This document shows, piece by piece, positions 1-64,000 of a DNA stretch of 64,000 nt; the first letter of the stretch is position 1; every line of letters begins with the position of its first letter. This DNA is from Gammaproteobacteria bacterium (GTDB lineage Bacteria; Pseudomonadota; Gammaproteobacteria; Eutrophobiales; Eutrophobiaceae), in assembly GCA_965215365.1 (NCBI GenBank), contig CBDCDS010000003.1, positions 1,280,001-1,344,000 on the forward strand. The letters are read 5' to 3'. The translations under genes and the position numbers were made by a program. Below the pieces are notes generated by a model, which had not been told where the DNA came from, did not search any database, and was given only the letters and a program-made list of their open reading frames with translations.

Positions 1-488
1 ATCACACGGCGGGGATACACTGTCGCCCGGTCTACCGTTCCTTCCTCCAGTCTTTCTACTCCATTGCGAAGGAGACGATAAGCCGAATCGAGATATGCCA
101 CTTCAAAGACTTCAATTGGTAGCGAACCGAGACGCATGCGCCAGAAATTATGCAGATAGGCGGGGTCTGAAAATGAGTTTTGGTCTTCGCAATCCTGTTG
201 AAGATACAGTATCGCGGCCGCCTTGATAATCTGTAAAGCGACCGGGGTGATTGTGCCAATACCAGGCGTTGCCTGCAGCTCTGTGGCCGACGCATCGAGA
301 ATGCCGCGCAGGTTGTTAAAGCGCTTGATCAGGGCTTTTGCAAGTTGTTTTACATCTCCCCGCGGGATTGCCAGGGTCAGGAGCAATTCAATAACCTCAT
401 AGTCGGCCAGACCGGAAAATCCGCTATTGATAAAACGTTCTCGCAAACGTTGGCGGTGGCCGCTGTAATGTGGTCTTGTCTCTTTCAT
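1..488 (-). CDS. radC: RadC family (JAB domain) protein, runs off the left window edge
   Basis: Manual translation from ATG 488: MKETRPHYSGHRQRLRERFINSGFSGLADYEVIELLLTLAIPRGDVKQLAKALIKRF...EVFEVAYLDSAYRLL...EEGTVDRATVYPRRV, a typical RadC N-terminus and JAB start. It is absent from the ORF track because its stop lies outside the window. Confidence 0.9.
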   Translation of the reverse strand, partial: MKETRPHYSGHRQRLRERFINSGFSGLADYEVIELLLTLAIPRGDVKQLAKALIKRFNNLRGILDASATELQATPGIGTITPVALQIIKAAAILYLQQDCEDQNSFSDPAYLHNFWRMRLGSLPIEVFEVAYLDSAYRLLRNGVERLEEGTVDRATVYPRRV

Positions 489-569
489 ATCAAGTAGTCT
501 ACACCTCTGTGCGAAGAGGGTGGCACATCCATAACTATGGACCATATACCCTGCTTACGTATAGTCTTG

Positions 570-1733
570 CTATACATATTGCTCAAGCTGCTCCAGCGGC
601 GTTACCCAGGCCTTATCTGCATGGATGGGGTAGGCGTTTCCCTGCGGCACGACCAGGAAGAGTTTATCCAGGTTCAGGATTTCTGCTGCGGCCTTGTTGC
701 TGCGGGTGAGCGCCGGGCTGGATGAGGTTTTGCATTCAAACCCCAGGCGTTTGCCTTGGTGTGTCACTACCAGGTCGATTTCCTGACCGGTACGGGTGCG
801 GAAAAATCCGTAGTTACCTCGTGGTTGCAACATGCTGAGGATATTTTCGATGGCAAAGCCTTCCCAGCAGGCGCCGTACACGGGGTGGCTGAACAATTTC
901 TCGAAACTGTCCAGTTCCAGCAGGCCGGTCAGCAGGCCGGAGTCGCGGAGGTACAGTTTGGGTGATTTTACCAGACGTTTTTTGGTGTTCAGCGCAAACG
1001 CGGACAGGCGGCGCATCATAAAGGTGGATTCGAGAATGTCGATGTGGCGCTTCACCGTGGGGTGGGTGACATCCAGGGATTGCCCCAGTGTGGAATAGTT
1101 GATGAGCTGGCCGTGCCAATGGCAGCACATCAGCCACAGGCGCCGCATGTGCTGCGGGTTCAGGTCAACCCCGAACTGGCGCAGGTCGCGCTCGATAAAA
1201 GACTGGATGTAGGCTTCGCGCCAGCGCCTGCTCTGGTTATCGCTACCAGCCAGCCAGCTTTTTGGAAAGCCGCCGCGCCACAGCAGCGCCTGCCAATCGG
1301 GCGCGGTTGTGTTTGCGCGCAACAATTCTCGCTGCTGAAACGGTGTGACGTACACATAGGATAGTCGGCCGGCCAGGGTCTCCGAGGACTGACGCAGCAA
1401 TTCAGGCGAGGCCGAACCCAGTATCAGGAAACGCGCCGGTCGCGGCTGTGCGTCGATCAACGCGCGCAACAACGGGAACAGATCGGGGCGTAACTGCACT
1501 TCGTCCACACACACCAGTTTGTCCTGATGCAGGGATAAAAACGCCTCGGCATCCTGTAACTGAGCCAGGTGTGAATGTCGTTCCAGGTCCAGGTACAGCG
1601 AGTCGGGTCGGGATGCAATGACAGACTTTGCCAGCGTCGTCTTACCCACCTGCCTGGGCCCGAGCAGTGCCACGGCAGGAAACTGCGCCAGGTCGTCGAT
1701 AACGGTTTGTTGGATTTCCCGCTCAATAAACAT
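570..1733 (-). CDS. AAA+ ATPase (AAA_14) with C-terminal DUF4143
   Basis: Walker A GPRQVGKTT, Walker B VCVDEVQ, LGSAS...ETLAGR, RGGFP, KSPKLYLRDSGLL, C-terminal EIDLV...FECK nuclease-like motif. Confidence 0.9.
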   Translation of the reverse strand: MFIEREIQQTVIDDLAQFPAVALLGPRQVGKTTLAKSVIASRPDSLYLDLERHSHLAQLQDAEAFLSLHQDKLVCVDEVQLRPDLFPLLRALIDAQPRPARFLILGSASPELLRQSSETLAGRLSYVYVTPFQQRELLRANTTAPDWQALLWRGGFPKSWLAGSDNQSRRWREAYIQSFIERDLRQFGVDLNPQHMRRLWLMCCHWHGQLINYSTLGQSLDVTHPTVKRHIDILESTFMMRRLSAFALNTKKRLVKSPKLYLRDSGLLTGLLELDSFEKLFSHPVYGACWEGFAIENILSMLQPRGNYGFFRTRTGQEIDLVVTHQGKRLGFECKTSSSPALTRSNKAAAEILNLDKLFLVVPQGNAYPIHADKAWVTPLEQLEQYV

Positions 1734-1768
1734 GTGCTAATTGTAAATCAGATTTACAATTAGCACAA
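1733..1768 (-). promoter_or_regulatory. Perfect 17-bp inverted repeat containing a putative leaderless sigma70 promoter/operator
   Basis: TGTGCTAATTGTAAATC-A-GATTTACAATTAGCACA (1733-1767). The minus strand reads TTGTGC-N17-TACAAT-N6-ATG, with no Shine-Dalgarno. Confidence 0.7.
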
Positions 1769-1810
1769 TATGTTTTCGGGTAACTACTCCCTAGATGGAG
1801 CAATGACGCG

Positions 1811-4291
1811 TCAGAACCGCTTACGCAGCGTGATGCCCCAGGTGCGGGGTTCGCGCAGGTAGGAGGCCAGTTTGCCGTCTTGCAAGGGGACGTCAAACAT
1901 GATGCCGTGGTAGTCCTGTTGCAGGACGTTGCGCGCCCATAGCGCCACATCCAGATCAAGCGCTTCCAGCACCACCCCGGCGCGCAGGTTGAGCAGGCCG
2001 AAACCATCCTGTATCTTGAGCGGGTCGATGTTGCCGTCCATGATGATACTGCTGCGGTAATTGTAATCGGCGTGGAGATAGCCGCTGACCGTATCACTGA
2101 AGGAATGGCGGTGCGTCGCCGAGACCAGCACGGCGTGTTCCGGGTTGCCGGGCAGATCGGCCCCCGAGCGGTTGCAGAACGTAACCCCGGGGCGGGCGCC
2201 CGGGTCCGCCTGGCCGGTCTGGAACGGCGCCGCCAGCCAGCAGGTGGCCTGCTCGAACTCATCGTACTCACCGTCGTTATAGACGTAAGCGCCGGTCAGG
2301 GTCAGGTTGGTAGTCGGCGCCCAGGCGATTTCCAGTTCGCCGCCTTGGGTTTCCAGTTTGCCGGCGTTGCGCAGGTTGAAGCCGGCGCCGGTGAAGGCAT
2401 TGCTTTGAAAGTCCTTGACGGTGGTGTAATGCAGCGCCAGGTTCACCCGCAGGTTGTATTGCGGTAGCGCCAGCTTGACACCAGCCTCGACTGCACGGGT
2501 CTTCTCGGCGCCAAACACCTGGCTGAAGGCCGCCGGGATGCGGTCGGTATTGGTGCCGCCGGATTTGAAGCCGGTGGCATAACCGGCATACAGCAGCATA
2601 TTATTGCTCGGCGTCCAGTTGAGTTTAACATTCCAGGTGATTTGGTCGTCTTCAAGGGTCTCCTGCACATTCGGGCGCGGCGCAAATACCGGTCGCAGAT
2701 AAAAACCCCAACCGGGCGCGGCCAGCGGCGCCAGCGTTGCCGGGTCGGGCGCGGCCAGACCTTGGCTTACCTGCAACAGGTGGGCGCCGATTGCAGGCAG
2801 GTTGGGAGGCGGCCCGAAGTTATCCTGGGTGAACGTCCCGCGCAGGCGTTTTTGCTCGTCGGTATAGCGCAGGCCGGCGACCAGCGACCACTGTTCCAGC
2901 AACTGTACATCTATCTGGCTGAACAGCGCCCAGGCCTCGTGGTCCTGCAACATCACGTCCCGGGCGCTGCCACCCGGCGGAATTGCGGGAGCCACCCTGG
3001 GCAGGGCGCCACCGGTCAGGCGCGACAACAGGTTCATGCCGTTGATAATCGCACCCAGTTGGGGGTTGCCGCCCACCACAAAGGCTTCGAGGTCGGAACC
3101 CAGTGCAGTCTCAGTGCGGCTGTTCAAATTCTGGTTGAAATAATAGGCTCCGGCCAGATAATCGACGCGGCCGCGGCTGCCAGTGAGGCGTAGCTCCTGT
3201 GAGAACGTTTCGGACTCGCCGCGGTTGTGACGCGTGAACAGGTCGGCAGCATTGAAATCGACGTCTGAGTTATCTGTGGTATCGAAGGCACGATAGGCGC
3301 TGATGGACGTCAGCGTGGCGCCGGCGCCGAAGTCCCAGTCAACCTGCGCGGACACGCCGTGGTCCCGGTTCTGCGAGTGCGGCAGGCGCCCTAAGTCCAC
3401 AATACGGTCGTTGAACTGTTCCCCGCGCAGCAGGGGAGTGCCCAGGCTGGCCAGCAGCGCGTCGCTGCCGGGCCGGCCGTCAGCCGAGAAGAAATTGTTA
3501 AGCAGGGTGGCCGCGGCGCAGCACACCTCGTCAATCTCCGCGTAATCCAGGATCAGTCGCACCGACAAGGCCTCGGTCGGTGTATATAACAACTGTGCCC
3601 GGCCACCGTAGCGATCGCGGTCGTTGAGCAGGGAGCCGCCTTCATCAGCCTCATCGACAAATCCGTCCCGGTTGGCGGTAAAACCGGTCAGCCGTACCGC
3701 CAGCACATCTTCCACCAGCGAACCGCCGAACGCGCCATTGGCGCTGAACAGGTCAAAATTGCCGTAGTTCAACTCGAAATAACCGCCCGGTTCGTGCGTG
3801 GGCGCCACTGTGTTGAGCAGCACCGCGCCGGAGGAGGTATTGCGTCCGAACAAGGTGCCCTGCGGCCCGCGCAGGACTTCCACGCGTTCGATATCTGCCA
3901 GTTCGTTAATGAGTGAACTCTGGCGCGCGCGGTACACGCCATCCACGTACAAACCTACGGATGGTTCCAGACCGAAGTTCTGGGAACTGGTGCCGATGCC
4001 GCGTATGGAAAAATTCGCGGTGGTGGCGGTCTGGCTCTGATCGAAAATAAGGCCGGGTGCGCTTTGTTGCAGGTCGAACATGTCGGTGATGCCGTATTCG
4101 ACCAGTTGTTCGCCCGACAAGGCGGTGACGGCAACCGGGATGTCCTGGATGTTCTGCTCGCGCTTTTGCGCGGTGACGATGATCTCTTCCAGGTATCCCT
4201 GTTCCTGCGCCGTTGGCGTCAACGGCAAGGTGAGACTGCATGCCGCGACTGTGACAGCCAGCCACGTTCGTGGTTTGCTTGTGAGTAACAT
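1811..4291 (-). CDS. TonB-dependent receptor (ORF extends to 4360; probable start 4291)
   Basis: Signal-like N-terminus, TonB box LEEIIVTAQKRE, plug motif IERVEVLRGPQGTLFGRN, C-terminal Phe. GAGAGGGG precedes ATG 4291. Confidence 0.93.
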   Translation of the reverse strand: MLLTSKPRTWLAVTVAACSLTLPLTPTAQEQGYLEEIIVTAQKREQNIQDIPVAVTALSGEQLVEYGITDMFDLQQSAPGLIFDQSQTATTANFSIRGIGTSSQNFGLEPSVGLYVDGVYRARQSSLINELADIERVEVLRGPQGTLFGRNTSSGAVLLNTVAPTHEPGGYFELNYGNFDLFSANGAFGGSLVEDVLAVRLTGFTANRDGFVDEADEGGSLLNDRDRYGGRAQLLYTPTEALSVRLILDYAEIDEVCCAAATLLNNFFSADGRPGSDALLASLGTPLLRGEQFNDRIVDLGRLPHSQNRDHGVSAQVDWDFGAGATLTSISAYRAFDTTDNSDVDFNAADLFTRHNRGESETFSQELRLTGSRGRVDYLAGAYYFNQNLNSRTETALGSDLEAFVVGGNPQLGAIINGMNLLSRLTGGALPRVAPAIPPGGSARDVMLQDHEAWALFSQIDVQLLEQWSLVAGLRYTDEQKRLRGTFTQDNFGPPPNLPAIGAHLLQVSQGLAAPDPATLAPLAAPGWGFYLRPVFAPRPNVQETLEDDQITWNVKLNWTPSNNMLLYAGYATGFKSGGTNTDRIPAAFSQVFGAEKTRAVEAGVKLALPQYNLRVNLALHYTTVKDFQSNAFTGAGFNLRNAGKLETQGGELEIAWAPTTNLTLTGAYVYNDGEYDEFEQATCWLAAPFQTGQADPGARPGVTFCNRSGADLPGNPEHAVLVSATHRHSFSDTVSGYLHADYNYRSSIIMDGNIDPLKIQDGFGLLNLRAGVVLEALDLDVALWARNVLQQDYHGIMFDVPLQDGKLASYLREPRTWGITLRKRF

Positions 4292-4410
4292 AAAACCCCT
4301 CTCGTTCATGGTAACCGTGCTGCTCCCGGAGTTGCACCTGCCGGTGCAACGGATCACCACAGAATTCGAGGAAGCTGCGGCTTAACGGGAGTTTCCTGCA
4401 GCGACCCGGT

Positions 4411-4626
4411 TCAGGTCAGTTTCATTATGGCAATGGCCAGACCCGCTATACCCAACATCCACTTTATCAGCCTGTTTTCCATATTCGCCAGACTGGTTTG
4501 CATATTTGCAATATCCAGCTTTGTCGCCACCTGTTCGGCCTGGACTACATCTTCGGCCGCTGCCGTTGCCATGTCTTCTTTCACACCTGCTGCAACCAAT
4601 GCATTATAAAGCGCTAAACTGCTCAT
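4411..4626 (-). CDS. Small coiled-coil protein with C-terminal TM helix (DUF1640/CCDC90-like)
   Basis: 71 aa; ATKLDIANMQTSLANMENRLIKW followed by a hydrophobic tail; strong RBS GGAGGAAG. Confidence 0.7.
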   Translation of the reverse strand: MSSLALYNALVAAGVKEDMATAAAEDVVQAEQVATKLDIANMQTSLANMENRLIKWMLGIAGLAIAIMKLT

Positions 4627-4669
4627 AATTATTCTTCCTCCTCTCCCTTTCAGGCTATAAAAAAATTAT

Positions 4670-4759
4670 GGCCACCTCTAAACCCTCATGATCAGGGCGC
4701 TACACACCCCGGCCGGATGTAAATTTTCAAAATTTACACAGCAAAAATTAGAGGTTCCC
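4670..4759. repeat. Family-B miniature inverted-repeat element (variant)
   Basis: Ends GGCCACCTCTAA...TTAGAGGTTCCC match the ends of 7594-7746 and 41685-41836. Confidence 0.6.
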
Positions 4760-4895
4760 TTATATTTAAGGCGCCGGCAAAAATCAGCGGCTCCTTTCAA
4801 TAAAAGTTACTTGTTGATGCTTCCTTCGCTCCGTGCCTTAGGCAATGGTAATATGGCTGTATAACAAATGTCAATCGCGCAAGTATGAGTATTGA

Positions 4896-4939
4896 AGGAA
4901 TCTCCAAAAATGCCACAGAGGGCATTTTTGGAGATTCCT
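4896..4939. repeat. Family-B short palindrome (possible metZ 3' hairpin)
   Basis: AGGAATCTCCAAAAATGCC-ACAGAG-GGCATTTTTGGAGATTCCT perfect 19-bp stem; the CCAC(A/G)GAGGG loop is shared with other copies. Confidence 0.75.
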
Positions 4940-4946
4940 GAAAGCG

Positions 4947-6143
4947 TTACCGCCGGGCTTTCTTCAGTGCCGTCTCCAGATCATCCTTGAGGTCGGCCAC
5001 ATCCTCGTGGCCGATGGACAGGCGCACTAAGCCGGGTGCGATACCGCTTTGCTGCTTTTCCTCATCCGTCAACCGGTTGTGGGTGGTGGTGGCGGGATGG
5101 GTGATGGTGCTCTTGCTGTCGCCGAGATTAGCTGTGATGGAGAACAGTTCGGTATTGTCAATGAGCCGCCAGGCCGCTTCTTTCCCGCCGCTGACAACGA
5201 AGCTGACGATACCGCCGAAGTCCTGCTGCTGGCGCCGCGCCAGCTCATGCTGAGGATGGTCGGCCAGCCCCGGATAATAGACCTTGGCAATGCCCGGTCG
5301 GCCGTTCAGCCAAGCGGCCAGCTGTGCGGCGTTGCCGCTGTGGGCGGCCATGCGCAGGCCCAGGGTTTCCAGCCCCTTCAGGAACACCCAGGCGTTGAAC
5401 GGACTCATGCTGGGTCCGCCGTACTTGAGAATGGGGTACACGTTCTCGCCCAGCAGTTCTTCCCGACCCAGCACTGCGCCGCCGATACAACGCCCCTGGC
5501 CGTCCAGGTACTTGGTGGCGGAATGAATGACTATGTCGGCGCCGAGCAGCAACGGTTGTTGCAGGGCCGGCGTGCAGAAGCAGTTATCCACCACCAGCAG
5601 GCAGCCGCGGCGCCGGGCCAGCTCCGCCAGACGTTGAATATCGGCGATTTCTGTCAACGGATTGGATGGGGTTTCCAGGTATAACAGGCGCGTGCTGGCG
5701 GTAATCGCCGCCGCCCAGGCGTCGTAGTCGCTGAGCGGGACATAACTGGTGGCGATACCGAACTTGCTCAATACCTTGTTGAACAGGTTCACCGTGGTGC
5801 CGAACACGCTGCGCGAGGACACGATATGGTCGCCGCTTTGCAGCAGGCCCAGGCAGGTGCTCAAAATGGCGCCCATGCCGGAGGATGTGGCAATACACCG
5901 CGGCGCCCGCTCCATGGCCGCCAGCCGTTCTTCAAACACGCGCACCGTGGAATTGGTGAATCTGGAGTAGATATTCCCCGGTTCGTTCTCGGCAAACCGG
6001 GCCGCAGCCTGAGCCGCGTCCTTGAATACGTAGCTGGACGTCAGGAACAACGGTTCACTGTGTTCGCCTTCTGCGGTAGGTTGCCGACCGGCGCGCACCG
6101 CCAGCGTGTTCACCCCGTATCGGGCAGTATCAATTTTAGCCAT
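4947..6143 (-). CDS. metZ: O-succinylhomoserine sulfhydrylase
   Basis: EHSEPLFLTSSYVF, YSRFTN, PLP lysine motif HSATKYLDGQGR, ITANLGDSKSTITHPATTTH. GGAGG precedes ATG 6143; the ORF-track extension to 6221 is leader/MITE sequence. Confidence 0.95.
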   Translation of the reverse strand: MAKIDTARYGVNTLAVRAGRQPTAEGEHSEPLFLTSSYVFKDAAQAAARFAENEPGNIYSRFTNSTVRVFEERLAAMERAPRCIATSSGMGAILSTCLGLLQSGDHIVSSRSVFGTTVNLFNKVLSKFGIATSYVPLSDYDAWAAAITASTRLLYLETPSNPLTEIADIQRLAELARRRGCLLVVDNCFCTPALQQPLLLGADIVIHSATKYLDGQGRCIGGAVLGREELLGENVYPILKYGGPSMSPFNAWVFLKGLETLGLRMAAHSGNAAQLAAWLNGRPGIAKVYYPGLADHPQHELARRQQQDFGGIVSFVVSGGKEAAWRLIDNTELFSITANLGDSKSTITHPATTTHNRLTDEEKQQSGIAPGLVRLSIGHEDVADLKDDLETALKKARR

Positions 6144-6164
6144 GTAACCTCCTGCAAAGGGCAC

Positions 6165-6190
6165 AAAAAAACCCGCATTCAGCTTGCGGG
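6165..6190 (-). terminator. Intrinsic terminator (riboswitch expression platform) upstream of metZ
   Basis: Minus strand CCCGCA-AGCTGAA-TGCGGG-TTTTTTT. Its 5' part CCCGCAAGCTGAAT is complementary over 14 nt to the aptamer segment ATTCAGCTTGCGGG. Confidence 0.85.
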
Positions 6191-6214
6191 CTAAAGCAGG
6201 TCGGTTCTCTTTAG

Positions 6215-6455
6215 CCCGCATATCTCACCAGGTGATGCGAAGATCGCACCGGATTGGTTTTGTCTGCGGGTGCCTGCGCCCGAAAGCATAGCGGTAGCTA
6301 TGGTTGAACAAGCACGTGCCCGCAGGCAGAACCAAGACCAGCGAGGGCGCATCAAGCGCAGTGTGTCAGGTGGAAAGAGTAGCAGTATTACCATAATTTA
6401 TTGAGAGCAATCATGTGTTTCACAAGGCAACAAGCGGCTTGGTGAGATATGCGGG
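6215..6455. mobile_element. 241-bp non-autonomous MITE (family A)
   Basis: Perfect 16-bp TIRs CCCGCATATCTCACCA (6215-6230) / TGGTGAGATATGCGGG (6440-6455), flanked by a TTAG direct repeat (6211-6214, 6456-6459). Fragments of the same element occur elsewhere in the window. Confidence 0.88.
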
Positions 6456-6504
6456 TTAGCCGTATTTATAATGCGCCCGCAAGCTGAATATCAAATCGGC
6501 GCAC
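6456..6504 (-). ncRNA. SAM-II riboswitch aptamer
   Basis: GTGCGCCGATTTGATATTCAGCTTGCGGGCGCATTATAAATACGGCTAA matches the SAM-II pattern GCGCYGAUUU...UUGC..GCGC..AUAAAU..GCUAAA. It lies upstream of metZ and is preceded by TTGACA-N17-TACTGT. Confidence 0.85.
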
Positions 6505-6551
6505 AACCCGAGCACACAGTAATACATAAACCGTTGCCTGTCAAATCCACC

Positions 6552-6580
6552 TTGACGAAGCTACGCTGAGCCGGTAAAGT
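6552..6580 (+). promoter_or_regulatory. Putative sigma70 promoter for the panE-like gene
   Basis: TTGACG-N17-TAAAGT. Confidence 0.55.
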
Positions 6581-6679
6581 AGCCCCCCGAAAATGGCGCA
6601 GCTCAGCGCCCCGGCGCCCGGCTATCAAGGCGTTTCTTAAACAGCCGCGGCTGGCAACACAAACAAAACCACTGTTTTA

Positions 6680-7612
6680 ATGAAAATATGTATTATCGGT
6701 TGTGGTGCCATCGGCAGCCTGTATGCGGCGCACCTGGCGCGGCTCGATGATGTCGAAGTGTGGGCGTTTGATTTGGATCGCGGGCATGTGGGCGCCATCA
6801 ATAAAAACGGTCTGCGGCTTACCGGGTTGAGTGATTTTACCGCCACCGTCCAGGCCAGGACGGAGGTTGACGAAATCCCGGAGTGTGAACTTGGCATTAT
6901 TGCAACGAAGACCATGTTCACCCGTTCGGCCATGGCAGCCGTGGCGCCAATCTTCCGTGACGGCGCGGTCTGCTCGGTACAGAACGGCATCGGCAACGAG
7001 GAGCTCGTGGCCGAATACGCGCCGCGCGTGATCCAGGGCACCATTTTCTCGGCCGGGCACATCACCGCGCCGGGCGTGGTCAACCATGATGCCGGCGGCA
7101 AGACCTGGATCGGACCGTTTGCCACCAACCCGGCCAGCATGGCTGAGGTTGAACGACTGGCGGATGCCCTGAACCGTAGCGGTATGGACTGTCTGGCGCT
7201 GGCGGACGCGCGCGGCGCGCAGTGGACCAAGCTCATCTTCAATTCCGCCTCCAACGCCATGGGCGCGCTGACGCGCCTGCCGCACGGCGTGGCCTGCGAC
7301 CAGGACGGGGTGCGCAAGGTCATGTCGGTACTGGTGGGTGAGGGCGTAGCGGTGGCCGCGGCGCTGGGGATTACCCTGGACAGCGACCCGGAGGCGCTCA
7401 TCGACTATGGCAGGGAAAAGGCCTATTATCATCCTCCCAGTATGTTGCAAGATGTCATCGCGCAACGCTTGACCGAAGTAGATGCCCTCAATGGCGGCAT
7501 CGCCCGGCTGGGCCGGGAACTGGGCATACCGTGCCCCATGAACGAGGCCTGCGCGGCCATAATAAAGGGTCTGGAGGCCTCCTGGTCCTTGGAGGCAACC
7601 TCTAAAAATTAG
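6680..7612 (+). CDS. Ketopantoate reductase (PanE/ApbA) family oxidoreductase
   Basis: MKICIIGCGAIG Rossmann motif, SVQNGIG, WTKLIFN, SMLQD...TEVDALNG. Confidence 0.88.
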   Translation: MKICIIGCGAIGSLYAAHLARLDDVEVWAFDLDRGHVGAINKNGLRLTGLSDFTATVQARTEVDEIPECELGIIATKTMFTRSAMAAVAPIFRDGAVCSVQNGIGNEELVAEYAPRVIQGTIFSAGHITAPGVVNHDAGGKTWIGPFATNPASMAEVERLADALNRSGMDCLALADARGAQWTKLIFNSASNAMGALTRLPHGVACDQDGVRKVMSVLVGEGVAVAAALGITLDSDPEALIDYGREKAYYHPPSMLQDVIAQRLTEVDALNGGIARLGRELGIPCPMNEACAAIIKGLEASWSLEATSKN

Positions 7613-7746
7613 AGGTTGCCGTGCAGCACAAGGATGTGCTGCCATTTTTAGTCACGTCAGTGACTGAAAATGAAGGAAATGAAAAATCACACTTTTTCAT
7701 TTCCGTCTCTAAAAAATACCACGGAGGGTATTTTTTAGAGGTTCCC
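7594..7746. mobile_element. ~153-bp family-B MITE-like element overlapping the panE-like stop codon
   Basis: Ends GGCAACCTCTAAAAA...TTTTTAGAGGTTCCC with several internal hairpins; near-identical core at 41685-41836. Confidence 0.85.
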
Positions 7747-7828
7747 TGAAGTATCCTGAACATTGAGCGGGACCCCGTCGCCCCGGCGACACCATAACAG
7801 GCCGGATATCAAGCTGAGGAAACAACAC

Positions 7829-8983
7829 ATGACCGATTACATTAACCGCTTCCGTCCCAGTCAGGCAGAAATCGAACGCCGCTATGCCAATGTGCGCGCG
7901 GCCATGGAGCAGGCAGGACTGGACGCCCTGGTGGTGAGCGGCAGCGAATACACCGGCTTCGAGGGCGCGGTGCGCTATATGTGCGGGTTCCTGCTGCTGC
8001 ACCGCTACGCCTACGTCGTTATTCCCGCCACCGGCGACCCGGTGTGCGTGTTCCCCCGGGAAGCGATCTGGGTGGGCGATCATACCGCTACTTTTATCGA
8101 GCAGCGCGAGTTCCCCGCCCATTGCGGTGAGTGGATGGCGGACTTCCTGCACGGCCGGGGCGTGCAGCGGCTGGGCATTTACGGTCTGCAATACATCATT
8201 AATGTGCGCGATTATTCCGCGCTGGCCGCCAAGGACTTCGAGCTCATCGACTTTGACATTGAGTTCGACTACGCCCGCGCGCAGAAAAGTGAGGAGGAAA
8301 TTGCCTCGGTGCGTCATTCCATGGAGATCAACAAACAAGGCGTGCTGGATGTCATCCGCGCCTACCAGCCAGGCAAGACCGAGGCACAACTGATGGGCAT
8401 CGCCGAACACACCTTCGCCGCGGCCGGCTGCGCCCGCAATACCATGGACATGATTCAGGTGGGCCCGAACGGCTCCCTAGAACCGCAGATGGTGTTGCCC
8501 TCAAACCGTCCCATAGCAGACAGCGACGGCATGATGTACGGCCTGGAAATCTCCGGCGAGGGCGGCCACTGGGTCGAGTTCTCGCGCCCGGTATTCCCGC
8601 AAGGCATGGATGACATTACCCGGGAAATGATGACCGCCTATCAGGAATTCCACGAACTGGCCAAGCAGCAGATGAAGGCCGGCAATACCGCCGAGGCCGC
8701 CAGCAACGCCTGCATGAAACCGATCTTCGAGCGCGGCTATCGCTGCGGCCATGTCTGCGGCCACTCCATCGGCATGACCATGATCGAAATGCCCAGAATA
8801 GGTGAAGGCTTCGACTTCGTCCTGCCGGAGAACATGGTCTGCTCCATGCACCCCCACTTTATGAACCAGCAACGCACCCACTCCCTGTATTTTCAGGAAA
8901 CCTACCGCGTCGGCCGGGACGGCGGTGAACCCCTGTCAGGCGTGCCGATTAAGGCCTATCAGGGAGGCGAAACCGCGCTGTGA
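7829..8983 (+). CDS. M24 family (creatinase/Xaa-Pro peptidase fold) protein
   Basis: Creatinase N-domain (EIERRYANVRAAMEQAGLDALVV), RAQKSEEEI, GHSIG. GAGG precedes ATG 7829. Confidence 0.85.
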   Translation: MTDYINRFRPSQAEIERRYANVRAAMEQAGLDALVVSGSEYTGFEGAVRYMCGFLLLHRYAYVVIPATGDPVCVFPREAIWVGDHTATFIEQREFPAHCGEWMADFLHGRGVQRLGIYGLQYIINVRDYSALAAKDFELIDFDIEFDYARAQKSEEEIASVRHSMEINKQGVLDVIRAYQPGKTEAQLMGIAEHTFAAAGCARNTMDMIQVGPNGSLEPQMVLPSNRPIADSDGMMYGLEISGEGGHWVEFSRPVFPQGMDDITREMMTAYQEFHELAKQQMKAGNTAEAASNACMKPIFERGYRCGHVCGHSIGMTMIEMPRIGEGFDFVLPENMVCSMHPHFMNQQRTHSLYFQETYRVGRDGGEPLSGVPIKAYQGGETAL

Positions 8984-8985
8984 TA

Positions 8986-9456
8986 TTACTCGCCAAGGCC
9001 AACAGAAGTGGTGCACATCTTGTCCTTCAATTCCTCAAAAATCGCAGCATAGTGATTCCAGCATCGGTTCGCTTCAGCCTGAAAGTGGTTGAACAACACT
9101 CCCTGAAAACTCAAATCATCAGGATAGACACCCACAAAGGCCTGCTGCCCCTTATCATTCAGTACCGCCGCTTTATCAAGACACTCAAAGCCGAATTGAT
9201 ACATCAGCGATCTCAGCTCGCTTTGAGTGTCAGCACTGTCCGTGGTGTTGCCTACTTTAGTATGGGCCGGCGTGATGGTGCAATCAAATCTGACCTCGTT
9301 GCAATGGGTTGTATTGGCGGTTGCATTCCAGTTACTGTACTTGCCAAGATCAATATCAAAGGTTCCCGGCGTTACCCCTGAAGTACAAGTTCCCGCAGCA
9401 GCAAACGGCAAGGCTAACAACACAGGTGCGACTAATCTGGTAATTACCTGTTTCAT
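8986..9456 (-). CDS. Hypothetical secreted Cys-containing protein
   Basis: Signal-peptide-like MKQVITRLVAPVLLALPFAAA, six Cys, lower GC than flanks; family not recognised. Confidence 0.6.
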   Translation of the reverse strand: MKQVITRLVAPVLLALPFAAAGTCTSGVTPGTFDIDLGKYSNWNATANTTHCNEVRFDCTITPAHTKVGNTTDSADTQSELRSLMYQFGFECLDKAAVLNDKGQQAFVGVYPDDLSFQGVLFNHFQAEANRCWNHYAAIFEELKDKMCTTSVGLGE

Positions 9457-9880
9457 AAAGGGTACCCTCATTTTCAATTTCCACCACGTCAGGAGGCACT
9501 ACGCCAAACAGCCCGATTTCAAGCGCAAATTATATCATAATACACGTAGTTTGCAAGTTCTTTTGCTAACATTTGTGATAAGAGCAGCTGATACTCGGTC
9601 CCCCTACCTGCTATACTCCTGCCAGATTAAAACACTTGCAGGGGACAGAACAGAGCAGTGAGCAAAGCGGAAAACGGCAGTGGCGCGGGGCATTCGGAGT
9701 GTGATCATTGCTGACCGTTTCGGTGACCTCGACGGCTTTGCTGAACATGTGGGTCTGACTGCAATACGCGTGGTGCACCACTACCTGATGGGCGGCTGGT
9801 CACTGGAAGACACGCCGGAACCGGGTTATCTGCTGGCGGATGCAGTGCAGTTGTAGGCCGGGGGCAATGAGGACAGAAAT

Positions 9881-10078
9881 ATGAAATATACGGTTGTGAT
9901 AAAAGCATCAGATGAAGGGTACAGCATTACTTGTCCGGCTTTGCCGGGGTGCTGGTCTCAGGGGGCAACGGAAGCAGAAGCGCTCGCCAATATCGGTGAA
10001 GCAATTCGGGATTATATGGCTGCTTTATATGACGCATACAAGAAGGAGCAGTATCGTGAAATTGAAGTTGCTGTATAG
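9881..10078 (+). CDS. hicB: HicB family antitoxin (short form)
   Basis: YSITCPALPGCWSQGATEAEALANIGEAI signature. Confidence 0.9.
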   Translation: MKYTVVIKASDEGYSITCPALPGCWSQGATEAEALANIGEAIRDYMAALYDAYKKEQYREIEVAV

Positions 10079-10084
10079 TCGGCC

Positions 10085-10303
10085 ATGCCCAAAATTCCAG
10101 GGATTAACCATCGTCAGGCGGTGCGCGTACTGAAGAAGGCCGGGTTCAGGATTGTCAGGGAAGGAAGAAAACCTATCGTCATGTCAGATGGTGTCCATTT
10201 TGTAACCATCCCGAGAAATAATCCTGTTAATGCCTATACAATGGCCGGCATAGCAAAGGATTGTGGACTGACTGTTGAAGAATTCAAGGAGCGGTTGAAG
10301 TAA
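10085..10303 (+). CDS. hicA: HicA family toxin
   Basis: MPKIPGINHRQAVRVLKKAGFRIVREG...TIPRNNPVNAYTMAGIAKDCGLTVEEF; directly follows hicB. Confidence 0.85.
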   Translation: MPKIPGINHRQAVRVLKKAGFRIVREGRKPIVMSDGVHFVTIPRNNPVNAYTMAGIAKDCGLTVEEFKERLK

Positions 10304-10324
10304 GGCATTCTCAAAGGAAAACAG

Positions 10325-12133
10325 ATGGAACAAGCGTTAACAGTACTGCGGGAAATTTTCGGCTATCGGGAGTTTCGCGGGAACCAGCAGGACATCATCG
10401 CCACCGTTCTGGACGGCAACGACGCGCTGGTATTGATGCCCACCGGTGGCGGCAAGTCCTTGTGTTATCAGCTTCCAGCCCTGTTGCGGCCCGGCACGGG
10501 CATCATTGTCTCACCGCTTATCGCGTTGATGCAGGACCAGGTGAATGCCTTGTTGCAACTGGGTATCAAAGCCGCCTGTCTCAATTCCACCCTGCCGCCG
10601 CAAAGCGCCCGGGACACCGAACAGGACTTGTTGCAAAATGTCATGGACTTGCTCTACATCGCCCCGGAACGGTTACTGCAGGAACGCACCCTGGCCTTGC
10701 TGGAACAGACCCGGATCGCCTTGTTTGCCATCGACGAGGCGCACTGCGTGTCACAATGGGGGCATGATTTTCGCAAGGACTATCTGGCCCTGGAACTGTT
10801 GCAGCGACGCTTCCCGCACATTCCACGCATTGCGCTGACCGCCACCGCAGACGAGCCCACCCGCCGCGAAATACGCGCGCGCCTGGGGCTGCAACAGGCG
10901 CAGGTGTTCATCAGCGGCTTCAATCGCCCGAACATCCGCTATCGCGTGACCACGCGCGGGCAGGAACGCCGGCAGTTATTGCGTTTTCTGCAGGAAGAAC
11001 ATCCGGGGGAGGCCGGCATCGTCTATTGCCTGTCGCGTAAAAAGACCGAAACGATTGCCGAGTGGCTGGTTACTCAAGGCTACACCGCCCTGCCTTACCA
11101 TGCCGGGCTGGATACCGCGGTACGTTATCGTCATCAGCAACGGTTCTTGCAGGAGGAGAGCATCATCATAGTCGCTACCATTGCCTTCGGCATGGGTATC
11201 GACAAGCCGGATGTGCGTTTCGTCGCGCACCTGGATTTGCCGAAGAGCATCGAGGCCTACTACCAGGAAACCGGGCGCGCCGGGCGCGACGGCAAGCCGG
11301 CCAACGCCTGGATGGTCTATGGCCTAGAAGATGTGGTTAAGCTGCGCCAGCTGCTGGAAGGCTCGGAGGCCGACGAGAGCCACAAACGCGTGGAGCGGCA
11401 CAAGCTCGACGCCATGCTGGGTTTATGTGAGATCACCAGTTGCCGTCGGCATGTCCTGCTGCAATATTTCGGTGAGCAGGCACCGGAGCGTTGTGACAAC
11501 TGCGATACCTGCCTGCAACCGGTGACCACCTGGGACGGCACCGAAGCCGCCCGCAAAGCCTTGTCCTGTGTTTACCGCACTGGCCAACTGTTCGGCGCCC
11601 GGCACCTGATTGACGTACTGCTGGGCAAAGAGAACGAGAAAGTGAAAAAGTTTCGCCACCAGCACCTCAGCACCTTCGGCATCGGCGCGGAGCTGAGTGC
11701 GGAGCAGTGGCGTTCCGTATTCCGGCAGTTGATCGCCCGGCGCTTCCTGACGGTGGATGTGCAAGGCTTCGGCTCACTGCGCCTAGCCGAACTGAGCAAG
11801 CCGTTGTTACGTGGGGAGTCACAAGTGTTTCTACGCAAGGAAGAAAAGGCGACCGGTGTCACGGCGAAACCTCGTGACAGGCAGCCGCTGCAAGTCCGCG
11901 ACCCGGCCTTGCTGGAAAAACTCAAGGCACACCGTCGGCAACTGGCTCAGCAACAAGGCCTGCCGCCCTATGTCATCTTCCACGACACGGCCTTAGTGGA
12001 GATGACTCAATATCTGCCGGCCACCCCGGAACAACTGTTACAAATCAGCGGCGTAGGCGCGCACAAGCTGAAAAAATACGGCGCCGGGTTCTTGGCGGTG
12101 ATTCAGGCGCATACCCGGAAGCAAGATCTGTAG
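10325..12133 (+). CDS. recQ: DNA helicase RecQ
   Basis: [51 protein letters not shown], Zn/RQC and HRDC domains. Confidence 0.98.
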
Positions 12134-12141
12134 AATCGACC

Positions 12142-12179
12142 CTGTTCGTCATTCCTGCGAATGCAGGAATGACGAACAG
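12142..12179. terminator. Bidirectional hairpin between convergent recQ and rpsI (REP-like GTCATTCC core)
   Basis: CTGTTCGTCATTCCTGC-GAAT-GCAGGAATGACGAACAG perfect 17-bp stem. Confidence 0.75.
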
Positions 12180-12189
12180 AAAACGGAGT

Positions 12190-12582
12190 CTAACGCTTGC
12201 TGTACTGCGGGCGTTTCCGGGCCTTGTGCAGGCCGATCTTCTTACGCTCCACCTCGCGCGCGTCGCGGGTGACGAAACCGGCCTGACGCAGGGTCTTGCG
12301 GAGACTTTCGTCATACTTGAGCAGCGCCCGGGTGATACCGTGGCGGATGGCACCGGCCTGACCGGAGATGCCGCCGCCGCTGACGCTGACGTCGATGTCG
12401 AAATTCTCCATCAGCTCCAGTTTTTCCAGTGGTTGGCGCACGATCATCCGGCCGGTTTCGCGACCAAAGTACTGATCCATAGTGCGTTTGTTGATAGTGA
12501 TGTTGCCGCTGCCGCGCTTTAGGAACACCCGGGCGCTGGCGCTTTTCCGGCGCCCGGTGCTGTAATAAACCTGTTCTGACAT
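12190..12582 (-). CDS. rpsI: 30S ribosomal protein S9
   Basis: [26 protein letters not shown]-terminal RKRPQYSKR. Confidence 0.99.
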
Positions 12583-12608
12583 AATGCGTGTCCGCCTGTG
12601 ATGGCCCC

Positions 12609-13037
12609 TTATAACTCCAGCGGTTGCGGCTGTTGCGCAGCATGGCGATGATTGGCATCGGCATACACCCGCAGCTTGCGGAACAGGTCACGTCCCAGTG
12701 GTCCCCTGGGCAACATACCCTTGACCGCTTTCTCAATGACCCGTTCCGGCTTGGACCGGATGAGTTTATCGAAAGTAATGGATTTGATGCCGCCCGGGTA
12801 ACCGGAATGGCGATAATAGGTCTTGTTCTTAGCCTTGTTGCCGGTCACGTGCACCTCTTTCGCGTTAATCACGATCACGTAGTCGCCGGTGTTTATATGC
12901 GGCGTGTATTCCGGCTTGTGCTTCCCGCGCAGCCGCTTGGCGATCTCACTGGCAAGCCTTCCCAAGACTTTGCCCCGGGCATCGACCAGATGCCACTGCG
13001 GCCTGATGTCCGCCGGTGTTGCGCTGTAGGTTTTCAT
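12609..13037 (-). CDS. rplM: 50S ribosomal protein L13
   Basis: MKTYSA...[23 protein letters not shown]...AVKGMLP; start trimmed to ATG 13037. Confidence 0.98.
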
Positions 13038-13068
13038 TGTATGCTGCTTGATTTCCGAAGAGGAGTGC

Positions 13069-13096
13069 ATTCTACATACTGTTGGCGATATGTCAA
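13069..13096 (-). promoter_or_regulatory. sigma70 promoter of rplM-rpsI
   Basis: TTGACA-N16-TAGAAT on the minus strand. Confidence 0.7.
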
Positions 13097-13136
13097 CCTG
13101 ATGATGACACCTGACCTGATGGGCAATAGCCTGTCT

Positions 13137-13493
13137 TCAGGGCAGATCGAAAACAATTTTCAAGGCAGCATGGATTTTTTCCATATCACTATCTTCCAAC
13201 TCTCCACGTACACCAGCCAAGCGCGCGCGGCGATCGATGGGACGGGTCTGGAGACAATCTACTACTGATTTTTTGGTACATCCATTACGGAGCGAGGGAG
13301 TGATCTCCACATTGGTGACAATACGGGATTTCTTTTCGCTCCATGCCGTCAAAGGTGCCACCTGAATAACTGGCAGACGAGCATTATAAGTGTTGTTCGT
13401 GACAATCACACAGGGGCGAATTTTGCCGGTTTCTGACCCTTTGACAGGATTAAGGTTGACGTCTATAACCATTCCTCGGGTCAACTTGTTCAC
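13137..13493 (-). CDS. PemK/MazF family toxin
   Basis: RGMVIDVNLNPVKGSETGKIRPCVIVTNN...DCLQTRPID; GTG start overlaps the antitoxin TGA. Confidence 0.9.
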   Translation of the reverse strand: MNKLTRGMVIDVNLNPVKGSETGKIRPCVIVTNNTYNARLPVIQVAPLTAWSEKKSRIVTNVEITPSLRNGCTKKSVVDCLQTRPIDRRARLAGVRGELEDSDMEKIHAALKIVFDLP

Positions 13494-13726
13494 GTCGGCC
13501 ACTCCGATAATGCCGCGTCTGTCCATTCCTGTGTTTCACTTTCTTTTTCGTAGACTTCCGCATATATCTCGGCCGACTCAGACAGGCTTTGCTGGGCTAA
13601 TTTTGCGTGCAAATGGTCAAGGGCCGTTCGTACGACCTCACTTTTATCCTTAAAACCATACTGCTTGCGCTGTGCAAGAAACCGGGTCTGTTTATCGGCA
13701 AGACTGAATTTGGATTGAATCATCAC
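13490..13726 (-). CDS. Putative RHH-type antitoxin
   Basis: 78 aa with KSEVVRTALD helix and acidic C-terminus, directly upstream of and overlapping the toxin; AGGAGG RBS. Confidence 0.8.
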   Translation of the reverse strand: MMIQSKFSLADKQTRFLAQRKQYGFKDKSEVVRTALDHLHAKLAQQSLSESAEIYAEVYEKESETQEWTDAALSEWPT

Positions 13727-13816
13727 GGCCTCCTTTTATGTCCGCAAAACAGGGCTATAAATCACAACCCTAATTTAAGCCCTAAATATCTGAAATGTCA
13801 ATGGGGCACCTCTAGT

Positions 13817-13865
13817 CACCCAGTGATGCGAAGATCGCGCCGGATCAGTCCTGCCTGCCCGGCTC
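13817..13865. repeat. Degenerate family-A MITE fragment directly after the RTX gene A stop
   Basis: CACCCAGTGATGCGAAGATCGCGCCGGAT aligns with 6226-6254; a family-B end (GGGGCACCTCTA) is adjacent at 13803. Confidence 0.7.
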
Positions 13866-16800
13866 TCAGACCACAATAACACCCAGGTCGGCGGCTTGCC
13901 AGCCGTTGGCCACGAAGTTCTCCAGGGTGACGCTGTGGTCACGGTCGGCATCGGTGTAAATCACCAGGTCATCGCCCTGTTCGGTCACGTAGTTGGCCCG
14001 CATGTCCGCCTTGCTGCGGAACGCTACGCCGCGGAACACCAACCAGTCTTGCCAGAGGTCAAAATCGGTCATCACGTCGTTACCGCCGTCGCCATCGATG
14101 TAGAAGAAGTCGAAGCCGCCGCCGCCCGTGAGCACATCGTCGCCGGTGCCGCCGTGCAGAGTGTCTGAGCCCGGCCCGCCGTTGAGGATGTCATCTCCGC
14201 CTCGGCCGTCGAGGCGGTCGCTGCCGCCGTGACCATCGAGGCGGTCGTTGTCGGCGTTGCCGGTGAGAATGTCAGTCGCCACCGTACCGGTCAGCGTCAG
14301 GCCGTTGATGACCGGCAGTGTGCGCGGCACGGGGTCGATCGGCGTGTTGGTATCCGGCGGCGGTGGTGGTGGCGGGTCGTCGTTGTCGGTAATAGTAGCC
14401 GTGCCGGTAGCATCGCCTAAGGTGGCGCCGCTGGGATTAGCCAGGGTGACGGTGAAAGTCTCATCGGGCTCGTCAATGCTGTCGTCTGTGGTGGCTACGG
14501 TGAGGGTCGCACTTTGCTGGCCGGCGGTAATCGTCAGGGTTTGCGCGGTGCTGACACCGGTGTAGTCACTGCCAGCGCTGGCACTGCCGTCGGCGGTGGT
14601 GTAGTCCACGGTGACATCGCTCGTCCATACCTTGTCCAGACTGACGGTGAATTGGGCGTTGGCGCCTTCGGTCACGGTGACATCGTCGATGGATAGCACC
14701 GGCGGTGAGGGTGGTGGCGTGGTATTGGTACCCGGCTGCTGTTGTGCTTCAATTTCTGTCAAGGCCGTTACGACCCGCTCCCAACGCGTCCAGCCCTTAT
14801 CGAGGTAGGTCTGCGCTTCGGTGGCGGTCATGGGCGTGAGGTTAGCAAAGGCCGTATCGGTCTCGCCCAGGGCTTTTAGTGTCCGCTGCCAGCGAGTCAC
14901 GTGCTCGGTGCCCTCGTTGGTCTCGGCGGCATAGCCGCGTATATCGGCAATCAGACCGGCATTAGGGTTGGCCGGGGGTGGCGGGTCGTCGTTGTCGGTG
15001 ACGGTGGCCTCGCCGGTGGCATCGCCCAAGGTGGCGCCGCTGGGATTAGCCAGGGTGACGGTGAAAGTCTCATCGGGCTCGTCAATGCTGTCGTCTGTGG
15101 TGGCTACGGTAATCGTCGCGCTTTGCTGGCCGGCGGCAATCGTCAGGGTTTGCGCGGTGCTGACACCGGTGTAGTCACTGCCAGCGCTGGCACTGCCGTC
15201 GGCGGTGGTGTAGTCCACGGTGACATCACTGCTCCATACCTTGTCCAGACTGACGGTGAATTGGGCATTGCCGCCCTCCGTAACAGTGACATCGTCGATG
15301 GCTACCACCGGCGGTGAGGGCGGTGGTGGTGTGGTATTGGTACCCGGCTGTTGTTGTCCTTCAAGCTCGGTCAAGGCCGTTACGACCCGCTCCCAACGCG
15401 TCCAGCCCTTATCGAGGTAGGTCTGCGCTTCGGTGGCGGTCATGGGCGTGAGGTTAGCAAAGGCCGTGTCGGTCTCGCCCAACGCCTTTAGCGTCCGCTG
15501 CCAGCGGGTCACGTGCTCGGTGCCCTCGTTGGTCTCGGCGGCGTAGCCGCGTATATCGGCAATCAGACCGGCATTAGGGTTGACCGGGGGTGGTGGGTCG
15601 TCGTTGTCGGTGACGGTGGCCTCGCCGGTGGCATCACCTAAGGTGGCGTTGACGGGGTTGCTTAACGTCACTGTAAAAGTCTCATCGGGCTCGTCAATGC
15701 TGTCGTCTGTGGTGGCTACGGTGAGGGTCGCGCTTTGCTGCCCGGCGGCAATCGTCAGGGTTTGCGCGGTGCTGACACCGGTGTAGTCACTGCCGGCGCT
15801 GGCACTGCCGTCGGCGGTGGTGTAGTCCACGGTGACATCACTGCTCCATACCTTGTCCAGACTGACGGTGAATTGGGCATTGCCGCCCTCCGTGACAGTG
15901 ACATCGTCGATGGATACCACTGGCGGTGGCGGCGGTGGCGCTTCGATTTCCCTCAAGGCCGTCACCACCGGGTCCCAGCGCACTGCCCAGTAGGTGTCGG
16001 CCAGCTGCTGCGCTTCGGTGGCGGTCATCGGTGTGAGGCTGGCGAAGGCCGCGTCGGTCTCGCCTAAGGCTTTCAGCACCCGCTGCCAGCGGGTCACATG
16101 CTCGACGCCCTCGTTGGTCTCGGCGGCATAGCCGCGCACCGCGGCGATCAGATCGGCGTAGGGATCCGTATTCGCCAACGTCACCGTGCCGACGCTGTTG
16201 CCCAGCTCTGCGTTGACCGGATTGCTGAGCGTGATGCTGAAGGTCTCGTCCGCCTCGTCAAGCCGGTCGGCCAGGGTAGGCACGGTGATTGCCTTTTGTG
16301 TCTCCCGCGGCCGGAACGTGAGCGGGGTCGCCGCGATGCCGGTGTAATCCGTCCCGGCCAATGCCGTGCCGTCGGCAGTGTGCCAGCTGACCGTCACCGT
16401 CTGCGTGGACGGCGCCGACAGTGTCACCAGCAGTTGCGCCGGCTGGCCCTCTTGCACCTCCAAGTTGTTGACGGATACGGTGGGCATGGGCGCAGCCCCG
16501 AACAGGAAGTCCGCCGCATCCAGGGTGATGCCGGCCTGCCCGGTCAGGGTGATGGTGTTGCCGCTGCCGGCGGTAATCACCCGGTCTTGACCACTGACGC
16601 TGAGCGTCAGGCCGGCAAAGCTCAGGCCGGTGTCACGCAAGTCAATGAGGTCGGCGCCGTCGGTGAAGTCGGTGATGGTATCGGTGCCGAACCCGGTGAG
16701 CCGGTAACGGAAGGTATCGGCGCCAGCGCCGCCGGTCAGGGTGTCGTCCCCGGCGCCACCGTCGAGGATGTCGTCCCCGGCACCGCCGGTCAGGGCGTCA

Positions 16801-17912
16801 TCCCCGGCGCCACCGTCGAGGATGTCGTCCCCGGCACCGCCGGTCAGGGTGTCGTCCCCGGCGCCACCGTCGAGGATGTCGTCCCCGGCACCGCCGGTCA
16901 GGGCGTCATCCCCGGCGCCACCGTCGAGGATGTCATCCCCGTCGCCGCCGTCTAAGGTGTCGTCCCCACCGTTACCCACCAGCGTATTGGCCGCATCGTT
17001 GCCGGTCACGTTGTCATCCCCGTCGCCGCCGAGGAAGTTCTCAATCACCGTATCCTTGTAAATCACCATGGCGCCCTTGGCGCCGAACACGTCAGACACG
17101 GCGCCGGGGCGCAAGTCCACCCGGCTGCCGCGCACGGCGTCGGAATAGTCAAACGTGTCAGTGCCGCCGTCGTCGATGAGGGTAAAAGTCAGCGTGGCCT
17201 GGCTCGCAGCGGGCGTGATGCCCTTCATAATGCCGGCAATTTCGTTCAAGTGGCCACCGGCATTGGAATTAAAACCATATACGGTGTCACCGGTGCGGAT
17301 GTTGTTGCTGTCGCCGTACAACTTCTCAATGGCCAGAATGTCGGCGGTCATGGGCGTGGCCGGATAGGCATAAGCAGCGTCCAGCCAGGTGTTCTCCTTC
17401 TGGTCGAAATAGGACATCGCCGTGAGCTGGTAACTGTCGTTCGCAGAGCGGTTGTCCGTACCGTAACGGGCGCTGCCTTCGTAAGGGCCGGGGTGCCCGA
17501 GGCCGAGCGCGTGGCCGATCTCGTGAATGAATGTATGGAGTCCCGAAGGGTTGGCGGTGTCGCGGTACAAGCTCGGGTGAACATTAACGAGGTAGCTTAT
17601 CCAGCCCTCCTGTCCATAAGATACCCAACGGGCAAATCCGCCGGGCTGGCTGTTCTGGAAAACGATGCCGCGGTCGTTATTCTGATTGTCGTCGGCGCGT
17701 TCGATACTGGTCTCAACAAAGTTCAGGCCGGTGGCCTGCGACCACATATCCAGGGCTTTGCGCACCAGAGCTTTTCCGGTTGCGTCCATGCGCGAGACAT
17801 CCACCGGGATGGGATTACTTTCGGAGGTAGTCCATTTGATAGGGGTAAATTTATACCTGCCATTGACCACGTAATCGGCGATTTGGTCCAGGGTATGAAC
17901 AGGCTTGCTCAT
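13866..17912 (-). CDS. Serralysin-like (M10B) metalloprotease with RTX, Calx-beta and unnamed helical repeats (protein A)
   Basis: HEIGHALGLGH zinc motif, TAMSY Met-turn, GGxGDDxL nonapeptides, four Calx-beta domains, C-terminal RTX tail. AGGAG precedes ATG 17912. Confidence 0.92.
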   Translation of the reverse strand: MSKPVHTLDQIADYVVNGRYKFTPIKWTTSESNPIPVDVSRMDATGKALVRKALDMWSQATGLNFVETSIERADDNQNNDRGIVFQNSQPGGFARWVSYGQEGWISYLVNVHPSLYRDTANPSGLHTFIHEIGHALGLGHPGPYEGSARYGTDNRSANDSYQLTAMSYFDQKENTWLDAAYAYPATPMTADILAIEKLYGDSNNIRTGDTVYGFNSNAGGHLNEIAGIMKGITPAASQATLTFTLIDDGGTDTFDYSDAVRGSRVDLRPGAVSDVFGAKGAMVIYKDTVIENFLGGDGDDNVTGNDAANTLVGNGGDDTLDGGDGDDILDGGAGDDALTGGAGDDILDGGAGDDTLTGGAGDDILDGGAGDDALTGGAGDDILDGGAGDDTLTGGAGADTFRYRLTGFGTDTITDFTDGADLIDLRDTGLSFAGLTLSVSGQDRVITAGSGNTITLTGQAGITLDAADFLFGAAPMPTVSVNNLEVQEGQPAQLLVTLSAPSTQTVTVSWHTADGTALAGTDYTGIAATPLTFRPRETQKAITVPTLADRLDEADETFSITLSNPVNAELGNSVGTVTLANTDPYADLIAAVRGYAAETNEGVEHVTRWQRVLKALGETDAAFASLTPMTATEAQQLADTYWAVRWDPVVTALREIEAPPPPPPVVSIDDVTVTEGGNAQFTVSLDKVWSSDVTVDYTTADGSASAGSDYTGVSTAQTLTIAAGQQSATLTVATTDDSIDEPDETFTVTLSNPVNATLGDATGEATVTDNDDPPPPVNPNAGLIADIRGYAAETNEGTEHVTRWQRTLKALGETDTAFANLTPMTATEAQTYLDKGWTRWERVVTALTELEGQQQPGTNTTPPPPSPPVVAIDDVTVTEGGNAQFTVSLDKVWSSDVTVDYTTADGSASAGSDYTGVSTAQTLTIAAGQQSATITVATTDDSIDEPDETFTVTLANPSGATLGDATGEATVTDNDDPPPPANPNAGLIADIRGYAAETNEGTEHVTRWQRTLKALGETDTAFANLTPMTATEAQTYLDKGWTRWERVVTALTEIEAQQQPGTNTTPPPSPPVLSIDDVTVTEGANAQFTVSLDKVWTSDVTVDYTTADGSASAGSDYTGVSTAQTLTITAGQQSATLTVATTDDSIDEPDETFTVTLANPSGATLGDATGTATITDNDDPPPPPPPDTNTPIDPVPRTLPVINGLTLTGTVATDILTGNADNDRLDGHGGSDRLDGRGGDDILNGGPGSDTLHGGTGDDVLTGGGGFDFFYIDGDGGNDVMTDFDLWQDWLVFRGVAFRSKADMRANYVTEQGDDLVIYTDADRDHSVTLENFVANGWQAADLGVIVV
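14370..15920 (-). repeat. ~610-bp intragenic tandem repeat (Calx-beta plus helical module)
   Basis: Near-identical shadow ORFs recur at 609-612 bp spacing (14611/15220, 14968/15580); boundaries approximate. Confidence 0.85.
16720..16975 (-). repeat. 27-bp RTX nonapeptide tandem repeats
   Basis: GGAGDDILD / GGAGDD(A/T)LT alternating units. Confidence 0.9.
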
Positions 17913-17942
17913 GGGCGGTTTCTCCTGACGGCGGTTATTCAC

Positions 17943-17986
17943 GGGAACCTTTGAAAATGCCACGGAGGGGATTTTCAGGGGTTCCC
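17943..17986. repeat. Family-B short palindrome
   Basis: GGGAACCTTTGAAAATGCCACGGAGGGGATTTTCAGGGGTTCCC. Confidence 0.7.
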
Positions 17987-18155
17987 ATATTCTAGCAGAC
18001 TGTCGGACTTAGGTCTCGGATGGTGTTATCATACTTGATGATAACCTTTCACGCGTAATTGAGGCTACTGTCCGATACAAAACTTTGTCCAGGCTGATCG
18101 CAACCAACCTTCGCGACTAACAGGTGATGCCCTTGATAATAGAATCGCGACCTCA

Positions 18156-19142
18156 TTAGAAAATCATTCCTTGCCGAGGGTTATTTTCTTTTTTCTGCCT
18201 GCGCTTTTGTTGCTGTTGTTCAGGAAGGGTGTTTCGTTCCCAAAACACACCTTCGTTGTAGCCTTGAATGGAAGAGTCATATCCGGCTGCGTTAATTCTC
18301 TTGCGCGCCCAACACAGGTATTCTTCGTTGATATCTATTCCACACCAGCGCCGGCCCAGCTTCTCTGCAACAACAACGGCTGTGCCGCTGCCTGAAAACG
18401 GATCAAACACAAAATCGTTTTGTTTAGAGCTTGCCAGAACCAGTTTGGCGAATAATTTTTCTGGTTTTTGGGTTGGGTGCGGTGTGTTTTCCGGCATTGA
18501 CCAAAACGGCACTGTTAAATCTGTCCAAATGTTGGATGGGTGTGTCAGCCTGTAATTTCCGTCCCGTTCTTCTTGCCAGTCTTTGGGCGCGCCATTTACA
18601 CGGTAGGGAGCTATAACCTTGCGCTTTAACTTCACAGCTTCCACATCAAAATAATAATTATCCGAATTAGTACAAAACCAAATATCTTCTGTATTATTTT
18701 TCCAGTTTGTTTTCGCTCCTCGCCCCTTTTCTCTCTCCCAGGTGATTCTGTTTCTGACAAAAAAACGTTCTCGCAGAACCGGAAACACAGTGGTTGAGGT
18801 CTGCCAGTCAGCGCATACATACAAGGTGGCATCCGGTTTCATGGTTGGAACAAGCAATTCAAGAATCTTTTCAAACCAGAGAGCATAATTGTCATCCGTG
18901 AGTTTCTTAAAATAATTCCCATCGAAATTCTTTGTCAAATTATACGGCGGATCAAGAATGATCAAATCAGCGAAACTATTTGGAAGATATTGCGCAATTT
19001 CAAAAAAGTCCCCCTTGATCAGACATCGGGATATTCCTTTGAGATCGATACTGGTTTCAGGCCGTAAAATGTCTTTAGAAAGCTCGGTTCTTTCTTCCAT
19101 AGAACAAGACAACGTCCTGTTTCGTTGGGCGGGGCTTTGCAT
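18156..19142 (-). CDS. Orphan beta-class N6/N4 DNA methyltransferase
   Basis: Motif IV DPPY precedes HPTQKP and motif I FDPFSGSGT; AT-rich relative to flanks. GAGGAG precedes the GTG/ATG start at about 19142. Confidence 0.92.
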   Translation of the reverse strand: MQSPAQRNRTLSCSMEERTELSKDILRPETSIDLKGISRCLIKGDFFEIAQYLPNSFADLIILDPPYNLTKNFDGNYFKKLTDDNYALWFEKILELLVPTMKPDATLYVCADWQTSTTVFPVLRERFFVRNRITWEREKGRGAKTNWKNNTEDIWFCTNSDNYYFDVEAVKLKRKVIAPYRVNGAPKDWQEERDGNYRLTHPSNIWTDLTVPFWSMPENTPHPTQKPEKLFAKLVLASSKQNDFVFDPFSGSGTAVVVAEKLGRRWCGIDINEEYLCWARKRINAAGYDSSIQGYNEGVFWERNTLPEQQQQKRRQKKENNPRQGMIF

Positions 19143-19180
19143 CACGTTGCTCCTCGGAGGTATCATTATCGTTGTTTACC

Positions 19181-19229
19181 CACCCAGTGATGCGAAGCTC
19201 GCGCGGGATTAGTCCTGCCTGCCCGGCTC
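19181..19229. repeat. Family-A MITE fragment after the RTX gene B stop
   Basis: Near-identical to 13817-13865. Confidence 0.7.
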
Positions 19230-22200
19230 TCAGACCACAATAACACCCAGGTCGGCGGCTTGCCAGCCGTTGGCCACGAAGTCCTCCAGGGTGACGCTGT
19301 GGTCACGGTCGGCATCGGTGTAAATCACCAGGTCATCGCCCTGTTCGGTCACGTAGTTGGCCCGCATGTCCGCCTTGCTGCGGAACGCTACGCCGCGGAA
19401 CACCAACCAGTCTTGCCAGAGGTCAAAATCGGTCATCACGTCGTTACCGCCGTCGCCATCGATGTAGAAGAAGTCGAAGCCGCCGCCGCCCGTGAGCACA
19501 TCGTCGCCGGTGCCGCCGTGCAGAGTGTCTGAGCCCGGCCCGCCGTTGAGGATGTCATCTCCGCCTCGGCCGTCGAGGCGGTCGCTGCCGCCGTGACCAT
19601 CGAGGCGGTCGTTGTCGGCGTTGCCGGTGAGAATGTCAGTCGCCACCGTACCGGTCAGCGTCAGGCCGTTGATGACCGGCAGTGTGCGCGGCACGGGGTC
19701 GATCGGCGTGTTGGTATCCGGCGGCGGTGGCGGTGGCGGTGGTGGTGGCGGGTCGTCGTTGTCGGTGACGGTGGCCTCGCCGCTGGCATCACCTAAGGTG
19801 GCATTGACGGGGTTGCTTAACGTCACTGTGAAAGTCTCGTCTGTCTCATCCGTACTATCGTCTGTGGTTTGCACGGTGATGGTCGCGCTTGACTGCCCGG
19901 CGGCGATGCTGGTGCTCTGACCGGCGCGCGCCGTGTAGTCGCTGCCGGCTGAGGCGGTGCCGTCGCTCGTCGCCCAGCTCACCGTGACGGCCTTACCAGA
20001 GACGGCGTCAAGGGAAATCGTAAACTGCGCCGTACCGCCCTCGGTGACGGTGACATCACCGATGGACAGCGCCGGTGGGTTGTCATTGTCGGTAATAGTA
20101 GCCGTGCCGGTGGCATCACCTAAGGTGGCGCCGCTGGGATTAGCCAGGGTGACGGTGAAAGTCTCATCGGGCTCGTCAATGCTGTCGTCTGTGGTGGCTA
20201 CGGTGAGGGTCGCGCTTTGCTGCCCGGCGGTAATCGTCAGGGTTTGCGCGGTGCTGACACCAGTGTAGTCACTGCCGGCGCTAGCGCTGCCGTCGGCGGT
20301 GGTGTAGTCCACGGTGACATCACTGCTCCATACCTTGTCCAGACTGACGGTGAACTGGGCATTGCCGCCCTCCGTGACAGTGACATCGTCGATGGCTACC
20401 ACCGGCGGTGAGGGCGGTGGTGGTGTGGTATTGGTATCCGGCTGTTGTTGTGCTTCAAGCTCGGTCAAGGCCGTTACGACCCGCTCCCAACGCGTCCAGC
20501 CCTTATCGAGGTAGGTCTGCGCTTCGGTGGCGGTCATGGGCGTGAGGTTAGCAAAGGCCGTATCGGTCTCGCCCAGGGCTTTTAGTGTCCGCTGCCAGCG
20601 AGTCACGTGCTCGGTGCCCTCGTTGGTCTCGGCGGCATAGCCGCGTATATCGGCAATCAGACCGGCATTAGGGTTGGCCGGGGGTGGCGGGTCGTCGTTG
20701 TCGGTGACGGTGGCCTCGCCGGTGGCATCACCTAAGGTGGCGTTGACGGGGTTGCTTAACGTCACTGTGAAAGTCTCGTCTGTCTCATCCGTACTATCGT
20801 CTGTGGTTTGCACGGTGATGGTCGCGCTTGACTGCCCGGCGGCGATGCTGGTGCTCTGACCGGCGCGCGCCGTGTAGTCGCTGCCGGCTGAGGCGGTGCC
20901 GTCGCTCGTCGCCCAGCTCACCGTGACGGCCTTACCAGAGACGGCGTCAAGGGAAATCGTAAACTGCGCCGTACCGCCCTCGGTGACGGTGACATCACCG
21001 ATGGACAGCGCCGGTGGGTTGTCATTGTCGGTAATAGTAGCCGTGCCGGTGGCATCACCTAAGGTGGCGCCGCTGGGATTAGCCAGGGTGACGGTGAAGG
21101 CCTCATCGGGCTCGTCAATGCTGTCGTCTGTGGTGGCTACGGTGAGGGTCGCGCTTTGCTGCCCGGCGGCAATCGTCAGGGTTTGCGCGGTGCTGACACC
21201 AGTGTAGTCACTGCCAGCGCTGGCACTGCCGTCGGCGGTGGTGTAGTCCACGGTGACATCACTGCTCCATACCTTGTCCAGACTGACGGTGAACTGGGCA
21301 TTGCCGCCCTCCGTGACAGTGACATCGTCGATGGATACCACCGGCGGTGAGGGCGGTGGTGGTGTGGTATTGGTACCCGGCTGTTGTTGTCCTTCGATCT
21401 CGGTCAAGGCCGTTACGACCCGCTCCCAACGCGTCCAGCCCTTATCGAGGTAGGTCTGCGCTTCGGTGGCGGTCATGGGCGTGAGGTTAGCAAAGGCCGT
21501 ATCGGTCTCGCCCAGGGCTTTTAGTGTCCGCTGCCAGCGAGTCACGTGCTCGGTGCCCTCGTTGGTCTCGGCGGCGTAGCCGCGTATATCGGCAATCAGA
21601 CCGGCATTAGGGTTGGCCGGGGGTGGCGGGTCGTCGTTGTCGGTGACGGTGGCCTCGCCGGTGGCATCACCTAAGGTGGCATTGACGGGGTTGCTTAACG
21701 TCACGGTGAAAGTCTCGTCTGTCTCATCCGTACTATCGTCTGTGGTTTGCACGGTGATGGTCGCGCTTGACTGCCCGGCGGCGATGCTGGTGCTCTGACC
21801 GGCGCGCGCCGTGTAGTCGCTGCCGGCTGAGGCGGTGCCGTCGCTCGTCGCCCAGCTCACCGTGACGGCCTTACCAGAGACGGCGTCAAGGGAAATCGTA
21901 AACTGCGCCGTACCGCCCTCGGTGACGGTGACATCACCGATGGACAGCGCCGGTGGGTTGTCATTGTCGGTAATAGTAGCCGTGCCGGTGGCATCACCTA
22001 AGGTGGCGCCGCTGGGATTAGCCAGGGTGACGGTGAAGGCCTCATCGGGCTCGTCAATGCTGTCGTCTGTGGTGGCTACGGTGAGGGTCGCGCTTTGCTG
22101 CCCGGCGGCAATCGTCAGGGTTTGCGCGGTGCTGACACCGGTGTAGTCACTGCCGGCGCTGGCACTGCCGTCGGCGGTGGTGTAGTCCACGGTGACATCG

Positions 22201-25200
22201 CTCGTCCACGCCTTGTCCAGACTGACGGTGAATTGGGCATTGCCGCCTTCGGTCACGGTGACATCGTCGATGGATACCACCGGCTGCTGCTGTAGTGCTT
22301 CAATTTCTGTCAAGGCCGTCACTACCGGGCTCCAGCGTGCCGCCGAGTAGGTGTCGGCCAACTGCTGCGCTTCGGTGGCGGTCATTGGTGTAAGGTTGGC
22401 GAAGGCCGCGTCGGTCTCGCCCAGGGCTTTCAGCACCCGCTGCCAGCGGAGCACATGCGCATCGCCGTTACCGGTTTCGGCGGCATAGCCGCGCACGTCG
22501 GCAATCAGTTCGGGGATATCCACCGCGATGGTTATCTTACCGACGGCGTCACCGAGCACCGCGCCGACCGCATCGGACAGCGTCACCGTCAACGGGGTGT
22601 TCGCCGTTAGCAGCTGTAACGCCTGCGCAGTTTGCCCCGCCGCAATTTTTACCTCGCCCCACTGCCCGTCGGACGCCGTCCATAGCAGCTGTACGAAGTC
22701 CGAGGCAGCGTGAGACAAACGCACCACCGGCGCCGCATCCGCCCCGGCCGCCACCGTCACATCGTCAATGGACACGGTTGGCAGGTTGTCGTCATTGATA
22801 ATCAGACCCTCAGCGCTGACGGCAACCTGCCCGCCCAGCGTCACCCCCTCGGGATTGTACAGAAACGCTGTCAAATACTCGTGCCGCTCTACCACCGTGT
22901 CCTCGACGGTGGCAATGGTCAAGACCTGACTGAGCTCGCCCGGCGCAAAGGTCAGCCTGCCGCTGCCTCCGGTGTAGTCTATGCCGGCCTTGGCAGTGGC
23001 CGACGTCAGTCCCCACATCACCGACACGGACTCGCCGGCGGCATGGGACAGACGTACCTCAAAGCGCAACGCCTCGCCCTCCGGGGCCGAGGCATTGCCG
23101 ATGGACACCACCGGCGCCCCGGCTGTGGGCGGAGCCGTGTCGTTGTCGCGCACGGTGGCGGTGGCCTGACTGGTCGCCAGCGTGGCGCCGTCGGGGTTGC
23201 TCAGCGTAATGCCGAAGGTCTCTGCGCCCTCTACGGCCTCGTCGTCCAGGGTGCGCACCGCGATAGTCTTGCTCGTGACACCAGGCAGGAAAATCAAGCG
23301 CTGGTCGGTTCTGGCAATATAATCGTTGCCCGCGGTGGCGCTGCCGTCCACGGTAGTCCAATCCACCCACACCTTGTTGTGCCAGGTCTTGTTCAGGCTG
23401 ATGGTGAAGCGGGCGCCGCCGCCTTCGTCCACGCTGATATCATCAATGGACAAGGTGGGTGGAACCGGGTCGTCTTCCAGAATGATGGCGCGGCCGACCA
23501 CATCCCCCGCCAGCGCGTTCTTAAAATTGTCCAGGACCACAAAAAAACTTCGATCTCTCGTATGCACGTCGTCATCGAGCGTCTGCACCGAGATGGTGAT
23601 GCTCTGCTGGCCGGCCGGGACGGTAAGCGCCTGCGGTGGCTGACTTGTGTAGTCGGTGCCGGGCTGGGCGCTGTTGACCACTGTTTGCCAGACCATGGTC
23701 GCGTCCTCGCCCCAAACTTTGTCCAGGCTGATGGTGAACACCGCGGCGTCGCCCTCGGTGACGGTCACATCGCCAATAGATACAGTGGGCGGGGGCGGAT
23801 CGTCTTCCAGGATAACGACGGGGGCAAAGTAAGGGGAGCGCATGGCGACGGCGGCGTTGACGGGGTCGCTGAAGGCAATTCCAATCGACCGATCCCCGTC
23901 GTAAACATTGTCATCGTAGGTCTGCACACTGACGGTGATGCTTTGCTGACCGGCCGGGATAGTGATTGGCGCGCCCGACTGTTCCTCAAAATCTCCCTTG
24001 GTGTTGCCGTGCAAGTGGTACGTTTTCCAGGTGGCTTGCACATCATGGATGGATACCCGGTCGAGACGGATGGTGACCTGCGCCAATTCGCCCTCATTCA
24101 CCCTGATGGTGTCAGCAGAGAGACGCGGTAACGGATCCGCATCCAGCACCGTCACTGTGCCGGTGGCGCTGCCCAGCACGGCGTTGACCGGATTGCTGAT
24201 TGCGACGGTGAAGGTTTTACGCGGCGCCTCGTCAAGCTGGTCCGCCGCGGTGGCTACGGCGATGACCTGATGCGTCTCCCCCGGTTGGAACGTGAGCATG
24301 GTCGTCGTGACGCCGGTATAATCCGTCCCGGCCAGCGCCGTGCCGTCGGCGGTGTGCCAGTTCGCCGTCACCGTCTGCGTCGATGGCGCCGACAGTGTCA
24401 CCAGCAGTCGCGCGGTCTCACCCTCCCGCACCTCCAGGTTGCCGATGGACACGGTGGGCGTGGGTGCGCCCCCGAACAGAAAGTCCGCCGCATCCAGGGT
24501 AATTCCAGCCTGCCCGGTCAGGGTAATGGTGTTGCCGCTGCTCACGGTAATCACCCGGTCCTGACCGCTAGCGGTGATGGTCAGGTCGGCTAAGCTCAGG
24601 CCGGTGTCGCGCAAATCAATGAGGTCCGTGCCATCGGTGAAGTCAGTAATAGTGTCGGCGCCGAAGCCGGTGAGCCGGTAACGGAAGGTGTCATCGCCGG
24701 CGCCGCCGGTCAGAGTGTCATCCCCGGCGCCGCCGTCGAGGATGTCGTCGCCGGGGCCGCCGTCCAGGGTGTCATCGCCACCGTTGCCGACTAGGGTGTT
24801 GGCCGCATCGTTGCCAGTTACATCGTCCGCGCCACTGCCGCCGAGGAACTTTTCGATGACCGTATCCTTGTAAATCACCATGACACCCCTGGCGCCGAAA
24901 ATGTCAGACACCGCGCCGGGACGCAAGTCCACCCGGCTGCCGCGCACGGCGTCGGAATAATCGAAGGTATCGATACCACCGTCGTCGATGAGGGTAAAGG
25001 TCAGTGTGGGGATTTCCGCAGACGGGGTGATGCCCTTCATGATCCCGGCAATCTGGTCGAGGTAGCCGCCGGCGTTGGAGTTAAAGCCATATACGGTGTC
25101 ACCGGTGCGGACGTTGTTGCTGTCGCCGTACAGCTTCTCAATGGCCAGGATGTCCGCGGTCATGGGCGTGGCCGGATAAGCCCAGGACGCGTCCACCTCG

Positions 25201-25697
25201 GTATTCTCCTGCTGGTCGAAATAGGACATGGCCGTGAGCTGGTAGCTGTCGTTCACAAAGTAGTTGTCCGTACCGTAACGGGCGCTGCCATTGTAATTGC
25301 CCGGGTGCCACAGGCCGAGGGCGTGGCCGATCTCGTGAATATATACGTAGAGCGCCAAGTGCTTATGGGGCGCAAAATATTTAGAGACGTTGATGGAGTT
25401 GCTTATTGTGATGCCGTCCGAACTATACCATGTTCGCTCCGCCCATCCGCCCGCATATTTGTCATCGAAAGTAATGCCGCGCTCACCGCTTCTGAGGCTG
25501 GACTCAATGAAGCGCAGGCCAGTAGCCTGCGACCATAGATCAAGGGCCTTGCGCGCCAGAGATTGTCCGGCGGCATCCAGGCGCGAGACATCCACAGGAA
25601 TGGCATCGTCTTTGGAGGTGGAGATGGAAAATTTCCGCCCCTTGGAGATCAGGTAGACGGCAATCTGGTCTGGCGTACCTACGATTTTGCTGCTCAC
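19230..25697 (-). CDS. Serralysin-like (M10B) metalloprotease with RTX, many Calx-beta domains and unnamed helical repeats (protein B)
   Basis: HEIGHALGLWH, TAMSY, RTX repeats, about 11 Calx-beta domains, C-terminus almost identical to protein A. GGAGGAG precedes GTG 25697. Confidence 0.92.
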   Translation of the reverse strand: MSSKIVGTPDQIAVYLISKGRKFSISTSKDDAIPVDVSRLDAAGQSLARKALDLWSQATGLRFIESSLRSGERGITFDDKYAGGWAERTWYSSDGITISNSINVSKYFAPHKHLALYVYIHEIGHALGLWHPGNYNGSARYGTDNYFVNDSYQLTAMSYFDQQENTEVDASWAYPATPMTADILAIEKLYGDSNNVRTGDTVYGFNSNAGGYLDQIAGIMKGITPSAEIPTLTFTLIDDGGIDTFDYSDAVRGSRVDLRPGAVSDIFGARGVMVIYKDTVIEKFLGGSGADDVTGNDAANTLVGNGGDDTLDGGPGDDILDGGAGDDTLTGGAGDDTFRYRLTGFGADTITDFTDGTDLIDLRDTGLSLADLTITASGQDRVITVSSGNTITLTGQAGITLDAADFLFGGAPTPTVSIGNLEVREGETARLLVTLSAPSTQTVTANWHTADGTALAGTDYTGVTTTMLTFQPGETHQVIAVATAADQLDEAPRKTFTVAISNPVNAVLGSATGTVTVLDADPLPRLSADTIRVNEGELAQVTIRLDRVSIHDVQATWKTYHLHGNTKGDFEEQSGAPITIPAGQQSITVSVQTYDDNVYDGDRSIGIAFSDPVNAAVAMRSPYFAPVVILEDDPPPPTVSIGDVTVTEGDAAVFTISLDKVWGEDATMVWQTVVNSAQPGTDYTSQPPQALTVPAGQQSITISVQTLDDDVHTRDRSFFVVLDNFKNALAGDVVGRAIILEDDPVPPTLSIDDISVDEGGGARFTISLNKTWHNKVWVDWTTVDGSATAGNDYIARTDQRLIFLPGVTSKTIAVRTLDDEAVEGAETFGITLSNPDGATLATSQATATVRDNDTAPPTAGAPVVSIGNASAPEGEALRFEVRLSHAAGESVSVMWGLTSATAKAGIDYTGGSGRLTFAPGELSQVLTIATVEDTVVERHEYLTAFLYNPEGVTLGGQVAVSAEGLIINDDNLPTVSIDDVTVAAGADAAPVVRLSHAASDFVQLLWTASDGQWGEVKIAAGQTAQALQLLTANTPLTVTLSDAVGAVLGDAVGKITIAVDIPELIADVRGYAAETGNGDAHVLRWQRVLKALGETDAAFANLTPMTATEAQQLADTYSAARWSPVVTALTEIEALQQQPVVSIDDVTVTEGGNAQFTVSLDKAWTSDVTVDYTTADGSASAGSDYTGVSTAQTLTIAAGQQSATLTVATTDDSIDEPDEAFTVTLANPSGATLGDATGTATITDNDNPPALSIGDVTVTEGGTAQFTISLDAVSGKAVTVSWATSDGTASAGSDYTARAGQSTSIAAGQSSATITVQTTDDSTDETDETFTVTLSNPVNATLGDATGEATVTDNDDPPPPANPNAGLIADIRGYAAETNEGTEHVTRWQRTLKALGETDTAFANLTPMTATEAQTYLDKGWTRWERVVTALTEIEGQQQPGTNTTPPPPSPPVVSIDDVTVTEGGNAQFTVSLDKVWSSDVTVDYTTADGSASAGSDYTGVSTAQTLTIAAGQQSATLTVATTDDSIDEPDEAFTVTLANPSGATLGDATGTATITDNDNPPALSIGDVTVTEGGTAQFTISLDAVSGKAVTVSWATSDGTASAGSDYTARAGQSTSIAAGQSSATITVQTTDDSTDETDETFTVTLSNPVNATLGDATGEATVTDNDDPPPPANPNAGLIADIRGYAAETNEGTEHVTRWQRTLKALGETDTAFANLTPMTATEAQTYLDKGWTRWERVVTALTELEAQQQPDTNTTPPPPSPPVVAIDDVTVTEGGNAQFTVSLDKVWSSDVTVDYTTADGSASAGSDYTGVSTAQTLTITAGQQSATLTVATTDDSIDEPDETFTVTLANPSGATLGDATGTATITDNDNPPALSIGDVTVTEGGTAQFTISLDAVSGKAVTVSWATSDGTASAGSDYTARAGQSTSIAAGQSSATITVQTTDDSTDETDETFTVTLSNPVNATLGDASGEATVTDNDDPPPPPPPPPPPDTNTPIDPVPRTLPVINGLTLTGTVATDILTGNADNDRLDGHGGSDRLDGRGGDDILNGGPGSDTLHGGTGDDVLTGGGGFDFFYIDGDGGNDVMTDFDLWQDWLVFRGVAFRSKADMRANYVTEQGDDLVIYTDADRDHSVTLEDFVANGWQAADLGVIVV
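19750..22280 (-). repeat. 939-bp intragenic tandem repeat (~2.7 copies)
   Basis: Shadow ORFs recur exactly 939 bp apart (19957/20896/21835; 20674/21613); boundaries approximate. Confidence 0.9.
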
Positions 25698-25829
25698 AAG
25701 GACTCCTCCCAACGGGAGTTGGTGTTGTTGACAAAGATGCTGTTGTCAGCGCCTTGTCGTTCGTTCCGGGTACCACAGACTGCAAGTATAACCCGTTTAT
25801 TGGCTGAATGATACTCTGTGTTGTAGAAT

Positions 25830-26552
25830 GTGCCGGTGATGAAGAGCCGGGACTATACTGCGCTGGATCGACTGATCCTGGGATTTGAAAAGGCAACAGG
25901 TGTCGCCGGCGGCGACGGCGCTGGTGACGGCACCCCGGCCGGTGCCGGAATGATGGGCCGAGGCGTGGATACTGATACTGACGCGGGTAGTCGGGAGCGG
26001 GGATTTGAACCCGGGTTTGCCGGGGGCGACGCGTTGCTTGAAGATGCGGACAAACGGCGCAGCGCCGCGTTAATGCGGGTCAATCACGCCGGGGAAGTGG
26101 CGGCGCAAGCGCTGTATGCGGGACAGGCGATGACGGCGAGCAACGAGCAAGTGCGTAGTGCCATGTTGCAGGCTGCCGCAGAGGAGGGCGCGCATTTGTC
26201 CTGGTGTGCAACCCGGGTCAGGGAGCTGGACAGCCATCTCAGCTACCTCACCCCGCTCTGGTATTTCGGTGCGTTGGCCATCGGCGCGCTGGCCGGCGTA
26301 GCCGGTGACAAGTGGAATCTGGGCTTCGTCATGGCAACAGAACGCCAGGTGGTGCAACACCTAGATAAACATCTGCAACTGTTGCCGGAGCAGGATCATA
26401 AGAGCCGGAAGCTACTGCAACAGATGCGCCGGGATGAATTGCAACACGCCGCTACGGCCCGGGCCGCCGGTGGCGCCGAGTTGCCCGGGCCAGTGCGGAT
26501 ACTGATGCGTTGCTGCGCTAAAGTAATGACCGGGGTGGCCTACCGGGTGTGA
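25830..26552 (+). CDS. coq7: Demethoxyubiquinone hydroxylase (di-iron, Coq7 family)
   Basis: LMRVNHAGEVAAQALYAGQ, EEGAHL, TERQVVQHL, DELQHA; start may be ATG 25839. Confidence 0.92.
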   Translation: MPVMKSRDYTALDRLILGFEKATGVAGGDGAGDGTPAGAGMMGRGVDTDTDAGSRERGFEPGFAGGDALLEDADKRRSAALMRVNHAGEVAAQALYAGQAMTASNEQVRSAMLQAAAEEGAHLSWCATRVRELDSHLSYLTPLWYFGALAIGALAGVAGDKWNLGFVMATERQVVQHLDKHLQLLPEQDHKSRKLLQQMRRDELQHAATARAAGGAELPGPVRILMRCCAKVMTGVAYRV

Positions 26553-26618
26553 GACGCAGGCACCCGCAGGCAGAACCAATCCGGCGCGATCTTCGCATCA
26601 CTTGGTGAGATATGCGGG
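26553..26618. repeat. One end of a family-A MITE (inverted) directly after the coq7 stop
   Basis: Reverse complement of ~6215-6280 including the intact 16-bp TIR, followed by CTAA. Confidence 0.85.
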
Positions 26619-26653
26619 CTAACGGGTATCGGTAAACAACTTCAGTTGAGACT

Positions 26654-28057
26654 ATGAGTAATTTGAATTTTGTGAGGTATTTTTCTCCGCCGCGTGGTGC
26701 GGGTGGCATGTGCGCGTTGCTGGCACTCCTGCTGTTTTCCATATCGACCCAGGCGGCATTGCCACGGGCGGCGGCTGGCCGGGAGCTGCCCAGTCTGGCG
26801 CCGATGCTGGAACAGGTGACGCCGGCTGTGGTTAACATCGCCACCGAAGGGCGGGTACAGGTGCGGCAGAACCCGTTGTTTTCCGATCCGTTTTTCCGGC
26901 GCTTCTTCAATGTCCCGGACCAGCCTATGGAACGCAAGACCCAGAGCTTGGGTTCGGGCGTTATCGTTGACGCCGGGCGCGGCCTAGTGCTCACCAACAA
27001 CCACGTCATCGCCAACGCCGTACAAATCACCGTGACCTTGCGCGACGGGCGGCATCTTGAAGCGGAGATTGTCGGCTCCGACCCGGCCACGGATGTAGCC
27101 GTGATCAAGGTGCCGGCAGAAAATCTGAGCGATATTGAGGTGGCCGACTCGGACGCGCTGCGAGTCGGCGATTTCGTGGTGGCCATAGGCAACCCGTTCG
27201 GTCTGGGTCAAACGGTCACTTCAGGCATTGTCAGCGCGCTCAGCCGCAGCGGCTTGGGTATAGAGGGCTATGAAGACTTTATCCAGACTGACGCCTCTAT
27301 CAACCCGGGCAATTCCGGCGGCGCGCTGGTCAACCTGAACGGTGAACTCATCGGTATTAACACCGCCATCTTTTCCCGCAGCGGCGGCAACATCGGCATC
27401 GGCTTTGCGATACCCATCAACCTGGCCTTGCAGATCATGGAGCAACTGCTGGAGAAGGGCGAGGTGGAACGCGGCTTCATCGGCGTGCAGGTGCAGAATC
27501 TGAACGCCGATCTGGCCGAAGCATTCGGGATCAAAAATCAGAAAGGCGCCATAGTCAACAGCGTCATGCCCGATTCGCCGGCGCAGGAGGCGGGCTTGCA
27601 ACCCGGCGATATTATCGTCTCCATCAATTCCAAGCCGGTCAAGGCAGCCGCTGATGTCAGAAACCACATCGGCCTGTTGCCGGTGGGTGAGCAGGTTTCG
27701 TTTGAAATCCTGCGCGCCGGCGAACGGCTGTCTCTGGATGCCAGGGTGGCTGCCGCAACAGAGCGCAGGCTGACCCAGAGTGGCACGCGTAATCCGCGTT
27801 TAGCCGGAGTAACACTGGGTGAGATCGGTGAGGAACATCCGTTTTATAAGCGTGTCAAAGGTGTGATTATCACCGCGGTCAAGCGTGGCTCGCGTGGCTG
27901 GTCCTCCGGCTTGAGGCAAGGCGACATCATTACTTCTGTCAACCGTCAGGCGGTCGCCGACCTGGACGCATTCCTGCAGCGGGTGGATAACCTGGAGGGG
28001 TCTTTGTTGTTGCGGGTCATCAGGGGGGAAGCGGCGGCGTTTCTGGTGATTAAGTAG
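26654..28057 (+). CDS. degQ: DegQ/DegP (HtrA) serine endoprotease with two PDZ domains
   Basis: SLAPML, TNNHV, DVAVIKV, IQTDASINPGNSGGAL, two PDZ domains. Confidence 0.93.
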   Translation: MSNLNFVRYFSPPRGAGGMCALLALLLFSISTQAALPRAAAGRELPSLAPMLEQVTPAVVNIATEGRVQVRQNPLFSDPFFRRFFNVPDQPMERKTQSLGSGVIVDAGRGLVLTNNHVIANAVQITVTLRDGRHLEAEIVGSDPATDVAVIKVPAENLSDIEVADSDALRVGDFVVAIGNPFGLGQTVTSGIVSALSRSGLGIEGYEDFIQTDASINPGNSGGALVNLNGELIGINTAIFSRSGGNIGIGFAIPINLALQIMEQLLEKGEVERGFIGVQVQNLNADLAEAFGIKNQKGAIVNSVMPDSPAQEAGLQPGDIIVSINSKPVKAAADVRNHIGLLPVGEQVSFEILRAGERLSLDARVAAATERRLTQSGTRNPRLAGVTLGEIGEEHPFYKRVKGVIITAVKRGSRGWSSGLRQGDIITSVNRQAVADLDAFLQRVDNLEGSLLLRVIRGEAAAFLVIK

Positions 28058-28135
28058 TCAGGTGCTACTCCTGTTACCCTGTGCCTCTCCATCAAGGAGA
28101 AGGGGAAGGTGTTGACAGGCTCGTGAGTTGCGCCC

Positions 28136-28927
28136 TCAGGGTCCTCCCGGTCCCCTTGGGGGAGAGGGAGGTGTCTCGTCTCCGGCATGAATGAGTCTCA
28201 ACAGGGCCAAGTCAACGTAATCGCGCCCATAGGCGGCACCGGCGGCTACCTCGAAGGGTTGACCGGGTTCTCCCAGGTGGTTGAGCACCAGCGCGGCGCC
28301 GGGGAACTCATCATCCCGGGTCAGCGGGTGGGTGGTGATGATGGTCTTGATGCCGGCGGCCCGCGCCGCCAGATTGCCGTTGGTGGTATCTTCCAGGGCG
28401 ATGCAGTGTTGCGCCGCCAGCCCCAGTTCCGACAGCACCTGCAGATATACCGCCGGCGAGGGCTTTTTGGCGGCGACGTGATCGCAGGTGACTACGACCG
28501 GAAACAGCTCACTGCCGGCATTGCCGAAAGTCCTGCGTAACAGGGTATGAACGTTGTCCGTGGAGGAACTGGTGGCGATGGCCAGTTGCAGGCCGGCGGC
28601 ACGGCATTCCCGTACCAGACGCCGGATGCCGGGCCGCAGTTCCATGAGGTCGGAGACCAGCAGTTGCCGGTACAAGGTGGATTTTCTGCGGTGTACGGTG
28701 TCCACAGTCTGTTCCAGTCCGGCGCCGTCAACGCCGGCTTGCTGCAGGCAGTGGCGGATCCTCTCCCAGCCGCCGGAAATGCAGAGCAGTTGCCGGTATT
28801 CACGGTGCGACCAGTGTAGTGGGCAGCCGGTTTCCTGAAAGGCAAGGTTGAAGGCCTGGCGATGCAACTCTTCCGTGTCGGCAAGGGTGCCGTCCATGTC
28901 GAAGATAACGGCCTTAAGGATGCTCAT
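28136..28927 (-). CDS. HAD-IA hydrolase (CbbY-like)
   Basis: FDMDGTLADTEELHRQAFN, KKPSPAVY, EDTTNG. Confidence 0.9.
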   Translation of the reverse strand: MSILKAVIFDMDGTLADTEELHRQAFNLAFQETGCPLHWSHREYRQLLCISGGWERIRHCLQQAGVDGAGLEQTVDTVHRRKSTLYRQLLVSDLMELRPGIRRLVRECRAAGLQLAIATSSSTDNVHTLLRRTFGNAGSELFPVVVTCDHVAAKKPSPAVYLQVLSELGLAAQHCIALEDTTNGNLAARAAGIKTIITTHPLTRDDEFPGAALVLNHLGEPGQPFEVAAGAAYGRDYVDLALLRLIHAGDETPPSPPRGPGGP

Positions 28928-28934
28928 TTATCCG

Positions 28935-28966
28935 ATGGCAGCAAGTGAATTGGTGAGATATACGGG
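28935..28966. repeat. Family-A MITE right-end remnant
   Basis: TGGTGAGATATACGGG (15/16 match to the TIR), preceded by sequence similar to 6424-6439. Confidence 0.6.
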
Positions 28967-29031
28967 TCAGGGGCTACTGTGCGCCGGGATAACTGCAGCC
29001 TGTGTCCGGCAACCAGTGCGGCTTCCAATGA

Positions 29032-30567
29032 CTATGAGCGCCTTGGTGTGCCGGCCTTGTTCCTGATGATGACTTCCTGCCACTGTGCCGGGCCGCTGTG
29101 GTGGACGGAGTTGCCATTGCTGTCCACGGCCACGGTGACCGGCATGTCGCGCACTTCAAACTCATGGATAGCCTCCATGCCCAGGTCGGCGAAGGCCACC
29201 ACCCGAGACGCGATGATCGCGCGCGACACCAGGTAAGCGGCGCCGCCGACTGCGCTCAGATATACCGCCCCGTGTTTTTTGATGGCGGCCCGCGCGGCCG
29301 GGCCGCGTTCGGCTTTGCCGATCATGCCGATCAACCCGGTTTGCTCCAGCAACAGGTCAGTGAACTTGTCCATACGGGTGGCGGTGGTAGGACCGGCGGG
29401 TCCCACGGCCTCGTCCCGCACTGCGTCCACCGGGCCTACGTAATAGATGAAGCGGTTGGTGAAATCCACCCCCTCGGGCAGTGCCGCCCCGGCCTTGAGC
29501 AGGTTGTCGATGCGTTGGTGCGCGGCATCCCGACCGGTGAGCAGTTTGCCACTGAGCAACAGCGTCTCGCCGGGCCGCCAGGCGGCCACATCGGCTCGCG
29601 TCAAGGTGTCGAGATTGACGCGGCGGGAACCGGCACCGGCATCCCAGCTGATTGCCGGCCAGTCCTCCGGGCTGGGCGGCTGCTGCAAGGTCGGGCCGCT
29701 ACCATCCAGAGTGAAATGGGCATGGCGCGTGGCCGCGCAGTTGGGGATCAAGGCCACCGGCAGCGAAGCCGCATGGGTGGGGTAGTCCAGGATTTTCACG
29801 TCCAGCGCCGTGGTCAGCCCCCCCAGGCCCTGGGCACCGATGCCCAGGTCGTTCACCCGCTGCAGAATTTCCAGGCGCAGTTCTTCCAGTCTGGTGCGAG
29901 CGCCGCGTTGCTTGAGCGCCGGTATGTCTATGGGCGCCAGCAGCGACTGCTTGGCCAGCAGCGCGGCCTTCTCCGCAGTGCCGCCGATGCCGATGCCGAG
30001 GATACCCGGCGGGCACCAGCCGGCGCCCAGGGTCGGCACCACCTCCACCACCCAGTCGGCAATGCTGTCGCTGGGGTTGAGCATGGCCAGCCTGGCCTTG
30101 TTCTCGGAGCCGCCGCCCTTGGCTGCAAGCTGCACCTCGACCTTATCGCCAGGCACCACGTTGGTATGGATCACCGCCGGCGTATTGTCGCCGGTATTGT
30201 TGCGCACGCCGGCGGGGTCAGCCATGATCGAAGCCCGCAGCACGTTATCCGCATGGGTGTAGGCGCGCCGCACGCCCTCGTTGATCATGTCGGCAACACT
30301 CATGCCAGCGCTGTCCCAGCGCACCTCCATACCGATGTTAATGAATACCGTGACGATGCCGGTATCCTGGCAGATGGGTCGGCGCCCTTCGGCGCACATC
30401 CTGGAATTAACCAGTATCTGCGCCAGCGCATCCCGGGCCGCCGGCGACTCTTCCGCCAGGTAGGCCTGATGCACCGCCTCGACAAAATCCGGCGGATGAT
30501 AACAGGACATGAACTGCAACGCGTCGGCGACGCTGTCGATCAGGTCAGCGGCTTTGATAGTGGTCAT
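29032..30567 (-). CDS. Class I (Fe-S) fumarate hydratase
   Basis: RPICQDTG, AKGGGSEN, GWCPPG, NCAATRH, GRDAAH, GPTTATRMD; start at 30567 or 30576. Confidence 0.95.
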   Translation of the reverse strand: MTTIKAADLIDSVADALQFMSCYHPPDFVEAVHQAYLAEESPAARDALAQILVNSRMCAEGRRPICQDTGIVTVFINIGMEVRWDSAGMSVADMINEGVRRAYTHADNVLRASIMADPAGVRNNTGDNTPAVIHTNVVPGDKVEVQLAAKGGGSENKARLAMLNPSDSIADWVVEVVPTLGAGWCPPGILGIGIGGTAEKAALLAKQSLLAPIDIPALKQRGARTRLEELRLEILQRVNDLGIGAQGLGGLTTALDVKILDYPTHAASLPVALIPNCAATRHAHFTLDGSGPTLQQPPSPEDWPAISWDAGAGSRRVNLDTLTRADVAAWRPGETLLLSGKLLTGRDAAHQRIDNLLKAGAALPEGVDFTNRFIYYVGPVDAVRDEAVGPAGPTTATRMDKFTDLLLEQTGLIGMIGKAERGPAARAAIKKHGAVYLSAVGGAAYLVSRAIIASRVVAFADLGMEAIHEFEVRDMPVTVAVDSNGNSVHHSGPAQWQEVIIRNKAGTPRRS

Positions 30568-30572
30568 CGGTA

Positions 30573-32285
30573 TCAATTACCGAACTCAACTCGCCAGACA
30601 GCACTGGCCACCTTGGCCAGCTGCTGTTGACGCGCGTCTATTTTTTGCTCATCCCAGGTATCGTAGTGCTCGGCTACCGCGCGTGTGAGTTGCAGGTCGC
30701 TATTACGATAGTCCTCCCGTTTGGCCTCGTAGCCGGCGTTGCCAATGTCGCGGTTGCGATGAGCTTCGAGGAGCGTCATATTGCCGAGGCGGTAGCGCAG
30801 TCGTTCCTGTCTGGTTTCATCAATATGGCTCCAATCTTCTCCCGCCCGTTCCGGCAAAATGTGTTCCAGACTGTAAGTGGCGCTCTCGACATCGAATGAC
30901 CGTTCGGATCGCTGCCGCTCGATTTCGAACAAAATGTAGCGTACCACTTTTTTGTTACGTGAGTTGGTAGTGCGCATTTCCTTCTCTGAAAAAGCGGCTT
31001 TGAATTGCCGGTCATCAGGGTAAACCACTCCCAAGGCTGAGAGCACCTCGTTGGGATGAGCATAAGCACCCTCAGATACCTGCCGGGCAATCCGGTTGTA
31101 CAGGCATTCCTGCTCATGGGTTTGCAGGTTGCAAATCACGTTATAGCGAAAGGAGATAACCGCCACGGCTCGCACAATGCGCGCGAAACCAGTGCGGTCG
31201 GTATTAAAAAATCGGTGATGACACGCCACCAACATTGCCAGAGGTTGGCGTACATTGAACATTAATAACTGCTTTAAGGCTGCGCGTTCAGGACCATGCC
31301 AGGACGCATCCCCAGGATCGCGTAGAGCCGCGTAAACGTCGGCAGAGTTATCAAGGTCGCGCAGCAATGCAAATGCCTGCTCTCGGTTACCAACATACCG
31401 ACGGATGGTCTTGAACAGTTCCGCCTTACGTACCAGACGGTTGCGGCTGTTCCAGAACACGCGCAGAAACTCGGGAAAACTCGCGCTGCCCAACAACCCG
31501 ACTATGTGCTCCCAGCGTTCTTCCAAAACTTTTAATTCAAGCTCGTGGACCTCCGCCGCGCTGAGCAGAGAGAACAGGTAATTCTTGAGCAGATCGGTAG
31601 CAGAGAGACGCACACCACGGGCATTGAGCGTTGCAAATACCTTAAAGGCATTCAGTTCGTCTGTTACGGTAATAACCGTAAAAAAAAGCCTGTCTATGAG
31701 ACTGTCAATCAGGGCGACAAACTGCCGGCCACCGTCGGGTTTTACCTCGAACCGGGCTTGTATATGCTCTTTGAACCAGATAAAGCCGCCGCGTAACCGC
31801 TGTTCGGAATCGTTCAATCCACGCTGTGGCAACGGCTCCAGTGGCACCAGATAGTTTTGGTAGAAGCGGTTGTTGTGACGATTGAGTGACAGTTTTGATT
31901 TTGGCACCAGGGTTACCGGGTCCACATGGCCGATATAGCTGCCTTGTAACTGCTCTTTGCGGCGACGGTTGTTTTCCGCATCAAGCCCCGCCGCCACCAG
32001 TTTCTCAAGGTATGCCATGCCTGCCAGCATCATCAAACTGAGGGTAGTTATGCGCTGTTGCCCGTCAATAATGTCAAACCGCCTGTTGTCCGCAGACTGC
32101 AACACCAGATAACCTAGGTAATGGGCTGGCTCGCCGCCTTCAGCAAACAAACCCAACATGTCCTGCCACAAGTCATCCCATTCATCTTCTGCCCAGGAAT
32201 AATCCCGCTGAAAAGGAGGCACATGGTAGATCAGCCCGTTGCCCAGCAACTGCCGGAAGGTCTGGTTGGCGGTGTTGAAGTTCAT
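30573..32285 (-). CDS. DUF262/DUF1524 (GmrSD-like) putative modification-dependent restriction protein
   Basis: VPPFQRDYSW, IIDGQQRITT, FATLNARG, C-terminal EHILP...LGNMTLL HNH-like motif. Confidence 0.9.
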   Translation of the reverse strand: MNFNTANQTFRQLLGNGLIYHVPPFQRDYSWAEDEWDDLWQDMLGLFAEGGEPAHYLGYLVLQSADNRRFDIIDGQQRITTLSLMMLAGMAYLEKLVAAGLDAENNRRRKEQLQGSYIGHVDPVTLVPKSKLSLNRHNNRFYQNYLVPLEPLPQRGLNDSEQRLRGGFIWFKEHIQARFEVKPDGGRQFVALIDSLIDRLFFTVITVTDELNAFKVFATLNARGVRLSATDLLKNYLFSLLSAAEVHELELKVLEERWEHIVGLLGSASFPEFLRVFWNSRNRLVRKAELFKTIRRYVGNREQAFALLRDLDNSADVYAALRDPGDASWHGPERAALKQLLMFNVRQPLAMLVACHHRFFNTDRTGFARIVRAVAVISFRYNVICNLQTHEQECLYNRIARQVSEGAYAHPNEVLSALGVVYPDDRQFKAAFSEKEMRTTNSRNKKVVRYILFEIERQRSERSFDVESATYSLEHILPERAGEDWSHIDETRQERLRYRLGNMTLLEAHRNRDIGNAGYEAKREDYRNSDLQLTRAVAEHYDTWDEQKIDARQQQLAKVASAVWRVEFGN

Positions 32286-32327
32286 GACTGCTATGAGTGC
32301 CGTTCCTCGATTCAGGCAGTGCTCGGA

Positions 32328-32597
32328 TCAATCGTCATCGGGTTGGGCGGCATAAATCGTCAGGCGCAATTCCGTATCACCAAGCATCTCGTAAACAGGT
32401 CTTCTGCCAGAAAGTCGTTCACTGCGTGCCAGAATAATTGGAACACCGTTCCCTATCAGCCTCGACTGGCTTCGCTGTTGAAACATGCGAGCAAGATAGT
32501 CCGGCGACATGACTCGGTTACTATTACCCACTTTGACTTCGAGATAGGAGTCTTCCCGAAGCCGTATTTTATTGAGCAATTCCTCCTTATCGAACAT
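32328..32597 (-). pseudogene. Internally deleted remnant of an AlbA_2/HATPase_c_4 (RecG-like regulator) gene
   Basis: Three segments resembling distant parts of that family joined in frame: ELLNKIRLREDSYLEVK | VGNSNRVMSPDYLARMFQQRSQSRLI | GNGVPIILARSERLSGRRPVY...LTIYAA. Confidence 0.6.
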
Positions 32598-33462
32598 AAC
32601 CCCAATCCTGCCTTGGAAAGTTGAACTCCACTACGGTTTGCGTCTGTTGCCCCAAGCCACTTATGCCTAGGGTCATAGTGTCGCCGGCGTTGAGATACAC
32701 GGGGGGCTTCTGCCCCAGTCCGACTCCCGGCGGTGTGCCGGTAGAAATCACGTCTCCTGGTTGCAGGCTCATAAACCGGCTGACGTAGCTTACGATGTAG
32801 GCCGGGTCGAAGATCATGGTACGAGTGTTGCCGTCCTGGTAACGTCTGCCGTTCACCTCCAGCCATAAATCGAGGTCGAGTACGTTTTCTATTTCATCGC
32901 AGGTCACCAGCCACGGGCCGATGGGGCCAAAAGTATCGCAACCCTTGCCCTTATCCCACTGACTGCCATAGTCGAATTGAAACTTGCGTTCTGACACGTC
33001 ATTAACGACACAGTACCCGGCGATGTGCTCCATCGCCTGCGCTTTTGTCACATAAGCGGCATGGCTGCCGATGACCACGCCCAGTTCCACCTCCCAATCC
33101 AGCTTGGCGCTGTCTAAGGGTTTAATGACATTATCGTTGGGGCCGCAGATCGCGCTGGTCGCCTTGGTGAAGATCTCCGGTGTCTCCGGTACCGCCATCC
33201 CGGACTCTTTGGCATGGTCAGCATAGTTCAGGCCAATGCAGAGAAATTTGCCGACCTTGCCGACACAAGGGCCGTAACGCACCCCGGCCCGTACCTGTGG
33301 CAGTCGGTCGAGCTCGATTTGGCGGAGGCGATGCAGCCCCTCCGGCGTTAATATGCTGCCATCGATGTCCGCCGCGTGGGCCGACAAATCTCTAATGTTT
33401 CCCTCACCATCCAGGATACCGGGCTGTTCCTGGCCCGGCTCACCATAACGTAACAGTTTCAC
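32587..33462 (-). CDS. Fumarylacetoacetate hydrolase family protein (likely 2,4-diketo-3-deoxy-sugar acid hydrolase)
   Basis: CIGLNYADHA, DWEVELGVVIG, NDVSER, KGKGCDTFGP, TGTPPGVG; operon context. Confidence 0.88.
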   Translation of the reverse strand: MKLLRYGEPGQEQPGILDGEGNIRDLSAHAADIDGSILTPEGLHRLRQIELDRLPQVRAGVRYGPCVGKVGKFLCIGLNYADHAKESGMAVPETPEIFTKATSAICGPNDNVIKPLDSAKLDWEVELGVVIGSHAAYVTKAQAMEHIAGYCVVNDVSERKFQFDYGSQWDKGKGCDTFGPIGPWLVTCDEIENVLDLDLWLEVNGRRYQDGNTRTMIFDPAYIVSYVSRFMSLQPGDVISTGTPPGVGLGQKPPVYLNAGDTMTLGISGLGQQTQTVVEFNFPRQDWGYVR

Positions 33463-33475
33463 TTTTTACCTCTGT

Positions 33476-35401
<1,926 letters not shown>

Positions 35402-35405
<4 letters not shown>

Positions 35406-35725
35406 GCTGTGAATCTCTGTTTGTAAGCGCTCGTTTCCTGCGGCTGTGCGCGGGTATGAGCAGGCATATAATCGCTTTTCATATTATGCAGGTGCACATG
35501 TTCTCCGGGGCGGATGTCCCGCACGGCAGAACCGATGGGCACGCCATATTTTACGATTTTATCACCCCCGGCTAAGGCGCGTACGGCAACTTTGTGGCCC
35601 AGTTCCACAGCCTCTGTCAGCGTAATGCTTGCTGTTCCTGTCGTGATGACAGCTCCCGCGGCAGACGGCTGGCAACAGACCAGCACGTTGTCTTGCGGGT
35701 GCAACCGGATAAATTTTGATTTCAT
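35402..35725 (-). CDS. SAF-domain small subunit of the UxaA-type dehydratase
   Basis: LHPQDNV...GHKVA...IVKYGVPIG...GEHVHLHN; ATGA overlap with the large subunit. Confidence 0.9.
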
Positions 35726-35750
35726 CTGCGCTTGTCGAGTTGACTGCCGG

Positions 35751-36587
35751 TCACAAGCCGTAGCAATTTGCCGCGTTGTTTCCCAGGATCAGTTGCCGTT
35801 CCTCCGCACTTAAGTCGTGCAGGAATCGGTCGGTAAAACTGTTCCAGGTGTCATACTCAGCGGCCAGTTCCAGCACTGGCCAATCACTGCCCCAGAGCAG
35901 GCGTTCGGTGCCGAAACAACGCAACAGGTGACGCATGTAAGGCTCAACTTTATCATAGGTGAATGTTGCGCCCGCTTCTGTCAGCAGGCCCGAGAGCTTG
36001 CAAAAAGCGCCGGTGTCGGCAGCAATGGCTTCAATATCATCCGCCCAGGGTTGAAAGGCGCCGCCGGCGATATCCGGTTTGGCGCCATGGTCGATAATGA
36101 CGACCAGATCCGGGTGACGACGCAGCAGGTCATACAAATGTTGCAGGTGCTGCGGCTTGACCAGGGCGTCGAAACGGAGGCCCAGCTCCACCAGTTTTTC
36201 ATAAACCGGTTGTAGTTGCGCGCGCAGCATCCAGGCCGGGTCGGGAAGGTCTTGGAGCATCGGTCGGATGCCGAGCAGGTACGGGTGTTCGGCCAGGGCT
36301 TCCAGCTCGATGGCAACGTCCGGTTTTTCCATGTCCACCCAGCCGACCACACCGACAACAAAATCGGTTTCTTGCGCCAACTGCAACAGGTAACGGGTTT
36401 CAGCCAGGGTTGGGGCGGCCTGCACCACGATGGTTTGCTGGACTCCCGCACTTTTCAGGTGAGGACGCAAATCGTCCGGTGCGAAGTCCCGGTACAGTGG
36501 CGCCAGCTCTTTCGTCAGCCAGCCGTAGTCGCCTCGTTCCAGGCGCCAGAAGTGCTGGTGGCTGTCGATACGCGTCGCTTCGGTCAT
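35751..36587 (-). CDS. Amidohydrolase family, probable L-fucono-1,5-lactonase
   Basis: IDSHQHFW, IDHGAKP, CKLSGL, WGSDWPV. Confidence 0.88.
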   Translation of the reverse strand: MTEATRIDSHQHFWRLERGDYGWLTKELAPLYRDFAPDDLRPHLKSAGVQQTIVVQAAPTLAETRYLLQLAQETDFVVGVVGWVDMEKPDVAIELEALAEHPYLLGIRPMLQDLPDPAWMLRAQLQPVYEKLVELGLRFDALVKPQHLQHLYDLLRRHPDLVVIIDHGAKPDIAGGAFQPWADDIEAIAADTGAFCKLSGLLTEAGATFTYDKVEPYMRHLLRCFGTERLLWGSDWPVLELAAEYDTWNSFTDRFLHDLSAEERQLILGNNAANCYGL

Positions 36588-37648
36588 GCCGCGCCTGACT
36601 CAACGGTTGGTACCGGCGCCGCCGGGTGTAACAGGTTGCTATCCCACAGCGCTTGCCAGAAATCAGTCGGGACCGGGCTGGCAAACAGTGCCAGGGTATG
36701 AGCGACCTGTTGCGGGCTCCTCATGCCGACGGCGATGCTGGCTACAGTCGGGTGAGCTAAGGGAAACTGCAAAGCCGCCGCCGCCAGCGGCACCTCGAAT
36801 TGTGCACAGACTGCTTCCAGACGTTCTACCCGTTCGATAATCGCCGCCGGTGCCGGCTCATAATTGTAATAAGGTGTCTGCCCGGATTGGGTGCCGGTGG
36901 CCAGGATCCCGGAGTTATAGACACCGCCGATGATGACAGAAACGTTGCGCGCCGCACATTTGGGCAGGAAAGTGTCCAGCGCGCCCTGTTCCAGCAAGGT
37001 GTACCGGCCGGCCAGCAGAAAACAATCAAAATCGCCGTATTCCAGCGCATCTTCGCAGACCTCGTATTCGTTGACACCCAGCCCGAACGCGCGGATTTGG
37101 CCGCCGCGGCGCAACTCATCGAGGGCCTTATAGCCGCTATCCATGGCGATTTTGAATAACCGGGCATGGTCGTGACCATGGGTCACCTTGCCGATGTCGT
37201 GGAGATACAGGATATCGATACGGCTTAAGCCCAGGCGCTGCAGGCTGTCCTGGTATGAGCGCATGATGCCATCGTAGGAATAATCATATACCGGCGCAAA
37301 CGGCATGGGTGAGCAGTAGCCGTGCCGGGGTACGCCAGCATCCACCGCACCGCAGGGTTGCAACAGGCGCCCCACCTTGCTTGACAGCACAAAACTGTCA
37401 CGAGGTTCCTCCCGCAGTGCCTCTCCCACGCGCCGCTCACTCAGGCCGAAGCCGTAGTAGGGGGCGGTATCTATGTGGCGCAGCCCGGCACTCAACCCGC
37501 GCCGCACCGTCTCCCGGGCCTGTGTGTCGGTAACGGCGCAATACAGGTTGCCCAGGCCCGCACAACCCAGACCTAAAGGCGCGACCTCAAGGCCGGTGTT
37601 ACCGATTTTCCTGGCAGGCAAGGCGCAGCTGTCAGCATCCGGCTTCAT
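36584..37648 (-). CDS. Aldo/keto reductase, probable L-fucose (D-threo-aldose) 1-dehydrogenase
   Basis: GLGNLY, DTAPYYGFGLSE, SSKVGRLL, YDYSYDG, LLAGRYTLL. Confidence 0.88.
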   Translation of the reverse strand: MKPDADSCALPARKIGNTGLEVAPLGLGCAGLGNLYCAVTDTQARETVRRGLSAGLRHIDTAPYYGFGLSERRVGEALREEPRDSFVLSSKVGRLLQPCGAVDAGVPRHGYCSPMPFAPVYDYSYDGIMRSYQDSLQRLGLSRIDILYLHDIGKVTHGHDHARLFKIAMDSGYKALDELRRGGQIRAFGLGVNEYEVCEDALEYGDFDCFLLAGRYTLLEQGALDTFLPKCAARNVSVIIGGVYNSGILATGTQSGQTPYYNYEPAPAAIIERVERLEAVCAQFEVPLAAAALQFPLAHPTVASIAVGMRSPQQVAHTLALFASPVPTDFWQALWDSNLLHPAAPVPTVESGAA

Positions 37649-37671
37649 AAAATTTCACTGGTTATATTTGT

Positions 37672-37704
37672 GGTAACCCCTGAAAATGCATTGTCAGGGG
37701 TGCC
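37672..37704. repeat. Degenerate family-B palindrome
   Basis: GGTAACCCCTGAAAATGCATTGTCAGGGGTGCC. Confidence 0.55.
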
Positions 37705-37804
37705 TTTGTGTTTACGCCGACGGTACTGTACCATAATTTGTCGTGTATAATTTTTTTTTACAACTAAAAATAGCGAGTGTTACCGCCATTAATCAAGGAG
37801 CGCT

Positions 37805-39121
37805 ATGACCACATTGTTCCCGCATGATTTCAGTGAGGCGCGCTACTGCAAGGCCTTAAAGGGGTTATTCAAGGCCGGCACGGGCGTGGCGCCGCCCACT
37901 CTCGCCGGGCGCGACACCGAGACCGCGATCGCCTCCGATATGCTGTTAGACCCTTTAGCCGACGGCAACCCGCCGCCGGGAGATATGGTGCTCTTTGGCC
38001 CGCGTGGCAACGGTAAGACGGTGTTGCTCAAAGACTTAGAGCGGCGCGCCATCGAAGCCGGGATCGGCGTGCGGGCGCTGACTGCGCGCAATTTCAAAGC
38101 GCCCGGTGATCTTGCCGCGGTGTTGTTGAGACCGGCTTCGGCGACTGAGGGGGCGCCCGACAAGCCGGATTGGGCGATGCGCGGCACCGCCAAGGCGCTT
38201 GATACGGCAGGGCACCTGGCAAGCCAACCGCTCAGCGTCGACGGCGTTACCGTCGGCGCGCCCGGCCTTGGCACGGTGTCATTGGGGGCGTCTGGCGAGG
38301 CGGCGCTCATGGTCGAGCTGACCGAGCGTTTAACGCGGCAATGTCGCACACAACCGCTGTTGGTCACCGTGGACGAAGCGCATACGCTCGATATCGAGAT
38401 CGGCGCCGATCTGCTGAACCTCAGCCAGCAGCTGCGCAGCGCGGGTGTCCCGTTCGTCCTCATCCTGGCCGGTACGCCCAATCTCCAAGCGCATTTACGA
38501 CGCATGGACTCCACCTTCTGGAGCCGCTCCGAGATCCAGCCCATTGGCCGGTTGAGCGCTGTGGCCACGAAACAGGCCTTAACCGAGCCACTCGGTAACT
38601 ACTCGGTGACCATCGAGCCGGATGCCTTGGAGGCAGTGGTGGATGACTCACAGTGTTACCCGTATTTCATTCAGCTTTGGGGACGGGCGTTGTGTGGCGC
38701 CTTGGTCGGACAAGCACAAGGCCACACCGTGACCTTAGGGCTCTTCGAGCAGGTGGCGCCCGAAATCGAAGCGCGCCGGGCGCGCTATTACGGGGAGCGG
38801 TATCTGGAGCTCGAAGATCGCCACCTGCTCGAGGCGGCAGCGCTCATCGGTAAAGCCTTCAAGGACACTGCGAGCGCGCATAAGGCGACACTTGAGGCGA
38901 CGCTCGTCGAGGAGCTCGGCTTAGACGCCGAGGCGACCACGGCGGCGCTCAGCGAGATGGCGGCGTTGGGATATCTCTGGCGCAAGACCACGGCGAATGA
39001 TTTCTTTGAGCCGGGTATTCCCTCGCTGATGACCCATGTGCAAGAGCGCCTCGAAGTCGCCATGGATGAGGAAATGACGGCGGCGCCGCGGCCGGTTTTG
39101 TCCGGGTTCAGAAGCAAGTGA
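37805..39121 (+). CDS. P-loop ATPase (AAA_16-like) paralog 1
   Basis: PPTLAGRD, Walker A GPRGNGKT, Walker B LLVTVDEAH, YPYFIQLWG, PGIPSL; AAGGAG RBS. Confidence 0.88.
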   Translation: MTTLFPHDFSEARYCKALKGLFKAGTGVAPPTLAGRDTETAIASDMLLDPLADGNPPPGDMVLFGPRGNGKTVLLKDLERRAIEAGIGVRALTARNFKAPGDLAAVLLRPASATEGAPDKPDWAMRGTAKALDTAGHLASQPLSVDGVTVGAPGLGTVSLGASGEAALMVELTERLTRQCRTQPLLVTVDEAHTLDIEIGADLLNLSQQLRSAGVPFVLILAGTPNLQAHLRRMDSTFWSRSEIQPIGRLSAVATKQALTEPLGNYSVTIEPDALEAVVDDSQCYPYFIQLWGRALCGALVGQAQGHTVTLGLFEQVAPEIEARRARYYGERYLELEDRHLLEAAALIGKAFKDTASAHKATLEATLVEELGLDAEATTAALSEMAALGYLWRKTTANDFFEPGIPSLMTHVQERLEVAMDEEMTAAPRPVLSGFRSK

Positions 39122-39240
39122 GACTCTCATATTTGCTGAACCTGGACAGTCTATTGACTTAGGGCGCGCCGCAATGTACGCTGTTGAGCGTAGCAAGGAC
39201 ACTTCAAACTTACATCCACTGTCCTATCGAGAGGTCGGCC

Positions 39241-40518
39241 ATGACTGCACCGTTCCCGCATGATTTCAGTGATGCTCGCTACTGCAAGGCCTTAAAGAGG
39301 CTATTTAAGGCTGGCACGGGCGTGGCCCCGCCCAAACTTGCCGGGCGCGACACCGAGTCCGAGCTCGCTGCCGATGTGCTACTCGGCCCCTTGGCAGACA
39401 GCGAGGCCCCGGCAGGGGACTTAGTGCTCTTCGGGCCGCGCGGCAACGGCAAGACGGTGTTGCTCAAAAAGCTCGAGCGCACCGCCGCGGCGGGAATTGA
39501 GGTGATCGCGTTGACCCCACGCGCGCTCAAAACCCCAGCGGCGCTCGGCGCCGTGTTGCTCAGACCCGCCTCGATCCCTGATGGTTCACCCGCTAAGCCG
39601 GGCTTAGCCACGCGCGCCGGCGCCAAGGCCATAGACACCGCCGAACGCACCGCCGGTCAGCCGCTCGGCGTGGACGGCGTCAGTGTCGGCACACCGGGCC
39701 TCGGCACGGTGTCATTAGGTGTCCTTGACTCAGCGGCGCTGAATGTCGAGCTGACCGAGCGCTTAACGAAGCGCTGTCGCACATGGCCGCTGTTGGTCAC
39801 CGTGGACGAAGCCCATACGCTCGATATCGAGACCGGCGCCGATCTGCTCAACCTCAGTCAGCAGCTGCGTGCCGATGGTGTCCCGTTCGTTCTCATTTTG
39901 GCCGGCACGCCTAATCTTGAAGCGCATCTGGGCAAGATGAGCGCCACCTTCTGGGATCGCTCTGAGATCCTGCCGATCGGCCGGCTGAGCGCTAAGGCCA
40001 CCGAGCAGGCCTTAACCGAACCACTCGGTGATTGGTCGGTGACGTTTGATCCCGGTGCCTTGGCGGCGGTGGTGGCGGACTCACAGTGTTACCCGTATTT
40101 CATACAGCTTTGGGGGCGAGCGCTGTGTGGCGCCTTGGTCGAACAGGGTGCCGGCCACACGGTGACCGTGTCTCTCGTCGAGCAGGTCACCCCTGAAGTC
40201 GCCGCGCGCCGCGAACGTTATTACGGGAAGCGCTATCAGGAGCTCGAAGAGCGCGAACTGCTCGAGGTCGCGGCACTCGTCGCCGGCTGTTTCGAGAAGT
40301 CCGAGCAGGTAGCCGGGGCGACGCTCAAGGCGGCGTTGTGCAAGGGGCTCGGGTTAGACACCAAGGCCGTCATGGCGGCGCTCAGCCAACTCGCCGACTT
40401 AGGCTACACCTGGGCACCCGAGGGCGGTCGAGAGATCGAGCCCGGTATTCCGTCGCTGATGACCCACGTGCGCGAGGCGCTCGCTGAGGACATGGACTCA
40501 GCGCCGGCATGGATATGA
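39241..40518 (+). CDS. P-loop ATPase (AAA_16-like) paralog 2
   Basis: Same motifs; ATG 39241 aligns with the paralog-1 start; stop overlaps the next ATG (ATGA). Confidence 0.88.
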   Translation: MTAPFPHDFSDARYCKALKRLFKAGTGVAPPKLAGRDTESELAADVLLGPLADSEAPAGDLVLFGPRGNGKTVLLKKLERTAAAGIEVIALTPRALKTPAALGAVLLRPASIPDGSPAKPGLATRAGAKAIDTAERTAGQPLGVDGVSVGTPGLGTVSLGVLDSAALNVELTERLTKRCRTWPLLVTVDEAHTLDIETGADLLNLSQQLRADGVPFVLILAGTPNLEAHLGKMSATFWDRSEILPIGRLSAKATEQALTEPLGDWSVTFDPGALAAVVADSQCYPYFIQLWGRALCGALVEQGAGHTVTVSLVEQVTPEVAARRERYYGKRYQELEERELLEVAALVAGCFEKSEQVAGATLKAALCKGLGLDTKAVMAALSQLADLGYTWAPEGGREIEPGIPSLMTHVREALAEDMDSAPAWI

Positions 40519-41684
40519 ACGCCATATTGCCCGAAGATCACCTTGACGCCACGTTAATCGGGCGGATTTGGCATCCTGCTAGGGAAGCGGCCTTAGCCGG
40601 TCCCTGCCTGGTTGCAGTCAAACAGGGGGGGCTTTATGAGCTGACCCAATACGCGCCGACCTGCGCCGGTCTCATGGGGCGGGCCGACAGAATGGCGGTG
40701 GTGACCAAGGCATTACGGCGGGCACCGTTGCTGGATCTGGAAACGGTGTTACAGAACAGTTGCCCCCGGCCCGATCCGCAGCAGGCTCATTTCCTAGCCC
40801 CGATAGACTTGCAGTGCATCAAGGCCGCCGGGGTGACGTTTGCCGAGAGCCTGCTGGAACGCATTATCGAAGAGCGTGCCGCCGGTGACTGGGCGCAGGC
40901 AGAAAGGATACGTGACGAGTTATCACAATCCATCGGCGCGGATTTGTCGAGCATCAAACCCGGCAGCAGGCTGGCCGAGCAACTGGCAAAGCGTCTGCGT
41001 GAGCAGGGGTTGTGGTCCCAATACCTAGAGGTAGGTCTCGGCCCGGACGCCGAGATCTTTACCAAGGCGCCGGTGCTGTCCGCCGTCGGCTACGGCCAGG
41101 AGATCGGGGTCAACCCGGCATCGGCGTGGAGCAACCCGGAGCCTGAAGTGGTGTTGGTGGTCAATGCCGGCGGAGAAATTGTCGGTGCCACGCTTGGCAA
41201 TGACGTTAACCTGCGCGATTTTGAGGGGCGTAGCGCCTTGTTGCTGGGCCGCGGCAAGGACAATAATGCCTCCTGCGCGCTGGGCCCGTTTGTGCGCCTG
41301 TTTGATGAGCATTTCAATCTGGACGATGTGCGCGCGCTGGAGGTGACCCTGGATGTGGCAGGGGCGGACGGCTACCAGCTGCATGGCTCAAGCTCTATGA
41401 CGGCCATCAGCCGGGATGTGACGGAACTGGTCAGACAGACGCTCAATGCCTCACATCAATACCCGGACGGCTGCGTGCTGATGACCGGCACCCTGTTCGC
41501 TCCGACCCAGGATCGCGAGCAGCCCGGCATGGGCTTTACCCATCACCCGGGCGATCGGGTGAGCATTGCCTCACCCAGGTTGGGTGCCTTAATCAATACC
41601 GTTACTACCAGCGATCAGGCGGCACCCTGGCAATTCGGCATCGGGGCGTTCATGCACAATCTGCAGCAGCGCCAACTCTTGTAA
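40515..41684 (+). CDS. FAH-family protein, XylX-like 2-keto-3-deoxy-pentonate dehydratase
   Basis: APIDLQCIKAAGVTFA, WSQYLEVGLGPDAEIFTKAP, NPEPE, GNDVNLRDFEGRSALLL. Confidence 0.85.
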   Translation: MNAILPEDHLDATLIGRIWHPAREAALAGPCLVAVKQGGLYELTQYAPTCAGLMGRADRMAVVTKALRRAPLLDLETVLQNSCPRPDPQQAHFLAPIDLQCIKAAGVTFAESLLERIIEERAAGDWAQAERIRDELSQSIGADLSSIKPGSRLAEQLAKRLREQGLWSQYLEVGLGPDAEIFTKAPVLSAVGYGQEIGVNPASAWSNPEPEVVLVVNAGGEIVGATLGNDVNLRDFEGRSALLLGRGKDNNASCALGPFVRLFDEHFNLDDVRALEVTLDVAGADGYQLHGSSSMTAISRDVTELVRQTLNASHQYPDGCVLMTGTLFAPTQDREQPGMGFTHHPGDRVSIASPRLGALINTVTTSDQAAPWQFGIGAFMHNLQQRQLL

Positions 41685-41836
41685 GGCCACCTCTCACAAA
41701 CACGAGGTGGCCGTGCAGTACAAGGATGTGCTGCCATTTTTAGTCACGTAAGTGACTGAAAATGAAGGAAATGAAAAATCATACTTTTTCATTTCCGTCT
41801 CTAAAAATACCACGGAGGGTATTTTTAGAGGTTACT
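41685..41836. mobile_element. Second copy of the ~153-bp family-B MITE-like element
   Basis: Core near-identical to 7594-7746; begins right after the TAA stop. Confidence 0.85.
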
Positions 41837-41868
41837 ATAAACCCGCAACACTGAGGTAACATGAAGCA

Positions 41869-43326
41869 GTGAAGACATACAACAACTACATCAATGGGGA
41901 ATGGGTAAGCAGTCAGCATCATACCGCGAACCTGAACCCCTCGGACCTGGCCGATACCATCGGCCACTATGCCCAGGCCGATGAGCAACAAACCGCGGCG
42001 GCCATTGAAGCCGCCGCGGCAGCCTTTACCACCTGGTCCCGCAGCGGCGCGCAGGCGCGTTTTGATATTCTGGATGCTGTCGGCACGGAAATTCTGGCGC
42101 GTAAGAAAGAGTTGGGCACGTTACTGGCGCGCGAGGAGGGTAAGACCCTGGCCGAGGGGATCGGGGAAATGACCCGTGCCGGGCAAATCTTCAAGTATTT
42201 TGCCGGTGAGGCGGTGCGCCTTAAAGGAGATATCCAGGCCTCGGTAAGAGCGGGTTTTGAAGTGCAGGTTACGCGTGAACCGGTTGGCGTGATGGGTATC
42301 ATCACCCCCTGGAACTTTCCCGTTGCCATCCCGGCCTGGAAGATTGCCCCGGCCCTGGCCTATGGCAATAGCGTGGTATTCAAACCGGCCGGACTAGTGA
42401 ACGCCTGCGCCTGGGCGTTGGTCGATATCCTGCACCGCGCCGGGTTGCCCCAGGGCGTGCTCAACCTGGTTATGGGTTCCGGCAGCACAATCGGCAATAC
42501 TCTGTTACATCACCGGGATGTGAACGCCATCAGTTTTACCGGTTCCGTGCAAACAGGCGCCAAAGTAGCGGCAGCCTGTAGCGCGCGCGGCGCCAGATAC
42601 CAGCTGGAAATGGGGGGGAAAAACCCGTTGCTGATCCTCGACGACGCCGACTTGGGCGTGGCGGTGGATTGCGCCGTCAATGGCGCCTTCTTCTCTACCG
42701 GCCAACGCTGTACCGCCTCCAGCCGTCTTATCGTCACGACCGGGATCCACGACCGTTTTGTGGACGCCTGCGTGAGCAAACTCAAATCGCTGCACGTCGG
42801 TCACGCCCTGCAAGAGGGAACCCATATCGGCCCGGTCGTGGACCAGTCACAACTGGACCAGGACTTGCAGTATATACAGCTTGGCCGTGAGGAGGGGGCC
42901 GAACTGGCCGTTGGCGGTGAACGACTGCAGCGGGAAACGGAGGGCTTTTATCTGTCGCCCGCGCTGTTCACGAATACCAGCAATAACATGCGCATCAACC
43001 GGGAGGAGATCTTCGGGCCGATAGCCACCGTGATCAAGGTAAGCGATTATGATGAGGCCCTGCACACCGCCAACGACACGGAGTTCGGCCTCTCAGCCGG
43101 CATCTGTACCACCTCATTGGCCGCCGCGACCGCCTTCAAGCGCGAATCACGCGCCGGTATGGTGATGGTCAACCTGCCGACTGCGGGCGTGGATTACCAT
43201 GTGCCGTTCGGTGGCTCCAAGGGCTCCAGTTTCGGCCCGCGCGAACAAGGCAGCTACGCCAAGGAGTTCTACACCACCGTCAAGACGACCTACGTCAACC
43301 CGCTGAAAGTCGCCACTTCAGGATAG
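41869..43326 (+). CDS. Aldehyde dehydrogenase (probable alpha-ketoglutaric semialdehyde dehydrogenase)
   Basis: ITPWNFP, FTGS, LEMGGKNP, GQRCTA, EEIFGP; follows the XylX-like gene. Confidence 0.92.
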   Translation: MKTYNNYINGEWVSSQHHTANLNPSDLADTIGHYAQADEQQTAAAIEAAAAAFTTWSRSGAQARFDILDAVGTEILARKKELGTLLAREEGKTLAEGIGEMTRAGQIFKYFAGEAVRLKGDIQASVRAGFEVQVTREPVGVMGIITPWNFPVAIPAWKIAPALAYGNSVVFKPAGLVNACAWALVDILHRAGLPQGVLNLVMGSGSTIGNTLLHHRDVNAISFTGSVQTGAKVAAACSARGARYQLEMGGKNPLLILDDADLGVAVDCAVNGAFFSTGQRCTASSRLIVTTGIHDRFVDACVSKLKSLHVGHALQEGTHIGPVVDQSQLDQDLQYIQLGREEGAELAVGGERLQRETEGFYLSPALFTNTSNNMRINREEIFGPIATVIKVSDYDEALHTANDTEFGLSAGICTTSLAAATAFKRESRAGMVMVNLPTAGVDYHVPFGGSKGSSFGPREQGSYAKEFYTTVKTTYVNPLKVATSG

Positions 43327-43353
43327 CCCTGGGTTCCAATCAGGAGAAAACCA

Positions 43354-43563
43354 ATGCTGAAAAATCTGACTGAGTGGGTGCCACTGCTGGTGCTGCTGAT
43401 CTCATTAGGGGGCTTGCAACTGAGTCTCAATCTGGGCCTGCGCACAGATGTGCGCGCACTGACCGAGCAGGTGGCCGGTGTGCGCGAGCGCCTCGCCTCA
43501 CTGGAGACTCGAGTCGGTCACATCGAGTCCCGCTTGGTTGCGCGCCACGGCGAGGCGCCCTGA
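43354..43563 (+). CDS. Small N-terminal-TM coiled-coil protein (paralog of 49765-50040)
   Basis: AGGAG RBS; hydrophobic helix followed by VAGVRERLASLETRVGHIE. Confidence 0.75.
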   Translation: MLKNLTEWVPLLVLLISLGGLQLSLNLGLRTDVRALTEQVAGVRERLASLETRVGHIESRLVARHGEAP

Positions 43564-43812
43564 TGCTGTTGGTAATATGAGACAAAAATAAAATTATGTT
43601 GCATAGATGGAATAACCCTGTACTATGGGCGCAGCGGCGCTTGTGAGGTTGCCCTGCGTAACATGAGACTTGGGGCGAGTCTTGACAAAATATTCTTGTT
43701 CAGGTACGGTCGCGAATGTTGGTTGGCAGTTCAGCGATTCGCTGGGTATGATGAATGGAACTGCTGTGAATAGTGCTAAACTAAACGTTAATGATGTCAG
43801 AGGAGTGTTGTT

Positions 43813-46350
43813 ATGAATATGATTAAATGTGCATTGTCCGGGAGCATCTCGAAGACGACCGCATCGGTTGCGGAAAAGATGCTTTGTTGTTCGGCGATAT
43901 TGTTGTTTATGACGGGTGCGGTGTCTCAGGCACAGGCGCAAGATGAAGGCGCTTCGTCCTCAGCGATTGAGGAAGTCGTGGTGCTTGCGCAAAAGCGCGA
44001 GCAGAACTTGCAGGATGTGCCGGCTTCGGTAGCGGTGATAACGGGTGAGGATATGGCGGCCATCGGTGCCAGCAGTGGTGTTGATATACTGAAGTTGACC
44101 CCGGCAATTACGCTGTACGGCGATCAGGACCCCAGGACAACCAATTTTTCCATTCGGGGTATTTCCAGCACGTTTCTTCGGTCGGCAATTGAGCCAAGCG
44201 CCAGCATTATCATCGACGGAGAGACTTTGCCTCGTTCATCAGCCCTCAATATGGATTTCCTGGATATTGAACGTGTTGAAGTTCTGCGTGGACCTCAAGG
44301 GACGCTGTTCGGTAAAAACGTTTCGGCCGGTGCTTTGCATATTGTGACGAAACGGCCGTCTCTGGATGGCTTCAGCGGTAATATGAACGTTACTGTGGCG
44401 GAGGATGATGAGTACATCACACGCGGTGGGGTCAATATACCGTTGAGTGACACTGCTGCGGTGCGTTTGAATGGCTATTGGCGTGATATGGGTGGCTGGA
44501 TTCCCAACCTGGACAGCACTGAGCCGGATGGTGGGCAGAAAGAGGGTTGGGGTGCGCGTGCACAGTTTCTGTACGAGCCTTCCGACAGATTGGAGGTACT
44601 GGCCAGGGTTGAGGTGTCAGGGGAGAATTATGGCCCAGGCGCCAAGGTGCTTACAGGAGTTCCCGGCGATGATCAGCTGACACCGGAAATGATTACTGCT
44701 CTGGAGCTTTCCGGCGACAGGAGAATCTCCGGCGAAAGGATAGTTGCCGACCGCAACAACGCGGCTTACAGCAGCAACAGGACAACTTCTCAAATCGGTG
44801 ATCGCGATTACGGTGATTTGGATAATCTGGCGTTTTCCTTGGAGAGCAGGTACGACGCGGGCGCATTTGACGTTGTTCTGGTGGGTTCCTACCGTGATCT
44901 GGAACTTTACACGAATGAGGATCAAACCTTGATTGCGGTTGACTCGGGGCAGTACTACTTCGCCGGCGACACCAATACTGAGGCCGTACAACTGGAAGGG
45001 CGCATCGAGTCCACCGGTGGTGGCCCGGTGAGCTACACCGCGGGGCTGTACTACAACCAGCAAGAGATCTACCGTAGCGAGAGGACAAAAGAGTGTATCC
45101 AGTACGGTAACCCCTCCGGTCTTCCGAGTGGCACTGTGATCGATCCGATAACTCGCAGAATTACCGATTGTGGCGGCACGGGTCTCGATCATATGCAAGA
45201 TCAGGAATTTCAGTCAACATTGGACGTTAAGAATTACGCGGTATTTACCAATTTTGAATGGCGCGTGCATGACTCGATCAATCTGTTTGCCGGGGCCAGA
45301 CTGCTGTATGAGGAACAGGACTTGACCCATGAGATATTAGCGAGCCCGAGCGGCCGGCCTGCGTATGGCAGTCCTGCTGGAGGGATTCCTGCATTTACGG
45401 TTGAGGCGGACGACACCGCGGTCATCGGCAGAGTAGGTGGGCAGTATTTTTTCAATGATGACACTATGCTCTATACCAGTTTTACGACTGGTTACAAGGG
45501 TAGGGCCTGGGACAACTGGTTCGGTCATTCCGGAATCTATATGGAGCCGGATTTTGCACAGACGTTTAAGGAGCAACGTCTGGCAGGTGCCGAGAAACCG
45601 CAGCAATGGGAAGTAGGTTTTAAGGGCGACTTTTTCGATGGTCGCGGTCGCCTGAATGCGACGTTCTTCCGCACCGACATCGATGGTTATCAGGATAATG
45701 TCCAGTTGCCCGACCCTGCCAGCCCCAGGGGGCTTGCTGGTGGCATCAGGCGTTTGCAGGGTGTGGATGTGCGCACGCAGGGCGTAGAGCTGGAGGTGAT
45801 AGTTGTGCCTGTTGATAATTTGACGCTGTCCGGCTCTTTCAGTTGGGTTGATGCCACTTATCAGGATGTGCATTATTCGGGGTGCACACCCATTGCGCGG
45901 GCTGACGGCGCTTGCGAGATGGTTGAGAGCTTTACGCTTGACGGGACACGTGAACTTCTGGAGCTGACCAACGCCAAAGGTGAGCAGATTGCTAACGCTA
46001 TTGAGTTCTCCTATCTTTTGAGCGCTGATTATCGGCTTGATTTACCGGGCGGGTATGCGGGTTCGGCCAGAATAACCTACCGGTGGATGGATAATCAGGA
46101 GTTTGCCTTCAAGCACCCCTTTCAGCAACGGGAAGATTACGGTGTTGCCAATCTCAGCATGCGTCTGGCCGCGCCGGAGAATCGATGGGCATTGACGTTC
46201 TTTATCAACAATCTGTTTGATGACGAGTATCACGAGCGTACCGGCGGCGCCTATGCAGTGGGTTATGCCGCTCCTCGTGGTGGCCGTTCCGACACCATGC
46301 CAAGAGATTACAAGCGTTACATGGGAGCCAACTTGAGTGTTAATTTTTAA
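43813..46350 (+). CDS. TonB-dependent receptor
   Basis: IEEVVVLAQKRE, IERVEVLRGPQGTLFGKN, C-terminal Phe; AGGAG RBS; TTGACA-N17-TACGGT at 43682-43710. Confidence 0.93.
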   Translation: MNMIKCALSGSISKTTASVAEKMLCCSAILLFMTGAVSQAQAQDEGASSSAIEEVVVLAQKREQNLQDVPASVAVITGEDMAAIGASSGVDILKLTPAITLYGDQDPRTTNFSIRGISSTFLRSAIEPSASIIIDGETLPRSSALNMDFLDIERVEVLRGPQGTLFGKNVSAGALHIVTKRPSLDGFSGNMNVTVAEDDEYITRGGVNIPLSDTAAVRLNGYWRDMGGWIPNLDSTEPDGGQKEGWGARAQFLYEPSDRLEVLARVEVSGENYGPGAKVLTGVPGDDQLTPEMITALELSGDRRISGERIVADRNNAAYSSNRTTSQIGDRDYGDLDNLAFSLESRYDAGAFDVVLVGSYRDLELYTNEDQTLIAVDSGQYYFAGDTNTEAVQLEGRIESTGGGPVSYTAGLYYNQQEIYRSERTKECIQYGNPSGLPSGTVIDPITRRITDCGGTGLDHMQDQEFQSTLDVKNYAVFTNFEWRVHDSINLFAGARLLYEEQDLTHEILASPSGRPAYGSPAGGIPAFTVEADDTAVIGRVGGQYFFNDDTMLYTSFTTGYKGRAWDNWFGHSGIYMEPDFAQTFKEQRLAGAEKPQQWEVGFKGDFFDGRGRLNATFFRTDIDGYQDNVQLPDPASPRGLAGGIRRLQGVDVRTQGVELEVIVVPVDNLTLSGSFSWVDATYQDVHYSGCTPIARADGACEMVESFTLDGTRELLELTNAKGEQIANAIEFSYLLSADYRLDLPGGYAGSARITYRWMDNQEFAFKHPFQQREDYGVANLSMRLAAPENRWALTFFINNLFDDEYHERTGGAYAVGYAAPRGGRSDTMPRDYKRYMGANLSVNF

Positions 46351-46375
46351 GGTTCATCTCCCTGTAGATGAGGCA

Positions 46376-46404
46376 GCGGTCGCGCGCAAGCGCGGCCGCT
46401 TTTG
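46376..46404 (+). terminator. Hairpin/terminator after the TonB receptor
   Basis: AGCGGTCGCGC-GCAA-GCGCGGCCGCT-TTT. Confidence 0.55.
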
Positions 46405-46433
46405 GGTTGTGTGCAAAAGAGCGTTGCAATCTG

Positions 46434-47954
46434 ATGATTAACAGAGCTCGGGTGGTTATTGCCACGGCATGTTTCTTTCTTGTCACCTCATACATCGCCA
46501 TTCATGCCACCGAAACAAGTGTGGCAGGGAATGCTGGTAAAGGTGTTTTTCCAAACATTGTTCTGATTCTTGCGGACGATATGGGTTATGGCGATATTCA
46601 AAGCTATAACCCTGATAGTAAAATCCCTACCCCTCATCTTGACCGTCTGGTGTCGGCGGGCATGCGCTTCACCGACGCACACTCTCCGTCTGCAGTGTGT
46701 ACGCCCACTCGCTACGGATTGCTGACCGGCCGTTACGCGTGGCGTACCAGCCTCAAGAGTGGTGTCTTGTGGGGCTATTCTCCCTTGCTTATTGAAGAAG
46801 ACCGGGTGACGTTGGCGTCTTTGTTAAGAGCACGGGGTTATCATACGGCAGCGATTGGCAAGTGGCATTTGGGCATGGGCTCCCGTGAGGCCAATTACTT
46901 CGAAGCACCCATCGTCGATGGCAGGGATACCAGTTTTGATTTCGGTTACTTGCGGCCAGGCCCCAATGAGGTAGGGTTTGATTACTTTTTTGGCATTCCC
47001 GCCTCGTTGGATATGAAACCCTATATCTATGTGGAAAACGCCAGACCCTATACGCCGCTGACCGGCAAGTTGGTGGAAGCAAGTGCAATGCGTCGCTATG
47101 GAGGCGGGGGGTACTGGCGCAAAGGACAGATTGCCGAGGGTTTTGCACATGCAGAGGTGTTGTCACAAATAACCGATAAAGCTGTCGGCTATATTCAGCA
47201 ACGCGGACAGGATGACAATGACCAGCCGTTCTTTCTCTATTTTCCGTTGACCGCGCCGCACACTCCCTGGCTGCCTGCCAGTGAGTTCCAGGGGAAAAGT
47301 AGCGCCGGTTATTACGGAGATTTTGTGGCTCAAGTGGATGATACGGTCGGACAGATCATGGCGGCCTTAGCACAACAAGGTTTTGCTGATAATACACTGG
47401 TCATTTTTACGTCCGACAACGGCGCGCACTGGCTATCGACAGACATTGAGCAATTTGATCACCTAGCTAATGGTTTATGGCGCGGTCAAAAGGCAGACAT
47501 CTATGAGGGCGGCCATCGGGTGCCGTTCATCGCAAAATGGACCGGACGTATTCCTGCCGGTACGGTCAGTGAGCTGCCGATAGCGCATACGGATTTAATG
47601 GCCACTATTGCAGAGGTGGTTAATACCCCAATGGGCCCTGAGGCCGGTCCGGATAGTTTCAGTTTTTTACCTGCTCTACGGGGTGAGGCCGTGGCGCAAG
47701 ACGCGCGTCCGCCAATGGTGCACCATTCATTGTACGGCATGTTTGCCATCCGGGAGGGTGATTGGAAACTGATAGACGGCCTTGGTAGCGGCGGTTTTAC
47801 TGAGCCTGCCCAGGTTGAGGCCATCGCAGGTGAAGAGGCGGTACGCCTCTATAATCTGGCAACAGACCCTGCTGAAACAAACAACGTCGCGGCCGACCAT
47901 CCCCAACAGGTCGTTCGCATGCGGCAGCGCTTGGCGCAGATAAAACAGCTTTAG
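46434..47954 (+). CDS. Formylglycine-dependent (Cys-type) sulfatase, exported
   Basis: PNIVLILADDMGYGD, CTPTR motif, GKWHLG, FTSDNG, YEGGHRVP; signal-like N-terminus. Confidence 0.95.
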   Translation: MINRARVVIATACFFLVTSYIAIHATETSVAGNAGKGVFPNIVLILADDMGYGDIQSYNPDSKIPTPHLDRLVSAGMRFTDAHSPSAVCTPTRYGLLTGRYAWRTSLKSGVLWGYSPLLIEEDRVTLASLLRARGYHTAAIGKWHLGMGSREANYFEAPIVDGRDTSFDFGYLRPGPNEVGFDYFFGIPASLDMKPYIYVENARPYTPLTGKLVEASAMRRYGGGGYWRKGQIAEGFAHAEVLSQITDKAVGYIQQRGQDDNDQPFFLYFPLTAPHTPWLPASEFQGKSSAGYYGDFVAQVDDTVGQIMAALAQQGFADNTLVIFTSDNGAHWLSTDIEQFDHLANGLWRGQKADIYEGGHRVPFIAKWTGRIPAGTVSELPIAHTDLMATIAEVVNTPMGPEAGPDSFSFLPALRGEAVAQDARPPMVHHSLYGMFAIREGDWKLIDGLGSGGFTEPAQVEAIAGEEAVRLYNLATDPAETNNVAADHPQQVVRMRQRLAQIKQL

Positions 47955-48113
47955 ACCACTCCAACCCGGTGCATTGATAAAACCCATCCTTGCTATTGAA
48001 AAATACAATGAGACCGAGTTTCGTTTTCGCTTGATATCAAATACCGGCTTTGGTCTAATGTCGGTATCTCATATTACCATTACGCTGTGTCGCTGATGTA
48101 GGAGGTAGTTGAA

Positions 48114-49703
48114 ATGTCCTGCGATTCTTGTTCTCTAACCTGTATGGAACGTCTGTTTTTCCGCAATGCCCCGTTGCTATCGGTCGGGTCTTTGGGAAAG
48201 TGGTTATCGGGTCTTGGTCTCGTTATTCTTTTGCAAATCCCGGGTGTGGGTGTTGCAGAGCAAACGGCGCCTCGTTACGAGGCCAACTGGCAGTCGCTGG
48301 ATCAGCGCCCGATCGCGGATTGGTTCGGCGCCGCTAAATTCGGCATATTCATTCACTGGGGCCCGTACTCCGTCCCGGCCTGGTCACCCAAAGGCACTTA
48401 CTCCGAGTGGTATCAGCACTGGATGCAGGGCAAGGCGCTGTTCGGCAATGGTGACTTCGAAGGTGATGAAGTTTATCAGTACCATGTCAAAACCTATGGG
48501 GATGATTTCACTTATTACCAGTTTGCCGATGAATTTACCGCAGACCTGTTCGAGCCGGACGCCTGGGCAAACCTGTTTGAGCAAGCCGGTGCCAGATACG
48601 TGGTCCTGACTTCCAAGCATCACGACGGTTTTACGTTGTGGCCGAACGAGCAAGCCAACGACCAGGGTTTCGCCTGGAATAGCGTGGAGCGAGGGGCGAA
48701 GCGTGACCTGGTGGGTGAATTATCTGCGGCGGTCAAGAAGACACCCCTGAAAATGGGGCTGTACTACTCGTTGTACGAGTGGTATCACCCCTGGTGGCTG
48801 AATGACAAGGAACGTTTTGTCTCAGAGCACTTCCTGCCACAGGCCAAAGATCTGGTGGAGCGCTACCAGCCGGATATCTTGTGGGCGGATGGCGAGTGGG
48901 ACATGGAGGCCGAGAAATGGCGCTCGCCGGAGTTGCTGGCCTGGCTGTTCAACGAATCCTCAGTGAAAGACACCGTCGTCATTAATGACCGCTGGGGGAC
49001 CGACCGCGCGGGGGAAATGTTGCGCGGTCGACACGGCGGCTACTACACTACCGAATATCAGGCCGACGGTGAATTTGACCGCCCCTGGGAAGAGATTCGC
49101 GGCATGGGGCTCTCGTTTGGCTACAACCGCAACGAAGATGCACAGGACTACAACAGTACCCGTACCTTGCTGTTGTTGCTGCTCGATGTGGTCAGTAAGG
49201 GCGGCAATCTACTGCTGAATATCGGCCCTGACCACCGCGGGCGTATTCCACCCATCATGCAGCAGCGGCTGCTGGAGATGGGGGCCTGGCTGAAGGTGAA
49301 TGGTGAGGCCGTTTACGGCACTGAGAAATGGCGTCAGTCGGTGCAATGGTCGGCAGGAGACCGCAACATTGACCTGCCGGACCTCCGCTATATCCCCGGC
49401 GATTACATCCTCAAGCAGACGCTTAATCCCCCTCCCGGCAAAGCGGTGAAAGAACTGTTTTTCACCCATAAGGGGGCAGACCTGTATGCCATATCCCCGA
49501 CCTACCCGAAAGGCAGGTTGGTCATTAAGGGAATCACGCCCACCGAGAGCACCACAATTACCCTGCTTGGCCACGAAAATCCTCTTGAGTACCAGTCAGA
49601 GGAAGGCAATATCATCGTGCAAGTGCCGCCGCTGAGCGTTGATGAATTGCCCTGCCAACATGCCTGGAGTTTCAGGATTACCGGGGTACTCGGCGATTTG
49701 TAA
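48114..49703 (+). CDS. GH29 alpha-L-fucosidase
   Basis: KFGIFIHWG, TSKHHDGF, nucleophile motif LWADGEW, INDRW, GGNLLLNIGP. Confidence 0.95.
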   Translation: MSCDSCSLTCMERLFFRNAPLLSVGSLGKWLSGLGLVILLQIPGVGVAEQTAPRYEANWQSLDQRPIADWFGAAKFGIFIHWGPYSVPAWSPKGTYSEWYQHWMQGKALFGNGDFEGDEVYQYHVKTYGDDFTYYQFADEFTADLFEPDAWANLFEQAGARYVVLTSKHHDGFTLWPNEQANDQGFAWNSVERGAKRDLVGELSAAVKKTPLKMGLYYSLYEWYHPWWLNDKERFVSEHFLPQAKDLVERYQPDILWADGEWDMEAEKWRSPELLAWLFNESSVKDTVVINDRWGTDRAGEMLRGRHGGYYTTEYQADGEFDRPWEEIRGMGLSFGYNRNEDAQDYNSTRTLLLLLLDVVSKGGNLLLNIGPDHRGRIPPIMQQRLLEMGAWLKVNGEAVYGTEKWRQSVQWSAGDRNIDLPDLRYIPGDYILKQTLNPPPGKAVKELFFTHKGADLYAISPTYPKGRLVIKGITPTESTTITLLGHENPLEYQSEEGNIIVQVPPLSVDELPCQHAWSFRITGVLGDL

Positions 49704-49753
49704 GATCCGGTTTGAACGGCTATACTGAACTGAACTGAACTCAACTCAACTGT
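49698..49753 (+). promoter_or_regulatory. sigma70-like promoter followed by a pentanucleotide tandem repeat
   Basis: TTGTAA-N17-TATACT, overlapping ACTGA x3, ACTCA x2, ACTGT (49724-49753). Confidence 0.6.
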
Positions 49754-49764
49754 GGGAGAATACC

Positions 49765-50040
49765 ATGCTTGAACAACTGAATGACTGGGCGCCGTTACTG
49801 ACTATCCTGGTGAGCCTGGGTGGCCTGCAGCTGGGCTTATACCTGGGCCTGCGCACCGATATGCGTGCCTTGGTCGAGGTCCTGGCTGGGGTGCGCGAAC
49901 GTCTCGCGGCCTTAGAAGCGCGCGTCGGTAATTTAGAGACCAGCGTCGGCAATTTAGAGACCCGCGTCGGTAATTTAGAGACCAGCGTCGGCAATTTAGA
50001 GACCCGCGTCGGCCATGTCGAGGCCCACCTAAAAGCATAG
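49765..50040 (+). CDS. Small N-terminal-TM coiled-coil protein with heptad expansion
   Basis: Paralog of 43354-43563; (R/S)VGNLET x4; GGGAG RBS. Confidence 0.8.
   Translation: MLEQLNDWAPLLTILVSLGGLQLGLYLGLRTDMRALVEVLAGVRERLAALEARVGNLETSVGNLETRVGNLETSVGNLETRVGHVEAHLKA
49921..50013 (+). repeat. 21-bp coding tandem repeat (42-bp higher-order unit x2)
   Basis: CGCGTCGGTAATTTAGAGACC / AGCGTCGGCAATTTAGAGACC alternating. Confidence 0.92.
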
Positions 50041-50309
50041 CGGTAGCTATGGTTATGCCCCCCCCCCACAGCGCTTGTTCGTCTTCGGCTGACGACATGT
50101 TGAGGCAGGCGCACCGGCTAGGATGCTGGCCGGTATCTAATCTATTTGATTACCGGCCGGCCAGACCGGGAGCTGCGTCGGGTAATCCTTGCATGGCGCC
50201 AAGCCTCATGCTGTTAGCCACTGCGCTGAGCCGCTATGTGCAGTCGGTGCGGGCGGCCTCGATGGTGAGCCTTCAATAGGCAGGAGCTAAAGCCTTGTCT
50301 GTGATCCGC

Positions 50310-53300
50310 ATGATGTATCGAACGGCAGGCTTTGCGCACCGCCCGGCGCTCGCCGGGTTGCTGCTGTCAGTGGGGGTGGTCCTGGCCGTCTCCGGTCTGC
50401 TCCGGGCCGGGCCCGTTGCAACGCCCGGTGCCCGCCTCACCGCTGGCGACCTGACGGTCTCTATGGACGAGACCGGCCTCATCACCGGCCTGACCGCTCC
50501 GTCCGGGCGCGACTATCACGTGAACGAGCCGCCCACTGCGCTGCTCAGCCTCATTGTTGAAGATAAACCCACCGACCTACCGTCCGCCGGTACGGCCGCC
50601 CACTATCGCCCCCTCCGCTGGCGTTTTACACCCGGGACACCGCAGCTCGGCGAGACCGCGCGCGGCACTTACACGTTTGACTTTGCCGAGCACCTCAGCG
50701 TGACGGTGGCGTTCGTGGAAAAGCCCGGCTATGCCACTCTGGCCGTAACTGCCCTGCACAATCCCGCCGGCAAGGATGTGCGGCATATCTTGTGGGGGCC
50801 GCTCAGTACCTCTATTACCGAGAGTGTCGGCGAGACGGTGGGCGTGGTGCGCAGTCGTGACTTTGCCATCGGCTTATTCGGCACCAATGCCAAGACCTTA
50901 GGCGGCTGGGCGCGCGCATATCCGGCCACGGGGCTCAAATCCTTAGCCGCCGGTGAGGACACCGCCGGGGATGTGCGTACCGTCGCACAGGACTTTGCAA
51001 CCGCCGCGGCGGTGCGCACGGTGCCGGGCAGTATTCTACAAGCCCATACCCAAGACTACACCCAAGGGCGCATGGTGGAGGTGGCGCCCACCGGTGGTCA
51101 GGAAGGGCGCCGCCGGTGGGTACCCGCTCTGACGGGAGAGTTCGCCACAGCCGGGCAACTAGTCGGCTCGCAGGTGGCGTTGTTCGGTGTCGCCGGCACC
51201 GATGCCGCCGCCGTGACGCATGCGTCACGGCGCGAGGCCTTGTATGTCAAGGTGCTGGCGCGCATTGGCGCTATTGAGGTAGGGGAGGGCATGCCCCATC
51301 CGCAGCTCGATAAGGTCTGGGCTAAGCAAGCACTGCGCGCCAATGCGCCGTATTTGCTGTTAGAGGACTTAGACAGTCACAACTTGGACACCGCCTTGCG
51401 CTGGGCTAATGAGCTCGGCTGGGACACGGTCGCTAAAGACGCCTGCTGGGGCGTGTTCGCGCGCGGGGGTGATTTCCCTGTCAGTGACGCCTTCGGCGGC
51501 TCGGACAATGCCTTGCGCTCGGTCATTGAACGCGCCCGCGCCCGACACACCACGCTGGGCGTGGACATCCGCTCGAACTGGTTACCGGCACCCTATGCCA
51601 CGACCCACCTCGGCGGGTTAGCAGCGGCACAACATGCCACCTTAGCCGCACCCGTCACCGCCACGGCCACGACACTGACCGTGGCACCGTTACCGGGCGG
51701 TGATTTGCAGCCCGGGTTCGCCACCACGGGGTACGTGGTCATCGGCACGGAGCTGATGGGTTATACCGAGACCACCCCTGTGGCCGGCAACCTGGTATTG
51801 TCGGGACTCACGCGCGGGGTCGATGCCACCTTAGCCCAGGGCCATGCAGTCGATGCACCGGTCAAGCGGGTGATTCGCAAGACGCAGTGCGGGGAATATC
51901 TGGCCGGCTTGACGCTGATGCGCGGGCGGGTTGCCGAGCGGCTCATCGAGGTACTGGACTTAGGCCTGGGCGGCGTGTCCTTAAGCGGTGCTGAGGCGCT
52001 GGCGGCAGACGGCTACGGTGCGCTGGCGGCGAACCTGGTGATGGACAAAATCTATCGCGCCCTGGCCGACAACGACAACCTCATTACCGAGCTCAGTGTG
52101 CTCACGCCTTATACTTGGCATGTCAACACCCGTGCCGGTGCGGTCAATCAGGACCGGCGCATTTTGTCATCGGGCTTAGCCGCCCCGCAGGTGTCTTATC
52201 CGTGGGGTGCGCAGGTCTCTGCCCGGCGTAATTATCTGGCGCGCCCGATGCTGGGACGCTGGCATATCCCAGACGCCAATGGCTGGCGTTGGGCGCTGGG
52301 CAAGGCCGCCGCGCTCGATGCCGGGTTGGCCTATGTCGGGCGCGTGCGCGATGCGGCCCGGCATGACGCCCCGTTGCGCCGTGAGATTCGCCACTGGCGC
52401 TATGCCGCACTGGCCGGTGCCTTCGATGCGCCCAATCGCTTAGTGATGCAAGAGCGGGGCGCGTATTTTAAGTTAGACCGGGTGCGCCATGCCGGGGCCA
52501 TTGGCCCGACCTGGAAATTATCCGACTGGGCACCGCTCGGCGCCGCCGGCGGGCAGCGCCGCAACAGCCGTTATTTAGCCCCGCAGCTGCGGGGTTTTCC
52601 CACCGCCAACTTAGCGCGTGATGCCGAGGTGACGGTGTCCGGCGCCTTAGCGCCGGAATTTGACGGCGCGCACGCGCTCGATGGGTTCACGGTGACCGGT
52701 CACGATGGCGGTGCCGGGGAATGGGCGCTTGCTGCCGGTGCCCGTGAGAAGTGGATTGAGCTGACCTGGGAGACCCCCCGGCGGGTGCGTGAGATCATAT
52801 TGTTTGACCGCGCCTCCCCGCAGCAGAACGTGCGCGCCGGGAGTTTGACATTGACCCGGGCCGATGGCACCACCACCACGCAGCGGGTCGATGCCTTGCC
52901 GCTGACCGGCGGGGCGAAGCGCATCGCCCTGTCCGACCAAGCGCTGGTCAAGGCGCGTTTCACCCTGCACGCGACCCAGGGTGCCGCCCCGGGCTTAGCA
53001 GAGTTCGCAGTGTTAGGCCCCGCGCCGGTCTATCAGGTTAGCAACTTAGCCACCGGCGCCGTAGTCAGTGGCGTGACAGCCGGTCAGGGCGCGCGCATCA
53101 CTGACGGGGTGATAGCGCCCGGCGCCGAGCCGGCGGCGACACTGACCGGCACTTGGGCACAGTTGGACTTAGGCGGGCTGCATTATATCGGCGGGCTGAG
53201 CGTCTGGCATGCCTTCGGTGACGGGCGGCGCTACCAGGATGTGGTCTTCGAGCTGGCCGACAACCCGGCCTTTACTAACTCGACTATCGTCTTTAACAAC

Positions 53301-56300
53301 GATGCGGACAATTCTCTGGGGCTCGGTGCCGGGACCGACGCCCCGTACACCGAAACTGCCGCCGGCAAGCAGGTGCTGTTCGCCCCGACCCCGGCCCGTT
53401 ACCTGCGACTATGGTCACAGGGCAATACCGTCAACGATGCCAACCACTTAGTGGAAGTGGAAGTCTATGGCACCGGTCACGGCACGGCGACCGCCACGCT
53501 CAGCGCCTCGAGCACCGCGCCCGGGGATCTCCGCGCGGCGATAGACGGCCACCCCGACACCGCCATCGATCTCGGCACCGGCCCACAGTACTTACAGCTT
53601 GACTTAGGCACCCCTCGGCAGGTGAACAGCTTAGTCGTGCTGCGCGAGGGGGACTTGCGCGCCTACCGCAACGTGGTCTATCAGTTATCGAACGACGCCG
53701 ACTTCGCCGACACAGTGACCACGGTGTTTCACAACGACTATGACGCGGTGCACGGCTTGGGCCTCAAAGAGCCGTCCCAAGGCGAGTATGCCGAGACGCC
53801 CAACGGCCACTATGTGCGCTTTGCGCCCCGCCCGGCGCGCTATGTGCGCCTGTATTCCAACGGCTCAGACCGCGACCGCCACAACCGCTATCACGAAGTA
53901 CTGGTGGGCACCGAGCATGCGACCCGGTTGCCCACACCGACGCCGGCCTGGGCACCGGCCGAATCAGCGCAGGCCGACAACACGGCGCGGGCCGACAACG
54001 CAGCGCAGCAGGGCGCCCCGCCCGGCGCCCCAATCCCCGGCCCGGCGGCGGGCGGCGCCGGACTGGGCGCGCGGGCGTTGCTGGGGCCGCGCCAGGATCC
54101 CCCTGGGAAGCTGGTGAGTAACACCGGCGAGGTTGCGAGCAAGACCTTCCGAAACCACATCGCGACAAAATTCACAACGGGCAACTACAGGCGGGGCTAC
54201 GTGATTTCGTCGGTCGGTGTACACCTCGGCTCAGCCTCCCTGCCCTTAGGAACCAGCATTCCCCTGACCGTTAAAATTTTGCGGGGCAGCAGAAACCCCG
54301 GCACTAATGTGGTGGCCGAGCTGGGGGCGCCGGACCGTCTCACTGAGAATGCGGTCAACACCTTTACCGCGCCTGCAAACACAGTGCTGGCCGCCAACAC
54401 GACCTACTTCCTTAGTGTGTCGCCGAAGGGCCTATTAACACGAGCCAACATCCAAGTATCCGCGACCACCTCTGACAGCCAGACGGGTGCGACGGGTTGG
54501 AGCATTGCCAACAGCAGTCGCACCAGCACAAGGGTGCGTGGCAGAGATATCTGGCAGGATGACAACAGCTCTCTCATGTTTGTGATCAAGGGCATCAGCG
54601 CCCCCTTGCGCAAACCCAAGGGTTTTAAGGCAACGCCAGGCAACAGGAAGGTGACGCTGACCTGGACTAACCCGTCCGATAGCACCATCACCAAGTATCA
54701 GTATCGCCAAGGCACGGGCACGACCGTCACCTGGGGCGAGTGGACAAACATTCCCAGAAGTTCGGCCACCACCACCTCACACACCGTGACCGGCCTGGAC
54801 AACGGCACGGCCTACAGCTTTGAAGTGCGCGCCGTGGTCGACACGGAGATCGGTCTGGCCTCGGATGCCGTGACGGCCACGCCGGGCGTCCCCTTGAACT
54901 TCGTCACCTGGCACCTACCCCGTGAAGTGCTTTATTTGAAGGATGCGCCGATATTGGCACCGACGAGACTGCCCCGGGCCGGCAACAACGTGGGCACGGT
55001 GACCTATGCCTTAACACCGGCGCTGCCGACGGGCCTGCAATGGGACGCTAAGGAGCGCACGATTTCAGGCACCCCCACGGTGAACCAGGCGCGCACGCAA
55101 TACACCATGACGGCGACCGAACCTTCAAATGCGAACGCTGTCGACGGCGTCTACACCTTCCACCTGACGGTGGCGGCCGAGGATAACAAGCCCACCTTCG
55201 GCAGTGAGACGCAGGCCGACCTGTTACTGGCAAGAGGCACGGCCATGCCTACCGTCACACTGCCGAAAGCCACGGGCGGTGATGGCACGCTGACCTATCA
55301 GTTATTGCCGTTGAAGTGGAGTAACATGGGCTACAACCAGAACGCGGACCGGGAGAGCAACCAACCCCTGGACTATGCCGGGGTAGCGAACCTGCCGGCA
55401 GGGCTCAGCTTCAATACCACCACCCGCGCGCTGTCGGGCACGCCCACAGCGAACTGGACACGCGCGCTATATACCTTAGTGGCCACGGACGCTGATGGCG
55501 ACACGGCGGGCCTGAACTTCCATGTGGCGGTGGCAAACGCGTTAACCCCGGCCACCAGTTCCAGCACTCTGGAGGTCTGGACGGACGATGCGCTGAGCCA
55601 TGTCAACCGTAATGCCACTAAGCCGGGCTCGCCGTCGACCCGCATTGACTTACATGCGGCGCGCAATGAATATGAGAACGGCCAGATAGTGCTGCGTAGT
55701 GATGCGGATTTGACCATTACCGAAGTGGCGTTTAGTGACCTCACCAGCGGCAGCAACACGATTGCTAAGGCCCACCTTGACTATCGGTTTGTGGAATACC
55801 ACGTGCCGGTGATGCCGACCCGGGCGACCGATTTGCTCTACGCGGCCACTGTTCGTCCTAATCGCCCCGACCCCCTGTCCAATGCTCGCGCCATTATCGT
55901 ACCGGCGAACGTCACCCAACCCATCTTAGTGACGGCGTATGTCCCCAAGGGGCAGGCGGCGGGGACTTATACCGGCGATGTGACGGTCAAGGTCAAGACG
56001 GCGCAGGGAAATCAGACCAAGACCGTGCCCTTGAGCGTGAAGGTCTATGCGGTGCAGATTCCCGATGCCAAGGACAGCGAGTTCTTACAGTACAACTGGA
56101 CCGAGACGAACATGTACTCCGTGCGCAATGATGAGGACATGGGGTTTTCGTACTACGGGATTTATAAGTACTCCGATGACTGGTGGGGCTTAATGGGCAA
56201 CATGGCCGACACCATGTCCAAGCATCGTCAGAACATGACCATTGCCTGGACGGTGGCACTGCTGCGCGACGGCGGCAGTAAGGCCAAGTCCGATGGCACG

Positions 56301-59300
56301 TATGACTGGCAATGGGGGCTGTTCGATAAGTTCATCGACACTTATAACCAGGGTGGCATGTCGCATTTCGGTGGTGGGCATTTGTCGTTCCACTGGGAGG
56401 GCGGCAAACCGCGCAGTTGGGATGCTGCCCGGCATTTCGAGGTGGCGATGCTCGCGCCTGACGCGAACGGTGAGACGCGCATCGGCGGTGCCGTGGTGCC
56501 GACCTCGACGAGCAATGCCGACGACGAGCGCACGGTGGCCCGGGATTGGCTCAATGCTTATCTGCCGGAGCTGGACAAACATATTGCTGCGAAGGGCTTA
56601 CTCGGCGGTGCCAAGCTGCGCGATAAGTGGTTCCAACATCTCGGTGATGAGCCGGGCGGCAGCACTGATATCCAACAATGGGCGTATATGGCAGACACGC
56701 TCAAGGACAACGCGCCCAAGATACGTAATTTAGATGCAGCTCAGACCAGCGTCGGGGGGCTTTTGCAGGCTGCCAATGCGGCCCGGGTGAATGCCTGGAG
56801 TCCTTACCTGATCGAGTTTGACAAGCGCAAAACCTTATTTGCTGACCAGCAGGCGCTCGACAAGCCGGTGTTTGTCTATGTGATGTACACCCCCAGGGAC
56901 AAGAACGACTATAACCGCCTGTTCAACAACCATCTGGTATCGACTTCCACGCTGTATTGGTATTACTTCCGTCATAACTTAGACGGCAATCTGCACTGGG
57001 CACTGAACGTCTGGTCTATTACCGCGGGAGATGCTTCCAAGGGCGATACCCACATCGTCTATCCGGACATCGGCGGGCGCACCCTGCGCTCATCGCTGCG
57101 CTATGAAGCCGAGCGCGGCGGGCTGGAGGACTTAGAGCTATTAAAGCTGTATAAGAAGACCTCTGCCAGCGCGGCTAATACACTGGCTGAGAAGCTCACC
57201 ACCACGACCCGCACCAACCACAACAAGGATGTGTCAACGTACCGCACTGTGCGTGCAGAGTTGCTGAGTGCCGCCACCAATCCCCCAGAGCTGTCGATTA
57301 ACAGCGTAGCGGTATTGGAGGGCCGCACCGCGCGTTTTACGGTGAGCCTGTCGAAGGCGCACACCGCCAACGTCACGGTGCAGGCGGCCACCTCGAACGG
57401 CACGGCCACGGCGGGCAGCGACTACACGGCTAAGACGGCCACACTGACCATTGCCGTCGGCAGCACGAGCGCCACGTTTGACGTGGCCACCAGCGCTGAC
57501 GACGAAGTAGAAGGCACCGAGACCTTCGAGGTGACCCTGAGCGGCCCAACGAATGCCACGCTCAAGGAGGACGGTGACACCGGAGTCGGCGCCCTGCACG
57601 ACGGCGACGGCGGGACGCGCTTCGATGTGCCTCAGAATCACTCGGACGTCACCCGTGGTGGGGGGGCTTGGACGTGGGATTTTGGCCGCAACCCCCCCAA
57701 ATTTGACAACTACGGTAAAAATGGCTATGTCACCGGAGCTAACGGCGCCTATCTGGAATACACCTTTACCGGCACCGGGGTGGACTTTATCTCACAGGTT
57801 GGCCCTAACCACGGGGATGTGGATATCCATATCGACGGCACCAAGATGGCTACCGTGAACTTGTACCAAAGCGGCAGCGTCACCGGCAAGTACGTGGCCT
57901 ACAGCGTGCGCGACCTGACCGCCGGGGAGCATACCATCCGGGTGACTAAGCGGTCTGCTACCTGGCTCATCGTGGACGCCTTCTCTGTGTACGGCGCGCC
58001 CTTGAGCTTCGTTACTTGGCACCTGCCCCCTGAGGTGCGCTATGTGAAGGATACGGCGATATTGGCGCCGACCCGACTGCCTCGGGTCGGCAACGGCGCG
58101 GGGACGGTGACTTATGCCCTGACACCGACACCGCCGACAGGCCTGCAATGGGACGCTAAGGAACGCACGATTTCAGGCACTCCCACGGTGAATAAAGCGC
58201 GCACGCAATACACCATGACGGCGACCGATGCGATAGGTGGTACCAAGGCCTTTACCTTCCACCTGACGGTGGCTAACAAGGACAACAAGCCGACCTTCGG
58301 CACTGCCAAGCAAACCGACCTGTTGCTGAAGAAGGACTCAGCTAGGAGCGTGACACTACCGGCGGCCACGGGCGGCGATGGCACGTTGACTTATCAGTTA
58401 TTGCCGTTGAAGTGGAGTAACATGGGCTACAACCAGGGGGTACGAGAGAACAACCAACCCCTGGACTACGCCGGGGTGGCCAACCTGCCGGCGGGTGTGA
58501 GCTTCGATGCCACCACCCGCGTCCTCTCGGGCACGCCCACGGCGAACTGGACGCGCGCCTTGTACACGTTGGTGGCCACGGATGCCGACGGCGACACGGC
58601 GACGCTGAGCTTCCATGTGGCGGTAGTGACCGCACTGACCCCGGCTACCGGCTCGAGCACCCTGGAGGTATGGACGGACGATGCGCTCAAGCATGTCAAC
58701 CGCGATGCCACCAAGCCGTCCTCGCCGTCAACGGCCATCGCCTTACATGCGGCGCGCAATGAATATGAGAGCGGCCAGATAGTGCTACGCAGTGATGCGG
58801 ATTTGACCATCACCGAGGTGGCGTTTGACGACCTCACCGATGGCAGCAACACGATTGCTAAGACCCACCTTGACTACCGGTTTGTAGAATACCACGTGCC
58901 GGTGATGCCGACTCGGACGACCAAGCTGCTCTACCCGGCTGCTAATCGCCCCGATCCGCTATCGAATGCCCGCTCGATTGTGGTGCCGGCGAACGTCACC
59001 CAACCCATCTTAGTGACGGCATACATCCCCAAGTGGCAGGCGGCGGGCACTTATACCGGCGATGTGACGGTGAAGGTCAACACGGTCCAGGGGGTTAAGA
59101 CCAAAACTGTGTCGCTGAGCGTCAAGGTGTACCCCGTAGGGATCCCCGATGCCAAGGACAGCGAGTTCTTGCAGTACAACTGGACCGAGACGAACATGTA
59201 CTCCATCCGCAATGAAGAGGACATGGGGCGCTCGTACTACGGGATTGACAAGTACTCCGATGACTGGTGGGGCCTGATGGAAAACATGGCCGATACCATG

Positions 59301-62300
59301 TCGACGTATCGTCAGAACATGGCCATTGCCTGGACGGTGGGCTTGCTGCGCGATGGCGGCAGTAAGGCCAAGGCCGATGGCACTTATGAGTGGGACTGGC
59401 GGCTGTTCGACAAGTACATCGAGACTTATAACCAGCGCGGCATGAGCCACTTCGGCGGCGGGCATTTGGCATTGCACTGGACCGGCAAGCCCGGGAGTTA
59501 CAATGGTTATATTGACTTCCAAGTGGCGCTGCTGTCTCGTGACGCAGACGGTGAGACGCGCATCGCCGGTGCCCTGGTGCCGACCTCAATAGCCAATGCT
59601 GACGAGCGCACCGTTGCCCGCGATTGGTTGAATGATTATTTGCCAGAATTGGACACCCATATTGCGGCCAAGACCTTAGTGGGCGGCGCCAAGCTGCGCG
59701 CGCAATGGTTTCAGCATATCGCCGATGAGCCGCACGCGGGCAGCGAAATCGAACAATGGGTGTATATGGCGGACGCACTCAAGGCCAAGGCGCCGAACAT
59801 GCGTAACCTTGATGCGGCGCTGCATGGCATACCGGAACTGGTGAAGAACGCAGACAAGGTGACGGCCTGGAGTCCTTACATCGACAGCTTTGGCCAGAGA
59901 AAAGACTTCTTTGCCCAACAGCAAGCGGCCGGTAAGCCGGTGTTTATCTACGTGTTGGAGATTCCCAGCGGGCAGAATGACCTCAACCGCCTGTTCAAAA
60001 ACTACCTGGTATCGACCACCACGCTCTATTGGCATTACTTCCGCCATAATGCGGACGGCAATCTACACTGGGCGCTGAACGTCTGGTCCATTGCGTCGTC
60101 GAGCGGCAATGAAGGCGATACCCACATCGTGTACCCGGACATTGGCGGGCGCACCCTGCGCTCATCGTTGCGCTATGAAGCCGAGCGGGCCGGGTTGGAG
60201 GACTTGGAGTTGTTAAAGCTTTACAAGGCGGAATCTTCGGACGCGGCCAACACGCTGGCCGACAAGCTGTTAAGCCCCCCAGGCGCCGAGAACCGACAAG
60301 ACCATAATAAAAATTCGTCAGAGTACCGCGCCGTGCGTCAGGAGCTGCTGGAGGCGCTGCCAGCGGTACCGCTGCCGCCGTTGCCTAAGCCCACGGGTTT
60401 TACGGTGACTCCGGGCGGAGGTGAAGTGACGCTCGCCTGGTCTGAGCCTGCCGATAACGGTATCACCAAATATCAGTTCCGTCAGGGCGACGGCGTCCCC
60501 GTTACCTGGGGCGATTGGACGGACATTCCCAACAGCGATGCCGATACCACCTCGCACACGGTGACCGGCCTGACCAGCGGCGTGGCCTACAGCTTCGAGG
60601 TGCGCGCCGTGAGGGGGGCAACGTCCGGCTCGGCCACGGCTGCCTTGACCGTCATGCCGACAGCCCCCCAACTGGTGAGTAACACCGGCGAAGCTGTTGC
60701 GAGCAAGACCTTCCGAAACCACATCGCGACAAAATTCAGAACGGGCAAAGGCAGTGCGGGCTACGTGATTTCGTCGGTCGGTGTACGCCTCGGCTCAGCC
60801 TCCCTGCCCTTAGGAACCAGCATTCCCCTGACCGTTAAAATTTTGCGGGGCAGCAGAAACCCCGGCACTAATGTGGTGGCCGAGCTGGGGGCGCCGGACC
60901 GTCTCACTGAGAATGCGGTCAACACCTTTACCGCGCCTGCAAACACAGTGCTGGCCGCCAACACGACCTACTTCCTTAGTGTGTCGCCGAAGCTCCCATT
61001 AACACGAGCCTACATCCAAGTATCCGCGACCACCTCTGACAGCCAGACGGGTGCGACGGGTTGGAGCATTGCCAACAGCAGTCGCACCAGCACAAGGGTG
61101 CGTGGCAGAGATATCTGGCAGGATGACAACAGCTCTCTCATGTTTGTGATCAAAGGTACCAACCACAGCAATGCGAAACCCACAGAGCTTTCAGCGATAC
61201 CGGGTAACGGCAAGGTGACGCTCAGTTGGGCTGATCCCTCTGATATTACCATTACCAAGTATCAGTATCGCCAAGGCACGGGCACGACCGTCACCTGGGG
61301 CGAGTGGACAAACATTCCCAGCAGTTCGGCCACCACCACCTCACACACCGTGACCGGCCTGGCCAACGGCACGGCTTACAGCTTTGAAGTGCGCGCCGTG
61401 GGAGGGGAGGTGACCGGTCCGGCATCAGATGTTGTGTCCGCCACACCGGTCGTGCCCACTCTGAACTTCGTCACCTGGCACCTGCCCCCTGAGCTGCGCT
61501 ATGTGAGGTATAGGGCTATCCTGGCGCCGACCCGGCTGCCGCGGATCGATGGCGGCACGGGCACGGTGACTTATACCTTAACACCGGCGCTGCCCACGGG
61601 CCTGAAGTGGGACGCTAAGGAACGCACGATTTCAGGCACCCCCACCGCAGATAAGGCGCGCACGCAATACACCATGACGGCGACCGATGCGGCCAGTCGC
61701 ACTGCCACTTATACCTTCCACCTGACGGTCGCCGCCGCCGACAAAAAGCCCACCTTCGGCAGTAAGACGCAGGCCGACCTGCTGCTGAAAAGAGGCACGG
61801 CCATGCCTACCGTCACGCTACCGGCGGCCAGTAGCGGCGACGGCACGCTGACCTATCAGTTGTTGCCATTGCGGTGGACGAATCAGAGCTATAACAAAGG
61901 AGTGCGGGAGACCAACGCACCCTTGGACTACGCCGGGGAGGCCAACCTGCCGGCCGGGCTCGGTTTCAACACCGGCACGCGGGTACTTTCAGGCACTCCC
62001 ACCGAGAATTGGACACGCGCCCTTTATACCTTAGTCGCCACAGACACCGATGGCGACACGGCGGCGCTGAACTTCCATGTGGCGGTGGTGGATGCGTTGG
62101 CCCCGGCCACCAGCTCTAGCGCTTTGAATATATGGACGGACGATGCGCTCAACCGTGTGAACCGCGACGCCACCCAGCCGAACTCGCCGTCCAAGGCCAT
62201 TGCCTTACATGCGGTGCGCAACGAGTATGAGAGCGGCCAGGTAGTCCTGCGCAGCAATGCGGACTTGACCATTACCGAGGTGGCGTTTACCGACCTCACC

Positions 62301-64000
62301 AGCGGCAGCAACACGATTGCCAAGGCTAATCTTAACTACCGGTTTGTGGAATACCACGCGCCGCTGATGACCACCCGGGCGGCGCCCAAGCTGATTTACC
62401 CGGCTTCTGAGAAGCCGGATCCGCTGTCGAATGCCCGTACCATTGTGGTGCCGGCGAACGTCACCCAACCCATCTTAGTGACGGCGTATGTCCCCAAGGG
62501 GCAGGCGGCGGGGACCTACACCGGCACGGTGACGGTCAAGACCACCCAGGGGGACAAGACGGTGTCTTTGAGCGTCAAGGTCTATCCGGTGGAGATTCCC
62601 GATGCCAAGGACAGCGAGTTTAAGCAGTACAACTGGACCGAGACCAACATGTACTCCATCCGCAATGAAGAGGACATGGGCTTTTCGTACTACGGGATTG
62701 ACAAGTACTCTGATGATTGGTGGGAATTGATGGAGAACATGGCCGATACCATGTCGACGTATCGCCAGAACATGGCGATTGTGTGGGCGGTGGGTCTGCT
62801 GCGCGATGGCGGCAGTAAGGCCAAGGCCGATGGCACTTATGAGTGGGACTGGCGGCTGTTCGACAAGTACATCGAGACTTATAACCAGCGCGGTATGAGC
62901 CACTTCGGCGGCGGGCATTTGTCGTTGCACTGGACCGGTAAGCCCGGGAGTAACAATGTGCTTAATAATTTTCAGGTGATGCGCTTAGCGCCCGATGCCG
63001 ATGGTGAGACGCGCCTTGCAGGCGGGTTTGTGCCGGTCTCGGCGGACGGTACCCCGCCTGCTTACACGACCGCCAAAGACACACAGGCCACCACCGCGGC
63101 CGATGCCGAAGCGAGCAAGGCCGCCGGGAAGTGGTTGGAGGCTTACCTGACGGCCTTGAACACCCGCGCTTCGGCCACAACCCTAGCCAACGGCAAGAAG
63201 CTGGTCGATCACTGGTTTCAACATCTCGGCGATGAGCCGGAAGGCTCGCAGGGGCCGCAATGGGCGTATCTGGCCGATCAGGTCAAAGCCCATGCACCGC
63301 GCATGCGCAACATCGATGCGATCGGGTCGTCGGGTGCGAAAGTCCTGGTACAGGCTGCGAATGCGGCCAGGGTGACGGCCTGGAGTCCGTTCATTGCTGA
63401 GATTGATAACAGAAGAATGTTCTTCGCCGGCCAGCAACTCGCTGGCAAGCCGGTGTTTGCCTACATTGCGCTGGTGCCCGTGCACCCGTCCTTTAACCGC
63501 ATGTTCGCCAACGAACTGATCTCGACTTCCACGCTGTATTGGTATTGGTTCCGCCATAATCTCGACGGCTATTTGCACTGGGCGTTGAACGTGTGGTCGC
63601 TGGGGACGGGCAGTGGTTATGAAGGCGATACCCACATTGTCTATCCGGACATTGGCGGGCGCACGCTGCGCTCGTCGTTGCGCTATGAGGCCGAGCGCGG
63701 CGGGCTGGAGGACCTGGAGATATTGAAGCGCTATCAGGCGGCGGCGCCGGGCGCGGCCTATGCGCTGGCCGATGAGTTGGTCGACCCGGACGGCATCGGC
63801 GGTCTGATTACTCACACCAAGGATGTATCGTTGTACCGCACGGTGCGCACAGAGTTGTTGGAGAAAGCCGCCGCACAGGTCCCGGAAGTCGCGGTGGCGC
63901 CCCCGGTGCTGTCGATTAACAGCGTGGCGGTCACGGAGGGGGCGCCAGCGTATTTTGCGGTGCGCTCATCGCAGGTCCACACGCAACACTTACAGGTGAC
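50310..64000 (+). CDS. Giant secreted multidomain glycoside hydrolase/adhesin (>4560 aa, runs off the right edge)
   Basis: The same frame reads as protein at the start (MMYRTAGFAHRPALAGLLLSVGVVLAV), at internal checkpoints (56646, 59724, 63231) and at 63951+, and the ORF track lists no stop-terminated ORF in this frame. Contains discoidin/F5-8C-like, FN3, He_PIG, Calx-beta and three GH123/DUF4091-like modules. In-frame TTG 50295 and GTG 50301 are alternative starts after AGGAG. Confidence 0.9.
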   Translation, partial: MMYRTAGFAHRPALAGLLLSVGVVLAVSGLLRAGPVATPGARLTAGDLTVSMDETGLITGLTAPSGRDYHVNEPPTALLSLIVEDKPTDLPSAGTAAHYRPLRWRFTPGTPQLGETARGTYTFDFAEHLSVTVAFVEKPGYATLAVTALHNPAGKDVRHILWGPLSTSITESVGETVGVVRSRDFAIGLFGTNAKTLGGWARAYPATGLKSLAAGEDTAGDVRTVAQDFATAAAVRTVPGSILQAHTQDYTQGRMVEVAPTGGQEGRRRWVPALTGEFATAGQLVGSQVALFGVAGTDAAAVTHASRREALYVKVLARIGAIEVGEGMPHPQLDKVWAKQALRANAPYLLLEDLDSHNLDTALRWANELGWDTVAKDACWGVFARGGDFPVSDAFGGSDNALRSVIERARARHTTLGVDIRSNWLPAPYATTHLGGLAAAQHATLAAPVTATATTLTVAPLPGGDLQPGFATTGYVVIGTELMGYTETTPVAGNLVLSGLTRGVDATLAQGHAVDAPVKRVIRKTQCGEYLAGLTLMRGRVAERLIEVLDLGLGGVSLSGAEALAADGYGALAANLVMDKIYRALADNDNLITELSVLTPYTWHVNTRAGAVNQDRRILSSGLAAPQVSYPWGAQVSARRNYLARPMLGRWHIPDANGWRWALGKAAALDAGLAYVGRVRDAARHDAPLRREIRHWRYAALAGAFDAPNRLVMQERGAYFKLDRVRHAGAIGPTWKLSDWAPLGAAGGQRRNSRYLAPQLRGFPTANLARDAEVTVSGALAPEFDGAHALDGFTVTGHDGGAGEWALAAGAREKWIELTWETPRRVREIILFDRASPQQNVRAGSLTLTRADGTTTTQRVDALPLTGGAKRIALSDQALVKARFTLHATQGAAPGLAEFAVLGPAPVYQVSNLATGAVVSGVTAGQGARITDGVIAPGAEPAATLTGTWAQLDLGGLHYIGGLSVWHAFGDGRRYQDVVFELADNPAFTNSTIVFNNDADNSLGLGAGTDAPYTETAAGKQVLFAPTPARYLRLWSQGNTVNDANHLVEVEVYGTGHGTATATLSASSTAPGDLRAAIDGHPDTAIDLGTGPQYLQLDLGTPRQVNSLVVLREGDLRAYRNVVYQLSNDADFADTVTTVFHNDYDAVHGLGLKEPSQGEYAETPNGHYVRFAPRPARYVRLYSNGSDRDRHNRYHEVLVGTEHATRLPTPTPAWAPAESAQADNTARADNAAQQGAPPGAPIPGPAAGGAGLGARALLGPRQDPPGKLVSNTGEVASKTFRNHIATKFTTGNYRRGYVISSVGVHLGSASLPLGTSIPLTVKILRGSRNPGTNVVAELGAPDRLTENAVNTFTAPANTVLAANTTYFLSVSPKGLLTRANIQVSATTSDSQTGATGWSIANSSRTSTRVRGRDIWQDDNSSLMFVIKGISAPLRKPKGFKATPGNRKVTLTWTNPSDSTITKYQYRQGTGTTVTWGEWTNIPRSSATTTSHTVTGLDNGTAYSFEVRAVVDTEIGLASDAVTATPGVPLNFVTWHLPREVLYLKDAPILAPTRLPRAGNNVGTVTYALTPALPTGLQWDAKERTISGTPTVNQARTQYTMTATEPSNANAVDGVYTFHLTVAAEDNKPTFGSETQADLLLARGTAMPTVTLPKATGGDGTLTYQLLPLKWSNMGYNQNADRESNQPLDYAGVANLPAGLSFNTTTRALSGTPTANWTRALYTLVATDADGDTAGLNFHVAVANALTPATSSSTLEVWTDDALSHVNRNATKPGSPSTRIDLHAARNEYENGQIVLRSDADLTITEVAFSDLTSGSNTIAKAHLDYRFVEYHVPVMPTRATDLLYAATVRPNRPDPLSNARAIIVPANVTQPILVTAYVPKGQAAGTYTGDVTVKVKTAQGNQTKTVPLSVKVYAVQIPDAKDSEFLQYNWTETNMYSVRNDEDMGFSYYGIYKYSDDWWGLMGNMADTMSKHRQNMTIAWTVALLRDGGSKAKSDGTYDWQWGLFDKFIDTYNQGGMSHFGGGHLSFHWEGGKPRSWDAARHFEVAMLAPDANGETRIGGAVVPTSTSNADDERTVARDWLNAYLPELDKHIAAKGLLGGAKLRDKWFQHLGDEPGGSTDIQQWAYMADTLKDNAPKIRNLDAAQTSVGGLLQAANAARVNAWSPYLIEFDKRKTLFADQQALDKPVFVYVMYTPRDKNDYNRLFNNHLVSTSTLYWYYFRHNLDGNLHWALNVWSITAGDASKGDTHIVYPDIGGRTLRSSLRYEAERGGLEDLELLKLYKKTSASAANTLAEKLTTTTRTNHNKDVSTYRTVRAELLSAATNPPELSINSVAVLEGRTARFTVSLSKAHTANVTVQAATSNGTATAGSDYTAKTATLTIAVGSTSATFDVATSADDEVEGTETFEVTLSGPTNATLKEDGDTGVGALHDGDGGTRFDVPQNHSDVTRGGGAWTWDFGRNPPKFDNYGKNGYVTGANGAYLEYTFTGTGVDFISQVGPNHGDVDIHIDGTKMATVNLYQSGSVTGKYVAYSVRDLTAGEHTIRVTKRSATWLIVDAFSVYGAPLSFVTWHLPPEVRYVKDTAILAPTRLPRVGNGAGTVTYALTPTPPTGLQWDAKERTISGTPTVNKARTQYTMTATDAIGGTKAFTFHLTVANKDNKPTFGTAKQTDLLLKKDSARSVTLPAATGGDGTLTYQLLPLKWSNMGYNQGVRENNQPLDYAGVANLPAGVSFDATTRVLSGTPTANWTRALYTLVATDADGDTATLSFHVAVVTALTPATGSSTLEVWTDDALKHVNRDATKPSSPSTAIALHAARNEYESGQIVLRSDADLTITEVAFDDLTDGSNTIAKTHLDYRFVEYHVPVMPTRTTKLLYPAANRPDPLSNARSIVVPANVTQPILVTAYIPKWQAAGTYTGDVTVKVNTVQGVKTKTVSLSVKVYPVGIPDAKDSEFLQYNWTETNMYSIRNEEDMGRSYYGIDKYSDDWWGLMENMADTMSTYRQNMAIAWTVGLLRDGGSKAKADGTYEWDWRLFDKYIETYNQRGMSHFGGGHLALHWTGKPGSYNGYIDFQVALLSRDADGETRIAGALVPTSIANADERTVARDWLNDYLPELDTHIAAKTLVGGAKLRAQWFQHIADEPHAGSEIEQWVYMADALKAKAPNMRNLDAALHGIPELVKNADKVTAWSPYIDSFGQRKDFFAQQQAAGKPVFIYVLEIPSGQNDLNRLFKNYLVSTTTLYWHYFRHNADGNLHWALNVWSIASSSGNEGDTHIVYPDIGGRTLRSSLRYEAERAGLEDLELLKLYKAESSDAANTLADKLLSPPGAENRQDHNKNSSEYRAVRQELLEALPAVPLPPLPKPTGFTVTPGGGEVTLAWSEPADNGITKYQFRQGDGVPVTWGDWTDIPNSDADTTSHTVTGLTSGVAYSFEVRAVRGATSGSATAALTVMPTAPQLVSNTGEAVASKTFRNHIATKFRTGKGSAGYVISSVGVRLGSASLPLGTSIPLTVKILRGSRNPGTNVVAELGAPDRLTENAVNTFTAPANTVLAANTTYFLSVSPKLPLTRAYIQVSATTSDSQTGATGWSIANSSRTSTRVRGRDIWQDDNSSLMFVIKGTNHSNAKPTELSAIPGNGKVTLSWADPSDITITKYQYRQGTGTTVTWGEWTNIPSSSATTTSHTVTGLANGTAYSFEVRAVGGEVTGPASDVVSATPVVPTLNFVTWHLPPELRYVRYRAILAPTRLPRIDGGTGTVTYTLTPALPTGLKWDAKERTISGTPTADKARTQYTMTATDAASRTATYTFHLTVAAADKKPTFGSKTQADLLLKRGTAMPTVTLPAASSGDGTLTYQLLPLRWTNQSYNKGVRETNAPLDYAGEANLPAGLGFNTGTRVLSGTPTENWTRALYTLVATDTDGDTAALNFHVAVVDALAPATSSSALNIWTDDALNRVNRDATQPNSPSKAIALHAVRNEYESGQVVLRSNADLTITEVAFTDLTSGSNTIAKANLNYRFVEYHAPLMTTRAAPKLIYPASEKPDPLSNARTIVVPANVTQPILVTAYVPKGQAAGTYTGTVTVKTTQGDKTVSLSVKVYPVEIPDAKDSEFKQYNWTETNMYSIRNEEDMGFSYYGIDKYSDDWWELMENMADTMSTYRQNMAIVWAVGLLRDGGSKAKADGTYEWDWRLFDKYIETYNQRGMSHFGGGHLSLHWTGKPGSNNVLNNFQVMRLAPDADGETRLAGGFVPVSADGTPPAYTTAKDTQATTAADAEASKAAGKWLEAYLTALNTRASATTLANGKKLVDHWFQHLGDEPEGSQGPQWAYLADQVKAHAPRMRNIDAIGSSGAKVLVQAANAARVTAWSPFIAEIDNRRMFFAGQQLAGKPVFAYIALVPVHPSFNRMFANELISTSTLYWYWFRHNLDGYLHWALNVWSLGTGSGYEGDTHIVYPDIGGRTLRSSLRYEAERGGLEDLEILKRYQAAAPGAAYALADELVDPDGIGGLITHTKDVSLYRTVRTELLEKAAAQVPEVAVAPPVLSINSVAVTEGAPAYFAVRSSQVHTQHLQV

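Follow-up and report, generated by a model that had tools for sequence, protein, structure and literature searches.

The window analysed here, a stretch of 64,000 nucleotides of gammaproteobacterial DNA, ends inside a frame whose best explanation, to which we give a probability of about 0.68, is one real gene of 55.5 kb for an exported 1.94-MDa multi-enzyme protein. Nine GH123 modules are encoded in this one chain. In the layout that we propose, a Sec-type leader would be followed by a conserved 1,200-aa head (a glycosidase-like domain and three galactose-binding-type domains), by nine He_PIG-He_PIG-GH123 cassettes split by FN3, Calx-beta, CBM-like and choice-of-anchor R domains, and, at the C-terminal end, by a stalk of 18 tandem units and a conserved Calx-beta tail. 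Such a long single tether, with its sugar-binding domains and its many active sites that differ slightly from one another, might allow the cell to bind and strip polymers or glycoconjugates that bear beta-GalNAc, with the products passing to TonB-dependent receptors and the genome's galactose/GalNAc catabolic genes. If this is true, a 1.94-MDa chain with nine diverged, selectively maintained copies of one glycosidase family would be a new build of polymer-degrading machine.

Extent and integrity of the giant gene

The + frame is open from position 50295 to the end of the window, 4,568 codons with no in-frame stop and an open 3' side, and it continues for 13,934 codons past the edge to a stop (C3:1385801-1385803), 55.5 kb downstream of the start. 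The total is 18,502 aa and 1.94 MDa, and the gene takes up 2.0% of the 2.73-Mb genome; all 18,502 codons are open on a contig without any N. An initial annotation of the window had described an unbroken frame of more than 4,560 aa with three modules. The frame and the three in-window modules stand, but the size was understated: extending the contig and translating the frame, a check which that annotation had proposed, gives one ORF to the stop with nine modules. A Shine-Dalgarno AGGAG (50282-50286, +) lies 8 nt upstream of a TTG start (50295-50297, +) and an in-frame TAG occupies 50277-50279; the ATG at 50310 that had been taken as the start is the fifth codon downstream of this TTG. In the record of the genome's paralog the gene caller placed the start two codons further on, at a GTG. 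The longest other-frame ORF listed within 48000-64000 has 218 aa. A promoter scan found no + strand site between the small upstream ORF and the giant start, and public RNA had no match listed for window positions 50295-60294.

We consider it very probable that the giant ORF is one real, single gene. One might instead suppose that the assembler was misled by repeats into an inflated or chimeric ORF, and that in truth there is a shorter gene, one with fewer modules, or several separate genes. Twelve consecutive 840-bp units of the C-terminal stalk are indeed identical in DNA (10,080 bp in all), so that their count depends on the assembler; the DNA of modules 5 and 7 is 99.8% identical, and public short-read contigs have many "joints" on the first 20 kb. 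The remaining modules differ by 6-26% in DNA, however, and are therefore easy to tell apart. One traced joint (3801 to 17744) is the paralog's own junction, and the remaining joints are probably due to repeats further along the giant ORF. The repeats preserve the frame, every traced offset being a multiple of 3 (a self-BLAST of the first 39 kb gave one repeat pair, and segments were then compared directly), and the 840-bp stalk unit is frame-neutral; a copy-number error would alter the gene's length, not its nature. Two congeners also have frames of 13-14 kaa at the same place. Overall, we hold an inflated ORF to be highly improbable. Public contigs from four runs in three studies, compared with aa 1-6666, cover 30, 30, 30 and 28 of 30 bins; they are short, with no single record across several modules. 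One of them has an in-frame GGC insertion, and third codon positions account for 23 of the 40 differences listed, of 217 in total (binomial p 0.0014).

Modules, scaffold and head domain

Within the window, domains were placed on the + strand with Pfam tiles and our own profiles (the Pfam scan, with matches taken at E up to 1e-4, ran over 75 tiles that span aa 1-13,733 and 17,133-18,502). After the leader and N-terminal domain, to which we return below, come a DUF7402 domain (aa 770-910; PF24135, E 2.9e-16) and two F5/8-type-C (discoidin) domains (aa 930-1048 and 1064-1195; PF00754, E 3.7e-13), together at 52602..53879, the first discoidin copy being placed by our own profile. After a linker, the next domain, at aa 1268-1435 (54096..54599), carries the "LVSNTG" motif and is the NCBIfam choice-of-anchor R domain (NF041539, E 2.4e-20, 73 bits against a cut-off of 30), of which the whole ORF has three copies. 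An FN3 domain (aa 1436-1530) and two He_PIG Ig domains (aa 1531-1755) at 54600..55559 precede GH123 module 1 (aa 1760-2334, 55572..57296; Asp-Glu codons 56646-56651). A Calx-beta domain, a CBM-like beta-sandwich whose CE2_N-like match is near the Pfam cut-off, and two He_PIG domains (57297..58664) lead to module 2 (aa 2791-3361, 58665..60377; Asp-Glu codons 59724-59729), and FN3, choice-of-anchor R, FN3 and two He_PIG domains (60378..62126) to module 3 (aa 3945-4532, 62127..63890; Asp-Glu codons 63231-63236), after which the start of a Calx-beta domain (63900..64000) is cut by the window edge. The in-window order given by the initial annotation agrees with the tiles and profiles throughout, its module limits lie within about 20 nt of ours, its Asp codons (56646, 59724 and 63231) are exact, and each motif that it listed is found once per module.

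Beyond the window follow modules 4-9, a mixed Ig/FN3/Calx region, the stalk of 18 x 280-aa units, Calx-beta domains and a 134-aa tail. Two He_PIG domains, with matches above cut-off, stand directly before GH123 in all nine modules, and FN3, Calx-beta, CBM-like and choice-of-anchor R domains serve as spacers between the cassettes. The stalk makes up the C-terminal third of the protein; its tandem units (about 280 aa, range 275-283 aa) correspond to some three Ig-like domains each, with weak Ca_tandemer and Big_3_5 matches below cut-off. The adhesin-like scaffold described earlier for the window is seen in the whole chain, with its Ig, FN3 and Calx-beta domains and its stalk of 18 tandem units. 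The pI of the protein is 5.15.

Every module scores above the curated cut-offs of both PF22680 and PF13320 (best E for PF13320 5.2e-28, cut-off 23.1 bits). A full-length PDB sequence match to NgaDssm (8k2j, E 1.7e-33) aligns QHLGDEP on QHLADEP. Fold prediction was carried out for module 1 (pLDDT 88, pTM 0.91), to which modules 2-9 are 68-94% identical; the Foldseek matches at ranks 1-21 are all GH123-family structures (TM 0.62-0.79), with the next at about 0.3, and the best is again 8k2j (TM 0.79/0.86). These results bear out the proposed GH123/DUF4091 identity. The modules are closest to NgaDssm, a "Group 3" enzyme; their specificity is extrapolated, because no characterised enzyme is more than 41% identical.

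Consecutive Asp-Glu is the catalytic motif of GH123, a family with a retaining, substrate-assisted mechanism (PMC11087588). The motif W[FI]QHxxDE is present in nine of nine modules, extending to the whole chain the earlier observation that all copies retain the pair, and both modules of the paralog keep Asp-Glu as well. Among 149 homologues the D column holds Asp in 142 and the E column Glu in 144; all nine modules keep the pair, and of the 19 columns with at least 90% conservation in this set they keep 18. Each module would act as a retaining beta-N-acetylgalactosaminidase by substrate-assisted catalysis, the Asp positioning the substrate's 2-acetamido group and the Glu serving as acid/base, and we think it likely that at least most modules are active on beta-GalNAc.

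Two further columns differ from the homologues. In every one of the nine modules Leu takes the place of the "QPIW" Trp (W in 108/149), and module 9 alone has Arg for the "LHW" Trp (W in 134/149). In NgaLy, D95, W115, Y392, G427, W431, Y466 and R478 are reported to be conserved and to be required for stability or for recognising the substrate; the W115A mutant was insoluble, and an Ala mutant of the substrate-recognition Trp lost much activity (PMC11087588). Mapped by motif order, the equivalents of the D, Y, G, Y and R residues seem to be kept in nine of nine modules, the "QPIW" column would correspond to W115, and the Arg of module 9 would stand in place of W431, the substrate-recognition Trp.

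Such changes at Trp positions might be expected if the protein were mainly an adhesin, its modules lectin-like, barely active or inactive, and used for multivalent attachment to GalNAc-bearing surfaces. The scaffold of Ig, FN3 and Calx-beta domains with an 18-unit stalk is typical of giant adhesins, and the syntenic giant of one congener (G006) has no recognisable enzyme in the parts scanned. But the Asp-Glu pairs of all nine modules and of the paralog, and the 18 of 19 most conserved columns, argue against this reading, as does the presence in the genome of catabolic genes that could use the released sugars. All 35 informative module pairs also have dN/dS of 0.19-0.35 (dS up to 0.77), which implies constraint, though it does not tell binding and catalysis apart. 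We therefore regard a mainly adhesive role as quite unlikely, and a multi-enzyme protein as the better reading.

The modules appear to have been amplified inside this genome from one ancestor. In a tree, all 11 modules of the genome form one clade with support 100/100, whose sister is a Colwellia-type DUF4091 protein, 41% identical. By composition there is no sign of recent transfer, the in-frame GC3 of the modules (0.72-0.77) being host-like (genome background 0.69 +/- 0.08). The nine modules represent about five sequence types; as natural variants of a GH123 subgroup that has hardly been studied, they could be used to examine specificity. Among the best 150 relatives from 1.84 billion representative proteins, only the 4,149-aa paralog of the same genome has more than one module; the other 149 have a single one, in line with the earlier statement that one per protein is normal. 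As judged from the sequences of these 150 relatives and from a literature search, which found no tandem GH123 or comparable same-family glycosidase array, the nine-module architecture was found nowhere else.

The head domain (aa 40-760, 50412..52574, +) belongs to no Pfam or NCBIfam family. It has 313 relatives in the genome collection, in polysaccharide-degrading lineages, and acidic residues are conserved in a 47-row alignment (A3). Foldseek with its model, built from a 6-row alignment, gave GH129, GH101, GH36 and GH97 matches at TM of about 0.2, which are a lead only because the model is poor (pLDDT 52). Neither the 6-row nor the 47-row profile matched a PDB sequence, hhalign against the GH123 profile gave a probability of 0.5%, and atlas matches to named families reached 0.85-0.86, under the trusted range. 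The family, widespread though unannotated, carries a weak GH101/GH129/GH36-like fold signal, and we put the domain forward, speculatively, as a candidate tenth glycosidase-like domain of the giant. With its length of about 700 aa it might by itself stand for a new glycosidase family.

Export, neighbourhood and congeners

How a chain of this size would leave the cell is the least certain step of our proposal. The leader (aa 1-41, 50295..50417, +) is a putative Sec-type signal or signal anchor: a basic n-region precedes hydrophobic aa 17-41, and the predicted model has a helix at 16-35. In a Kyte-Doolittle scan of the 18,502 aa two windows score at least 1.8; the leader window reaches 2.42, and aa 17-41 is the only strongly hydrophobic stretch within the N-terminal 17,800 residues. 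The initial annotation had suggested looking for a C-terminal secretion or anchor domain. Hydropathy and profile scans of the giant protein found neither a C-terminal membrane segment nor a sorting signal recognised by Pfam or NCBIfam, and HemolysinCabind, the mark of RTX repeats, matched neither in the tiles (aa 1-13,733 and 17,133-18,502) nor in the last 473 aa (E up to 1); a type I signal that lacks such repeats may nevertheless be present. Downstream of the giant gene, co-oriented and with short gaps, come an RTX/PPC gene and then gspC-M, which begins 3.3 kb past the giant stop. The protein is quite probably extracellular or on the surface. The likeliest route of export is Sec and then the type II secretion system whose genes come just downstream, though we put it at somewhat less than even odds. 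The size speaks against it: if the Gsp system next door does export the giant, its 1.9 MDa would, to our knowledge, far exceed any other type II substrate.

Giant Gram-negative adhesins of known kind leave by type I secretion, and the same protein might take another route (a type I system on contig C1, vesicles or lysis) and act on GalNAc-containing envelope or matrix polymers of other microbes, as proposed for the giants of Omnitrophota. A true HlyD homologue is encoded on contig C1, the only one above cut-off (363 bits), and an RTX protein is encoded next door to the giant; giant proteins near type II loci and glycoside hydrolases have, moreover, been linked to attack on prey cell walls (10.1101/2023.11.21.568195, 10.64898/2026.06.07.730766). 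A hydrophobic, putatively Sec-type leader nevertheless speaks against type I export, as do the lack of RTX repeats in the giant protein and of type I secretion genes in the 20 kb upstream and 15 kb downstream. The order giant-RTX-gsp is conserved in three genomes, and nothing that we saw bears on predation. We consider this combination of another route and microbial targets unlikely.

The three genomes are the present one and two congeners, G003 and G006, whose syntenic giant frames have 13,397 and 14,032 codons; one lies on a single-contig genome, and the other wraps the ends of a single-contig record. Both share their ends with the present giant, and downstream of both lie the same RTX gene and the operon for type II secretion, but their payloads differ: a DUF5703/GH95-like module and FG-GAP repeats in G003, mostly Ig-like domains and an unassigned 680-aa block in G006. 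This comparison amounts to a natural experiment in which giant genes swap payloads and keep their ends and secretion-system neighbourhood. We tentatively suggest, as something rather less than an even chance, a family of type II secretion-linked giants with a fixed head, a Calx-beta tail and a swappable catalytic middle, in which, in the present genome, a single acquired GH123 cassette would have multiplied and diverged to form a covalent, single-chain analogue of a cellulosome that acts on beta-GalNAc polymers.

Upstream of the giant gene, and co-oriented with it, lie genes for a TonB-dependent receptor (43813-46350, +), a sulfatase (46368-47954, +) and a GH29 alpha-L-fucosidase (48114-49703, +). 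The initial annotation had the giant feeding an adjacent uptake and catabolic locus. A TonB receptor and catabolic genes do adjoin, but with the sulfatase, the GH29 fucosidase and fucose-catabolism-type genes this locus points to fucose and sulfate esters, not to GalNAc; a separate locus with GH20, DgoK, a KDPG-type aldolase, two GH123 genes and a TonB receptor is about 1.17 Mb away. Across the 2.7 Mb of the genome 13 GH123 catalytic domains were counted, which would point to beta-GalNAc-rich polymers as a major resource of this small-genome gammaproteobacterium.

Relation to known systems

Glycosidases normally have one catalytic domain, and enzymes are usually clustered non-covalently, in cellulosomes. 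LapA, SiiE and MpIBP, on the other side, are giant bacterial surface adhesins with tandem Ig-like extenders. The present protein resembles the adhesins in its megadalton size, its array of near-identical Ig-like units, its Calx-beta domains and its acidic pI, and SiiE has a length of 5,559 aa (10.64898/2026.06.07.730766). It differs from them in having a putative Sec-type leader and neither RTX repeats nor neighbouring type I genes, and in that enzyme cassettes make up two thirds of its chain.

Among the enzymes, NgaDssm is a beta-N-acetylgalactosaminidase from a deep-sea sediment metagenome (PDB 8K2J) that releases GalNAc and also Gal-GalNAc (PMC11087588). Like module 1, it has an N-terminal beta-sandwich and a (beta/alpha)8 barrel with the DE motif; unlike the giant, whose 18,502-aa chain carries nine modules that each follow two He_PIG domains, it is a single module, crystallised as a chain of about 530-540 residues that is some 25% identical to module 1. 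The classical GH123 enzymes BvGH123 (5L7R), CpNga123 (5FQE) and NgaP share the Pfam families, fold and DE pair of the modules; they are further away (E about 8e-13, TM about 0.70-0.74), are all single-module, and release monosaccharides only (PMC11087588).

The giants described from Omnitrophota exceed 10 kaa and have repeated Pfam domains that include enzymes; their loci are flanked by type II secretion genes and glycoside hydrolases, and attachment and carbohydrate breakdown have been proposed as their roles (10.1101/2023.11.21.568195, 10.64898/2026.06.07.730766). They belong to another phylum. The present giant is without transmembrane blocks, and the SecA-like and peptidase domains of the Omnitrophota proteins (10.1101/2023.11.21.568195) are absent from its scanned parts; the text available to us from these sources does not report an array of one glycoside hydrolase family.

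Enzymes of the Caldicellulosiruptor CelA type have two catalytic domains, which was already called rare (PMC6892212). With CelA, and with cellulosomes or "mucinolysomes" (PMC12997984), the giant would have in common that several active sites and binding modules act together on one polymer. The term "cellulosome-like" used in the initial annotation holds in this functional sense but not structurally: neither cohesin nor dockerin is among the Pfam matches of the 75 tiles (E up to 1e-4), and where cellulosomes assemble non-covalently through these domains, the giant joins nine same-family modules, and possibly a tenth domain, covalently.

A single frame encoding nine GH123 modules

The forward-strand frame that begins at window position 50295 runs without a break for 4,568 codons to the window's end, as the initial annotation had claimed for a hidden frame there, and when the contig is extended it stays open to a stop at C3:1385801-1385803 (C3 being the source contig, of which the window takes up 1280001-1344000). 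The resulting gene is 55,509 nt long and encodes 18,502 aa (computed mass 1,937 kDa, pI 5.15), which amounts to 2.04% of a 2.73-Mb genome (three contigs, 97.6% complete); it is the longest open frame in that genome, the second longest having 4,970 codons. We place its start at a TTG at window 50295 (+), 8 nt downstream of AGGAG and preceded by an in-frame TAG at window 50277-50279 (+), while the ATG at 50310 first proposed as the start lies five codons downstream. All other-frame ORFs among those listed for window 48000-64000 are of 218 aa or less. The frame contains nine copies of every GH123 signature motif, so that the three modules noticed within the window are the first three of nine and the scale initially suggested was too small. 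The enzyme family, the adhesin-type scaffold, the module positions and the Asp codons at 56646, 59724 and 63231 were all correctly read, as was the domain order, which Pfam tiles and our own profiles reproduce.

From its N-terminus the chain comprises a leader, a head domain (aa 40-760; window 50412-52574, +; 720 aa) that belongs to no family, a DUF7402 and two discoidin domains, a linker with a choice-of-anchor R domain, and then nine cassettes of the form He_PIG, He_PIG, GH123, the two He_PIG domains preceding every module. The cassettes are spaced by FN3, Calx-beta, CBM-like (CE2_N-like, near the cut-off) and choice-of-anchor-R domains. A mixed region (aa 11,710-13,066) of Calx-beta, FN3 and He_PIG domains with a third choice-of-anchor R is followed by a stalk of 18 tandem units of 275-283 aa, each made up of a weak Ca_tandemer-like part, a He_PIG domain above cut-off and a weak Big_3_5-like part, and the chain ends in Calx-beta domains and a tail of 134 aa. 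The sole strongly hydrophobic stretch ahead of the stalk is aa 17-41; a hydrophobicity scan of the protein found no C-terminal membrane segment, and Pfam and NCBIfam profile searches found neither RTX repeats nor recognised sorting signals in it.

An array of this length could be a product of assembly. The contig has no N bases, and apart from pair 5/7 the modules diverge pairwise by 6-26% in DNA, so collapse or cloning of one copy does not account for them; all 35 informative module pairs have a dN/dS of 0.19-0.35, with dS reaching 0.77. Only three changes, all non-synonymous, separate modules 5 and 7, which lie within a duplication of 3.57 kb (92.6% identical overall); this suggests a recent conversion. 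Words of window 50295-60294 are present in seven public runs from four studies, and contigs of four public runs (three studies) cover 30, 30, 30 and 28 of the 30 bins of aa 1-6666, one of these contigs bearing an in-frame GGC insertion; the best-matching run may be the source sample and hence not independent support. Among 40 of the 217 differences, 23 are at third codon positions (p 0.0014). A contig 'joint' from 3801 to 17744 coincides exactly with the junction of a paralog in the same genome. Within the stalk, 12 of the 18 units are identical across 10,080 bp, so how many there are rests with the assembler; at 840 bp, the unit is frame-neutral at any copy number. The gene is a single constrained frame carrying nine GH123 modules whose catalytic pairs are intact, together with binding- and Ig-type spacers and a tandem stalk.

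Enzyme family and origin of the modules

Glyco_hydro_123_N_2 and GH123_cat are above curated cut-offs in all nine modules. The 8k2j chain matches module 1 over its full length (E 1.7e-33, QHLGDEP aligned with QHLADEP), followed by BvGH123 at about 8e-13. 8K2J is NgaDssm, described in PMC11087588 as a deep-sea sediment enzyme of 'Group 3' that frees both GalNAc and Gal-beta1-3GalNAc with retention of configuration, the Asp of its DE motif stabilising the 2-acetamido group and the Glu serving as acid/base. The predicted structure of module 1 (30-row alignment; pLDDT 88, pTM 0.91) has GH123-family members as its 21 best PDB fold matches, led by 8k2j (TM 0.79/0.86), below which matches fall to a TM of about 0.3. 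Comparison with 149 homologues gives 19 columns with conservation of 90% or more, and 18 of these, D and E included, are kept in every module. The 'QPIW' Trp (W in 108 of the 149) is Leu in all nine, and in module 9 Arg replaces the 'LHW' Trp (W in 134), which by our own mapping would correspond to the recognition Trp whose Ala mutant is reported to lose much activity (PMC11087588). The modules fall into about five types, namely 1/4/6/8 (91-94% identical), 9 (84% identical to these), 2, 3 and 5/7, and variation is greatest in a loop about 40 residues ahead of the DE pair.

Module 1 is matched by 1,927 of 1.84 billion representative proteins (E up to 1e-3). The top match (70% identity) is the genome's own 4,149-aa paralog, with two modules; the second is only 41% identical, and its cluster includes a Colwellia 'DUF4091 domain-containing protein'. 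Among the best 150 of the 1,927 matches, the paralog alone has more than one module. A search restricted to proteins of 1,009-2,880 aa gave 11 matches, all at most 33% identical, for each of which a precomputed Pfam field, holding no copy numbers, names GH123 families. The module is absent from the DNA of 40 relatives (22 of the same genus, several single-contig) apart from one scrap at E 4.5e-4, and one of 400 sampled genomes of the class has a match, at 28% identity. All 11 modules of the genome form one clade (support 100/100) whose sister is the Colwellia-type cluster, and the paralog's second module nests among those of the giant gene. Together these placements indicate that the modules descend from a single ancestor, multiplied inside this genome and were exchanged between the two genes. 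Their GC3, taken in frame, is host-like.

The paralog (C3:1680137-1692586) has the leader, head and discoidin domains and two He_PIG-GH123 cassettes, and its first 3.8 kb, along with about 150 bp ahead of the start, are 97.7% identical in DNA to the giant gene. Its C-terminal end is low-complexity, rich in Ala, Pro and Arg, and looks like run-off.

In the openly accessible literature we found neither wording for a multi-module GH123 protein nor a comparable same-family glycosidase array. Glycosidases with two catalytic domains have already been termed rare (PMC6892212), and earlier work on huge bacterial genes describes two functional groups, surface proteins and NRPS/PKS (PMC11573180). Similar in plan are the Omnitrophota giants, which are reported to exceed 10 kaa, to repeat enzyme domains and to have type II secretion genes and glycoside hydrolases in their flanking regions (10.1101/2023.11.21.568195, 10.64898/2026.06.07.730766). 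We regard the giant gene as a variation on three things already known, namely GH123 enzymes, giant surface proteins and multi-catalytic CAZymes.

Head domain and congener giants

Neither Pfam nor NCBIfam nor the PDB gives a sequence match to the head domain, and profile-profile comparison found no relation to GH123. Its 313 relatives in the genome collection (24-32% identity over about 700 aa) fall in Actinomycetota, Bacteroidota, Gemmatimonadota, Planctomycetota and Armatimonadota (loci L051-L130), with Streptomyces, Nonomuraea, Kribbella, Arenibacter, Chitinophaga, Cyclobacterium and Rikenellaceae represented. A 47-row alignment has E447, D525, E528 and E579 among its invariant or near-invariant acidic residues, and 17 of the 47 members give weak TIM-barrel-family matches. 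Foldseek on a poor model (pLDDT 52) returned uniformly GH129, GH101, GH36 and GH97 (E down to 1.7e-7, TM about 0.2), and one relative is labelled 'alpha-galactosidase-like' in one source. We put at roughly even odds that the head is a tenth glycosidase-like domain of an undescribed family. The unannotated family to which it belongs is a candidate new glycosidase family.

Two congeners, G003 and G006, have giant frames ahead of an orthologous gene for an RTX/PPC protein, of 13,397 codons in G003 (G003:C1:1424928-1465121, loci L045-L047) and 14,032 codons in G006 (loci L044, L049 and L050; the frame wraps the record ends). They share with our giant the 1,200-aa head (54% and 74% identity, respectively) and the last ~480 aa (44% and 58%), and in both the RTX/PPC orthologue (59% and 76% identical) precedes gsp genes. 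A DNA-level module search and a domain search found no GH123 in either. The G003 payload instead holds FG-GAP repeats, DUF5703_N with a GH95-like catalytic part, 15 Calx-containing repeats and 17 stalk-type matches, and that of G006 Big_12, FN3 and Calx-beta domains and a family-less 680-aa block (aa 4457-5137). With ends and neighbours kept and payloads differing, this is a gene family that varies its middle. Each of the two congeners also has a second head-domain copy elsewhere.

Secretion linkage, neighbouring genes and a putative role

The RTX/PPC gene (1,051 aa; C3:1385883-1389038, or 80-3235 of locus L012) begins 80 nt past the giant stop and is followed by gspC, D, E, F, G, J, K, L and M and a pseudopilin-like ORF bearing a prepilin N-methylation motif. 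Its product combines a PPC domain with nine or more stretches of RTX repeats and has no obvious Sec leader, and the gene's position is kept in G003 and G006. Besides the adjacent secretin, no other of GspD type was found in the genome, and HlyD is above cut-off only on contig C1. Close orthologues of this adjacent secretin are confined to G006 (90%) and G003 (74%); of the other congeners, ten show no more than a match of 35-38% identity and nine none (E up to 1e-50). Linkage of giant gene, RTX gene and gsp genes is conserved.

The initial annotation had the array feed an adjacent locus for uptake and catabolism of its products, a reading that does not fit the genes there. Upstream and co-oriented with the giant gene are a TonB-dependent receptor, a sulfatase and a GH29 fucosidase, and beside them, further upstream, lie catabolic genes (window 32587-37648, -; 40509-43326, +) for an aldo-keto reductase, an amidohydrolase_2, an altronate/galactarate dehydratase-like protein, an SDR, an FAA hydrolase and an aldehyde dehydrogenase, kinds which we take to be those used in non-phosphorylative L-fucose catabolism. 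A locus about 1.17 Mb away holds GH20, a KDPG-type aldolase, DgoK and two stand-alone GH123 genes, together with a 1,411-aa TonB receptor, RpiR, GH53 and GH2. One of the stand-alone genes (C3:106887-108767; 3888-5768 of locus L029) looks split into a 189-aa ORF with a He_PIG match and a 376-aa ORF that spans only part of GH123_cat, with a TAG within the match, and may be a pseudogene.

We propose that the giant protein is exported, and that a long tether would then display an array of related, non-identical active sites and lectin-like domains. Such an array would strip beta-GalNAc-bearing polymers or glycoconjugates, which may come from animals, algae or microbes, and the released products would be taken up and catabolised. 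The closest characterised enzyme, NgaDssm, is reported to release both mono- and oligosaccharides (PMC11087588).

Between the fucosidase and giant genes is a 91-codon ORF (window 49765-50040, +) whose N-terminus is hydrophobic and which contains four 21-nt repeats in tandem, encoding VGNLET(S/R). Right after it, at window 50058-50067 and 228-237 nt upstream of the giant start, is a run of 10 C; the paralog, in which the shared upstream sequence extends for only about 150 bp, lacks this tract. Amid the sugar-catabolism genes sit a gene for a GmrSD-type restriction endonuclease and a neighbouring pair of AAA_22 ATPase genes (window 30573-32285, -; 37805-40518, +).
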